NCBI GenBank assembly: GCA_002269645.1
Contig: NIVC01001313.1
Coordinates: 248,001-312,000 of the forward strand
Source of the DNA: Macrostomum lignano
Lineage: Eukaryota
Direction: 5' to 3'
DNA length: 64,000 nt
Shown: piece by piece, positions 1 through 64,000 of the stretch
Numbering within the stretch: position 1 is the stretch's first letter
How the letters are laid out: each line of letters begins with the position of its first letter
Position numbers and translations under genes: made by a program
The notes under the pieces: generated by a model
Databases searched by the model: none
Told to the model about the DNA's origin: nothing
What the model saw: the letters and a program-made list of their open reading frames with translations, nothing else

Positions 1-431
1 ATTACTGGACAGCCTAATGTTCGCACCATACCATGATTTGTTCACAATTGAAATTTGGCCTTCCTGTGAACGCTCAATGCAAATCATCGCATTATCGTCT
101 TGCTCATATTTTAGAGCGGCGATGATTGCATCAACCACTTCGTTGGCTGTTGATAGCCCCGCGGCGAGAGAAACCGACGCAAACTGTTTATACGTGGAGG
201 CGGGTTTTTCTCTCACCTCAATGTCAATCACTTCATCCTCGGAGCGTTGGTCAGGACATCAACCATTCGATTATCGGGGACGGTTTTGAATTCTTTACAA
301 AAGTAGATCCGTTCGATGCAGACTTCATGATTCGGAAAGTGGAGGGTGTCGGGCAAATTAATGCTATAATGTGCCGAATTATTCTCAGGATAGTGCTCAA
401 CGCACGCATTGCTAGGTAGGAATAGATGCAT
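1..431 (-). CDS. Polinton minor capsid protein (penton), N-terminal part, one -1 frameshift near 231-258, runs off the window start
   Basis: MHLFLPSNACVEHYPENNSAHYSINLPDTLHFPNHEVCIERIYF matches the Polinton penton N-terminal pattern (L-x-LPSN...P-x-N...LP...EV); a second frame (SEDEVIDIEVREKP...) is open from about 243 to base 1. Confidence 0.75.
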
Positions 432-465
432 TGTAATATACTACACGTTTCGAGTGTATGTGTGT

Positions 466-1537
466 TCATCCTTGTCTTATATTTATAACTTCCTCAACTG
501 GTACAAATGCATTGAACGACTCGGGATAGCCGCGCCAACTAACGAAATGATGAGCGACACCATTGATGATGACATTGCGACGCAGAATTTTGTCTATAAC
601 AAAGCGTCCGGTCGAACCGTCTTTGAAAGTTCATTATAGTAGAATCGACCCTCGATTTGTTCTCCAGATAGGTCGGAAATGCGATAAAAATGAGGCGGTC
701 CCGGGCATACTTGAGACACAACGTAAACTTCTTCGCTGTACAATCGTATGCTTCCTTGTCAAAGGCTCGACGAGATTTTGAAATTCTGACAAAGTCCCCT
801 TTTTGGTAAACTGGTTCATCATATTCAGGATCCTTGTAGAGCTTTTCCCACAATTCTTTTTGATTGTGCAGACCGACACTCGAAGGTTTCATATCAATAG
901 TAGAGTGTACTGTGTTGTTGTAACTTTTAACCAATATTGGCAAATAGTCGATCCAACGCCACGTGTTTTTATGCTCAAAGTAGCGAGCTAAACGTTTTCG
1001 GAGAGTCCTAATCAGCCTTTCAGCCATATTTGCCTTGTATACAGAGTTTGTACTGTACATTTTGATATTATGGGCTTTCAGTAAGTTCTGCATGCGATTG
1101 TTATAAAACTCGGTACCTCGATCAACGTGTAGATATAAAGGCTTAATGGGGAAGTCTTTGATCATGCTTTCAAAAGCCTTTGGAGTGTCGCTTTTCAATT
1201 TTATTGACTGACAAAAAGCCAATTTACTAAGCACGTCAATTGCAACTAGAATATATCGATGACCATCATTCCATTGTTCGTATCGTGACATGTCCACCAA
1301 ATCCGCTTGCACAGTTTCCATGAAGCCTCCCGACATTACTTTTCCGGTTCGGAATTTTCTTTTAACCCTCTTGTGCCGGGTGTAGCTCGATTGGGTCTTC
1401 AGCCATTCGTCGGTTTGGCGTCTCGTCAGGGAGGGGACCAGCCGTTTGGCCTCCTGATATACACGGGCAGCATTTGTAAAAGCGGCGTCCCCCTGTTCGT
1501 ACACTCTCCGAAGAGCGGTTTTCACCCTCATTCGCAA
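466..1537 (-). CDS. Polinton retroviral-type (rve, DDE) integrase with C-terminal chromodomain; two -1 frameshifts (about 742 and 603)
   Basis: QADLVDM, DRGTEF, MAER DDE motifs and YNNTVHSTI. Shifted frames give YSEEVYVVSQV...GRFYYNEL and FVIDKILRR...HFVSWRGYPESFNAFVPVEEV (chromodomain), stop TGA at 468-466. Confidence 0.92.
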
Positions 1538-1787
1538 CTAGAGTCGATGCACAGCATGAGTAATTACACTTGAACTCCACAGACGGTTTGTCTGAGCAAA
1601 GCTTTGAAGTTACAGCTGCGACCCATGATCCAAAAACAGATTATAAATCATGAAAATGATTTCTATTTATAGTTTTTTTAACGTCTCGTATTTTACTGCT
1701 GGTTTCTGCCGCCTCTTTGGTTCGCGAAGTTGGTATGAAGCATGCCTGTAGGCATCGCTGCCACGATCTTCATATTTTTTATTTCAT

Positions 1788-2338
1788 TCAGGCCACTGGC
1801 TTGGTCTTTGTGGAAGTCGTGTAGAAATCATTAGTTCCAATTGCTTGCTCGACTAAAAAATCGTCTCGATCCGGATCCGTGCCGACTTCTTTTTTCACAC
1901 TGACTTCTTCTTGTTGGCGTCGTCCTAGTAGAGCTTTTGCAATATCTGCCTCTTCGGCCAGGGCCCAAAAAGCGGTACTATATTTGGGCTTGGGCGGTCG
2001 CGCCTTTCATTCGATGTAATCTCCTTCAATAGATCGAAAATATTGCTTCCTGGCCAGGTTTTTCCATCAAATACAATTTCCCACGACTTGTTGTACTCCA
2101 AATTTGGGTATCTTTCTGTCAGCATGTCCCAAACACGTTGTTGTCGTTCAGGAAAACGATTACTCTTCTTTTGCTTGATCTGACTTAGTTTATTTTGGAG
2201 TTGAGTGTTGTATTCAATGAGTTTTTCATATTCTGTTTTGGATGCAATTTCTCGGGGTGCGCCTTGACTTAGTCTATTAAATTCTTCTTCTGGTACAACA
2301 ACGTATTTATTCATTTTAGCGACCAAGTAGTCCGCCAA
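1788..2338 (-). CDS. Conserved Polinton-associated hypothetical protein; -1 frameshift in a T5 run near 1970
   Basis: WEIVFDGKTWPGSNIFDLL motif recurrent in Polinton ORFs that lie next to the pX-like gene; the shifted frame continues FWALAEEADIAKALLG... to TGA at 1790-1788. Confidence 0.55.
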
Positions 2339-2672
2339 ACAGGCTTGATATTAGCGGTGCAGCAACGGATGCAAGGATGGGTAGAAAACCACCGACTTGA
2401 GGATTCGAGAGACGCATATTCTTCTTCCTATTTATAGACAATTTTGTGTCTGCCAATTCACGCAACGATCTTCTGTATCGCTTTAATCGCAGATACTGTT
2501 TCGGAGAAAGATCGATATTTCCCCGGAGCACGTTGTGACTCAATTCACAGAGACAATGAATCAGTTCCTTGCCTGCACCTCGAATAATGGCCCGCCGAAG
2601 AGTGGGACGGGCTTTGGCGAGCTCTGCGAGCTCGCCGCGACAAGAACATAGTCTGGAGATTCCGTTTGTCAT
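2316..2672 (-). CDS. Adenovirus pX-like basic core protein with hydrophobic C-terminal tail
   Basis: Basic body (LIHCLCELSHNVLRGNIDLSPKQYLRLKRYRRSLR) then QVGG|FLPILASVAAPLISSLFGGLLGR, resembling the adenovirus pX tail GGFLPAL; probable start MTNG at 2672. Confidence 0.75.
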   Translation of the reverse strand: MTNGISRLCSCRGELAELAKARPTLRRAIIRGAGKELIHCLCELSHNVLRGNIDLSPKQYLRLKRYRRSLRELADTKLSINRKKNMRLSNPQVGGFLPILASVAAPLISSLFGGLLGR

Positions 2673-2812
2673 TTTGTTTAGCAAAAAGATGTTGGTTGCA
2701 GTGCACTGCAATTTATGCACAATATATTTATAGACAATTTCATAGCAGCTTGTACGTACATACAAATTCGGTACAGTGGTAAAGCAGTAAAGTTACGCAA
2801 CAGCTACATGGA

Positions 2813-3301
2813 TTAGACATGCAAAACGCTAGTCACATGATCGTACATTTGACAGAGCTCTTTAAAGTTTCGTATTCCAAGGAAAACAAGGCGGCCATTC
2901 TTTCCGCATAATAAACATTTAGCATTGCGAAATGGAGACTTTATTACTATTCCATTGAAAACTTCACACTCCCACTTCACCCAGCGGGACCCGGAGTATG
3001 CAATTTGGAAAAAATTTGGCAATCTGTCTACTTCAGCGCGGTAAGTACTAGTGGTAACAACAACAGAAATTGGTTTACATTGAGGAAAAAGACGCAAAAC
3101 TTGGTTGACTGAGCGACAACCGAATACAATTGCAGACAAAGAACGCTGAAAAAAGTTGATTGTACATTTTCCTATTCGCAAATTGATAAGAGCTCTTGGT
3201 CTGCAAAATGTCCGTGCGCTCGCCCAGTCCAAGTCGGGCATGCGGCTCCGTTTCGCGCAAAACACTCGGTTCACACACTCGACGTTCTGCAAGTAGATTT
3301 T
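2813..3301 (-). CDS. Candidate TATA-binding-protein (TBP)-like protein
   Basis: Manual alignment to the TBP core: KIYLQNVECVN vs PQLQNIVSTVN; ALINLRIGKCTINFF...FGCRSVNQ vs AVIMRIREPRTTALIF...TGAKSEEQ; WECEVFNGIVIK vs YEPELFPGLIYR; NGRLVFLGIRNFKELCQMYDHVTSVL vs [26 protein letters not shown]. No ATG upstream of the first motif in this frame. Confidence 0.6.
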   Translation of the reverse strand, partial: KIYLQNVECVNRVFCAKRSRMPDLDWASARTFCRPRALINLRIGKCTINFFQRSLSAIVFGCRSVNQVLRLFPQCKPISVVVTTSTYRAEVDRLPNFFQIAYSGSRWVKWECEVFNGIVIKSPFRNAKCLLCGKNGRLVFLGIRNFKELCQMYDHVTSVLHV

Positions 3302-4023
3302 TCGGCAGTTTTTACTTTCGTATCCTTCTTGGGGGCTTTCGACCGCTTCTTTGATTCGTTGGCTGCTACTAGTTTCGATTGATGCTGTCGCTTTCTGGCC
3401 TGATTTTTAGGCACCTTTGGCTGCTTCTCCTTGACAAGCTTTGGTGGTTTCTTTGCTTTCTTGCTTACTTTCTTGGCGCCTACCTTGATTTTTGGAGGTG
3501 GCGTCCAATAGCAACGATCGAATGCCTGTTTGGCTTCTTCGACAAACTGTAGCTGTTGAATTTTTGGCATTGCGGTCAAAACAGCGTCTCGAATCACGGC
3601 CGTGTCGAGAGTAAACAGAATCCTGTAGTAGCCGCTCTTGTTTTTGTAATCCTCTACAGGCAGTCCGTTTTGGTCGTACATTTTAAAGTCGTGAGCCAGC
3701 CCAAACGCTGCACTGTCACCTCCAAACGCTGGGTTGTAGCCCAGCAGAGCTAGACTTTCGCTGGAAAGGTGCTCCGCCACAGTGTTGAAAGTGTAGGGTA
3801 TGCAGCTTTCAATGTGTTTTTGTGCAATGATGATGAATTCGCGACCTTCGTTGTCAGTACGCACGCCCTTGACGATCAAAACAGGGACCGCATTGGCCAA
3901 GTAGAGAGGTCCCTGTTCGTCATATTCAATGTCAAACGTTTCAACCCCGTTGAAGCTCGGACCTCGCGGTTTGAGTGCCAGCAGCTCTCGCTTGACGCAG
4001 TTGAAGTCTTGCACTGTCTCCAT
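3271..4023 (-). CDS. Candidate OB-fold single-stranded DNA-binding protein (T7 gp2.5/NCLDV type) with Lys-rich tail
   Basis: Pattern FDIEYDEQGPLYL...P...GV and FKMYDQNG...GYYRILFTLD...KIQQLQFVEE fits viral SSB strands; tail KKVSKKAKKPPKLVKEKQPK. Confidence 0.55.
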   Translation of the reverse strand: METVQDFNCVKRELLALKPRGPSFNGVETFDIEYDEQGPLYLANAVPVLIVKGVRTDNEGREFIIIAQKHIESCIPYTFNTVAEHLSSESLALLGYNPAFGGDSAAFGLAHDFKMYDQNGLPVEDYKNKSGYYRILFTLDTAVIRDAVLTAMPKIQQLQFVEEAKQAFDRCYWTPPPKIKVGAKKVSKKAKKPPKLVKEKQPKVPKNQARKRQHQSKLVAANESKKRSKAPKKDTKVKTAEKSTCRTSSV

Positions 4024-4223
4024 GTCTCTTGTCTGTTTAGAAAAATTTGCAGGTACGGGCGCTTGCAGACTAACTAACTAAGATAAGTGCTCCGGCGCCT
4101 CAGCCATTGAAATAGGCTCTTACGCCACTAGACTAAATGAGTTTCCTACTAGGGAGTGTACTAATGTACACTAAAAGCCAAGTTAGACTATAGAGGACTG
4201 TACAGGGCTGAATAAAAAAAACC

Positions 4224-4380
4224 AAACCTCCCCGGGGGACAGTGACAGCGGAACGACATACCAGTCAGGAAGCCCGTGCCCAAAAACCAGGTTTGATAGA
4301 CTCCAGCCTATTAGGGGTGGCCCGAAGGCCTAGAGCCGTGGCTACCATGCTGGGGCCGACCGCCCACCACCCCCGGGTAC
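4224..4380 (-). ncRNA. Structured RNA domain, unit B (157 nt)
   Basis: Closing stem CCCGGGGG/CCCCCGGG, GGCC-UUCG-GGCC hairpin, same conserved blocks as unit A; followed by a T8 run. Confidence 0.6.
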
Positions 4381-4387
4381 AAATCAT

Positions 4388-4539
4388 AAACCTCCCCGAG
4401 GCTAGAGGGAGAAGAGTGAACCATTCAGGGGAGCCCGTGCCTTCTCCTGGGTTAGATAGGCCAAAAATACCGGTCATAAGACCGCCCCCACGGCCGTGGC
4501 AACCCGAAGGAGCCTCCCCCCCAACTAAACCCCGGGTAC
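4388..4539 (-). ncRNA. Structured RNA domain, unit A (152 nt)
   Basis: Closing stem CCCGGGG/CCUCGGG, C(UUCG)G hairpin, conserved blocks shared with unit B. Confidence 0.6.
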
Positions 4540-4946
4540 TCTTGCCAACAGACAGTCTCTTATCTTTGAAGCGGCAGGAGGGCTAATCGCCGGGACTATT
4601 TCACCCTTTGCTTCGCCAACCCGCCATTTCTATTATGACCGTGCCAACGGTCTCGTCCTGCTCAGACTCAGTCCTGGTTCTGGCACACTCCAGCTTTAAT
4701 AGGGTCGCTGGCTGTACGCTCAGAGGGCGCCTGAGGGATACCGTCAGAGCACCTTGGTACAGGTATAGGCCTGCCTTCCTATACAGCTACCCACAGCCCC
4801 TCCCGATCCACTATTACCCTCCAACCCAGCCTACTCACTCATTACAAGCTTTCAGCCAGGCAGAGACAAGTTTCACAGAAGTGACTGCGGTTAGGCGTCT
4901 CTATGCGAGACAAAACCATGTACGGGCGCTTGCAGATGCTCCGGGC

Positions 4947-4994
4947 TGGTGCTTATATACCCGAGAGTCTCAATAAGTTTTTGTTTTAATTACA
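4947..4994 (-). promoter_or_regulatory. Stop codon plus TATA-box segment, copy 1 (TATATAAG at 4959-4952), upstream of the SSB-like gene
   Basis: 48-bp identity with 5742-5789; both copies lie between a stop codon and the next minus-strand gene. Confidence 0.6.
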
Positions 4995-5273
4995 CGATAA
5001 CGAGCTTTTTACAGAGTTGTCGTTATCGAGGATTCCGGAAAAAATGAACCTTTTGTTCCTATTTTCGGGTGCTGGCGTTGGAGGTGTGCTGAAATCCTTG
5101 CTCCAAGTTGCTGGTAGTTCAAGCTTTGGCGGCCTGTTCCTCTTGTGCTTGGGCAGCCAAAAATTCCAAATCTTTTGTTGCTCCTCCCACGACGGATTAT
5201 ACAGATCTTGATGGTTCCGAAAACGTATTTTTTGGCGATGCTCTTCACTTAGTATCGGAGCCAGTACGTTTAT
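4986..5273 (-). pseudogene. Small Polinton ORF X1 (open frame without ATG), paralog of 5781-5984
   Basis: Translates ...NFWLPKHKRNRPPKLELPATWSKDFSTPPTPAP...FSGILDNDNSVKSSLSCN*; several differences from X2 are synonymous or conservative. Confidence 0.5.
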
Positions 5274-5336
5274 CTAATTGATTCTATTAGATTCTATTAG
5301 ATTCTATTAGATTCTATTAGATTCTATTTATCTAAT

Positions 5337-5624
5337 CTATCGGAGCCTGTGTAGTCTTGTGGCTCGTAATCTCTCCATTCGTGCTAAATCAGCTTTGAAT
5401 CTCATTTTGTCCCGTAGTTGCTCATTTATCCTGGCTGCTGCGTAGTCTTGGCTGTCGTAGGGGCCTTGATCAATTTCCTCGACCTTGGCATTGAAGGTGA
5501 CTAATCGCTCGGAAATCGGTTTGCTGTGGCAAATGCACAACCAGTCAGCAGATTTTTTCAAGGCCTCATATTCGTCTTTTTCCTCGTTCGATAATAGGGG
5601 GTAGTCTCCGGAAATCCAGCTCAT
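5337..5624 (-). CDS. Small Polinton hypothetical protein (95 aa)
   Basis: ATG-initiated ORF downstream of the TATA copy at 5754-5747; no family recognised. Confidence 0.5.
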   Translation of the reverse strand: MSWISGDYPLLSNEEKDEYEALKKSADWLCICHSKPISERLVTFNAKVEEIDQGPYDSQDYAAARINEQLRDKMRFKADLARMERLRATRLHRLR

Positions 5625-5741
5625 TTCTTGTCAAGCACTTGCTGCGTTGTTCGCACTAGTGGTGGGGATGTTATTCGAGCTTGAAAAACTGCCGAGAATC
5701 CGAAAAAAAATTTGCAAGTACGGGTGCTTGGTGCCCCGGGT

Positions 5742-5789
5742 TGGTGCTTATATACCCGAGAGTCTCAATAAGTTTTTGTTTTAATTACA
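5742..5789 (-). promoter_or_regulatory. Stop codon plus TATA-box segment, copy 2 (TATATAAG at 5754-5747)
   Basis: 48-bp identity with 4947-4994. Confidence 0.6.
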
Positions 5790-5984
5790 AGTTAACGAGC
5801 TTTTTACGGTGTTGTCGTTATCGAGGATTCCAGAAAAAATGAGACTTGTACCTATTTTCGGTGCTGGCGTTGGAGGTGTGTTGAAATCCTTGCTCAAAGT
5901 TGTTGGCAGTTCATGCTTTGTCGGTCTGATCCTCTTGTGCTTTGGCAACCAAAAATTGCTTGTCAAACACTGCGTTTTCCACAT
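5781..5984 (-). CDS. Small Polinton ORF X2 (67 aa)
   Basis: NFWLPKHKRIRPTKHELPTTLSKDFNTPPTPAP...FSGILDNDNTVKSSLTCN*, paralog of X1. Confidence 0.5.
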   Translation of the reverse strand: MWKTQCLTSNFWLPKHKRIRPTKHELPTTLSKDFNTPPTPAPKIGTSLIFSGILDNDNTVKSSLTCN

Positions 5985-6216
5985 GATTGGGTTGTTAATT
6001 GAACTTGGTGAATTTAGATAAACGGCCGAGAATCCAAATTTTCTTATTTATAGTTTGCTGTCTGAACAAAATTGGTTTGGCATTTACGAGAATATTTCAT
6101 GCATAGAAGTTTGTGTTTTCAGACCTTGATGACGTGTCTGGCTATAAAGTTAGCATTGTGGCTCGACCGGGTTGTTGCGTAACACTGCTGCTGGTAGCTA
6201 TAGCAGCCAGCGCAGG

Positions 6217-6299
6217 GCAGAGGGGTGGATAGCGGCGATTTACAGCGGCTGACTGACTCATCATGCCTCCGCGTGGGGCCGCCAATTAATTGTGGGAGG
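6217..6299 (+). repeat. 83-bp perfect direct repeat, copy 1, directly upstream of TATAAATA (6300-6307) of the virion cassette
   Basis: Identical to 9366-9448; contains an AP-1-like TGACTCA. Confidence 0.95.
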
Positions 6300-6348
6300 T
6301 ATAAATAAAGAAGTTTTCACGAATAAAAGGTAGCAACTGATCGACAAT

Positions 6349-6717
6349 ATGCCTTCAATCTTGATCGGAGGAGCTTTACCGGTATTTTCCGGTGCACAGC
6401 GCGGCAACGGCCTGTTTGGCAGCATTGCCCGATTTGCCCTGCCAATTTTAAAGAGTTTTGGCAAAAATATTCTTCGCCACGGAACACGAGCCCTAGCTAC
6501 AACAGTTAGCGACACACTCGATCAAGGCGGGAACTTGAAAGAAGCAGCATTGCGTAACTCTGTCCAGGCAGCTAAAGATGCTTTCAAGGACACAGTCGCA
6601 CAACGTGGTAGCGGCAGACAAAGACGAAGAAAGATGACTAGCAAAAAAACGAGAAAAAGACTGCAGCATTCTGATATTTTCGACTCTATAAATAAAAAAG
6701 CCCGTGCCAATAACTGA
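6349..6717 (+). CDS. Adenovirus pVII-like core/DNA-condensing protein
   Basis: LIGG|A adenain consensus, QRGNG and QRGSG motifs, Arg/Lys-rich tail RQRRRKMTSKKTRKR; lies upstream of MCP. Confidence 0.7.
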   Translation: MPSILIGGALPVFSGAQRGNGLFGSIARFALPILKSFGKNILRHGTRALATTVSDTLDQGGNLKEAALRNSVQAAKDAFKDTVAQRGSGRQRRRKMTSKKTRKRLQHSDIFDSINKKARANN

Positions 6718-6760
6718 TTTGTCTATTAGAGCACCACACTAAGCCGCTGTTGAAAGAAAA

Positions 6761-8044
6761 ATGACTGAGTGCCTGTGTACAAAGTCGGAATTCGAGCTAT
6801 TTGCTCCTCGCGCACACCAAATTGCTGCAATTAGCGCCACCACTGAAGAAGTTCACCCTGTTGCCAGTGTTGAAAATGCCAGCGTGGTCGAATTTAGGAT
6901 TGTTGGTGGTGAGACGTTTATCGATCTTAACGACATTGACCTCGAGATTAAGGCCCGCGTTAGGCAATCTAATGGCACAAATCTTGCTGCTGATTCGAAT
7001 GTTGCGCCGGTCAATTACGTCCTTGAAAGCATGTTTAAAAACGTCACGTTGACAATCAACGGGACACACGTAGAGTCGAGCAATAACAACCACGCTTACA
7101 AGGCCTATATTCGCACGTGTTTGAATTACGGACACGATTCAAAAACCAATCAACTGAGAATGATGGGCTACGCAAAGGACGCTGGAGGTCAAATGGCTGT
7201 GGTTGGAAATCCTGGCTTTGTAGCCCGCAAGGCGATGGCAGCAAACTCACGCACCTTTCACCTTTATGGACCTCTTAGTTTAGACTTTTTTGTTACCAAC
7301 GACCGAATGCTACTGCCATACACTGATATGGTAATTACGCTGACCATGCACAATTCCGGCTTCGTTCTGGAAAACCACGCGGACGGGGTTGATGCGCGGC
7401 TAGTACTCGAGAGTGCCAAACTACATGTGCGCCGCGTCAAGGCAAACCCCCAATTGGCATTGGAGATTGAAGAACAACTAGGCAAACAGAATGCAATCTA
7501 TCCGATTGAGCGACTTGTTGTGCACAATACTTCAGTGGCTGGCGGTGTTCGGGACATGTCAATCAACAATATATTTCCTGAACAAAAGCCTAAACTAGTG
7601 GTTGTTGGCATGGTAAACAGCGGCGCGTACAACGGTGTGGCTACACATAACCCGTTTAATTTTGAGCCATTTGGTGCCGACAGTGTGGCACTGTATAAGG
7701 ACGGAGTCAGTCTGTGTGGACAACCGTTTACTCCTCGATTCGGTGTTCATAACTATGCTCGCGAGTATGCCATGCTACTAAAAAGCCTAGGAAAGATGAA
7801 TCGGGACCTGGATATTGACGTATCATATTCCGACTATGGAGCTGGCTACTGCTTCTTCGCCTGGAATCTCATGCCCGACATGGAGCTGGGCGGGCATAGC
7901 ATGCCTCGCGAGCGAGGGAATCTGACGCTACAAATAAAGTTTTCTGCTGCCTTGGCCGCAGGAATCAACGTGTTGGTGTTTGGCTACTTTGACAATACTG
8001 TGCAAATCACTCGCGGTCGTCAGGTTATTCTAGACTACGTGTAG
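6761..8044 (+). CDS. Double jelly-roll major capsid protein (Polinton hexon-like MCP)
   Basis: CTKSEFELF...VEFRI...FIDL N-terminus and HNPFNF, GYCFFAWNL, GNLTLQIKF, polinton MCP patterns; intact 427 aa. Confidence 0.92.
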   Translation: MTECLCTKSEFELFAPRAHQIAAISATTEEVHPVASVENASVVEFRIVGGETFIDLNDIDLEIKARVRQSNGTNLAADSNVAPVNYVLESMFKNVTLTINGTHVESSNNNHAYKAYIRTCLNYGHDSKTNQLRMMGYAKDAGGQMAVVGNPGFVARKAMAANSRTFHLYGPLSLDFFVTNDRMLLPYTDMVITLTMHNSGFVLENHADGVDARLVLESAKLHVRRVKANPQLALEIEEQLGKQNAIYPIERLVVHNTSVAGGVRDMSINNIFPEQKPKLVVVGMVNSGAYNGVATHNPFNFEPFGADSVALYKDGVSLCGQPFTPRFGVHNYAREYAMLLKSLGKMNRDLDIDVSYSDYGAGYCFFAWNLMPDMELGGHSMPRERGNLTLQIKFSAALAAGINVLVFGYFDNTVQITRGRQVILDYV

Positions 8045-8091
8045 AAACAAACATTTTTTTATTCTCAAATAACGGCCATATTCATGCCGAT

Positions 8092-8541
8092 ATGAATAGT
8101 CTAGATATATTAGAACGTCTAATACTGCCTGTCCCTGTTCGAGTAACACCCGTTGACAGGATTCCGCAGCCTGTTTATCCTGCTGCATACGTGATTAACT
8201 TTGACACTGGCAATCTACCAGGCACTCACTGGGCTTTAATTTGTCTTCATGCCGATGAGAGCGTGACATTTTTTGACCCCTTGTGTATCGAACCTGTGCC
8301 AGATTTATTAAAGTTGTGGATCGCAAAGTATGTCTCCGCGGAGGTTGCAATGAACCGGCATCCTGTACAGCATCCGCTAAGTGTGACCTGCGGGGCTCAT
8401 GTAATATTTGTGGCTGAAAAACACTTTTTGGAGGGTCTGTCAATTGAAAAAATATTGCGCGACTGTTATAGCACAAATCTTTACGAGAACGACTTGATGG
8501 TGCAGAATCACTGTCTACAAATAAAGCAGCATCATCCATAA
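8092..8541 (+). CDS. Adenain-type cysteine maturation protease
   Basis: GTHW (His), FFDP (Asp), VQ (oxyanion Gln), TCG (Cys) in clan CE order. Confidence 0.92.
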   Translation: MNSLDILERLILPVPVRVTPVDRIPQPVYPAAYVINFDTGNLPGTHWALICLHADESVTFFDPLCIEPVPDLLKLWIAKYVSAEVAMNRHPVQHPLSVTCGAHVIFVAEKHFLEGLSIEKILRDCYSTNLYENDLMVQNHCLQIKQHHP

Positions 8542-8543
8542 AT

Positions 8544-9194
8544 ATGATTGGGCGGCCTATCAAAATGTATCAAACAATAGACCCCGACTCTTTAAAATTT
8601 GCCCCCAAAACGTCTGCAATTTTTGCTGGGGTGGCTCAAAGCGGCAAGACCACACTTGTGAAAAACCTATTGAGACAAGAATTTTTTCAAGATCCGAAGC
8701 CGATTCGCGTAGACTGGTTTGGCCACTATCCGGATCCTGAACTGTTTGAATTGCCGTACCCTGTAAATTTTCGTTCGTGTACATTTGATCCTGAACAATA
8801 TGTCCCTGACCCAAATATTCTGCTTGTCGTCGACGACCAAATGCATGCCATGGAAAAGAGTGGCGCTTTTACAACTTTTTTCACGCGCAAAGTCTCCCAC
8901 GTGGGGTTCCGACTTTGGTATCTTGTGCAAAACCTGTTTGCAAAGGGTAAGGAGCACCGAACTCAGTCGCTCAATTCGAACTACCTTGTTTTATTCCGCA
9001 ATGTACGGGATGCCAGCACAGTGTCTCATATTGCAAGGCAGCTGGTCCCAACTAATCCAAAAAGTTTTGTCAAAACGTATGAGGATGCTACTCGCGACCC
9101 CTACTCATACTTGATTGTAAACTGTTTGCAAAATGCTCCTGCTCGCTATTATTCAAACGTTTTGGGTCGTCACCCAATTGTGTATGCTAAATAA
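8544..9194 (+). CDS. A32/FtsK-family genome-packaging ATPase
   Basis: Walker A GVAQSGKT, Walker B LLVVDD, downstream YLVQNLF and SLNSNYLVLF; stop codon overlaps AATAAA. Confidence 0.93.
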   Translation: MIGRPIKMYQTIDPDSLKFAPKTSAIFAGVAQSGKTTLVKNLLRQEFFQDPKPIRVDWFGHYPDPELFELPYPVNFRSCTFDPEQYVPDPNILLVVDDQMHAMEKSGAFTTFFTRKVSHVGFRLWYLVQNLFAKGKEHRTQSLNSNYLVLFRNVRDASTVSHIARQLVPTNPKSFVKTYEDATRDPYSYLIVNCLQNAPARYYSNVLGRHPIVYAK

Positions 9195-9255
9195 ATATAT
9201 ACGTATCAAAGCTCGGCCGGCTTTTTGTGTAAATATATATACGCCTTTTGAAAAC

Positions 9256-9770
9256 TTATTTGACTCTGAGGAGGGGTTGGGTATGACGTAATTGCCCCGG
9301 AGTGGCTACGGAGGACAGAATTCTAGAGGGATGGAGTATGGTGTGAGTGGATATAACAGGCTGCAGCAGAGGGGTGGATAGCGGCGATTTACAGCGGCTG
9401 ACTGACTCATCATGCCTCCGCGTGGGGCCGCCAATTAATTGTGGGAGGCAACAGAATATTTTCTTGGATGGGTGGGCGCTACAATTCTGTGCGTACACGA
9501 AGTTTGGGTTTGATCGAACAGCTATGGGGTGGGCGGACGCTACAATTCTGCCAATTTTTGGTATATGGACAGTAAATATGGACAAGTAATAATATGGACA
9601 GTTATGGGGTGGGTCGGCGCGCGTTAATTCTGCCAATTTTGGTATATGGACAGTTAATATGTACAGTTAATTCTGCGCTACACCAATGCTGCATTGTGCG
9701 GGGCTGGGGGCGCGCGCGTTTCTGCGTACAACAACTGCGGAGCGCTAATTATGCGTACTATATTGTACTG
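9256..9770. repeat. Probable Polinton terminal/subterminal repeat region
   Basis: Non-coding; internally repeated motifs (tatggacag, tggggtggg, aattctgccaatttt); the partner TIR is outside the window. Confidence 0.5.
9366..9448 (+). repeat. 83-bp perfect direct repeat, copy 2
   Basis: Identical to 6217-6299. Confidence 0.95.
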
Positions 9771-11593
9771 GTCGTCGCTTCTGTACGATACAGTGATTAC
9801 ATGTATAATTAGATTTACATGAGAGTATAAATGTCTCACATAATGACTCTGGACCAATTAGAATCGGTCTAATGTATTTAGATAGGCGCTGAATTTGCAT
9901 TGGCTCTGACACCCACCTCACCTCCAAAACCCGGCTCTAACGGCGCGATACGTAGTTTCAATACATCCCTGTGCGCCAATCACTAGCCAAGCCTCCAAAT
10001 TTCATATCAGCACGTCGACCACGTGTGTCTGCATCAGCGGCCTGATTTTATAGGTTATTGGCTTTCTCCCATACGGAGCTTCTGGACCTTCAACAGGTGG
10101 CCTTTTGTAGTCAAATTCTACAGATTTCGCTTGACTTATTTAGTTCAAGCGCAAATCTATCTAAAAAACGCTAAACTGACACTCAAATAAAAGTAGTGCG
10201 TCATTAAGAATCAGAGCGTAGCTATAATTAAACAAATCTATTGTTTCAATCGCCACTGTGAACAAATGTTTATTTAATAACTTCTGAATTTACTATTGAA
10301 ATATACTTTCAATTTTTTGCAACTGCATTCTAACAAGTTTTATTTGTCAGAAGTTGTCTAGATCAGCACTTCTAGTAAAAGTAATAGTTAAATTTCTATG
10401 AGGATCAATTAAGTGTTTTGCAACTGAATTCGTCCAACAAACTGCAAAATCTTTCGTTCGCTAATGCCTTCTTAATGGGAGCTAAATTAAGATCATGCCA
10501 TACATAGACAGCTGCGTTCGCGCAAATGCAAAACATGATTGAAGTGACGGTTCGTTGGTTTGCTAGCATGGGTAACTGTGTGCGGTTTTTTGCTTAACTT
10601 TATTCTGCTAACTCAGTCACTTAACTTTATTCAATGCTAAACTTCTATGTACTCTGTAAACCAATGCGTACTCTGTGCAATTCAGTGTACATCATTGCTC
10701 TAGCCTTGCCTCGCCCCTTAAATCCCTCCACTTGCTCAATCATGCAGTGCATCAATATAGTTCAATACTCCACTTCAATATTTTCAATAGTCGCAATATT
10801 TAAACCATTGCTCTCGATCTGTGTCTCGTCAAGCAACTTAGACAATTCTACTACTGCAAATATATCGCAAGAATTTATACTCGTTCAAACAACATTCGAT
10901 TCCTGACTTTCGCGTCACGTCAATGATGACAGTCCAGCAGAGACTTAAGGTGAGCGCGGGCCCCATCAAAGATAATTCCACCCCACTCAGCCTCCACCAG
11001 AACATCCAGCTCTACTAATAAGTTTGCTAAATTTTCAGCTCAAAAACCTCCCCCCACAAATGCATAATTAAGAAGTCCCCATTGCAGAGATATGGGGCCA
11101 ATCACAGAGTGGAGTTTTGTTTTAGCCACATACTGTTCTCACAGCAGGCTGCAACCTCGATGTGCCCATCTTTGAGTTCTCGCCGTCCAAAGGTTCAGCC
11201 CATGTAGGTACTCATCAAGAAAGATCAGGCTTCCATCGTGTACGTTCTTCGCACAGCTCCGAACGCAGCTGCTGTCTATGGAATTATCTAAATTTAGCTC
11301 CCGTTAAGAAAGCATTAGTGGTCGAAAGATTTTGTTGTATAGTTTGGAAGAATTCAATTGCAAAAAGTTATATATGGTGGGTGCATTGCTGCAGTCACAG
11401 TTACAATGCAACAACCAACGCCCCATTGACACTAGTGTTATGTGGACATTGTTGCACGCGTTGTTGTTGCAAGTGCCTCATTATTGCATGCTGAGGGCTT
11501 GCTGTCTATGGCTGAACCCCACAGTGGTCTTGCTCTTGTTAACAATGTCATTCATGCAAAGCCGCAACGAAGTTTCATGCAGAATCGATCGGC

Positions 11594-14142
11594 CTACACA
11601 ACCTCTTTGAACAGCGGCATGATGACCAAGATGATGAGGGTTGACGCGGACGCTGCCACCAGGAAGAGCCAGAACAGCATGCGATCCACGATGAAGGCCA
11701 GCATTCGCCAATCGTTGATGAGCAGCTGGGCGGCCTCATCCTCGGCCTGTTTGCGCATCAGGTAGCGCAGGTGCCGCTGCATCCGGTCGTACTGCCGGTA
11801 GCGCTTGTCCGCCTCCATCGTGGTTGACTTTCCTTCCACTCCGCCGCCGGAGCCGTTGCTGGCCTCCGTCTGAGCGGCGTCCGCAGCGGCGGAAACTTCT
11901 CGACGAGACTCCTCGTAGCGCTGGCGCCGACGGCCGGCCTTGCGCTGGTAGCGCGCCACGGACGACATGCAGAGCAGCGGCGCCAGCCGGTTGAACAGGA
12001 GGCTGCGCAGCTGCCGCGGCACCGGCCGGTCGTTCGGGCCAACATGGTGCAGGTGGAGCACGAATACGGTGAGCACGATTGACAGCGAGGTGGTCGACAT
12101 GGTCACTGTCAGGTAGATGCCTGCAAGTGCGCGGCAGAAATTCTAATTGAGTCAAAGCTTCAGTTCAGACTTCTAAAATGCTACATAAAAACACTACCTT
12201 AAGACACGTAGAAGATCCATTATTAAATTAGCATAAAGTTTTGCATTTAGGGTTTTATTTCACGAGGAGAGACTAAAGCACCGTGACTTCTATAATAATT
12301 CAGATGATGGCCCTATATCTCAAGGACGTTTGTCTGTAAATTTCTTCACTTTACATGTACGAGCGTAAACAAAAGGAGGTTAGCTGATAGTCTCACTTCC
12401 AATTACGAGGGGTGTCCCAAAAGTTCCCGGAATGTCTAACGTAGCTCTTCAACGGAGCCATGATGTTTCACGCCCTTGGTGTCATTATTCGATTTGTCTG
12501 TGGGTAAAAGCTTTTGGTAAGACATTTTCGCAGCGTATCGTTCACGGAAATGACAGTTCGGTAGACAAGACAATGTCTATGGCTCAACCCGAATGAGAAA
12601 AAAATTTAAAGACGATAGAGTCAATGTACAGAAGCTAGTCACTGTACAGAGCTGATCAATGTACAGGAGCTAGTCAAGGCTACCGGACATTTTCCCTCCG
12701 GCATTTGCCCTCCGGACATTTGCCCTCCGGCATTTCCCCTCCGGACATTTGCCCTCGAGGACATTTGCCCTCGGGGACATTTGCCCTCCGGACATTTGCC
12801 CTCCGGACATTTGCCCTCGGGGACATTTCCCCTCTGGAAAAGTACAGGTAAGGCTGGGGATAGGGTAGGGCGCGGGTATATATTGCTTACTAGAAAAGGA
12901 TGAGTTGTTGGCTGGAGAAGAACCTGATGGATGCAAGAGGCGGGAGGATGAGGTTGGTGCTGGAGGAACGACGGGTGGGTACAGGAGGAGGTGAGGTGAG
13001 TAATGTGCGAGGGGGTAAATTTGCAGAGGGCAAATGTGCGGAGGGGAAATGTCCGGAGGGCAAATGTCCGGAGGGCAAATGTCCCCGAGGGCAAATGTCC
13101 CCGAGGGGAAATGTCCGGAGGGCAAATGTCCGGAGGGGAAATGTCCCGGAGGGCAAATGTCCGGAGGGCAAACGCCGCCGAGGGGAAGTGCCGGAGGGCA
13201 AGTACCGGAGGGGAAGTGCCGGAGGGCAAATGTCCGGAAGCGGCTAGTCAATGTACAGAGCTGATCAATGTACAGGAGCTAGTCACTGTACAGAGCTGAT
13301 CAATGTACAGAATTGGCCAATGTACAGCGAGGTACAGTTCCCACTCCAATCAAAGCGCCTTTCTAAGTATTTCCCCAGAAACAATTTGTTTTGTTACCAT
13401 AGCAACACAAGCCCGAGTGTCCATACTCACCGATCAGAGGCACGAACTCGCTAGTTGCCGGCATGTTCTCAGCTATGAGCAGCATAAACACTGAGAAGGC
13501 CAGCAGCACAGTGATGCCCAGAGTGATTTTCTCCCCTGAGTCGGGCGGCAGCCAGAATCCCAACAGGCTGAGCAGGGTGAGCCACAGGCAGGGAAAGATT
13601 ATGTTGAACAGGTAGTACAGGGTGCGGCGCTGGATCACTATGTGGAACTTGATGTCCGGGTAGGGCACCGGGCTGATGGGGTAGACCGTCTGGAATTCGG
13701 ACCCGGCGGGAGACCGGCTATTGTGCCATTTATGCAGCTGCAATAATGCCATTCTTATCCCTTGAAACTCCACATGTTCCTCCTCTCTCCCTGTCCCTCA
13801 CCCTGACTGTCTTTTTGCCTCTCCCTCTTCCTTCTCCCTCTCGCTCCCTCTCTGTCCCTCTCCGTCACCTTTATTTCTCTCTCTCTCTCCGTCTCCCTCT
13901 CTCCCTCCCTCTCCCCCTCTCTCTCTCCCTCTCTCTCTCCCTCTCTCTCTCTCCCTCTCTCTCTCCCTCTCCCTCTCTCTCCCCTCTCTCTCTCCCTCTC
14001 CCTCTCTCTCTCCCTCTCTCTTTCTCTCCCTCTCTCTCCCTCTCTCTCCCTCTCTCTCTCTCCCTCCCTCTCCCTCTCTCTCTCTCCCTCTCTCTCTCCC
14101 TCTCCCTCTCTCTCCCTCTCTCTCTCCCTCTCTCCCTCTCCC

Positions 14143-14184
<42 letters not shown>

Positions 14185-17100
14185 TCCCTCTCCCTTACCC
14201 TCTCCCTCCTACTCATCTACTTTATATCCCTTGATGTTCTCTTTATCCCCTCTCCCTGCCAGTCTCAGTCCATCTGTGATTAGCAAAACTGGGCTAATCA
14301 CAGGCTAATAACTGGGCTAACACCATGGACGTCGCCAGCCTGTACACCAACATCCCGACGGAGGCCGGCCTCGAGTGCGTGCGAAGAGCGTTTAGGGAGC
14401 ACCCGGACAGCCGGCGCCCAGACGCCAGCCTACTCAGCCTGCTCAAGCTGAACCTGGAGCGCAACGACTTCGAGTTTGACGGCAGGTACTTTCTGCAGGT
14501 GAAAGGCACTGCCATGGGGAAGTCGTTCGCGCCCAGCTACAGCAACATCTACATGGGCTATTGGGAGCAGAGAGGCCTGGAGACCAGCCCGCAGAAGCCC
14601 AGCCTGTGGCTCCGCTACATCGACGACGTCTTTGGAGTGTGGCGTGGCACAGAGGCGGAGCTGGTCCAGTTCCATCAACACCTGGACGCCCTCGACCCCA
14701 ACATCCGACTTCAACTGAGCTACAGCAGCACAGAGGTGAACTTCCTAGACACCACCGTCTTCTGGGACCGCGAAGGCGACAGCAAAAGCCTGGCAACCAG
14801 GGTATATTTCAAGCCCACCGACAGCCGAGTCCTTATCCACCGCGACTCCTTCCATCCTAAGCGAACTTTCCGGGGCGTGGTAAAGTCCCAGCTCCTCAGG
14901 TACGCCCGGCGATGCTCCCGGATGGCCGACTTCGACGCAGCGTGCACCGGGCTGATGTCGAATCTGGTGCAGCACCAAGGCTACAGCCGGCGCTTCCTCC
15001 GCACCATCAAGTACGACGTGCTGACGGAGCTCGGCTTCTACCCGACCAGACGGTGGGAGTTCGGCTTCCTGCCGTGCAACTCGGCCCGACTCTGCAAGTG
15101 CTGCCAGGCGCACGCCAGGTTCACCTCCGTCTGCCCCGGATCAGCAGCCACGACAGTCCAGATCATCATCAGTCAGCGGATCGACTGCAACGCCACGAAC
15201 GCCGTCTATGCCGTGTTCTGCCGCCGGTGCGACCACACGGTCTACGTCGGCGAGACCGCCAACAGCATCCGTGGTCGCATGCTGGCGCACATCGGTGACA
15301 TCCGGCACACCCGTGACACTCCGGTAGCGCGCCACTTCACCAGCGGTGGCCACAGTCTGACGGACTTCGCCTTCACCGGCATCTGGACACGCGATGGCAC
15401 AGGACCCAGAGCTGACGAGCGGCGTCAGCGCCAGGCCAAGTTTATCGAGGTCCTGAGGACTCATGTTCCACACGGCGCCAACGAACTTGCCGGCATACTG
15501 CACAAACCGGCCATCCCGCTGATCCTGCCCCACTGTGCGACCTCCGACGCCCTGGCTGCCAAAGTGAAGGACAGGGTGATACGCCACTGCGAGACCCCGG
15601 TGCTGCCCGCCTACACCAAGGGGAGAAGCCTCCGGACTCTGCTCTCTCATAGTCGGCTCGATCCTGCCAACTAGGCCCCTTTTGACGCCTGTACAAAGGC
15701 TCTTTTACTGCTATTTTTCCCCTCTGTGATTTTTTCATTGACTTTATTTTGATTTATTCAGATTATTTATTCTCTGCTTTTTATTCATTTTTCTGACACT
15801 GTGTACGGTGCACCTGCATTTTTTGCTCTGAGCATTTAATAATAGCTTTTATTTACCTTATCTATTTATTTTGCCATTTATTTTTACAATTTTTATTCTA
15901 CACTCAAAGGTCGTCTAGGCCCACTTGTACAGTTTTAGCCACCCCCGCTTTTCTCATAGTCTCGGACTCGTTTTTATGTACTGACCATGCGTACTGTTTT
16001 AAGTGCTTGAGCACATCAATTTATCGATCGTCTCTCCCTGGCGATATCGCCTTTATATATTGATGGCAATTCGCGCCAAATAAACTTCACTCGCTTACAG
16101 CCCTGACGAAGAAATTTAATTTTGAAATATCGGCTACTCAATTTAAATTGACTTTTTTCAGTCCTTTCTGACTTTCTACCGTGTCAGTGCCCGGGATTGG
16201 AGGCGCCCTCTCTCTCTCTCTCTCTCCCTCTCTCTCTCTCCCTCTCCCTCTCCCTTACCCTCTCCCTCCTACTCATCTACTTTATATCCCTTGATGTTCT
16301 CTTTATCCCCTCTCCCTGCCAGTCTCAGTCCATCTGTGATTAGCAAAACTGGGCCAGAATCTGCGCTGCTCACCTCCTGACGATCCACGTCGACTCGTAG
16401 CAGGTTCCACTCGCCGCTTTGCACGTAGTTGGCGAAGTCCACCTCTTCTCGTCTAGAATGGCGGATTTGAGTGCAGTGCTGAATGCGACTCAGACTCATA
16501 TAGACTCAGACTCATATAGACTCAGACTCATATAGACTCAGACTCATATAGACTCAGACTCATATAGACTCAGACTCATATAGACTCAGACTCATATAGA
16601 CTCAGACTCATATAGACTCAGACTCATATAGACTCAGACTCATATAGACTCAGACTCATATAGACTCTTTCTACGCACAGTAATAGGATGCGTTCGTTAA
16701 CTCACTTTTTAGTAATATTAACTTGATAACCATCGTAGGTCCACGATCCGAACTTCATCGTGCACACCTGATCGTCAAACGGGAAATAGGTGATGTCGAT
16801 TTTGCAGGTAGAACGCAGCTTAGCTGGCGGAGGCCAGAACACGGTGCCGCTTGAGTCCACCATCGCCTTGCTCTGCATGTAGCCTGTGGTGAAGTCGTCC
16901 GCGCTGCAGTTCATTGTTGAGGAGGATGGTGTAGGGAGCAATTCATATAGTGTAGGGACGGCGCCCCACAGCTATCCATACAGTGTAGGGACGGCGCCCC
17001 ACAACTATCCATATATAGTGTAGGGATAGCGCCCCACAACTATCCATATATAGTTTAGGGATGGCGCCCCACAGCTATCCATACAGTGTAGGGACGGCGC

Positions 17101-20100
17101 CCCACAACTATCCATATATAGTGTAGGGATAGCGCCCCACAGCTATCCATATATAGTGTAGGGACGGCGCCCCACAGCTATCTATGTATAGTGTAGGGAT
17201 AGCGCCCCACAACTATCCATATATAGTGTAGAGATAGCGCCCCTCAACTATCCATATATAGTGTAGGGATAGCGCCCCACAACTATCCATATATAGTGTA
17301 GAGATAGCGCCCCTCAACTATCCATATATAGTGTAGGGATAGCGCCCCTCAACTATCCATATATAGTGTAGAGATAGTGCCCCTCAACTATCCATATATA
17401 GTGTAGGGATAGCGCCCCACAACTATCCATATATAGTGTAGAGATAGTGCCCCTCAACTATCCATATATAGTGTAGAGATAGTGCCCCTCAACTATCCAT
17501 ATATAGTGTAGGGATAGCGCCCCTCAACTATCCATATATAGTGTAGGGATAGCGCCCCTCAACTATCCATATATAGTGTAGAGATAGTGCCCCTCAACTA
17601 TCCATATATAGTGTAGAGATAGTGCCCCTCAACTATCCATATATAGTGTAGGGATAGCGCCCCACAACTATCCATATATAGTGTAGAGATAGTGCCCCTC
17701 AACTATCCATATATAGTGTAGAGATAGTGCCCCACAACTATCCATATATAGTGTAGAGATAGCGCCCCTCAACTATCCATATATAGTGTAGGGATAGCGC
17801 CCCACAACTATCCATATATAGTGTAGGGATAGCGCCCCACAACTATCCATATATAGTGTAGGGATAGCGCCCCACAACTATCCATATATAGTGTAGGGAT
17901 AGCGCCCCACAACTATCCATATATAGTGTAGGGATAGCGCCCCACAACTATCCATATATAGTGTAGGGACGGCGCCCCACAACCATAGTAAAGAAAGTAA
18001 TTTTCAAGCCACTGTAAATCTAGCCAAACAACAAACTTCAGAGCAATGAACTCCTTAAACTCCTTAAATAATTGACTCTGAAAGTCAAACTCGCAACTCA
18101 TATCTCTGTTAAATCCCGAACAGCTAACGGGGATCTGAGGAGAATATAAATTGACCCGCTAAGGCCAGACAGAGCCCCATAGATACGCCCCGGATACATA
18201 AACATAGAAAAGCCCTGGGCAATCGATCACCTTTCCTCTGGTCGGGATTTCAGAAGACGAAGCGTTCGGCTTGCCGAAAAAAAGAGTCATGCGCTTCCCA
18301 ATGTAGTACCCATTATTTATCCCCAGATAGAGAAATCCCCAACTGAGATTTTTGCATATCTAAAATGCGACTGAAACTATATGAGCTGACAGTTGATAAA
18401 TGCTCACAAAATGCTGCGGATATTTCTATTGTACTTTTTAGCAGATATATGATCTCACCGGTTGTACTAGTACAGCACAATATCAGCATGATCTCACCTG
18501 TTGTACAGCACAATATCCGACATGATTTTACCTGGTGTACAGCACAATATAAGCATGATCTCACCGGTTGTACAGCACAATATCAGCATGATCTCACCTA
18601 TTGTACAGCACAATATCAGCATGATCTCACCTGTTGTACAGCACAATATCAGCATGATCTCACCTGTTGTACAGCACAATATCCGGCAGCCAAATCTTCT
18701 GACAGGGCACGCGCAACACCTGCAGGCCATTGTAGTCGCTGGGATCCCAGTGCAGCCGTTCGTCCTGCCATTCCTGAATGCGACATGACGGAGGAAGTCC
18801 ATGGTTATGCATGCAGTTACAGGCAGGTTCAGCCGACAGTCGACCCCTCAAGAAGGGTGTACAGCGGCCCAGACTTTCATCCCAGTAAAGCCAGTGTACA
18901 CTTTTTGCGCCTTGTGGGTTGGCCCTGATGGACGTGAATCACTCGAGATGCACGCGTCTAACATGGAAAAGCTACCTCATCATTTTCTCCATTTACTTTA
19001 ATCCTCAAAGGCAAGTCTCACCTGTTCTAGCCAGACGTTGGTTGTAAGTACCTGGTTCACTTCATCCTGTAAAATCCAAAGGAAATTTTTAAAGACACTT
19101 CATACTCGTAGTATAAAATATGAATGAGCTGGTCTTCAGTGCCTAATGAGTAATCAAAACATTTTTTGTTCACCTTTGCTTTGTCGAGATCATGTGTATG
19201 CAGGGACTTATCTGAGATCCCTACACACCCACTCGGCGCTACCTTTCTGCGTGAAGTACTGAAATTCACTCACAGTCGTATTTAGTTAGCTGTGTGCGCG
19301 CTCGAATTCAAAATGGGGGATTCAACAAGCTCTCTATACGGTACTAAAAATGGTTCCATGATAAGACTCGCTCTGATAAATTTTTCTGCCTCAAATTTTC
19401 TACTCCTATCACGTGACTGGCACAGATGAAAACCACCTCAGTATGTTTCTGCCCCCCTGTCACGTGACTGGCACAGATGAAAACCACCTCAGTATGTTTC
19501 TGCCCCCCTGTCACGTGACTGGCACAGATGCAAAACCACCTCAGTATGTTTCTGCCCCCTGTCACGTGACTGGAACAGATGTAAAACCACCTCAGTATGT
19601 TTCTGCCCCCTGTCACGTGACTGGCACAGATGAAAACCACCACAAGATGTTTTACCCCCTGTCACGTGACTGGCACAGATGAAAACCACCACAATATGTT
19701 TCGACCCCTGTCACGTGACTGGCACTGATAACAACCACCCAAATCACCCGGCCCAAGGAAGGGAAAGAAGGGGAGGGGAACCAACCATGTCCGCGATGAG
19801 GATTAGTGCAAAGCCGAACTTCACCATCACCTGGCTGGATGAGTTGAGCACAGGCCGGACGGCCGAGTCGTATCCGGCCAGAATCCGCTTCATCAGGGCC
19901 TGCTCATCGGGTACCGGCGCTCCGGCACCAGCAGAACAAAAATTCGGGGGAGAGAAGTACGCATTAACGATGTCGCGTTGATTAGTAACTCACCAGCTGA
20001 GAGATTTGAATCAGAGCCAGCTGGAACCGGACTTCCACCGTGTTGCTGGCGTTAAACGTTGGCCTGGAGGCTGAGTCATAGTTCAGCATCAGCAGAGTGA

Positions 20101-21458
20101 GCAGTCGCTGCTCATCGGTACTGATATGCGGCATCGTCAGCTGCTGACAGCTGGCTGTCAAAGCGTAGTACCCTAGCAACGCCATAGCAACAAGCATGCC
20201 GCAACATTTCGCAGGCATGGCGCAATTTCTCTGGGGCATAACTATAGGTCGAACAGCAGGCAATATAACTGAGCTATATTGTATATTATGCTCTGTTGAG
20301 CAGGTCCGATTCTGATTTGAGAATTTTTTTAAGCTAATCCCCCTCCCGAGTAGATTTTCCCTGCCGAGGTCTTGTCAGGTCATTGGTGGAGAGGGGCATG
20401 GACCTACTCTGGAAAGGGATTTTTACGCATGAATTTCGATTTGAGATACCGCAGCCCACAAGCCACGGTGGAACCCGGTCTCCCTGAACACGGCAGCACG
20501 AATTCATGCTGCGCATTGTGAGCTCAGCCTGACTTTTGTTTGCGAGGAAAGCCAAGTGGGGGTCTTTCAAATTCTTCTAGCTGGTCTGCGTGTGCTCGCT
20601 GGGCTTTCAATCGTGCCAGTGCAGCTGGCACTTCTATGCGGGCGATTGTGAAATGCTTTTGGAATGCTAAGGGAATGCGTGATGGAATGAGGATGTGAAT
20701 GGATGAGGATGTGAATGGATGTGAAAGCCCGAGTGTCCATACTCACCGATCAGAGGCACGAACTCGCTAGTTGCCGGCATGTTCTCAGCTATGAGCAGCA
20801 TAAACACTGAGAAGGCCAGCAGCACAGTGATGCCCAGAGTGATTTTCTCCCCTGAGTCGGGCGGCAGCCAGAATCCCAACAGGCTGAGCAGGGTGAGCCA
20901 CAGGCAGGGAAAGATTATGTTGAACAGGTAGTACAGGGTGCGGCGCTGGATCACTATGTGGAACTTGATGTCCGGGTAGGGCACCGGGCTGATGGGGTAG
21001 ACCGTCTGGAATTCGGACCCGGCGGGAGACCGGCTATTGTGCCATTTATGCAGCTGCAATAATGCCATTCTTATCCCTTGAAACTCCACATGTTCCTCCT
21101 CTCTCCCTGTCCCTCACCCTGACTGTCTTTTTGCCTCTCCCTCTTCCTTCTCCCTCTCGCTCCCTCTCTGTCCCTCTCCGTCACCTTTATTTCTCTCTCT
21201 CTCTCCGTCTCCCTCTCTCCCTCCCTCTCCCCCTCTCTCTCTCCCTCTCTCTCTCCCTCTCTCTCTCTCCCTCTCTCTCTCCCTCTCCCTCTCTCTCCCC
21301 TCTCTCTCTCCCTCTCCCTCTCTCTCTCCCTCTCTCTTTCTCTCCCTCTCTCTCCCTCTCTCTCCCTCTCTCTCTCTCCCTCCCTCTCCCTCTCTCTCTC
21401 TCCCTCTCTCTCTCCCTCTCCCTCTCTCTCCCTCTCTCTCTCCCTCTCTCCCTCTCCC

Positions 21459-21500
<42 letters not shown>

Positions 21501-24500
21501 TCCCTCTCCCTTACCCTCTCCCTCCTACTCATCTACTTTATATCCCTTGATGTTCTCTTTATCCCCTCTCCCTGCCAGTCTCAGTCCATCTGTGATTAGC
21601 AAAACTGGGCTAATCACAGGCTAATAACTGGGCTAACACCATGGACGTCGCCAGCCTGTACACCAACATCCCGACGGAGGCCGGCCTCGAGTGCGTGCGA
21701 AGAGCGTTTAGGGAGCACCCGGACAGCCGGCGCCCAGACGCCAGCCTACTCAGCCTGCTCAAGCTGAACCTGGAGCGCAACGACTTCGAGTTTGACGGCA
21801 GGTACTTTCTGCAGGTGAAAGGCACTGCCATGGGGAAGTCGTTCGCGCCCAGCTACAGCAACATCTACATGGGCTATTGGGAGCAGAGAGGCCTGGAGAC
21901 CAGCCCGCAGAAGCCCAGCCTGTGGCTCCGCTACATCGACGACGTCTTTGGAGTGTGGCGTGGCACAGAGGCGGAGCTGGTCCAGTTCCATCAACACCTG
22001 GACGCCCTCGACCCCAACATCCGACTTCAACTGAGCTACAGCAGCACAGAGGTGAACTTCCTAGACACCACCGTCTTCTGGGACCGCGAAGGCGACAGCA
22101 AAAGCCTGGCAACCAGGGTATATTTCAAGCCCACCGACAGCCGAGTCCTTATCCACCGCGACTCCTTCCATCCTAAGCGAACTTTCCGGGGCGTGGTAAA
22201 GTCCCAGCTCCTCAGGTACGCCCGGCGATGCTCCCGGATGGCCGACTTCGACGCAGCGTGCACCGGGCTGATGTCGAATCTGGTGCAGCACCAAGGCTAC
22301 AGCCGGCGCTTCCTCCGCACCATCAAGTACGACGTGCTGACGGAGCTCGGCTTCTACCCGACCAGACGGTGGGAGTTCGGCTTCCTGCCGTGCAACTCGG
22401 CCCGACTCTGCAAGTGCTGCCAGGCGCACGCCAGGTTCACCTCCGTCTGCCCCGGATCAGCAGCCACGACAGTCCAGATCATCATCAGTCAGCGGATCGA
22501 CTGCAACGCCACGAACGCCGTCTATGCCGTGTTCTGCCGCCGGTGCGACCACACGGTCTACGTCGGCGAGACCGCCAACAGCATCCGTGGTCGCATGCTG
22601 GCGCACATCGGTGACATCCGGCACACCCGTGACACTCCGGTAGCGCGCCACTTCACCAGCGGTGGCCACAGTCTGACGGACTTCGCCTTCACCGGCATCT
22701 GGACACGCGATGGCACAGGACCCAGAGCTGACGAGCGGCGTCAGCGCCAGGCCAAGTTTATCGAGGTCCTGAGGACTCATGTTCCACACGGCGCCAACGA
22801 ACTTGCCGGCATACTGCACAAACCGGCCATCCCGCTGATCCTGCCCCACTGTGCGACCTCCGACGCCCTGGCTGCCAAAGTGAAGGACAGGGTGATACGC
22901 CACTGCGAGACCCCGGTGCTGCCCGCCTACACCAAGGGGAGAAGCCTCCGGACTCTGCTCTCTCATAGTCGGCTCGATCCTGCCAACTAGGCCCCTTTTG
23001 ACGCCTGTACAAAGGCTCTTTTACTGCTATTTTTCCCCTCTGTGATTTTTTCATTGACTTTATTTTGATTTATTCAGATTATTTATTCTCTGCTTTTTAT
23101 TCATTTTTCTGACACTGTGTACGGTGCACCTGCATTTTTTGCTCTGAGCATTTAATAATAGCTTTTATTTACCTTATCTATTTATTTTGCCATTTATTTT
23201 TACAATTTTTATTCTACACTCAAAGGTCGTCTAGGCCCACTTGTACAGTTTTAGCCACCCCCCGCTTTTCTCATAGTCTCGGACTCGTTTTTATGTACTG
23301 ACCATGCGTACTGTTTTAAGTGCTTGAGCACATCAATTTATCGATCGTCTCTCCCTGGCGATATCGCCTTTATATATTGATGGCAATTCGCGCCAAATAA
23401 ACTTCACTCGCTTACAGCCCTGACGAAGAAATTTAATTTTGAAATATCGGCTACTCAATTTAAATTGACTTTTTTCAGTCCTTTCTGACTTTCTACCGTG
23501 TCAGTGCCCGGGATTGGAGGCGCCCTCTCTCTCTCTCTCTCTCCCTCTCTCTCTCTCCCTCTCCCTCTCCCTTACCCTCTCCCTCCTACTCATCTACTTT
23601 ATATCCCTTGATGTTCTCTTTATCCCCTCTCCCTGCCAGTCTCAGTCCATCTGTGATTAGCAAAACTGGGCCAGAATCTGCGCTGCTCACCTCCTGACGA
23701 TCCACGTCGACTCGTAGCAGGTTCCACTCGCCGCTTTGCACGTAGTTGGCGAAGTCCACCTCTTCTCGTCTAGAATGGCGGATTTGAGTGCAGTGCTGAA
23801 TGCGACTCAGACTCATATAGACTCAGACTCATATAGACTCAGACTCATATAGACTCAGACTCATATAGACTCAGACTCATATAGACTCAGACTCATATAG
23901 ACTCAGACTCATATAGACTCAGACTCATATAGACTCAGACTCATATAGACTCAGACTCATATAGACTCAGACTCATATAGACTCTTTCTACGCACAGTAA
24001 TAGGATGCGTTCGTTAACTCACTTTTTAGTAATATTAACTTGATAACCATCGTAGGTCCACGATCCGAACTTCATCGTGCACACCTGATCGTCAAACGGG
24101 AAATAGGTGATGTCGATTTTGCAGGTAGAACGCAGCTTAGCTGGCGGAGGCCAGAACACGGTGCCGCTTGAGTCCACCATCGCCTTGCTCTGCATGTAGC
24201 CTGTGGTGAAGTCGTCCGCGCTGCAGTTCATTGTTGAGGAGGATGGTGTAGGGAGCAATTCATATAGTGTAGGGACGGCGCCCCACAGCTATCCATACAG
24301 TGTAGGGACGGCGCCCCACAACTATCCATATATAGTGTAGGGATAGCGCCCCACAACTATCCATATATAGTTTAGGGATGGCGCCCCACAGCTATCCATA
24401 CAGTGTAGGGACGGCGCCCCACAACTATCCATATATAGTGTAGGGATAGCGCCCCACAGCTATCCATATATAGTGTAGGGACGGCGCCCCACAGCTATCT

Positions 24501-27500
24501 ATGTATAGTGTAGGGATAGCGCCCCACAACTATCCATATATAGTGTAGAGATAGCGCCCCTCAACTATCCATATATAGTGTAGGGATAGCGCCCCACAAC
24601 TATCCATATATAGTGTAGAGATAGCGCCCCTCAACTATCCATATATAGTGTAGGGATAGCGCCCCTCAACTATCCATATATAGTGTAGAGATAGTGCCCC
24701 TCAACTATCCATATATAGTGTAGGGATAGCGCCCCACAACTATCCATATATAGTGTAGAGATAGTGCCCCTCAACTATCCATATATAGTGTAGAGATAGT
24801 GCCCCTCAACTATCCATATATAGTGTAGGGATAGCGCCCCTCAACTATCCATATATAGTGTAGGGATAGCGCCCCTCAACTATCCATATATAGTGTAGAG
24901 ATAGTGCCCCTCAACTATCCATATATAGTGTAGAGATAGTGCCCCTCAACTATCCATATATAGTGTAGGGATAGCGCCCCACAACTATCCATATATAGTG
25001 TAGAGATAGTGCCCCTCAACTATCCATATATAGTGTAGAGATAGTGCCCCACAACTATCCATATATAGTGTAGAGATAGCGCCCCTCAACTATCCATATA
25101 TAGTGTAGGGATAGCGCCCCACAACTATCCATATATAGTGTAGGGATAGCGCCCCACAACTATCCATATATAGTGTAGGGATAGCGCCCCACAACTATCC
25201 ATATATAGTGTAGGGATAGCGCCCCACAACTATCCATATATAGTGTAGGGATAGCGCCCCACAACTATCCATATATAGTGTAGGGATAGCGCCCCACAAC
25301 TATCCATATATAGTGTAGGGATAGCGCCCCACAACTATCCATATAGTGTAGGGACGGCGCCCCACAACCATAGTAAAGAAAGTAATTTTCAAGCCACTGT
25401 AAATCTAGCCAAACAACAAACTTCAGAGCAATGAACTCCTTAAACTCCTTAAATAATTGACTCTGAAAGTCAAACTCGCAACTCATATCTCTGTTAAATC
25501 CCGAACAGCTAACGGGGATCTGAGGAGAATATAAATTGACCCGCTAAGGCCAGACAGAGCCCCATAGATACGCCCCGGATACATAAACATAGAAAAGCCC
25601 TGGGCAATCGATCACCTTTCCTCTGGTCGGGATTTCAGAAGACGAAGCGTTCGGCTTGCCGAAAAAAAGAGTCATGCGCTTCCCAATGTAGTACCCATTA
25701 TTTATCCCCAGATAGAGAAATCCCCAACTGAGATTTTTGCATATCTAAAATGCGACTGAAACTATATGAGCTGACAGTTGATAAATGCTCACAAAATGCT
25801 GCGGATATTTCTATTGTACTTTTTAGCAGATATATGATCTCACCGGTTGTACTAGTACAGCACAATATCAGCATGATCTCACCTGTTGTACAGCACAATA
25901 TCCGACATGATTTTACCTGGTGTACAGCACAATATAAGCATGATCTCACCGGTTGTACAGCACAATATCAGCATGATCTCACCTATTGTACAGCACAATA
26001 TCAGCATGATCTCACCTGTTGTACAGCACAATATCAGCATGATCTCACCTGTTGTACAGCACAATATCCGGCAGCCAAATCTTCTGACAGGGCACGCGCA
26101 ACACCTGCAGGCCATTGTAGTCGCTGGGATCCCAGTGCAGCCGTTCGTCCTGCCATTCCTGAATGCGACATGACGGAGGAAGTCCATGGTTATGCATGCA
26201 GTTACAGGCAGGTTCAGCCGACAGTCGACCCCTCAAGAAGGGTGTACAGCGGCCCAGACTTTCATCCCAGTAAAGCCAGTGTACACTTTTTGCGCCTTGT
26301 GGGTTGGCCCTGATGGACGTGAATCACTCGAGATGCACGCGTCTAACATGGAAAAGCTACCTCATCATTTTCTCCATTTACTTTAATCCTCAAAGGCAAG
26401 TCTCACCTGTTCTAGCCAGACGTTGGTTGTAAGTACCTGGTTCACTTCATCCTGTAAAATCCAAAGGAAATTTTTAAAGACACTTCATACTCGTAGTATA
26501 AAATATGAATGAGCTGGTCTTCAGTGCCTAATGAGTAATCAAAACATTTTTTGTTCACCTTTGCTTTGTCGAGATCATGTGTATGCAGGGACTTATCTGA
26601 GATCCCTACACACCCACTCGGCGCTACCTTTCTGCGTGAAGTACTGAAATTCACTCACAGTCGTATTTAGTTAGCTGTGTGCGCGCTCGAATTCAAAATG
26701 GGGGATTCAACAAGCTCTCTATACGGTACTAAAAATGGTTCCATGATAAGACTCGCTCTGATAAATTTTTCTGCCTCAAATTTTCTACTCCTATCACGTG
26801 ACTGGCACAGATGAAAACCACCTCAGTATGTTTCTGCCCCCCTGTCACGTGACTGGCACAGATGAAAACCACCTCAGTATGTTTCTGCCCCCCTGTCACG
26901 TGACTGGCACAGATGCAAAACCACCTCAGTATGTTTCTGCCCCCTGTCACGTGACTGGAACAGATGTAAAACCACCTCAGTATGTTTCTGCCCCCTGTCA
27001 CGTGACTGGCACAGATGAAAACCACCACAAGATGTTTTACCCCCTGTCACGTGACTGGCACAGATGAAAACCACCACAATATGTTTCGACCCCTGTCACG
27101 TGACTGGCACTGATAACAACCACCCAAATCACCCGGCCCAAGGAAGGGAAAGAAGGGGAGGGAAACCAACCATGTCCGCGATGAGGATTAGTGCAAAGCC
27201 GAACTTCACCATCACCTGGCTGGATGAGTTGAGCACAGGCCGGACGGCCGAGTCGTATCCGGCCAGAATCCGCTTCATCAGGGCCTGCTCATCGGGTACC
27301 GGCGCTCCGGCACCAGCAGAACAAAAATTCGGGGAGAGAAGTACGCATTAACGATGTCGCGTTGATTAGTAACTCACCAGCTGAGAGATTTGAATCAGAG
27401 CCAGCTGGAACCGGACTTCCACCGTGTTGCTGGCGTTAAACGTTGGCCTGGAGGCTGAGTCATAGTTCAGCATCAGCAGAGTGAGCAGTCGCTGCTCATC

Positions 27501-28810
27501 GGTACTGATATGCGGCATCGTCAGCTGCTGACAGCTGGCTGTCAAAGCGTAGTACCCTAGCAACGCCATAGCAACAAGCATGCCGCAACATTTCGCAGGC
27601 ATGGCGCAATTTCTCTGGGGCATAACTATAGGTCGAACAGCAGGCAATATAACTGAGCTATATTGTATATTATGCTCTGTTGAGCAGGTCCGATTCTGAT
27701 TTGAGAATTTTTTTAAGCTAATCCCCCTCCCGAGTAGATTTTCCCTGCCGAGGTCTTGTCAGGTCATTGGTGGAGAGGGGCATGGACCTACTCTGGAAAG
27801 GGATTTTTACGCATGAATTTCGATTTGAGATACCGCAGCCCACAAGCCACGGTGGAACCCGGTCTCCCTGAACACGGCAGCACGAATTCATGCTGCGCAT
27901 TGTGAGCTCAGCCTGACTTTTGTTTGCGAGGAAAGCCAAGTGGGGGTCTTTCAAATTCTTCTAGCTGGTCTGCGTGTGCTCGCTGGGCTTTCAATCGTGC
28001 CAGTGCAGCTGGCACTTCTATGCGGGCGATTGTGAAATGCTTTTGGAATGCTAAGGGAATGCGTGATGGAATGAGGATGTGAATGGATGAGGATGTGAAT
28101 GGATGAGGATGTGAATGGATGAGGATGTGAATGGATGAGGATGTGAATGGATGAGGATGTGAATGGATGAGGATGTGAATGGATGAGGGTGTGAATGAAT
28201 GAGGATGTGAATGGATGAGGATGTGAATGGATGAGGATGTGAATGGATGAGGATGTGAATGGATGAGGATGTGAATGGATGAGGATGTGAATGGATGAGG
28301 ATGTGAATGGATGAGGATGTGAATAGATGAGGATGTGAATGGATGAGGATGTGAATGGATGAGGATGTGAATGGATGAGGATGTGAATGGATGAGGGTGT
28401 GAATAGATGAGGATGTGAATGGATGAGGATGTGAATAGATGAGGATGTGAATGGATGAGGATGTGAATGGATGACGATGTGAATGGATGACGATGTGAAT
28501 GGATGAGGATGTGAATGGATGAGGATGTGAATAGATGAGGATGATAATTCAATAATTCAATTAATTCAGTAATAATTCAAGGATTACTTGCACTTTGAAG
28601 CACTTCCCAGCTCAAAAGTTTGAGAACGCGTTGCTTCAAACACACCAGTCAGCTGCACTCACCTGACAATGCAGTCTGATTATTAAAGTTCAATGTGTAC
28701 TCGCTGCCCAGTCCAGTGAGGTCGGCCGCAGAAGAGCCAGAACTGCTCACTAGCAGCGGCAGAACTATGTGCAGCTTCAATGCAGCCTCAAGACCCAGTG
28801 CAGGCAGCAT
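11594..28810 (-). CDS. Nicotinic acetylcholine receptor subunit gene, non-alpha type (Cys-loop ligand-gated cation channel), multi-exon
   Basis: Phase-consistent GT-AG exons: 28663-28810 (signal peptide); 19994-20239 or 19786-19919 (alternative N-termini); 19022-19066 ([15 protein letters not shown]); 18664-18773 (WLPDIVLYN); 16706-16903 (Cys-loop [15 protein letters not shown]); 16374-16452; 13431-13689 (TM1-TM2, [12 protein letters not shown]); 11594-12120 (TM3-TM4). Duplicate exons at 27378-27623, 27171-27304, 26407-26451, 26049-26158, 24023-24220, 23691-23769, 20747-21005. Confidence 0.95.
12678..13242. mobile_element. Foldback/MULE-like non-autonomous element (565 bp)
   Basis: Long imperfect inverted arms built from ~15-bp subrepeats (ccggacatttgccct / agggcaaatgtccgg); 9-bp TSD gctagtcaa at 12669-12677 and 13243-13251. 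Confidence 0.8.
13870..14200. repeat. (CT)n/CCCT-rich microsatellite (copy at about 21186-21516)
   Basis: Direct inspection. Confidence 0.95.
14325..15674 (+). CDS. PLE reverse transcriptase (C-terminal part) plus GIY-YIG endonuclease
   Basis: [14 protein letters not shown]...AP, RYIDD, FLD, YFKPT; Cys-rich linker [10 protein letters not shown]; [10 protein letters not shown]...YVGET...R...H. Confidence 0.93.
   Translation: MDVASLYTNIPTEAGLECVRRAFREHPDSRRPDASLLSLLKLNLERNDFEFDGRYFLQVKGTAMGKSFAPSYSNIYMGYWEQRGLETSPQKPSLWLRYIDDVFGVWRGTEAELVQFHQHLDALDPNIRLQLSYSSTEVNFLDTTVFWDREGDSKSLATRVYFKPTDSRVLIHRDSFHPKRTFRGVVKSQLLRYARRCSRMADFDAACTGLMSNLVQHQGYSRRFLRTIKYDVLTELGFYPTRRWEFGFLPCNSARLCKCCQAHARFTSVCPGSAATTVQIIISQRIDCNATNAVYAVFCRRCDHTVYVGETANSIRGRMLAHIGDIRHTRDTPVARHFTSGGHSLTDFAFTGIWTRDGTGPRADERRQRQAKFIEVLRTHVPHGANELAGILHKPAIPLILPHCATSDALAAKVKDRVIRHCETPVLPAYTKGRSLRTLLSHSRLDPAN
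16099..16135 (+). ncRNA. Minimal type I hammerhead ribozyme in the PLE 3' region
   Basis: AGCC-CUGACGA-stem II (agaa/tttt)-GAAA-UA-UC-GGCU; palindromic AUAU stem III; predicted cleavage after C16131. Confidence 0.8.
16487..16666. repeat. 16-bp minisatellite agactcagactcatat (copy at about 23804-23983)
   Basis: Direct inspection. Confidence 0.95.
16945..17992. repeat. 35-bp minisatellite (copy at about 24262-25377 is about 68 bp longer)
   Basis: Unit atatagtgtagggatagcgccccacaactatccat. Confidence 0.95.
18449..18683 (-). repeat. 33-bp minisatellite containing the nAChR exon end and 5' splice site (copy at about 25834-26068)
   Basis: Minus-strand unit GATATTGTGCTGTACAACAG|GTGAGATCATGCT, 7 copies including the real donor. 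Confidence 0.92.
19409..19725. repeat. About 50-bp minisatellite with a cacgtgactggc core (copy at about 26794-27110)
   Basis: Direct inspection. Confidence 0.9.
19786..19919 (-). CDS. nAChR alternative exon 1b (copy at 27171-27304); not in the ORF track
   Basis: [45 protein letters not shown]; AG acceptor after a pyrimidine tract; phase-0 donor GTTGGT. Confidence 0.8.
19994..20239 (-). CDS. nAChR alternative first exon 1a with its own signal peptide (copy at 27378-27623)
   Basis: [17 protein letters not shown]...[41 protein letters not shown]|GTGAGT. Confidence 0.85.
21641..22990 (+). CDS. PLE RT plus GIY-YIG, copy 2
   Basis: Same 449-aa translation as 14325-15674. Confidence 0.93.
   Translation: MDVASLYTNIPTEAGLECVRRAFREHPDSRRPDASLLSLLKLNLERNDFEFDGRYFLQVKGTAMGKSFAPSYSNIYMGYWEQRGLETSPQKPSLWLRYIDDVFGVWRGTEAELVQFHQHLDALDPNIRLQLSYSSTEVNFLDTTVFWDREGDSKSLATRVYFKPTDSRVLIHRDSFHPKRTFRGVVKSQLLRYARRCSRMADFDAACTGLMSNLVQHQGYSRRFLRTIKYDVLTELGFYPTRRWEFGFLPCNSARLCKCCQAHARFTSVCPGSAATTVQIIISQRIDCNATNAVYAVFCRRCDHTVYVGETANSIRGRMLAHIGDIRHTRDTPVARHFTSGGHSLTDFAFTGIWTRDGTGPRADERRQRQAKFIEVLRTHVPHGANELAGILHKPAIPLILPHCATSDALAAKVKDRVIRHCETPVLPAYTKGRSLRTLLSHSRLDPAN
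23416..23452 (+). ncRNA. Minimal hammerhead ribozyme, copy 2
   Basis: Identical to 16099-16135. Confidence 0.8.
28065..28545. repeat. 16-bp minisatellite gaatggatgaggatgt; its first units lie at the duplication junction (20685-20724)
   Basis: Direct inspection. Confidence 0.95.
28663..28810 (-). CDS. nAChR distal first exon (signal peptide, phase-1 donor); not in the ORF track
   Basis: [31 protein letters not shown]...NQTALS, then G|GTGAGT; phase matches the acceptor of exon 1b. Confidence 0.7.
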
Positions 28811-29544
28811 GCGGAAGCTGTGAGCTGGTGGCCTCGGCTCTTACAGAATCCTCTGCATGCCACGCTCCTCATCAGCAATATATTTGAAACCGTCCCAGTC
28901 TATTTTAAGACCGGCATTGCAAGAAACTGCTCCAATAATCCCTGGCGGGTCTCGAGCGGGTCACAGCTGGTTCGCAACTTTTATGTAAGTGAATTGGTTT
29001 TAGTGTTCAGTTCACTGCAACTGCCCAAGTGAATTGGCACACGTGGCAGCCATATCTATCTGATACTGTAAGTCTATTTCGCATTACTTGATTGCACGAT
29101 TGAATTGGATGGCACTGTGAGAATGTGTCACTCGAAATCCACTTCAGATTGATTGCGATTTTTTATTTAGTATTTATTTTAAAGACCCTATTGTACTACT
29201 CATTAACAGTAGGACTATTCAGATATTTTTAATGCACAGCTTACAGAATTTCAACATCGATCCTGTTAATGATAAATTAAACAATTCGATAAAATATATT
29301 CGAATTTAAATAACTATTATGAAAAATGAAAAAATTGTCCAGTGAATACGCTAATAAAAGTTAAACTATTTACAAAAACTTCAATAGAAAGCTACTGCAG
29401 GCATTATTCAAATAGCTTTTTGTCAAATTTATCGACTTTTAAGTCTAGACTGTCGTACACAGCATGCAATTCAAATTCGCGCCAAAACCCGGAAATATTA
29501 GATAACGATCAACGATTAACGATCAATTACTGCCCGTTCCGCCG

Positions 29545-29814
29545 ACTCCCCTGAGCAGGCACACAAGCGCGCGGATACGTACGCAGTCATACGCACAGGC
29601 ACAAACTCACACAGGTGTACAGCGGCCCTGACTATATTTCTCGTTAGGCATGTACACTTCACTGTGCCTTGGGGGTTGGCCTTTAAGGCCGTTAATTGCA
29701 TGAGCAGAGCCAAGCCGAGTTCCAATTCAGCCCCAAATTAATGTGACTGCACTTGGAATCGAGCCTGGACCGCTGGCACATCAGAGCGCCGCGCCAGACC
29801 ACTGGGCAACGCCC
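29545..29814 (-). mobile_element. tRNA-derived SINE with Pol III A/B boxes; related fragments at about 18850-18930, 26235-26315, 43920-44170 and 63505-63660
   Basis: A box TGCCCAGTGG (29808-29799), B box GGCTCGATTCC (29765-29755); shared core GGCCAACCCCCAAGG...AAGTGTAC...GGGCCGCTGTACAC and body ctgagca..cacaagcgc across copies. Confidence 0.6.
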
Positions 29815-30206
29815 TTCATGAAAGATTTTTATTGGCCTTCCATGTACACTTCCTATGGCGCTGGGCTAATGTACATTGCGGCAGCCCCAATTAGCAAGTT
29901 GTTTTATTTCTACAAGTCACTTAAAACTGTCTATCTTTTCATAAAAAAGCTTTCATATTCTTTCTTTGCTACTGAACTGAAGTAGCTCGAGAGATTTCCC
30001 AAGCATGCATGCATGAGAGGCCCATCTAGCTTTATTGGATCTGCAATCTATACTATATATACTACCTATATAGTAAGTATGCAATCTATACTATTGCAAT
30101 ATATATACTACCTATATAGTAAGTATTTCTCTGTCACAAAGTTTCAACGACGGTGTTAAAGAACCTTAAATTTGGAGAGAAAAAATTTGGCGCGAATTTG
30201 AGCTCC

Positions 30207-31226
<1,020 letters not shown>

Positions 31227-32491
31227 CTGTGAAACCGTGTGCAATATATACTACTTATTATAATGAGAAAACAGTAGTAGAGTAAGTTTAGTAGGTTCCC
31301 CTTATTCTATCCTGTGTACTTCTAAATATACTAAATCTCTAATATTTGTACGTTTGTCCATAACGCTCTAGAGATTTACTAAATTCTAAATTTCTCAGCC
31401 CTGCGCTGTGAAACAGGTGCTGTATTTCGCATTGCACTACCTACAGTAGCTTTTTCCGCAAGTATCCCATCTTGGTTTTTAGGCTGGATTCCATTTAATT
31501 TATTGCGACCAAACAGGCGACCAAGTAAGCAGAAAAATTTAATTACACGTTGGGTCATAAAACTTAATTGGACTCCGCAGCAGATTAGTTTTGGCCAAAA
31601 TTGGAGGCGGCTCTGAGCTCTTTTCGGGTGGAGAGGGTTGTAAGAGTCGGACCAATTTCCATTTCAATTTTTCAACCATTTTTTATAGAGCATACGGTTT
31701 ATTATATGGTCAGGTACGAAAGTCCTATTTTGCGAGTTAAATCATAAAGATAAGGCCTGAGGATTAGAAAAGGACCGCCTGAGGATTTGGAGGCTGCACT
31801 TTTCAAAAAAGTTCCTCTTCGAAGCGCGGATTGGAAATTTCCACGAGACGTACATCGGGTGGTGGGACGTGGGGAAATCCCCGTAGTTTTCCAAGCTTTG
31901 GTCGTCCATTTTTCTGGTCAGGCTGGCTTCATAAGACCCCGAATCGCATTCTGTAGCTTTGGCTGAGGGTCTGTCTATCAAGACATTGCAATATGCTGAC
32001 CGGCGCCGCAACTTCTGAGTGACAACTACAGCGGAGGTTGAGGGGGTGACTGGATAAGGAGGGATAGTACAGTGCGGGACGTTTGACCAGCAACAGCAGC
32101 TGCTGCTTTACTATAGCTAGCTTGAGTGCGAGCTGTGACCATAAGCTTATGGGCTTAGCTAAGCAGGTTTTCTTAACTGAAAAGAGCTGGGGGACCGGTA
32201 AGGAACGCATGTCGTGTAGAGAACCCATAGAGGCTTCCCTGCCATAGCGCTGAAAGGGTTTTGCCATAGACAAATCCGGTGTCTCCAGTATGCTAGCTAA
32301 TTGAGTGCAATAGCAATACGACAAATATGTTTCTTACTGGCCCCAGCTTATTTCTAAGAAACCAACAAGAGTCCTAATTTAGTTGCCTATAGGTGTTTCA
32401 CCACCTTATCTTATCGATGTATCACAAAATATGCGGAATATGTTTTGGCAGTCTGTCAGTGGTCTATCCCCCAGATCTCCCTGTCTGTCAG

Positions 32492-34303
32492 CCCGGCGGT
32501 AAAAATCTCGTCGAAATGACGTCGATATTCGCCTTTCAAAACTTGCGACAAATGAGTAGTCGTTTGAACCTTCATTCGACGTCGAAATTTCGATATGAAA
32601 TTTTTATCCTCGTTTTTGCAGAAATGATTATTAGTGATATTTAAAAAATTTTTTTTTCAACGTGATTTTCAGTGTATTGAAAGGATCAATAAGTTCAGTA
32701 AAACGGACACAATATTTTTTTGTTTCAACGCATCGCGAGATACACCTTTTTTAAATTATCGCCATGCTGAATGTCGATCTATTATTTGTCAATTGCAGAC
32801 TTCCAAATTATTTTACTGCGATCCATACGTATATCTTTAACGTAAATTTTCTGTAACACACATGGAAATTCATATTCTTTCATTGCGTTTCATTTTTTTC
32901 GCTAATTAATTAATGGGATATACAATTTATGCATTTAAAGTTCGATGTTTTATAATACTGTTGCCTATAGGACGGATAGGTTTAACCGTTTTACCCTTTT
33001 ATACAGGATAAGCGAATTAATAATAAAGTAGCCATAAATTAGCAACTTTTTACGTTTTAGTACAGCTTATTGGAAATGAATAATAGTGTAATATTTAATA
33101 AACAATAATATATTAACTTTTATAAATGTAATAAAAGCACAATTCTATAGCTAAAATAATATTTAGTTATGAAATTTTTTAGGAAATTTAAGACGTAAGT
33201 ATAATTTTAGCTTAAATAGTATATATAATTATCCCATTTAAACATTAATTATTTAATTATTCATTCTAATATATGTTTGTTACATTCTAAATAAAAGCAT
33301 AGCCCAACCCATAGCTGCTCATGAAATAACTAGAACAGCTATAGCATTTAAGTACCTTATCGCCAGCATCTAGAGCATGAAATACTACCCATACTATAAT
33401 TATCTATTTTTTCTATGTAATGAAAACAGGATATACTATGTAACTATATATGCTATAAAAACTTTTATAAATGCTCTATATGGCCCAGGAATATATAGAA
33501 CATTGTATAGCATTTTACTTGTTTAGTAAAGCCGCTGCTTACTCTACCAAAAATGCATGCAAATGCCCCTCTGTCAACTCGGCGGCTGAGGACGTCCTAC
33601 GTGACCGCGCAGGACGCTTTTTAAGGGCCACTAAAAAGCTGAATTTCCGTGTGGAGTAACCGCGCAGACGCCGTTGATTTTCAGTGTTTCCCTTTCACGA
33701 TTCCAATTTGTTGAATTAATGTAGTTGCATTTGTTACCATTGTTGCTCCTCATTTTTCCATCGTCTATTTTCTATTCTTAATAGCTTTGATGCTATTTCC
33801 ATGATCGTTTCCATAATTGCTGGTGAATTGAATACACTGTTTTTCATGGTTGCGGGATAATAGGATCTGGTTTGGATAGCAAATGAAACGTCATACAGCC
33901 TTGCTTGGCATTTTATGCTTAAACATTTCTTTCCTATTAAGGTAGATTAGTGACTTTAGTGTATGGATTAACATTTATGTTTCGTCAGCTTAGTTCGTTT
34001 GTAGTTCGTACATGTAGTTCGTCAGTTTATGACTATTGTATAAAAATAATGTACTACAGTTATATTATCAATATTAATTAGTATATGTAGATAAAAAATC
34101 GTCACTTTGTCGAAAATCGCCATCTACTTGCGGTCATCATGAATATGAACGACGTCGACTTTTCGCCATCAATAGTGGAAAACGCGACGTCGCACACTCT
34201 ACATCTGATGGCGAAAATTTCGACGTCGAAATCGTGGTTCAAATCGACATGAAATTTCGACGTCGCTTTTCGACGTCATTTCGACGTGATTTTTACCGCC
34301 GGG
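32492..34303. mobile_element. Non-autonomous CMC/EnSpm-like DNA transposon (1.8 kb)
   Basis: 34-bp TIRs CCCGGCGGTAAAAATC... at 32492-32525 and 34270-34303 (1 mismatch), 2-bp TSD AG, subterminal palindromic tcgacgtcga motifs, AT-rich interior with no transposase ORF seen. Confidence 0.8.
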
Positions 34304-35300
34304 AGTGGTCTATCCCCCCCAGATCTCACTGTGTGTCTGTGATCTATCCCCCCAGATCTCACTGTCTATCAGTGGTCTATCCCCCCAGATCTTACTGTGT
34401 GGCTGTGATCTATCCTCCCAGATCTCACTGTGTGTCTGTGATCTATCCCCCCAGATCTTACTGTGTGTCTGTGATCTATCCTCCCAGATCTCACTGTGTG
34501 TCTGTGATCTATCCCCCAGATCTCACTGTCTATCAGTGGTCTATCCCCCCAGATCTTACTGTGTGTCTGTGATCTATCCCCCCCAGATCTTACTGTGTGT
34601 CTGTGATCTATCCTCCCAGATCTCACTGTGTGTCTGTGATCTATCCCCCAGATCTCACTGTCTATCAGTGGTCTATCCCCCCAGATCTCACTGTGTGTCT
34701 GTGATCTATCCCCCCAGATCTTACTGTGTGTCTGTGATCTATCCTCCCAGATCTCACTGTGTCTGTGATCTATCCCCCAGATCTCACTGTCTATCAGTGG
34801 TCTATCCCCCCAGATCTCACTGTGTGTTTGTGATCTATCCCACCAGATCTTACTGTGTGTCTGTGATCTATCCCCCCAGATCTCACTGTGTGTCTGTGAT
34901 CTATCCCCCCAGATCTCACTGTGTGTCTGTGATCTATCCCCCCAGATCTCACTGTCTATCAGTGGTCTATCCCCCCAGATCTTACTGTGTGTCTGTGATC
35001 TATCCTCCCAGATCTCACTGTGTGTCTGTGATCTATCCCCCAGATCTCACTGTCTATCAGTGGTCTATCCCCCCAGATCTTACAGTCTGTCAGTGGTCTA
35101 TCCCCCAGATCTCACTGTCTGTCAGTGGTCTATCCCCCCAGATCTCACAGTCTGTCAGTGGTCTATCCCCCAGATCTCACTGTCTGTCAGTGATCTATTC
35201 CCCTAGATCTCACTGTCTGTCAGTGATCTATCCCCCAGATCTCACTGTCTGTCAGTGGTCTATCCCCCAGATCTCACTGTCTGTCAGTGGTCTATCCCCA
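34304..35300. repeat. About 30-bp minisatellite (agtggtctatcccccagatctcactgtct); remnant also at 32448-32491
   Basis: Direct inspection. Confidence 0.95.
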
Positions 35301-36672
35301 GAGAATTCACTGCTGTCTCCAAACCTAGGCTTTCTACCAAGAAAATGCAACTAAAAAAGCTGTACAATATGCTATAGACATTCATGCAATGAAAAACTAT
35401 TGTTTCACCTTTATTGCTGCTACAACGAGTGGCACTGTTTACATGCTGGTCTGTCCGAGCACTGACTTCGGGCTCAGTGGTACATGTAGATCCGTCAGAA
35501 GATGACATAGTCAGTCTTTAATTTACATGTACAAACTAATGCTTTCAAATATAAATTGAGAATCTGTGTGTCTATCTGTCTTCGTTAACTCAATTCTACC
35601 GGCTAATTTAATTCTATGACATTAATTGCTCATGTATATATATAGAAACTCGTATACATAAGACAGCTGGGTGGACAGCGCGCACACCCCCAGTCAGGGT
35701 TGAGTGTACAACTGCCGTCTGCCGCACTTGTACTTGAACCACCCCCCCCCCCGAGTTCAGCAGTTCTGCACGCAGGGGGTGGGGCAGACAGGTACACGGG
35801 CCGATGCAGAGCTATGGTACCTATTAAATAGAGGAAAACTATGAACCTCAGGGAGGCATTGGGATTCAAGTACATTGTAAGCTGCAACCAACCTGAAACT
35901 GTAAATTAGAAACTTTAAATAGTCACGTGATTTTGGTAATGTTTAAATGAGCACATGCACCAAAATTTGTTTAGACACAAAATGACTAAACTTCGTTGAA
36001 AATGAGCAAGAAAGGAATTCCATTCGCTTTCTTGAGAAGTCAGCAAGATAAGATAAACATTTTTTTATCGATAAAAATGATCACCAGTTTATACAGAAAA
36101 ATATTACACAGCCATAATTTACTTTTATTTACCTTGCGTTGGTTCAAAATAGGTTAATTTTTTTTTAAATATACGCTAAACTACTAATAGTAGACAAAAA
36201 GAATCTGCTCGCACAAGATTAAAAATAGTTATAATAATTATAAATTATAGTAGGCACTGGTGCTGTCTAAAGTGAACATTGGTAATTAAAATTATCAATC
36301 TACAGTGAAAGAAGTGAACAGTCAAAAACATAGGCATCGAATTAATTATCAACAACATTAAATTATAAAAATAATATTCATTAGCACGCAATATTTCAAC
36401 AAACTTTACAACCCATTAGGCACTAGCCAAGAGCTTTCGTATTGTTTCACAGCCGCAAAAATCCACACCATTATAAGTAATAATTATGCAATTTATGACG
36501 AAGTACACAAAAAATATGCCAATAAAACTCGAACAATCGTACATGTCAAAAAAATATTTGGAATGCTCGCAAAGTGCTACTGATATCTTTTCGTACAATA
36601 GTAGTATACAGAGATGGTGTGGCGCCGATGAGGTACATGCAGTTGCAAAAATAAACAAGGAATGATTGCTGG

Positions 36673-39600
36673 CTACAAGATTGAAGAATTCAGTCTGACT
36701 GGCCCCACCGTTAGTCGCTGTCGTTGAGTCTCAATGCTCAAATTGCGCAACTGGTCAATCTGCTCGTCCAGATCTGAGTGGCCCGAGGCTGCCGCTTCCG
36801 AGTGCTGCAAGTGGCGTCGATAGAAAAATAATTAGATGAATTTCATCACTTCTCTACTATAAGTAGGGTAGTTTGCATTATTTTTTAACGTTAAAAAAGA
36901 GACGAAAAATAGAGAAATACTGGTATTGAGAGAGAATAAAGACGCGCCCACCCCAGAGCGGTGCTCAAAGATGCCTGAGCCTCTTCAGTGCAAGCAAACA
37001 AATGCGCGCGCTTCGTAAGCGGCTGGCTTCAAGCGCTAAAAAGATTTCCCTGCTTCATAGCAGCAAACACACTCGATCTAAGCTAGCAAGTTTTCTGCAA
37101 CACTCCACAAAGATAACAGAGCCTCAATTGAAGGGCAATGGCCAGCCCTATCTAGCCTAGAAGCAGAGTAGGGCAGGGCTACACGGAGAGCAAAAGCAGA
37201 TAAGCCAGCAGAAAAAGCAGCGAGCAGAGGGGAGGTTGGGGTGGGCGGCAAGAGAAACGCGTGACGAGAGAAAAAGTGTGCGGGTTGGCAACGTGAAGAA
37301 AATTCAGTATTTCTCTCTCTATCTAAAAATAGCCGAGTCCCCAGCAACTGAGCTGCATGCTATCAGCTATTTTCAATGGCTACGTCACGCCAAAATGCAG
37401 CCCAGCCCCAACAGAAACCCTGCAGCTCAATATGCTCCAATGCACAAGCTAAATGTTTGTAAAAATCATGTGCCATAAAAATCAACTGCTACCGTAAGTT
37501 TCAACAGTAGGAAAGATTGCCGTATCGAAAGGCTGCAATTAAAAGAACTTCTCTTCTAATCAATCTAGTTTAACCGATCTGCATCGAAACCCGATTAACT
37601 TGAATCCTATGAAAACTTATTTAGCCGATATGTATCGAAAAGCTATAGTAACTATAGAATCCCATCCGCACTAATTTAGCCGATATGTATCGAAAAGCTA
37701 TAGTAACTATAGAATCCCATGCAGACCAATTTAGCCGATATGTATCGAAAAGCTATAGTAACTATAGAATCCCAAGCAGACTAATTTAGCCGATATGTAT
37801 CGAAAAGCTATAGTAACTATAGAATCCCATGCAGACCAATTTAGCCGATATGTATCGAAAAGCTATAGTAACTATAGAATCCCATGCAGACCAATTTAGC
37901 CGATATGTATCGAAAAGCTATAGTAACTATAGAATCCCATGCAGACCAATTTAGCCGATATGTATCGAAAAGCTATAGTAACTATAGAATCCCAAGCAGA
38001 CTAATTTAGCCGATATGTATCGAAAAGCTATAGTAACTATAGAATCCCATGCAGACCAATTTAGCCGATATGTATCGAAAAGCTATAGTAACTATAGAAT
38101 CCCATGCAGACCAATTTAGCCGATATGTATCGAAAAGCTATAGTAACTATAGAATCCCAAGCAGACTAATTTAGCCGATATGTATCGAAAAGCTATAGTA
38201 ACTATAGAATCCCATGCAGACCAATTTAGCCGATATGTATCGAAAAGCTATAGTAACTATAGAATCCCAAGCAGACTAATTTAGCCGATATGTATCGAAA
38301 AGCTATAGTAACTATAGAATCCCATGCAGACCAATTTAGCCGATATGTATCGAAAAGCTATAGTAACTATAGAATCCCATGCAGACCAATTTAGCCGATA
38401 TGTATCGAAAAGCTATAGTAACTATAGAATCCCAAGCAGACTAATTTAGCCGATATGTATCGAAAAGCTATAGTAACTATAGAATCCCATGCAGACCAAT
38501 TTAGCCGATATGTATCGAAAAGCTATAGTAACTATAGAATCCTACCCAGATTAATTTAGCCGATATGTATCGAAAAGCTATAGCAACTATCGAATCCCAA
38601 GCAGACTAATTTAGCCGATATGTATCGAAAAGCTATAGTAACTATAGAATCCCATGCAGACCAATTTAGCCGATATGTATCGAAAAGCTATAGTAACTAT
38701 AGAATCCTACCCAGATTAATTTAGCCGATATGTATCGAAAAGCTATAGCAACTATCGAATCCCAAGTAGACTAATTTAGCCGATATGTAGCGAAAAACTA
38801 TAGTAACTATAGAATCCTACCCAGATTAATTTAGCCGATATGTATCGAAAAGCTATAGCAACTATCGAATCCCATGCAGACTGATTTGGCCGATATGTAT
38901 CGAAAAGCTATAGTAACTATCGAATCCCAAGTAGACTAATTTAGCCGATATGTATCGAAAAGCTAAAAAACCCACCGCTTCGGACACGAGTCCACCAAGT
39001 CGCGCCTCGCACTCGCTGAGCCGATCGCCGGCCAGGTGCTCCTGCAGCTCCTGGGTGAGCAGGTCGGTGCTGAGCCGGAGCTGCGCCGAACCGGCCGCCA
39101 TGGACGTCGACGGGGATGATGTCGACGCCGAGGAAGTCGAAGCTTCCGATGCGCCGCTGCGACGGCCGGGACGCGGCCTGAGCTGCGGCTCGCCCTCGCT
39201 GGCCAGAGGACGCGGCACCGGTGGCGGCGGCGTCTGCTGCTGCTGAGGCGCCACAGCAGGTGGCGCACGGCGCCGATAGGCGCGTCGAAACGGTTGGCCT
39301 CGGTCGCCGATGCCTCGGCCAGGCGATGACGGCGACTCAGCCTCTTCAGCTGCGTTGGTGGCGGCGGCAGTGGCAGCGGCGGCTTCAGTGGCTGCGGAGG
39401 AGGCCGAGGCGGCGGCAGCGGCGGCCAAGCAGTCGAGGCTGATGGCGGCGCGGATCGGGCGGTCCAAGACGACGCCACTTCCACGAGACGCAGCAGCCGC
39501 CGAAGTCTTGGCGCAATTGTCCGCCATCCGGCAGTCGCCGCTGTCGTTGTCCTCCTTGACGGCGTCGCCACCTTCGCCGACGAGGCCTCGCAGAGCGCGG

Positions 39601-42153
39601 CGGCACCGGCGGCAGCAGCGGTCGCGGACGGCCTCGCGCAGCCGGTCGGATCGTTGGGCCTCGGCGCGGTCGCGCAGCTGCTGCCGAATCTGCGAGTTGG
39701 TGAGGCTCATCTGCAGCTCGTCAAGCCGGCGGAGCCGCTTCTCGTACAGCAGCCGGATGTCCGCCGCGTGGTGCAGCTCGTCGCGGCGGCGGCGCAGCAG
39801 GTCGGCCTCCAGCTTGGCCTGGAGAGTCGGCGACAGGTTGAGGAGCGAATGAGATGCGATTTTGAAGCTGAATAAAAATTTAGATCTATAAAATTTAAGA
39901 CAGGTATTAATCAAAGGCTCAGTATTGATTCACAACAAAGACTCAGTATTGATTCACAACAAAGACTCAATATCGATTCACAACAAAGACTAAATATCGA
40001 TTCATTACAAAGAGCCAACATCGATTCACAACAAAGACTCAATACCTATCAATTCAGAACTTGAAGACTCAATTATTTTGCAACAAAGACTCCGTTGATT
40101 TGAAACACAACATAAACAAAGACAAGCTCCCCATCAGCACCAACCTTAAAGTCCTCCCTCCGCACCCGGGAGGACATTGCCCTGGAAATCTCGGCGGACC
40201 AGACCTTCCGCAGCACTCTCAGATCGCCGTCAGTCAGCACCAGCAGGTCCGGCAGGCCCGATGCGGCCAGCGCGGTCACAATGCCCCGAAATGTCGGCCG
40301 CTGGCTGGGTTCGGTGGACCAGCAGGTCTGCATGAGGCTGCCCAGCAACCCGGGCGTGTGGCCCGGCACAGGCAGGCACAAACTGCCCTGGCCAACGCCC
40401 AGCATCACAGCCCACGGATCCACGCACTTGTAGGGCACCTCCATGAACAGCAGCTCCCACAGGATGACTCCATAGCTGTACACGTCTGCCGGGTAGCTCC
40501 AGGCCTCCTGGCGACATTGCTCCGGCGACATCCAGCGCATTGTGCCGTAGAGCTGCTGCTGCTGCTGCTGTCTATGGCCAGAACCGGCCTCGTCACCTCG
40601 GTTGGGCGGCACCAATCCAAAGTCGGAGATCTTGAGCCGGTCCAGTTCGCACAGCAGGATGTTGGGGCTCTTCAGGTCGCCGTGCGGAATCCGGCACTCG
40701 TGCAGGTAGGCCATGCCGCTGGCCAGCTGGCGGGACCAGTCGGCGATGCGAGCGGCCGGCAGGCAGTCCGTGCCGACCTGAGCGCGGGTTCGAACAGGTT
40801 TGAGATAATTTTTAATTAAATGCAACTAGTCTTAAAAACAAAGTGGCACCCGGATGCTAAAATAATGTCACCTTTTTGGCTTACAAAACATGTTTCGAAA
40901 CCAGAAGAATCTCAAATGAATTTAAAAAATGCATTCTTGAATTTAGAAAAACGGCATTCAGGATTTTTAAAAATGGCATCCTGAATTTGCAATGGCATTC
41001 ATGACTTGAAAAATGGCATTCAAAATTTGAAAAATGACATCTAGAATTTGCAAACGCAAAAGAACAGCCAGCAGCCCAGACTCACTGTATAGTAATCAAA
41101 CAGGTTGCCATGGGGACAGAACTCCATCAGCAAGCCGGGGCCGCCGCCGCCATCGAGGCAGGCTAAGAATTTCACCACATGCGGGTGGCTCAGGCGGCCC
41201 AGGTGGCTCAGCTCTTTCAGCGGCACCAGCAGCGCCGCGTCGGGATCGTTGAATCGTTTCAGCGCCACCTGCTGGCCGCGGTGCAGCACCAGGGTGACGG
41301 AGCCCTGACTGCCGGAGGCCAGGAACCCCAGCTCGACGACCTCGGACTCGTCGGCGCACCAGTCCGCTGCCTGCTGCCGCTGCTGGGGCTGCTTTGACGC
41401 AGGCACTGAGGGAGGGAATATGGAATGCCAACGTATTGATGTTGGAGTAAACGGCGAGAGTAACTATTACTACTTTGTGATAAGTAAATGCCTCGTCATC
41501 TAATTAGCTATAATAGGGAGCTGCAATAAGAAACTAAATCTAAAAAAACTTAAGCAGACACATAATCACGTGATCTTACCAGCAGCGGTTCGGCCAACCG
41601 CATTCCACATCGGCCGGAAACAGCCAACAATGCCTTGCCAGAAGGCTCCAGTGCCACCTCTCTGCTGTTGCTGCTGTTGTTGCAATGGACCGCCAGCAAT
41701 TGGCTGCCCAGCAACATTGCCGCACAGAGAATAAACTGAGGATGCTGGATTACAATTGTTAATCGAACCGAGCTGCATCATCTGCTGGTTCATCTGTTGC
41801 AGATGCTGCAGCATGGGAAGAGACTGGGATTGCTGCTGCTGCTGAGGATTTCCTAACGGCGAAACGGCGAGGGATGCCATGGCGGGGCCGGAGCCGTTGG
41901 AGCCGGCCGAGGAGCTCCAGCTGTCGCGCAGAGATGCAGACGATGAAGCAGATGGAGGCCAAATGGCAGCGCCTGAGAGCAGCTGCAGCTGAGAGTTAGG
42001 AAATGCGGCAGAGGGCTCCGGCTCTGTTGATGGCTCCACTTCGACATGGGATAGAGGGAGCTGCTGCTGCTGCTGCTGCTTCAGGTCGAGTTGAAGACTT
42101 GGCGAGCTGCACAGCATTGGCTGCTGATTGGTTGCCAGGCCGTTGCCAGGCAT
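36673..42153 (-). CDS. MAP3K13: DLK/LZK-type dual leucine zipper MAP3K (MAP3K12/13 family), divergent
   Basis: Exons 41580-42153, 41086-41405, 40145-40777, 38976-39818, 36673-36804 (phases consistent; last exon less certain). GCFRPMW pre-kinase motif, SGSQG loop, HGDLKSPN, DFG, GTMRWMSPE, VPYK.VD...GVG..SL.LPVP, zipper RRRDELHHAADIRLLYEKRL. Cannot distinguish MAP3K12 from MAP3K13. Confidence 0.85.
37612..38965. repeat. 55-bp minisatellite, about 24 copies
   Basis: Unit aatttagccgatatgtatcgaaaagctatagtaactatagaatcccatgcagacc. Confidence 0.97.
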
Positions 42154-44814
42154 GCTTGTAGCATGAGAAATTTATAAGTTTTGAATACTATATAAATATT
42201 TGGTAGTATAAAATGATTTATAATTCCAAGAAATGATAGCTGATTCACTTGTTTCAATTTAGGTCGTAGCTAGCTACTAATACTGCAATAGCTAACTATT
42301 GTAAAAAATAATATTAAATATTTCTTTTTGCTAAGAAGCTGTGCTAAAATTATCTAATAACCTTAATTTCAAAATATTTATTATTTAAATCCAAAAAGAA
42401 TAGCTACTATAAAGTATTATATCACAATGGACCAATGGTCCTAAATAAAAAGTATGATAGACTTGAGGTAGGAACAGTAGCACAACCACATATTTGTTGA
42501 GGTGGATGGATTCTAGAGGGTTAAGACCCAAAGAGGGGGTTAGAAGGGTAGCTCTATATTTTGGTAAGATTCACTTGGTTCCCTATGCTTTTTTCTTGAT
42601 TTCTATCTAAGGGAGGACAACTGCCCCCTCCCCCTGGTTATGCCACTGAGCAAGTATCTATCTTAGTAAACAAACCAAATAAAAGATATACTTATAGCCA
42701 TAATATGAACAAAAAACATAAAAGAAAATATTACTTTTAGGGGAATAGGAAAGGGGAGGATCTAGGGGGGGGGGGTGTAACCCTTTTGAACAGCCAAAAA
42801 CATTGTTTTTTGAAGTCTTTTTTTCTCCTTAAGGGCATCCGCATCCCACCCTTCCCCCTCTCGAAAGAAAATTTCCCTCCCAAGGAGTGGCCTATCTGGC
42901 CCTATCCTCCCAAAGAAAATTTCTGGCTATACACCTAACCTGATTGCTTTTTCAAATTCAAAAAGTTAAGTTTTAGTTCTTATTTATATATAGGCCTAGC
43001 TATTAGGCTTACTAAAGAAAATATTTTTATGACTAAAAATATGTGAAACCTTCAGTTCAGAACATAAGAGAACTTAACTAACTACTATTACTAAAGACAA
43101 AGTCAAAGACAAAGACTATCTGTATCTTTGAAAACAATATAAAAATAATTAAAGTCACAGCATACTTAGGGCCTATTTAAAAATTATTATACAAAGTGGG
43201 TTAACAAAATACGACTATAATAAAATGATAATTGTCAACTTTATATTTCTGCATAAAACATCTATAAAACATTACTTTTAAGACCTAAGTCAATACATTG
43301 TCATTATAATACATTATTAAGCACAAGCAGTTGGACACAACACAATTATAGGCGAAATTCAAGTAAGCCAGAAAAAATTGTCTACGTATTTAATAATTGA
43401 TTCTGAGTTTATTGAGTACACAACCAGTCCAACAGACGGAATTCGAATTGCTACTTTATAGACCTATTTGATCCTAATCGTATTTTAGATTTTTAAGGAA
43501 AGGCAATGGAATGCAAACTGTTGTTGCCAAAAATAGTAACCAAAACACTAGCATACATCAAACACTTTGTAAAATAGATAACTGACTGTCTTTTTTGCTT
43601 TTCAAATTTCATTTTTTGTATACAAACTCGAGAGTTTTGGCTAAAAATGCATAGATTTTTATACGTTTGTTTAATTTTTTTTTTCGTTTACTAAAATACA
43701 TCCGCACAGCACATAAATGTAGAAACTGAAGAATGAATGTTGTTGAATAAAGAAAGTATTCTGCAACCCTAAAACTATGACTGATGAATAACCGATGTAT
43801 GCGAGCTAGGAAACTATTTACCGAGTGATCGAGGCAGAGCAGGGATGATGAGTCTGCACAAATTACATGTACATTGCATGGTTCATATGACATCTATATC
43901 AAATTTCATATTCACAGGAGCTAGGGCTGTGGGAACTCTGGCGCAACGCCTTTGGCAAAATCATCCCACAACCAGCGCTGAGGCATTTTTCTGCCTTTTA
44001 TAGTGACACCTGAGCACATACAAGCGCGCCAATACTGTAAAGCAGGCATGCATTCACTCATGCAATGTACTGCACGCTCAACACAGGGTACGTGTACAAC
44101 AGCCCTTAACTGTCAGGCAAGTACACTCTCTGTACCTTGGGGGGTTTTGGCCCGCATTGGTGTGAATCGCACGACAACCCTCTGGCCAATTTTTGTTCCT
44201 AAGCCTGGAAAATGAATGTATACATGTGGTGTTTTCGGGCGAAATGGAGCGAGGGAAGTATATATGTCTCTCCTGCATTTAATTTTGAAATAAATGGTAA
44301 AATAATTATTTCAGTTGGAATTTACATGCACATCTACAAACGCCACATTAGGGTTTTGTACATGTACATTTAGGTTTCGTAGTTGTTTTGTAGGTACTTT
44401 ATTAGTTATTTATCCATTATGACGAGACAAAATATTGTAAAAGAAAATTTACTTTTTTGATCAGATATAACTGTAAATGTATTTTTGAGAAAGTTATTTA
44501 ATATCAACGCCAACATCTCCAACTTTTACATTGCTAAACCAGTATATATTAATTATTATACTGGTTATTATAAACTTGACTTGACTTGACTTAGCTAGGG
44601 GGCGTCCGGCGGATGCAGCGAGGAGGCGGATCCTATATAAATTATTGTAAACTATTATAATTATTATAAACTACTGAGCAACAGGATCTGCAGCACAGGA
44701 CCATTGCCGCTATAGGCCTTTACAAAACCCTTTACATATATTGTAAAAACATAACTAAAACTAACTTTCTATATGATTTAGTGATAGAGAGTTCAGTGAT
44801 TGAAATAAGTGACA

Positions 44815-45815
44815 GAGATCAGTAACAGAGATCAGTAACAGAGATCAGTTACAGTGATCAGTGATAAAGATCAGAAACAGAGATCACTGATAGAGATCAG
44901 TGAGAGAGATCAGTGACAGAGATCAGTGACAGATCAGTGATAGAGATCACTGATAGAGATCAGTGACAGATCAGTGATAGAGATCAGTGACAGATCAGTG
45001 ATAGAGATCAGTGACAGATCAGTGACAGATCAGTGATAGAGATCACTGATAGAGATCAGTGACAGATCAGTGACAGATCAGTGATAGAGATCACTGATAG
45101 AGATCAGTGACAGAGATCAGTGACAGATCAGTGACAGAGATCAGTGAAAGAGATCACTGATAGAGATCAGTGACAGATCAGTGATAGAGATCAGTGACAG
45201 ATCAGTGATAGAGATCAGTGACAGATCAGTGACAGATCAGTGATAGAGATCACTGATAGAGATCAGTGACAGATCAGTGATAGAGATCAGTGACAGATCA
45301 GTGATAGAGATCAGTGGCAGAGATTAGTGACAGAGATCACTGACAGAGATCAGTGACAGAGATCAGTGATAGAGATCAGTGACAGATCAGTGATAGAGAT
45401 CAGTGACAGATCAGTGACAGATCAGTGATAGAGATCAGTGACAGATCAGTGATAGAGATCAGTGACAGATCAGTGACAGATCAGTGATAGAGATCACTGA
45501 TAGAGATCAGTGACAGAGATCAGTGACAGATCAGTGACAGAGATCAGTGAAAGAGATCACTGATAGAGATCAGTGATAGAGATCACTGATAGAGATCAGT
45601 GACAGATCAGTGATAGAGATCAGTGACAGATCAGTGATAGAGATCAGTGACAGATCAGTGACAGATCAGTGATAGAGATCACTGATAGAGATCAGTGACA
45701 GATCAGTGATAGAGATCAGTGACAGATCAGTGATAGAGATCAGTGGCAGAGATTAGTGACAGAGATCACTGACAGAGATCAGTGACAGAGATCAGTGATA
45801 GAGATCAGTGATTAG
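44815..45815. repeat. 10/12-bp minisatellite (gatcagtgacag / gatcagtgataga)
   Basis: Direct inspection. Confidence 0.95.
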
Positions 45816-46741
45816 TGATCAAATACGCACTTGCATACAGTATAATGGCCTTATCTTACAACAGTCGCTCAAGCACCTTGAGCATTGACTCATACAGTTA
45901 ACTGTCAAGGGGCGTAGCCATCGGTTAATGGTATATACATGTAGGTGGACAAAGTGAAAGATTTTTAGTAGCCAAAGGGTGTTTAGCAAATAATTATTTC
46001 TTGCTCCATAGGAGGAGCTCGTGAAGACTCTGCCAGCACCGGCAGCTGAGCTATGAGCACACGCATGGAGGCATGCCCACCTATAGTGCAATCGCACAAG
46101 CCTGTGGCAAAACTTTTCCTGCCAGGACTCGAACCCGGGCACTTCGGCTCTGCCCCCCTGCTCTCATACTGTTAAATATTTTACACCATCAGCTACAAAC
46201 TATTGAGTTAGTATAAATAGTTCCAAATGAATTTAAATACTATACGTATACACAAGGGCTGTTCGTTGAGATAGCGATCATTGCGCATAAATTTTTACTA
46301 CCGCATTGAACTCGCTGAAATTAAAATTCAGCTTCAAGACGGGCAAAATTCAATGCTTCAGTTGAGTAGTGTTCAAAAGCTTCTCCAGGTCATTCGGCCG
46401 CTGAGTTATGGCTCACTAAGTGACGAGGTCCAAGAAGGTGACTTGCGATTTACCTCTTATTAAAAGTCATATTAAGAGAGAGATTTGTCTATGGTATAAA
46501 TAAGTGGGAGTAATAAGTCATAAATGGTAATGGTAATAAATGGTAATAAATCACTTAATGAGCCACAACCCAGCAACGGAATGACACAGAGAAGCTATTT
46601 AACACTCAGCTGAAGCATTTAAAGATGCTCCTTGAAGCTGAGTTTAATTTAAGCGATTTTAATGCGGTAGTAAACAGTTGTGCACAAGCAATTACTGTCT
46701 TAACAGACAGTCCTTGCAGTTATATCTAGAAAAGTTTCGCA

Positions 46742-47185
46742 TCACGACTGCACAGTGACGGTGACGGGAGTGACGGTGAAGCCGGTGCTATTCGGCAGGG
46801 CGGTGTGCACAGTCACAGGCGGCACGGTGCCGGGGATCAGCTCCGCCTGGCTCAGCTGGTAGTTGAACACCCAGATGATGGTGGTCAGGCACTGGAAGGC
46901 CAGGATGCCCATGGCGGCGAACACCACGTAGATTCGATCTTCGGACAGGTCGCCGGTCCGGTGCCACCACCACAGCTGGCCAATCAGGCTGCAGCTGAGC
47001 AGCAGGTTCAGGGTGAGCAGGAAGAAGCTGGCCGACACCACCCCGCCCTGGATGAGGGTGATGAGGATGCTGGACAGAGCGAATAGCAGTGCGAGGCCTG
47101 AGACCACCCGGTAGACCAGAGTGACCGTGGGAGACACGTGATGGTAGATCGCGCCGGAGGACTGGTTGGTGTCGGATGAAGACAT
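46742..47185 (-). CDS. Small three-helix membrane protein, possibly TMEM243-like
   Basis: 147-aa ATG ORF with three hydrophobic segments; WWWHRTGDL resembles TMEM243 YWYRQGDL; Thr/Pro/Val-rich tail. Confidence 0.55.
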   Translation of the reverse strand: MSSSDTNQSSGAIYHHVSPTVTLVYRVVSGLALLFALSSILITLIQGGVVSASFFLLTLNLLLSCSLIGQLWWWHRTGDLSEDRIYVVFAAMGILAFQCLTTIIWVFNYQLSQAELIPGTVPPVTVHTALPNSTGFTVTPVTVTVQS

Positions 47186-47389
47186 TGTGCGCGCGATGCC
47201 TCTGTGAGTCTTAATTGCAATTTTTATTTTAAAAATTTTTAACAGATGCGATAAACTTATACAATTAACATAATGCAATATAGTCTTTAAAAGGCTCAAA
47301 ATTCTGAATTCAATCGGCCGGAAAAAGCATGTACATATAGTGCCCCTGGCAGTAGCTTTGGCGTTTTCTGGTTTACTGGCAACCCCTCA

Positions 47390-48012
47390 AATGAAATGGC
47401 GCCCCTCACTCAGATGAAATAGCGCCCCCCACTCAGATGAAATGGCGCCCCTCACTCAATGAAATGGCGCCTCTCACTCAAATGAAATGGCGCCCCTCAC
47501 TCAGATGAAATAGCGCCTCTCACTCAGATGAAATGGCGCCCCTCACTCAATGAAATGGCGCCTCTCACTCAAATGAAATGGCGCCCCTCACTCAGATGAA
47601 ATGGCGCCCCTCACTCAGATGAAATGGCGCCCCTCACGCAAATGAAATGGCGCCTCTCACTCAGATGAAATGGCGCCCCTCACTCAATGAAATGGCGCCT
47701 CTCACTCAAATGAAATGGCGCCCCTCACTCAGATCAAATAGCGCCTCTCACTCAAATGAAATGACGCCCCTCACTCAGATGAAATAGCGCCTCTCACTCA
47801 GATGAAATGGCGCCCCTCACTCAATGAAATGGCGCCTCTCACTCAAATGAAATGGCGCCCCTCACTCAGATGAAATGGCGCCCCTCACTCAGATGAAATG
47901 GCGCCCCTCACGCAAATGAAATGGCGCCTCTCACTCAGATGAAATGGCGCCCCTCACTCAAATGAAATGGCGCCTCTCACTCAGATGAAATGGCGTCTCT
48001 CACTCAAATGAA
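47390..48012. repeat. About 23-bp minisatellite gaaatggcgcccctcactcagat
   Basis: Direct inspection. Confidence 0.95.
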
Positions 48013-48464
48013 TCTATATCTCAAATTTGGTCTTGCTCAGTTAAAGAAATAAGCAGCAAAAGTGGCAAAACTTACCTGAAGCAGGTCTAGTTTCAACAGG
48101 CTCGATCAGCAATGATTTTCTCTGACAAACCCTCTCACTGCTGCGACAGGGTGGCATATATTATACACTGCGTGCCAACTGTACAAAATGCACAGCGCGT
48201 GCGCGGACAAATACGAGAAGACTATTATCTCGGGTGTCGCAACAGGTGAATTGCTATACCCCTGATGAACCTTGTACATGCTATTTGAAATCTTATCTCG
48301 CTTTTTTCTCTATTGCACTTCAACTGACAAGCAATATACAGCCTATGGCTTATATTACACACGTAACTTCTTTGTACTGAATCCAGCTACTTAGTAAGTA
48401 GTGCGTACATGTAGCTTATACCGTGTACCAAGTCTAAGTAGTAACATTAGAGAGGTTAATGGCA

Positions 48465-48880
48465 CTGAAGAGTGACAGAGAGAGAGAGAGGGTGACTTCT
48501 ACAGAGTGAATGGCATTGAAGAGTGACAGAGAGAGAGAGGAGAGAGGGTGACTTCTACAGAGTGAATGGCATTGAAGAGTGACAGAGAGAGAGAGAGAGG
48601 GTGACTTCTACAGAGTGAATGGCACTGAAGAGTGACAGAGAGGGAGAGAGAGAGGAGAGAGAGAGAGAGGGTGACTTCTACAGAGTGAATGGCATTGAAG
48701 AGTGACAGAGAGAGAGAGAGAGAGGGTGACTTCTACAGAGTGAATGGCACTGAAGAGTGACAGAGAGAGAGAGAGAGAGGGTGACTTCTACAGAGTGAAT
48801 GGCATTGAAGAGTGACAGAGAGAGAGGAGAGAGGGTGACTTCTACAGAGTGAATGGCATTGAAGAGTGACAAAGAGAGGG
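48465..48880. repeat. Compound minisatellite with a variable (GA)n core
   Basis: Unit gggtgacttctacagagtgaatggcattgaagagtgaca(ga)n. Confidence 0.93.
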
Positions 48881-49734
48881 TGAAGTACTTACGCAAGTTA
48901 ATACTAACGCACTTAGTCAAACTAATTTCAATAAAAAACATTGACAGAAATTTATGGTAAACATGAGTTAAGAATCCAAAAACAAAAAACAATCCTGCAA
49001 GTCGTATGTAGGAAACAAGTTGGGCACAATGAGTTCATAAAGATATAATATTTATTTGAAACAAATATATTAAGTTAATTGTACCAGATCTCACTAACAC
49101 ACTAGTATGCAAAATTGCGATTTGAACCAAAGCTAGAAGACACAGAAAAGAATAAATGACATCATAAATGACAAATTAGCATTATTTTAGAAACAGAACA
49201 GAAGAGATGCACAGGCATAATGGTTGCTAACTGTATTTTTACTAGCACTCAAAGGAGAGACAGGGTCCTGATTTGAAAGGTTTAGCTGTTGAAATAAAAC
49301 CTATATGCATGTGTGGCGAAATTTTGATTGACGGAATTAAAAAAGAAACAATATTATTATTCAAATTAATGAAAACTGGCATTGAAAGGTCACATCTGCA
49401 GGCAGGTGTCACGGATTTAAAATATAGATATATTTTACTGATTTAACAAAACAGTTTCGATTACAGGCATTAGAAAAAAAGCTCTGTTGCTACAGATCAC
49501 CATTATTAATAAGGGAGCTGAGGGCGACATGTAAATGGATATATGTACGAATATATACACGCCTATAGTTACTGAGTTAGTAGTAAAGATAGAGAAGCTG
49601 CCTGCAAATTGACATTATTTTACAATTCATTTCATTTGATTCATTTGATTCATACAAATATTCTATTAGTGAAGAGTGATATTTTTAGAGAAAAATATTA
49701 AATTTTAACGGTCGCGCGCAAATCACACTACTGA

Positions 49735-52700
49735 CTAGTTAAGCGTACCGCGGCAGCTGGCTGTGCCGCATAGGCAGATAATTTTTTCCTCCTCGTAGGG
49801 GAATTTGTAGTCGTAGGTGATTTCCTCGTTGCGGCGGATTTCGCGTTTAGAGTAGATGACAATCTTTTTCTCACCTTCCACTGTGATCACCTTGGCGTAG
49901 CAGTTCGGCTGCGGGAAATTATGCGGCATTGGGATTTTTCCGTGTGACCTTGAGGAACTTCTTTTATTGTGACTAAGCTGTGGGTTTGCCTTATATGACA
50001 TTGAATTGGTTATCAGTGACTTGGTTGACCTTGAAGGGATAGAGTCCTAAATGACCTTGGAGGGATAGTCTTAAATGACCTTGGAGGGATAGTCTTAAAT
50101 GACCTTGGAGGGATAGTCTTAAATGACCTTGGAGGGATAGTCTTAAATGACCTTGGAGGGATAGTCTTAAATGACCTTGGAGGGATAGTCTTAAATGATC
50201 TTGGAGGGATAGTCTTAAATGACCTTGGAGGGATAGTCTTAAATGACCTTGGAGGGATAGTATTAAATGACCTTGGAGGGATAGTCTTAAATGACCTTGG
50301 AGGGATAGTCTTAAATGACCTTGGAGGGATAGTCTTAAATGACCTTGGAGGGATAGTCTTAAATGACCTTGGAGGGATAGTCTTAAATGACCTTTGAGGG
50401 ATAGTCTTAAATGACCTTGAAGGGATACAGCCTTAAATGACAGTGAAGGGATAGAGTCTTAAAAATCACCTTGAAGGATAGAGTCTTACATGACCTTGAA
50501 GGGATAGTCTTAAATGACCTTAGAGGGGGTTTTTAGTGTTTTGGATGACCTTAAAGGGATTCTCCGAGTTTGAATGGCTTTGAAGGGATTCTTAATGCCT
50601 TGAACGACCTTAAAGAAATCTTCCGTGTCTTGAACGGTCGTGAATGAGTTATTAGCGCACTAAACAACCTTAAGCGGCTTTCGCAAACACTCATTGACCT
50701 GAGTGAGACTATCTATGTCTTGGATGACCGTAAAAGGAGCTCTCAGTGTCTTGAGAGCTATTGAGCAACAGAATGCAGACTCACCGAACAGCTGTGATTG
50801 ATAAACCTGGCGTTATTGCCGCATTTGGTTGCGTCAATGACAAAAGCATCGTCAATGCGAAACAGATAGCTGCTGCCTATGCCGGCCCGTTCGTAGGCCT
50901 GCTCGCGAGTCTCGGCTATGGAGCGCCTGATAATCTGGCCAGTGTACTCAACCACCATCTCATCCTGGGCGATGGTCTCCAGGGCGAACAGGCCCCAAGA
51001 GTGAATGCCGGAACGATCGAATTTCAGCTTCTTCTTGCGAAACTTCAATTGGTTGAACTTTAATAGGTCGCCTGTGAGGAAAAAATCAAATGTTTTTTAG
51101 ACATATAGCACTAACTGATACAGTCCTAGGACTTAGTTTATAGGTGGGATTTCCCATCTAGTCCATAGGTACTGGTGGGTTTCCCATCTAGTCTTCAGGC
51201 TACAGGCGGGATTTCCCATCTAGAGGTTACATGTGAGATTTCCTATCTAGTCTTCAGGTTACATGCGAGATTTCCTATCTAGTCTTCAGGTTACATGTGA
51301 GATTTCCTATCTAGTCTTCAGGTTACATGTGAGATTTCCTATCTAGTCTTCAGGTTACATGTGAGATTTCCTATCTAGTCTTCAGGTTACATGTGAGATT
51401 TCCTATCTAGTCTTCAGGTTACATGTGAGATTTCCTATCTAGTCTTCAGGTTACAGGTGGGAAAAGCCCATTTGCTACAGTATGAGGGTTTCATGAGGTT
51501 TTCATGATCTGTAGATAATTTCGGACGGGGGATTCCCGATCCAAGTAGCGCCGCATGTGGGGATTTTCCATCCACAGCTAGCGTTAGAGCACAAAGGATT
51601 CCCAATCTAGCAAGTGGAACATTTGGGATTTGAATCCCTCTTCCCACCAGCAACCCACCAATTTCGATATCGGCAAACTCGGCCAGAATTCTGCGCTGCA
51701 TAGACCTGGCCTCCCTAGTCAGGGACAGCTTGGCTTTTCGCTCCTCCTGCTCGGCCTCGGCTTCATCAGCCTGTCCGGCTTCTGCGTTAATGGCCGCCGC
51801 CAGCGCCAGAGCGGAGCGCTCCTTCTGCTTGCCAGTCAGCTTGTAGAAGCCCTCCGACCTGGCGCAGCCAGTCGAATGCGGCTCGCGCGGACCGGTCTCG
51901 CGCGCCGGCTGACCAACTGGCGGATGGTCGGTCCAGTGGGTCTCAACTGCGCAGGGCAGGCCGCCTTCGGCTACTAGCAAATCAAACGCCTGTTTGAGCA
52001 TCTCGTGCTCCTCGGCGGACATTACGCCGGCTAGGATGCGCTCGTTCAGCGCTGTTTCAGCTTCGGGAGAGCGCTGCTCGAATTGCGGAGGAGGCGGCGG
52101 CGGCGGCGGCGGAGGCAGCAACACGGAATCGTAGGTGTCCGCATCCGGCAAGAACTGCGGTCGCTGCCGTTTAGCTGGCGGCGGACCAGCCGGGAACAGG
52201 CCGACCAGTTCGCGCACTCCGGCGGCCGAGGTCAGCGACGGCTTGCGCTTGTTGGCGGGCATTGGCGAAGGCGGAGGCGGCCTGTGATAATAGCAGTAGT
52301 TGTGCTCGGACACCAGCTGCGAAGGCCACAGTGCAGGATCGGGCGCGACAGAAGCCTCGGGCGGCACAGACGCTAGATTGCCTAGCGGGCCGGGCTCTCG
52401 CTTGCCAAGATCCACATCGCCAGCGGGAAGGTGCGGATGCGTGTCAGACGGCGGCGGTGGCGGCGTCTTCGGCTGCTCCGGAATCTGCTGAGGCGGCGGC
52501 GACGCAATTGGCGGTCGCTTACGCGACGACGGCAGCACAGCGGCTGCAGGCGGAGGCGAGGACACCAGCGGGACAAGCGCAGACTTTCGCCGACTGCTGC
52601 CGGTCGGAGCAGGACGTGACGGAGCCGCCGCCACTGCCGCCTTTGTTTTCGACGCATCATTAAAAGCTTCCCCGGCGTCGCTAGCCTCTGACGCATCGTC

Positions 52701-55448
52701 GGTGTCCTCGACTTCGTCATCATCGTCTTCATCTTCGCTTTCTTCATCGCTGTCGCTGTCGCCTTGGAATTCGCTGGCCTCGTCGCTTTCGTCGTCATCA
52801 TCATCCATTGCGGAGGCGACAGCGGCAGCCTTACCATCGTCCTCAGCTTCCGAATCTGTAGACATTCCCGACTCGCTGTCGGACGGCTCAGTCTTGACCT
52901 TCACCGACGCGGCCGCGCTGTCGACGGTGCTGTCATCTTCGGCCTCGTCGCCACTAACCGGCTGGCCAATGACCTTGGCCGGGCCGCGTTTCTGCTTGGC
53001 CCGGTGGCTCGGCGCTGCCGACAATTTTGTACGGCGACCGCCGCGACGACCGCCCCGCTGAGCCAGCGACGGGACCGGCGTCTGCGGCGGCGCTTCCCGG
53101 GTTTTGGCGCGGATCTTCGTGGCCACGCGGCCGGATGGGGCGGCTGGCTTGGTGGATAGCGGCGTCTTGGCGTCCTCGGTGTCCGAGTGGGCCGGCGAGG
53201 AGGACAAGGACGAGGAGGAGGAGGAGCTCGACGAGGAGACAGACGACGCCCGAGCAGCGGGAGCAGCCGGCTCGGGGCTCGGAGACTTGGAGTCCTCATC
53301 CGAGCCAGACAAGGACTTCTTTTTCAAATCGACGCCGCCAAGATCATCGGAGCGGCGACTGTCCCGACGCGACCGATGATGCCCGCGCTTGCTGTCTCGC
53401 TGTTGGCGATGTTGCCGACTGTCTTGGTCGCGCGATTCGGACTTGACCAATCGAGCGCCGCTGTCCCGGTCGGATTTCACCGATGCGGCGTCCCCGGCAT
53501 CGGATTTCTGCTGCTTCTGCCCAGACTGATGCTGCTGATTCTGCTGCTGCTGCTGCGCAGACTGCGGCTTTTGTCGGCGTTGGATTTTTGGCAAATTAGC
53601 TCGCAGGCCGCCTCGACCGAAAGAGAATCCGGTGAGGGAGAACAGGTTCGAGATTGAGCTAAACTGCCCGCCAGACGCTGCTGCTGCTGCTGCTGTTGTT
53701 GCTGATGCTGCAGAAGACAGCAGATCCTCGCCGGCTGTGGCTGCCACAGCGGTTGCGCCTGTGGTACTGGCCGGCGCCGCTGCGCTGTCAACCGATTCAG
53801 CGTCCTTAGCAACGTCATTATCAACGGGCGGCATAGAGGACGAATCAATGACTGATGATTGGCCAACAGACGGCTCGAACTGGTCCAGCTTGCTAGCGAT
53901 TTGCTGCGGATTAAAGAGCGGCTTAGAGCCATCGGACTCGGAGTGCCGGCTCCACCACTGCTCGAACTGCTGATAGGCGTGATTCTCGATCGCTCGTTTA
54001 GTCAAATCTTTGAATAGTACTTCGCGCAGATCGTTCAGGACGCCTTCTAAGACGCGCCGGCTCACCTGCTCAGCGTTGCTAGGCGACAGGCTTGGCACGC
54101 TGGTGTCTGGAGGCTCAACTTCCACCGCTGGAGCTGGGGGCGGCGGCGGAGGCGGCGGTGGGGGTGGGGGCGGCGGCGGCGGCGGCGGAGGAGGCTGTTG
54201 AGGAGCAGCAGCCGCATCTGGCGGCATCGGCGGCGCGGGCAGGAGCGGCACTTTCACGGCCATGGCCAGCTGGGCCGCTTGCGAGCTCGGATCGGAATTG
54301 GCTATTGAGGTGCCTGCATAAAAGATTGCGGGTGGAAGTAGGCTTGCAAATACGCTTTGGTCAACTTAATTAATTTTCACCTTCTATCATCAAATTACAG
54401 CAGGTGGCCTCAACTGGTCCATCCTGACCCCTCCGTGACCCTAACTGGTCCATCCTGACCCCTCCGTGACCCTAACTGGTCCATCCTGACCCCTCCGTGA
54501 CCCTAACTGGTCCACACTGACCCCTCCGTGACCCTAACTGGTCCACACTGACCCCTCCGTGACCTTAAACAGATCCACGCTGATTAGACAAGCTACTATT
54601 AACTAGCACTCACCCTCGAGCAATCTCTGCAGACGGTCTTTCAGATTCACAGACGTGGGATCTCCGCCGTAGATGTGGCCGCCAACAGCTGGTCGAGTCT
54701 GATGGATTTTGCCGCCAGCCGCGCCGGCGCCGGTGGCAGCAGCTGCGTCGAAGTCGCCAAGCGCGGCGGAGGTGACGGAAGCGCCGGCAGCGGCTTGCAA
54801 CAGTTTCTTATTAGCCTCATCGGCATTGTGATGCAGCAGATCGTGGATCAGCTTCCGCCTCATCCGGCCAGTGGTGTCTAGGAACACCTTCATCTGGTTG
54901 CCCAGCTTGCTGACTCCGTCAAGGCGATCAACGCACTCCCTGGCCGCGCGGGTGCCGGTAAACAGCACCCGGCCAATGCCCAGGTGTTTCTTCGATTGCG
55001 GATGAAAGTACACCTTGGCCTCTTCAACTTCGCCGAATTGTCGGCACATATCTTCCAGATCGCGCGACTTCAAATTGTCATTAATATTAGTAAAGGTCAC
55101 CTCCTTGTCCAACGGTCGGCCAAAATAATACTCGTCATATTTAAACTTCGGCAGAGGAAGATTAGCCGGCTCCCGCTGACGGAAGCCGGCCCCGCCACCG
55201 TGGTGATGCTGATGGCGCGGATCGCGGGGCGGCGCAGCTGCGTCGGCGCCAACAGACGGCAGAGGTCCGTGATAGCCTGGCGGCGCCTGCAGGCGACCAT
55301 CGTAGCGATAGATTTTGGCTGCGTGCGCCTGGTTCAGCGCCGGGTCCGTAATGAGCTTGTAGGCTTGGTACGGCTTGCCCTGCTGGTGCTGCTGCTGCTG
55401 ATGATGATGGTGTCCACCTGATGCCGTGGCGGCGGTGGCGGATGCCAT
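49735..55448 (-). CDS. SETD1: SET1/COMPASS histone H3K4 methyltransferase (SETD1A/B ortholog)
   Basis: Exons 54614-55448 (RRM), 51659-54313 (N-SET with Win motif GCARSEG), 50785-51071 (SET, RFINHSC), 49735-49908 (EEITYDYKF, post-SET CLCG..SCRGTLN); phases consistent. Confidence 0.96.
50035..50525. repeat. 24-bp intronic minisatellite gaccttggagggatagtcttaaat
   Basis: Direct inspection. Confidence 0.93.
51140..51460. repeat. 32-bp intronic minisatellite gagatttcctatctagtcttcaggttacatgt
   Basis: Direct inspection. Confidence 0.92.
54410..54565. repeat. 31-bp intronic minisatellite
   Basis: Unit ggtccatcctgacccctccgtgaccctaact. Confidence 0.9.
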
Positions 55449-56189
55449 CCCTCTGGCAGCAGCCTCTGCTGCAACTTTTGTTGCTTTTGTTTAGCTTTGC
55501 TAGCTGCTGCTGCTTCTGGAAGACGATTGATAAGAAACATTTTTTATAGATCGTTAACCCGATAGAAAACGCAACTAAAATGAAAGCGTACTACTTACAA
55601 CACAGTAGTGTAACTAGCGAGCAAACTGGAACCCTGCTGCCAGCTGCTGCTGCTGCTGTTGCATGGGCCAAACAACAGGTTCAGTCAGCGGCTGAAAACA
55701 AAGATAGGATTTTATCATGTGTACAAGGCTTCAGGTGGGATTCAGGGCAACTGCTAAACAGTCATGCCCGCACAGGTATACACCGGCCCTGACTTTCTAG
55801 CTTCTGTTAAGCAAAGAACAACAATCTATATTAATTATTAATAAACAAAGATAAATTGAAACGATCGAAGTCATAGTCACTCTGATCTGTGTATATACAT
55901 TACAGATATTCATACTATAAATGCACAAATGGCATTGACGACCCGCCGTGAATTAATTAATTAGCAAGTAACAGTACAATGCTGGGAAGATGCGAACGAA
56001 AATGTTACATGTGAATTACTGAGCTGGGAGAATTTTTTTAAAGCCGAAAGCCATCCACAGTAGTACACTGTCGTTGATACAAGCAAGTAATACTGCCATA
56101 GAACTAGCACATGTTGCTACCCACTGGTTGCTATGATAAACTAATTATCTGAACTGTAATGTTTCGATTGAGAGTCTTTTCAGTAATCA

Positions 56190-56470
56190 ACTTTCGGGTA
56201 GCAGCCATCGATTAGCAACTTCCCGGTAGCAACCATCGATAATTAACGCTCAGGAAGCAATCATTCGATAAGCAACTTCCGGGTAGCAACCATCGGATTA
56301 GCAACGTTCGGGTAGCAACCATCGAATTAGCAACTTCCGAGAAGCACCCATCGGATTAGCTACTTCCGGGTAGCAACCAAATCGGATTAGCTACTGCCGG
56401 GTAGCAACCAAATTGGATTAGCCACTTCCGGGCAGCAACCAAATTGGATTAGCTACTTCCAGGTAGCAAC
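56190..56470. repeat. About 30-bp degenerate minisatellite
   Basis: Unit gggtagcaaccatcggattagcaacttcc. Confidence 0.88.
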
Positions 56471-56537
56471 TAATGGAAAAGCAATCTGGTACAAAAGGGG
56501 TGTATTTATGAAAATATACCCTAAGTAAAACAGTCAG

Positions 56538-58836
56538 TCAGGTCCTGCCAGCCGGATACAACAGAAACATCTCGCAGGCGGCATTCCGATACTGTTGATC
56601 GTCAGACAGCAGTCCAACCGGTTGGACAAACGGATGACTAACAGGGAAATGGCGCTGCAGGGCGCAGAAACAGTTCAATAACAACAGCTGATGCTGGCAG
56701 GCCAGCGCAGTGTACCGGTGCAGGTCCAGCGGAGCGGAATCGAAGCTCACTCCAGCCGAAGCCGGCACCTCCAACCAGTGGCTGTCTTCGCTGGGCCTGT
56801 CCACCGATATCCGGAGCACGTAGGGGCACAGGTACGAATGCCGCAGCCGGTTGCCGCTGGCGCCGTCGGGACCGTCAAATCGATGATGATGCGGCCGCAG
56901 GAGCGCCAGGCGGTCTTGGTACTCCTTGTAAGGGTGCGAGAAATGGAAGAATGCTAGGATGTTATGACACATCAAGCTTGGGATTGATACTGTTGTGTAT
57001 GCGGCTTGTACGCCGGTTAGGGTTCTTGCGTTCTGATTGGGTGGCGGGTTTGTCTGTCTGCCCAGACCGGCCTAGGCCGGGTGGGGGTTTGATGTCTGCT
57101 GAATCATGCTGGTTAGTAGTTTAACTATAATATAAGTGCGCACCGGCACCGGCAGATACCACGTGACCTAGTTGACTACATTTATGCTTAATGCTAATTA
57201 GTTTTAAGTTTTGAAAGTCACGCTTACATTATCCGTCAGGACTAACCGGAGCCAATTCTGCTTAACTCGAATTGATTAAATTTTACTGCCAAAACTATCG
57301 ACCCCAAACCCCAACCCTAACTGTAGGCTTTTTTAACCTAAAAATCCTAATAATTATTAAAATTTAGATTCTTTCAGCTTGGAAAAACACAGGCTGTAAA
57401 TGTGGCACCCGGGATCCAAATTCTAACGAGTTCAAAGCATATCTCAAATCACCTGCAATCGCTGAAGCCGCATTAAATTTCGCTGATTTGCATTGCCACG
57501 AATGGACGCCCCGGGAGGTCGCTGGCTCGCCTGCTGCTGCTGCAATAGCACCCTCTGCCGCTGCTGCTGAGCCAGCATTCTAACCAGTGTCCGCTCGCGC
57601 AGTCGTCCAATTTTGGCGGCATAAGCGGCACCGGCGCCGCTCAGACAGACCAATCGCCTGTAGCCATCGTCAGAGCAGTCGGCGCCGCTGGCGGGCAGCA
57701 GACAGGCGGTCAAGTACCGGCTAGCTGGCGGCGAATAGGGCGACCGCGGCTGCGCCAGCCGGCACCAGGTGAGCTCGGACAGGATGGCCGACTGTCCAGC
57801 GTCCGGACTGGCCGAACAAGAAAGCAGCCAAACTTCGGAGCAGAACTGATTAGGCCGAACTTCGCCGCCGCAGATGATTACTCGACAGTCGTCAAGGGCT
57901 TCTATAGCGTGATTGTGACGCGGCAGAGGGTAGCGGCGCTGATGAGGCTGCTCAGCTTCCTCTGGATTATCGTCGCCTCCGCCGGCGGGATTGCTACGAT
58001 CGTCATTGTCGTAGGTCAGAGCGTGCGGTGCAGACAGACAGGTGCCATCGGACAGGTGGATCAGCCAGATCCGATCGGACAGCACGGATTGCGAGGTCAG
58101 GCCGCCAGTAATTAGCAGGTATTTGCGCATGAACACGCAGGCTGCGTGGCTAGTTAACGGTTCAATAGCCGGCTGTGGCCGGGGATCGGCAGCGCTGGCT
58201 GATGAAGCAGCGTGATCGCTGAGTAGCAGCAGCTGCCAGCGATGGCTGCGCGTGTCCAGCACGTGTACATCGCCGACAACCGAGGCGCGGGGACTGGCGT
58301 GGAACAGGTAGCCGCCGAATAGCACTAGCTGGGTGTTGGCATAGCAGGTGAGGCTGGCGTGGGACCGGGGCTCGGGGAACTGGCCGGAGGACATGACCCG
58401 CTCCCACCGACACTCGCTGTCCGAGGATTCAATGGACAATCGCCAGAGGTCGTTCAGCGGCACCTGATTTGGTTCGGACACCCCGCCGAATAAATAGACG
58501 TAGTTGCCGCATTTGGCTACGGCTGCCGATAGGCGCAGGCTGGAGAACGGGCTGGGCTGACCGGTCACGTGACGGATGCGGCTCCAGCAGAGGCCGTGCC
58601 GACCGTCCAGCGCGGCCTGGGGGTCAGTGAGTCAGTGAGTCAGTGAGTCAGTCAGTTTGAAATTACTCCATTAAAAAAAGAAACAGAACACTCACCCGAA
58701 AGTGGCATTTCCTTCTCTCAATGAGACAGTCAACTAAATGACATAATCGCCGATTGACTAAACGCAGTTTGCGCAAATCGCTCAGATGAAGCAGATTGTC
58801 CAGAACCCGCTCCAGCACTTCGGCCGGCAGCTGGTC
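56538..58836 (-). CDS. FBXO42: F-box/kelch-repeat protein, FBXO42-like (F-box exon 58696-58836, kelch exon 57453-58616, 3' exon about 56538-56953; first exon and 3' splicing unresolved)
   Basis: DQLPAEVLERVLDNL..LSDL...V.R F-box; VYLFGG...LNDLWRL...W...G.FP.PR..ASL....LVLFGG kelch repeats as in FBXO42. Confidence 0.75.
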
Positions 58837-58859
58837 CTGAATAGAGGCAAGTGGTCAAG

Positions 58860-59648
58860 GATGATTCTAAGGGTGAATCTATGGATTGCAAGGGTGAATC
58901 TAAAGATTCCAAGAGTGAATCTAAGGATTGCAAGGGTGAATCTAAGGATTGCAAGGGTGAATCTAAGGATTGCAAGGGTGAATCTAAGGATTGCAAGGGT
59001 GAATCTAAGGATTGCAAGGGTGAATCTAAGGATTGCAAGGGTGAATCTAAGGATTGCAAGGGTGAATCTAAAGATTCCAAGAGTGAATCTAAGGATTCCA
59101 AGGGTGAATCTAAGGATTCCAAGGGTGGTGAATCTAAGGATTCTAAGGGTGAATCTAAGGATTCCAAGGGTGAATCTAAGGATTGCAAGGGTGGTCAATC
59201 TAATTATTCTAAGGGTGAATCTAAGGATTCCAAGGGTGAATCTAAGGATTCCAAGGGTGAATCTAAGGATTCCAAGGGTGGTGAATCTAAGGATTCCAAG
59301 GGTGGTGAATCTAATGATTCCAAGGGTGAATCTAAGGATTCCAAGGGTGGTGAATCTAAGGATTCCAAGGGTGGTGAATCTAAGGATTCTAAGGGTGAAT
59401 CTAAGGATTCTAAGGGTGAATCTAAGGATTGCAAGGGTGGTGAATCTAATGATTCTAAGGGTGAATCTAAGGATTCGAAGGGTGAATCTAAGGATTCTAA
59501 GGGTGAATCTAAGGATTCGAAGGGTGAATCTAAGGATTCTAAGGGTGAATCTAAGGATTGCAAGGGTGGTGAATCTGATGATTCTAAGGGTGAATCTAAG
59601 GATACCCAGGGTGAATCTAAGGATTCCAAGGGTGAATCTAAGGATTCC
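58860..59648. repeat. 21/24-bp minisatellite gggtgaatctaaggattccaa
   Basis: Direct inspection; lies in the intron or 5' region upstream of the F-box exon acceptor. Confidence 0.95.
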
Positions 59649-60330
59649 GTCATGAATCCAAATATTTAGGGGCGATATAAGGACGTTAACCTACTCATAA
59701 AAAAGAGAAAATAAGAGAGCAGTCTAGTAAGCTTACAATACGATCTGGAATTCAGTAACAAAAAGCATTATTTTGGGTGACATGGGTATAGCTCAAAAAA
59801 ATAAAGACAGTAAAATGGATTGCGGAACAAATAACTGGTCATCACAATTAGCTATATGCAAATCTAGAGCATGATTAGATCCGCTGTTTAGAAGACTCAA
59901 CTGATTAGGCAACAAACAAGCATATATAAGTACTATTTAGATGCTAAAATCCTATGCATAATTCTGTATAGCAAACAAGCTATAAACAATAAAACGAGAT
60001 TCAAATTATAATAATGGACAAGAGAAACAAAGAAATAAAAAATGAAAATTACTGACAATGTCATATACTACTCTTTAACTAGCTCAGTACACTAGTGCAT
60101 ATCAATATGAGAGTACTGAACTTCTTGACTAACAAGCTTGAATTGTGAAGTCTCAACTTTTAACTGTAGAAGTACCTATGCACTTTTAACTGCATGTAGA
60201 AGTACCTATGCACTTTTAACTGCATGTAGAAGTACCTATGCACTTTTAACTGCGGAAGTACCTATGCACCCAAAAAAGTAAACAAATGTTTATATTGCCT
60301 TCTCAAAGACTCTGACGGCACTCGATCGAA

Positions 60331-61104
60331 TCACTGAGCCTGGCGTATGCCTTCCAGAAGGCGAACCATCTCAGCTTCAGTGCGAGCCAGCTGTAGTTTC
60401 AACTGCTCACGATTGCCGTTATCGCTCCCGCCGTTGTCAAGGCGACCAAGCAGCTTCTGCAGATCCCGCTCGATGGCGGCCAGAGACAGGCTTTCGCCGC
60501 CATTTTCACCAGCCGAACCGTTGCTATGGACAGAAACGTCCCCGTTGCCATCCAATGCTTGTTGCTGTTGCCTAGCAACCAGACTGGCTAGCAACCGCTG
60601 CTGCTGTCGACGCCACTCGGGTGAAAACTGCCGATTGATTCCACTGCTGCCTCCGCCGCTGCCGCCAGCCATGCGCATCAGAGTGTACAACAGGAAGCCC
60701 AAGATGGCTACGCTGTACAATGGCAGCACCACGGTTACTAGGCTGTTGCTATGCAGTCCGGATGCCTGCTGTAGCTGCTGATGCCGCTGTTGATGATGAT
60801 GATGCTGCTGCTGCTGATGCATCGGCGGATGAAAAGCTGGCTGAGGCCTGCCGCCGTTGGCAACTGCCGCTGCGGCCGCCTCCGCCGCGCTGGCCATCCG
60901 TTGTGCATCGTCGGCGTCGACGGTGTCAAGCAGCGCAGCGGCCGGTCTAAGGCGGTCCCTCGGATGCGCCATAGCGGCCTCGGCGGCTTGTTTAGCCTCG
61001 TCACGGCGGCCCATGGCGGCCAGAAGCAGCGGCTGCAGCAGGCGGGGATAGAGGGCGGCAAAGCAGAGGGCGGCGAGGCCCAGGGCTGCGTAGCCTTTGG
61101 CCTG
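60331..61104 (-). CDS. RIC3: RIC-3 nAChR assembly chaperone (internal or terminal exon; first exon not located)
   Basis: TM1 LCFAALYPRLLQPLL, HPPM spacer, TM2 VVLPLYSVAILGFLLYTLMR, coiled coil LKLQLARTEAEMVRLL. Confidence 0.8.
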   Translation of the reverse strand, partial: QAKGYAALGLAALCFAALYPRLLQPLLLAAMGRRDEAKQAAEAAMAHPRDRLRPAAALLDTVDADDAQRMASAAEAAAAAVANGGRPQPAFHPPMHQQQQHHHHQQRHQQLQQASGLHSNSLVTVVLPLYSVAILGFLLYTLMRMAGGSGGGSSGINRQFSPEWRRQQQRLLASLVARQQQQALDGNGDVSVHSNGSAGENGGESLSLAAIERDLQKLLGRLDNGGSDNGNREQLKLQLARTEAEMVRLLEGIRQAQ

Positions 61105-61254
61105 CTGCGAGTGCAGAAACAGAAATGTTTTGTTTTGCAGCTTTTTAATAATGGGATAAATTTTCTAATTTCCTCCTATTATAAAAAGGACATGTTGGTC
61201 TTAATTACAGTATTCGCGAAAATCCTAACCCCGAAGTCATTAAAATCCCAATCT

Positions 61255-61790
61255 TAATTTATTAAAATCCCAGTCTTAAATTTATAAAAATCCTTATCCT
61301 AAATTTATGAAAATCCCTATCTTAGATTTATAAAAATCCCAATCCTAAATTTATGAAAATCCAAATCTTAAATTTATGAAAATGCCAATCCGAAATTTAT
61401 GAAAATACCAATCTTAAATTTATGAAAATCCCAATCTTCTATCCTAAATTTAAGAAAATCCCAATCTTAATTTATTAAAATCCCAGTCTTAAATTTATAA
61501 AAATCCTTATCCTAAATTTATGAAAATCCCTATCTTAGATTTATAAAAATCCCAATCCTAAATTTATGAAAATCCAAATCTTAAATTTATGAAAATGCCA
61601 ATCCGAAATTTATGAAAATCCCAATCTTAAATTTATGAAAATCCCAATCTTCTATCCTAAATTTAAGAAAATCCCTATCTTAAATTTATAAAAATCCCAA
61701 TCCTAAATTCATGAAAATCCTAATACTAAATTTATGAAAATCCCAATCTCAAATTCCCGATTCCAATTTCATGAAAGTCCCAGTCCTAAA
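61255..61790. repeat. About 23-bp AT-rich minisatellite aaatttatgaaaatcccaatctt
   Basis: Direct inspection. Confidence 0.9.
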
Positions 61791-62763
61791 TCCATAGGCA
61801 AAAACTCTAATTGAACTGAACTAAAATTCCATATTTCTAAAGTCACTGAACATCATTACTACACATAATAAAAAATGGTAAATTCAAAATTCGAAATGAT
61901 AAACTCAAACCATTGAGTCAATTTAAATCCAAACTTCAGCTCAAGTAACTGCAGCTTGATCCTGAACCACTCCAGCATAGTCACTCGATTGCCAATGTTA
62001 GAATGCCAATCGCACAGTTTACATTATATTTTTATCTATTCATTTCAACAGAGTCAATACGGCAAAAAAATTAGCTGAATCCAATTCAATACAGAGACAA
62101 CAATCGAATGATTAACTATCTCTGCGCGAGAATTCCCACAAACCAAGCAAAGCGTTTTGAAGAGCAAAATAAAAACAAGAAAATAAACAGAGAAACAGCA
62201 AACCATGGACTACTGGAACCATCTTCTCATAAGCACTAAATACTCATGGACATTTTTGCTTCCTTATATCGGTTTAAGTACTTGTACTTTTGCTAAATCA
62301 CGATTCTAGCCACCTTATCGGCAAAATGTTACTCTCCTAAATTGTCAAACTACGTAATCTAGTCTTTTTTATAAAACATTTTATAAAATTAAACTACTTA
62401 CTAAGTTCTTATCATTAGTAGTGTAAAATGCGCATCAATCACCAAAAACTTGCAACACAGAGAATCCACCATTTATGTGGATATTCTGTATTCATTTACG
62501 AGATTGTTGCTACGAATTTTAGGATCTGTAAAAGTTTTTAGGGGTTGTAAAATTTCCTTATTCTAAAGTCACTAGAAACTAACACGGTGCTAATTAGTTC
62601 AAAATGATTTCTACTCATTAATAGAAGGATTAAGGATTTATCAACTTTCAAAGCGGATCTTTTTAAACCTACGAAAACCACTACTCAGTTATTTTATAGT
62701 AGCAGAACACATCCGATTCAGTCAGAAAAGCCACACAGAGACACAAGGCCAATCGCGAGTCTC

Positions 62764-64000
62764 TCAGTTGTGAATAGGCCGGTCCAGGGCGTCTCCGCGC
62801 AAGCCGAACTTCTTCTCGAAGCAATACAGCAAATTGTTAGTCCGCTGGTAGAGCACTCTAGTTTTCTCTATTACCTGCTGATAGGGCGAGATGTGCTGAG
62901 AGCCCATAGTTACTAAGCCGTGCTTGGAGTCAATCTTGGCGTCCAGCCTAGCATTTCTGATCAGGTCAACTAGCCATTTCTCGGCGTCCTCCGGGTTCAT
63001 GTTGAGCTTCTGCGCCAGCATGTCAATGCTGATCACCTGGTGGATCCGGCAGAATGTCTCGAAGATGAGGTGCCTGGCGGACTCCAGGAACTGGTCCAGT
63101 CGGTGGCACAGGAAGAAATCGTTGACAATAACATCTGTGCAAGCGCGCAGCTTGTCCTGGGCTCCGTCGAAGTCGAACTGAATGTAGAGACACTCGAGGA
63201 ACTCCGTGATCGGATCGCGGTAGGTGTACGACTCCTGTTGATAGCAGTATGGAAATTTAACAAGGATTAGCATTAAATGTTGCTAAAACAATCCCCCAAA
63301 TACCCTACTTATAGTAAAGTGGAGAGAATGCTACAAAGGTTACATTTTGATAGATATATTTGACTTGTGTCACATTTAAACACCAAATTTCCAAGACAAT
63401 ATAGCAAGTGTCCAACAGATGTCCTTTCCGCCATGCCAATAAAGGTCAAATAAGTGTACGAGCCTTTAATTTCTTCAGCACATAATTTAGTTTAAGTTCT
63501 TCGGGCAGGAGGGCTGCGGGCACCTTGGCGCAACGCCCTCGGCGACATGGTCCTACAACCAGCGCTGACTGCAATGCTGCCCATTCCGCTGAGTCCTGAG
63601 CACACACAAGCGCACCAATGCTGTACACAGTCACGCACTCATGCACACGCTGTAGCTTACGTACGTATCGCACACTGACAGACTTAAAAGAGCTGACTTC
63701 CCAACCCTAATCGGCTTCATCGCTAATGCTTCAAACCTGTTGAATAACTCGAATGAGGTCGGAGAAGTTGCGCTTCTTTCGGCTGCGATTCATGATGACG
63801 CAGACGGCCAGGTAGCGCAGCAGGTGCGGCGCCAGAGTCTGGATGGCATTCAGGTAGTCTTTGTCCAAGAACATGTCAATTAGCAGCTCTGTGCCGTCTT
63901 TGTCGCCCTCTTTGTAATTGAAGAAGACGAATAGGGACCAGTGAAGTAGCCAGGTGCGCTGCTGGAGCAGCTGCAGCGGGATGACTCGGTCGCTCTTCAT
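62764..64000 (-). CDS. EIF3E: Translation initiation factor 3 subunit E (INT6), 3' exons 63737-64000 and 62764-63234
   Basis: [33 protein letters not shown]|[20 protein letters not shown] domain [10 protein letters not shown]...[14 protein letters not shown]. Confidence 0.97.

Follow-up and report, generated by a model that had tools for sequence, protein, structure and literature searches.

We conclude that the two tandem RNA domains of about 155 nt found in the window, the whole 64-kb stretch of DNA analysed here, are real, selected and of no known family, and that their carrier is very probably a retroposon lying in the promoter of a Polinton. Between the two units 69 positions have stayed unchanged although the stems now have other bases, and none of 4227 Rfam families matched. 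Such a domain is a seed for a new RNA family, which the motif may found. The initial annotation had offered two readings: a duplicated retroelement domain, or an analogue of the tandem adenovirus VA RNAs. We now correct it: the RNA is Polinton cargo, not a viral VA-type gene. A retroelement domain has become the best reading because the insert that carries both units is flanked by a duplicated target site, ends in a microsatellite and has a paralogous empty site. In our estimate there is about an even chance that the units arose by an ancient duplication and act in cis as RNA domains of a non-LTR retroposon of 850 nt without ORFs, with this origin and a protein-binding role taken jointly. The features are collected in Table 1.

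Table 1 Features of the Polinton, its insert and the two RNA units
Feature	Position	Strand	Evidence or description
Polinton integrase (rve)	539..1531	-	PF00665, E 1.8e-8
250-aa Polinton ORF, downstream of insert	3271..4023	-	open frame
Target-site duplication, downstream copy	4053..4069	-	17/17 identical to upstream copy
Non-coding insert, putative non-LTR retroposon, carrier of units A and B	4070..4919	-	850 nt; direct repeats, empty-site paralogue, composition, short ORFs
(TTAG)3 microsatellite tail, insert 3' end	4070..4081	-	three units only
3'-terminal stem-loop, candidate reverse-transcriptase recognition element	4093..4127	-	helix probabilities 0.88-0.96; z -2.3, ends picked once the fold was known
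Possible long-range helix around both units (4833-4793 with 4213-4174)	4174..4833	-	-37.4 kcal/mol; 3/2000 shuffles as good
Unit B, paralogous domain	4224..4380	-	closing helix 4377-4370/4238-4231; rod; inner stem 4337-4330/4306-4299
Unit A, structured RNA domain	4388..4539	-	closing helix 4536-4530/4401-4395; long G-U-rich rod; inner stem 4495-4491/4463-4459
Further folded domains, insert 5' part (4753-4679, 4630-4568)	4568..4753	-	z -3.6, -2.0, ends picked once the folds were known; not homologous to units
Target-site duplication, upstream copy (17 bp)	4920..4936	-	exact 17-mer repeat
TATA box of interrupted Polinton promoter	4953..4959	-	upstream of insert
Polinton promoter paralogue without insert (empty site)	5706..5957	-	similarity to both insert flanks
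Polinton major capsid protein, double-jelly-roll-like	6761..8044	+	PF21738 on 14-30% of members, three best clusters
Polinton A32-like packaging ATPase	8544..9194	+	PF04665 on 41-52% of members, three best clusters

Both units lie where the initial annotation had placed them, on the minus strand with a 7-nt spacer, and carry the shared blocks it described in identical order. Each also has one cUUCGg, at non-equivalent places (4509 in A, 4327 in B), and a T8 run stands near the end of unit B, at 4221-4214. In a block-anchored alignment the two agree at 69 of the 80 columns inside blocks, compared with 14 of the 85 outside them, where the alignment was padded rather than optimised. The global alignment score of A and B was 110, a value reached by none of 5000 dinucleotide shuffles (mean 37.5, sd 9.3). 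The units are true paralogues, with homology well above chance. Their four runs of at least eight identical bases had an equal in only one of 1372 neutral simulations (the identity-matched subset of 6000 run). Since such a block-wise pattern is rare under the neutral decay of a duplicate, it points to selection on the blocks since an old duplication. A coding explanation of the blocks was rejected: their reading frame shifts between units A and B. No third unit was found in the window, nor in positions 1-12000 with filters off.

All inference of structure draws on two sequences, units A and B. Helices for shuffling were picked after the folds had been seen, which makes the following p-values optimistic. 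The 69 shared positions were kept constant and only the variable bases were permuted. The 12-bp pairing of the 5' and 3' arms was then matched in 25 of 1000 shuffles for A and 15 of 1000 for B; the overall energy was matched in 60 (A) and 46 (B) of 1000. For the inner GGC..GYC stem, which starts from the GGC of block 2, 20000 such shuffles gave p = 0.032 for its 5 bp in A and p = 0.002 for its 8 bp in B. Two double-sided and one single-sided change occur in the five aligned pairs of this inner stem. Cognate arms outpaired swapped arms (-13.0 and -11.2 versus -9.8 and -7.6), and half-swapped units folded worse than native ones (-64.5 and -65.3 versus -67.1 and -73.2). The variable bases favour the long closing rod and the inner stem in both A and B. 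Against strong structure, neither 3' arm outdoes its own shuffles in pairing with the 5' arm (0.30 and 0.16), and whole-unit folding z-scores (A/B) are modest, at -1.4/-1.9, or at -0.8/-1.3 when the ends are shifted slightly. The minus strand gives the stabler folds, with more G-U pairs (6/48 and 9/52 pairs versus 2/44 and 3/47); for a G-rich minus strand, greater stability is expected from composition alone.

The hand-drawn four-way fold was not borne out. It costs 6 kcal/mol in A (-61.1 versus a minimum of -67.1) and 21 kcal/mol in B (-52.0 versus -73.2), its GGCYCC/GGUWGCC hairpin and ACC-CWGG arm have ensemble probabilities of about 0-0.07 in both units, and the helices specific to it show no double-sided change. 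In the favoured rod, GGUWGCC pairs with GGCUYCC, with a probability of 0.99 in B and about 0.5 in A, and consensus folding concurs. A variant joining the lower rod to the inner stem lies only 0.9 (B) and 3.6 (A) kcal/mol above the minimum; in both units its junction strands are AC, UAUCWAA and CACG. Thus a rod, perhaps with a three-way junction at its top, appears to fit better than the four-way fold, and by computation the invariant strands AC, UAUCWAA and CACG would surround the top of this G-U-rich rod. The core of unit A has three folds within 4 kcal/mol. Because its cUUCGg falls exactly at the site needed by the GGCYCC/GGUWGCC hairpin, the four-way fold may be an alternative state in that unit.

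We found no match to Rfam 15 at the gathering threshold anywhere in the 64 kb, and nothing credible at E values up to 10 for the units, the 5' part of the insert and the tail. The best sub-threshold match, HOTTIP_2, scored 16.9 bits against a threshold of 80 and lay on the opposite strand. These negatives, the pairing of variable bases and the conservation of the blocks support the earlier claim of a conserved structured RNA motif of no known family. Likenesses to an HCV-type IRES, a flavivirus xrRNA, RNase P, SRP, and the c-di-GMP and ZTP riboswitches were discarded, as the order of motifs was mismatched and Rfam lent no support. Literature searches, which did not extend to Repbase, Dfam or most subscription journals, listed no paper on this motif or on structured RNA in Polintons; repeat consensus libraries could contain this family.

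Comparison with nucleotide collections was equally blank. There was no blastn match among phages, for the insert at E 1 or the units at E 10, or among plasmids for the insert at E 1. A three-block pattern occurred at 11 loci in 185,579 prokaryotic genomes, which we regard as chance: not one of them showed even a single one of four flanking features looked for, and the best model score was 7.9 bits, from a covariance model (R1) that is a weak detector of distant copies because one block of its MAFFT alignment was misregistered by a base. Three of the 11 loci were inspected; among them, the Comamonas match falls inside a protein-coding frame, FKBP-type isomerase-like by eye. These searches for homologues covered prokaryote, phage and plasmid collections. 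Homologues are expected in animal genomes and eukaryotic viral contigs, so the blanks say little on novelty.

The Polinton setting that had been proposed for the units was confirmed by an rve integrase and by look-alikes of a double-jelly-roll capsid protein and an A32-type ATPase, but the units sit in an insertion and not in native Polinton sequence. By eye, integrase-like sequence seems lost in the last ~70 residues of the integrase ORF, so this Polinton copy may be decayed. The 250-aa ORF matched no Pfam or PHROG family, and an ORF at 8092-8541, Polinton protease-like by eye, had no match in Pfam, PHROG or PDB. An exact 83-bp direct repeat (6217-6299/9366-9448) flanks the capsid-protease-ATPase block. 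The TATA-bearing promoter region has undergone nested segmental duplications (5165-4917/5957-5715 and 5683-5704/6017-6038, 88-92% identical), and a further TATA-like box lies near 6050. A 10-bp tandem array at 5273-5328 stands directly downstream of a 95-aa ORF; a 150-nt segment containing it has a plus-strand folding z of -5.3. The gene content of the window is that of an animal, with ion-channel, RIC3 and SET1-type genes; the closest SETD1-like matches had 27-33% identity, and kinase matches were uninformative as to the host. Other repeats in the window include a tandem duplication at about 13700-28300 (period about 7.3 kb, with a 35-bp minisatellite and CT-rich repeats), a foldback/MITE-like inverted array of 15-16-bp units at 12700-13240 (arms up to 88 nt, 95% complementary) that adjoins an ion-channel exon, and a 55-bp minisatellite of at least 24 copies at 37492-39056.

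Several features mark the insert as foreign to its surroundings. Its flanking duplication is the sole exact 17-mer repeat in positions 3300-6300, leaving out the paralogous segment and the 10-bp tandem array. The empty site aligns at 88% identity over 249 columns to 5165-4917, and then, with nothing between, at 23 of 25 positions to 4065-4041; it is a paralogue rather than an allele, 800 bp from the insert. The insert has 20% A and 31% G, against 29-31% A and 22% G in the Polinton flanks. The three-unit TTAG run is unique in the window, with two 2-unit runs elsewhere on the plus strand. RTE elements are reported to make duplications of 6-20 bp and to end in simple repeats (PMC2887409), and target-primed insertion to be marked by filled versus empty sites (PMC2848041). 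An origin of the insert as a non-LTR retroposon is thus very probable; the element would be non-autonomous, or else a 5'-truncated LINE of which the long 3' UTR is left. It is conceivable that the 17-bp repeat is instead a functional promoter duplicate, since it overlaps a motif also present at the paralogous promoter, although no TATA box precedes the copy at 4069.

The open frames of the insert are short only. On the plus strand, an antisense frame at 4212-4976 has one stop in 254 codons (124 + 129 aa open). Its first part, of 124 aa, had no relatives among 1.84 billion protein representatives; none of 10 exact protein look-ups matched, including that of the second part, taken from its ATG. 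The two further folded domains in the 5' part gave no significant covariance-model match and no Rfam match. The one at 4630-4568 is compact and has a GGG-UGAAAUAGU-CCC hairpin that resembles a T-loop. The G-rich arm of the possible long-range helix finds a better partner in 2 of 136 insert windows, and the helix has a probability of only about 0.3 in the ensemble of the whole insert. No second insertion was found within the 64-kb window.

How would such an element be transcribed? The earlier remark that box B is lacking was borne out: we found no exact box A or B. Allowing one mismatch, 11 box A-like matches were scattered over 4960-4050, and a single box B-like match at 4298, without the first G, coincides with the UAUCAAACC block of unit B, a loose resemblance that speaks against our reading. 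RNA polymerase III transcription is reported to end at four or more T (PMC7589676); a T5 lies inside each unit (4467 and 4286), and the insert has five runs of at least four T. No exact boxes and a T5 in each unit make RNA polymerase III unlikely and leave read-through by polymerase II. A classical SINE with a tRNA, 5S or 7SL head was likewise rejected, given these T runs, no exact box, no Rfam match and no tRNA gene found.

The insert starts about 40 nt downstream of the start of the Polinton TATA box, and by the usual TATA spacing the expected start site falls in the target-site duplication's upstream copy. The Polinton promoter would therefore start a transcript about 10-15 nt before the element. 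After an ATG at 4919, eight more ATG triplets precede the 250-aa ORF. With one copy in hand, the position of the insert at a start site could reflect either targeting or chance.

We propose that the retroposon RNA is made by such polymerase II read-through. A partner LINE protein would then bind the 3' stem-loop and tail and prime reverse transcription, while the two domains would bind a host or partner protein twice over, for particle assembly or localisation. The logic of the duplicated domain may be that of the two Alu monomers, which bind SRP9/14 to reach L1 ORF2p (PMC11485995). The RNA was copied uncut, the two units in one piece with the tail and with 380 nt upstream of them, which fits a binding role better than efficient cleavage.

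The insert could instead have arisen once only, when a non-coding RNA of the host or the untranslated region of an RNA virus was retrocopied, its tandem domains being passengers here that act in the source RNA, in translation, export or decay resistance or as a protein scaffold. There is one copy in 64 kb, the insert looks multi-domain with a possible closing helix, and cellular RNAs are known to be retrocopied with duplications (PMC4494074). The tail, however, is a microsatellite behind a stem-loop and not poly(A), and no Rfam 15 family matched at threshold, including the IRES, SRP, telomerase, RNase P/MRP and snRNA models as far as Rfam includes them. We consider such a retrocopy unlikely.

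Each unit might also belong to an undescribed ribozyme class that cleaves itself or ligates, with a three-way junction as the active form and the rod as an inactive alternative. The order stem-AC-stem-UAUCWAA-stem-CACG fits both units, and the three-way fold lies close to the minimum in energy, as given above. The invariant strand lengths of 7, 4 and 2 resemble a hammerhead core with different bases, a comparison made after the fact. Promoterless retroelements are described as often leaving co-transcripts via ribozymes (PMC6765202), and tandem ribozyme pairs bounding segments of 186-399 nt have been reported (PMC13725137). Against this, a motif scan upheld the earlier statement that the units lack hammerhead and twister cores. 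The hammerhead motif CUGANGA was absent from both strands, and its relaxed matches and all GAAA lay outside the units. Strict twister and pistol motifs were absent as well; relaxed twister matches on the minus strand fell outside the units. A twister-sister-like cleavage strand, with the motif taken from PMC11620745, was absent from the units. A relaxed HDV-like descriptor of our own gave one minus-strand match outside the units (4757, with an atypical loop) and four plus-strand rows at one site (4322), but no HDV-like fold in the units on the minus strand, and Rfam gave no HDV-like ribozyme. The third stem would have only 2 bp, and cleavage 150-470 nt from the 3' end would remove the part actually copied. 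A ribozyme seems distinctly improbable. We are slightly more doubtful of an elaborate form, in which a promoterless retroposon would target Polinton polymerase II start sites, be transcribed from its own first base and carry two copies of an undescribed catalytic RNA switching between rod and active fold.

Alternatively, the blocks could be DNA-level motifs or tandem-repeat remnants in a Helentron/DINE-like DNA element, their RNA pairing incidental. The modest z-scores and the pairing of arms at the level of their own shuffles agree with this, and elements of this kind carry microsatellites and central repeats (PMC4067079). They are described in the same source as having subterminal inverted repeats and no target-site modification, whereas the insert has a 17-bp duplication and no inverted repeat joining its ends (0 of 7 inverted pairs), and a Helentron/DINE-1-like element was rejected on these grounds. 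The variable bases, moreover, favour identical helices in A and B, and DNA-parameter folds of the units are weak. We give this reading little credence.

A location inside a spliceosomal intron, which the units would stabilise after its excision or from which they would be processed, is very unlikely. A GTGAGT donor-like site (4838-4833) and a T8-ATTCAG acceptor-like site (4221-4208) do bracket both units on the minus strand, and the two strands of the 64 kb together have 39 donors and 12 acceptors of this kind, but both signals are short. Nor was a box C (tested) or an H/ACA architecture seen, and retrocopies normally lose introns. A CUGAC branch-like motif is present near 4266, in a conserved block of unit B.

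Least of all do we credit a Polinton-encoded pair of RNA polymerase III transcripts, the VA RNA I/II analogy of the initial annotation: Polintons are relatives of adenoviruses, the size of about 155-160 nt, the head-to-tail pairing and the terminal stem agree, and a single mismatch separates unit B's UAUCWAACC block from a box B pattern, but the units were inserted and are not native to the Polinton, box B is lacking, each unit has its T5, no terminator follows unit A (the T8 follows only unit B), and the spacer is 7 nt versus 98 nt.

If the units prove to be duplicated, protein-binding domains of a retroposon, they would show that the dimer strategy of Alu can also be reached independently of 7SL and polymerase III; if they cleave, they would represent a new ribozyme class. 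Because retroposon families supply many copies for covariation, the route to function is a cheap one.

Among known systems, the VA RNAs I and II are likewise two head-to-tail domains of ~160 nt with a terminal stem (PMC7589676). The units differ from them in not being native to the virus, and in their lack of box B, internal T5, short spacer and lack of a shared central GGGU-ACCC pair, which is possible in unit A, while unit B has GGGU only in its closing stem. Hammerhead and other ribozymes are, like the units, retroelement-borne, and one candidate three-way junction has similar strand lengths (PMC6765202, PMC11620745); in the units, however, the core bases are absent and the site would lie near the 3' end rather than the 5' end. 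RTE-clade LINEs, with their truncated and non-autonomous derivatives, share the short duplications and simple-repeat 3' ends of the insert, and 5' truncation is described as common among them (PMC2887409). Their 3' UTRs are reported to be very short, with the RT frame close (PMC2887409), in contrast to an insert of 850 nt without a recognisable coding remnant. The Alu dimer also consists of two diverged, structurally conserved monomers in a non-autonomous retroposon (PMC11485995); the units have no SRP/7SL match, no boxes A/B and no poly(A), and their dimer is internal. The Sadhu retroposons of Arabidopsis, compared with the insert by description only, are about 900 nt long, non-coding and bounded by target-site duplications of 7-18 bp, and are described as lacking RNA polymerase III boxes and resembling no known RNA, with empty-site evidence as well (PMC2848041). 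These elements, however, come from plants, end in poly(A) and have a conserved motif at the 5' end (PMC2848041), whereas the insert comes from an animal, ends in (TTAG)3 and carries two structured domains that are conserved. On our reading, the insert comes nearest to non-coding retroposons of the Sadhu kind, which do without polymerase III; it would work like an Alu dimer from outside the Alu family.
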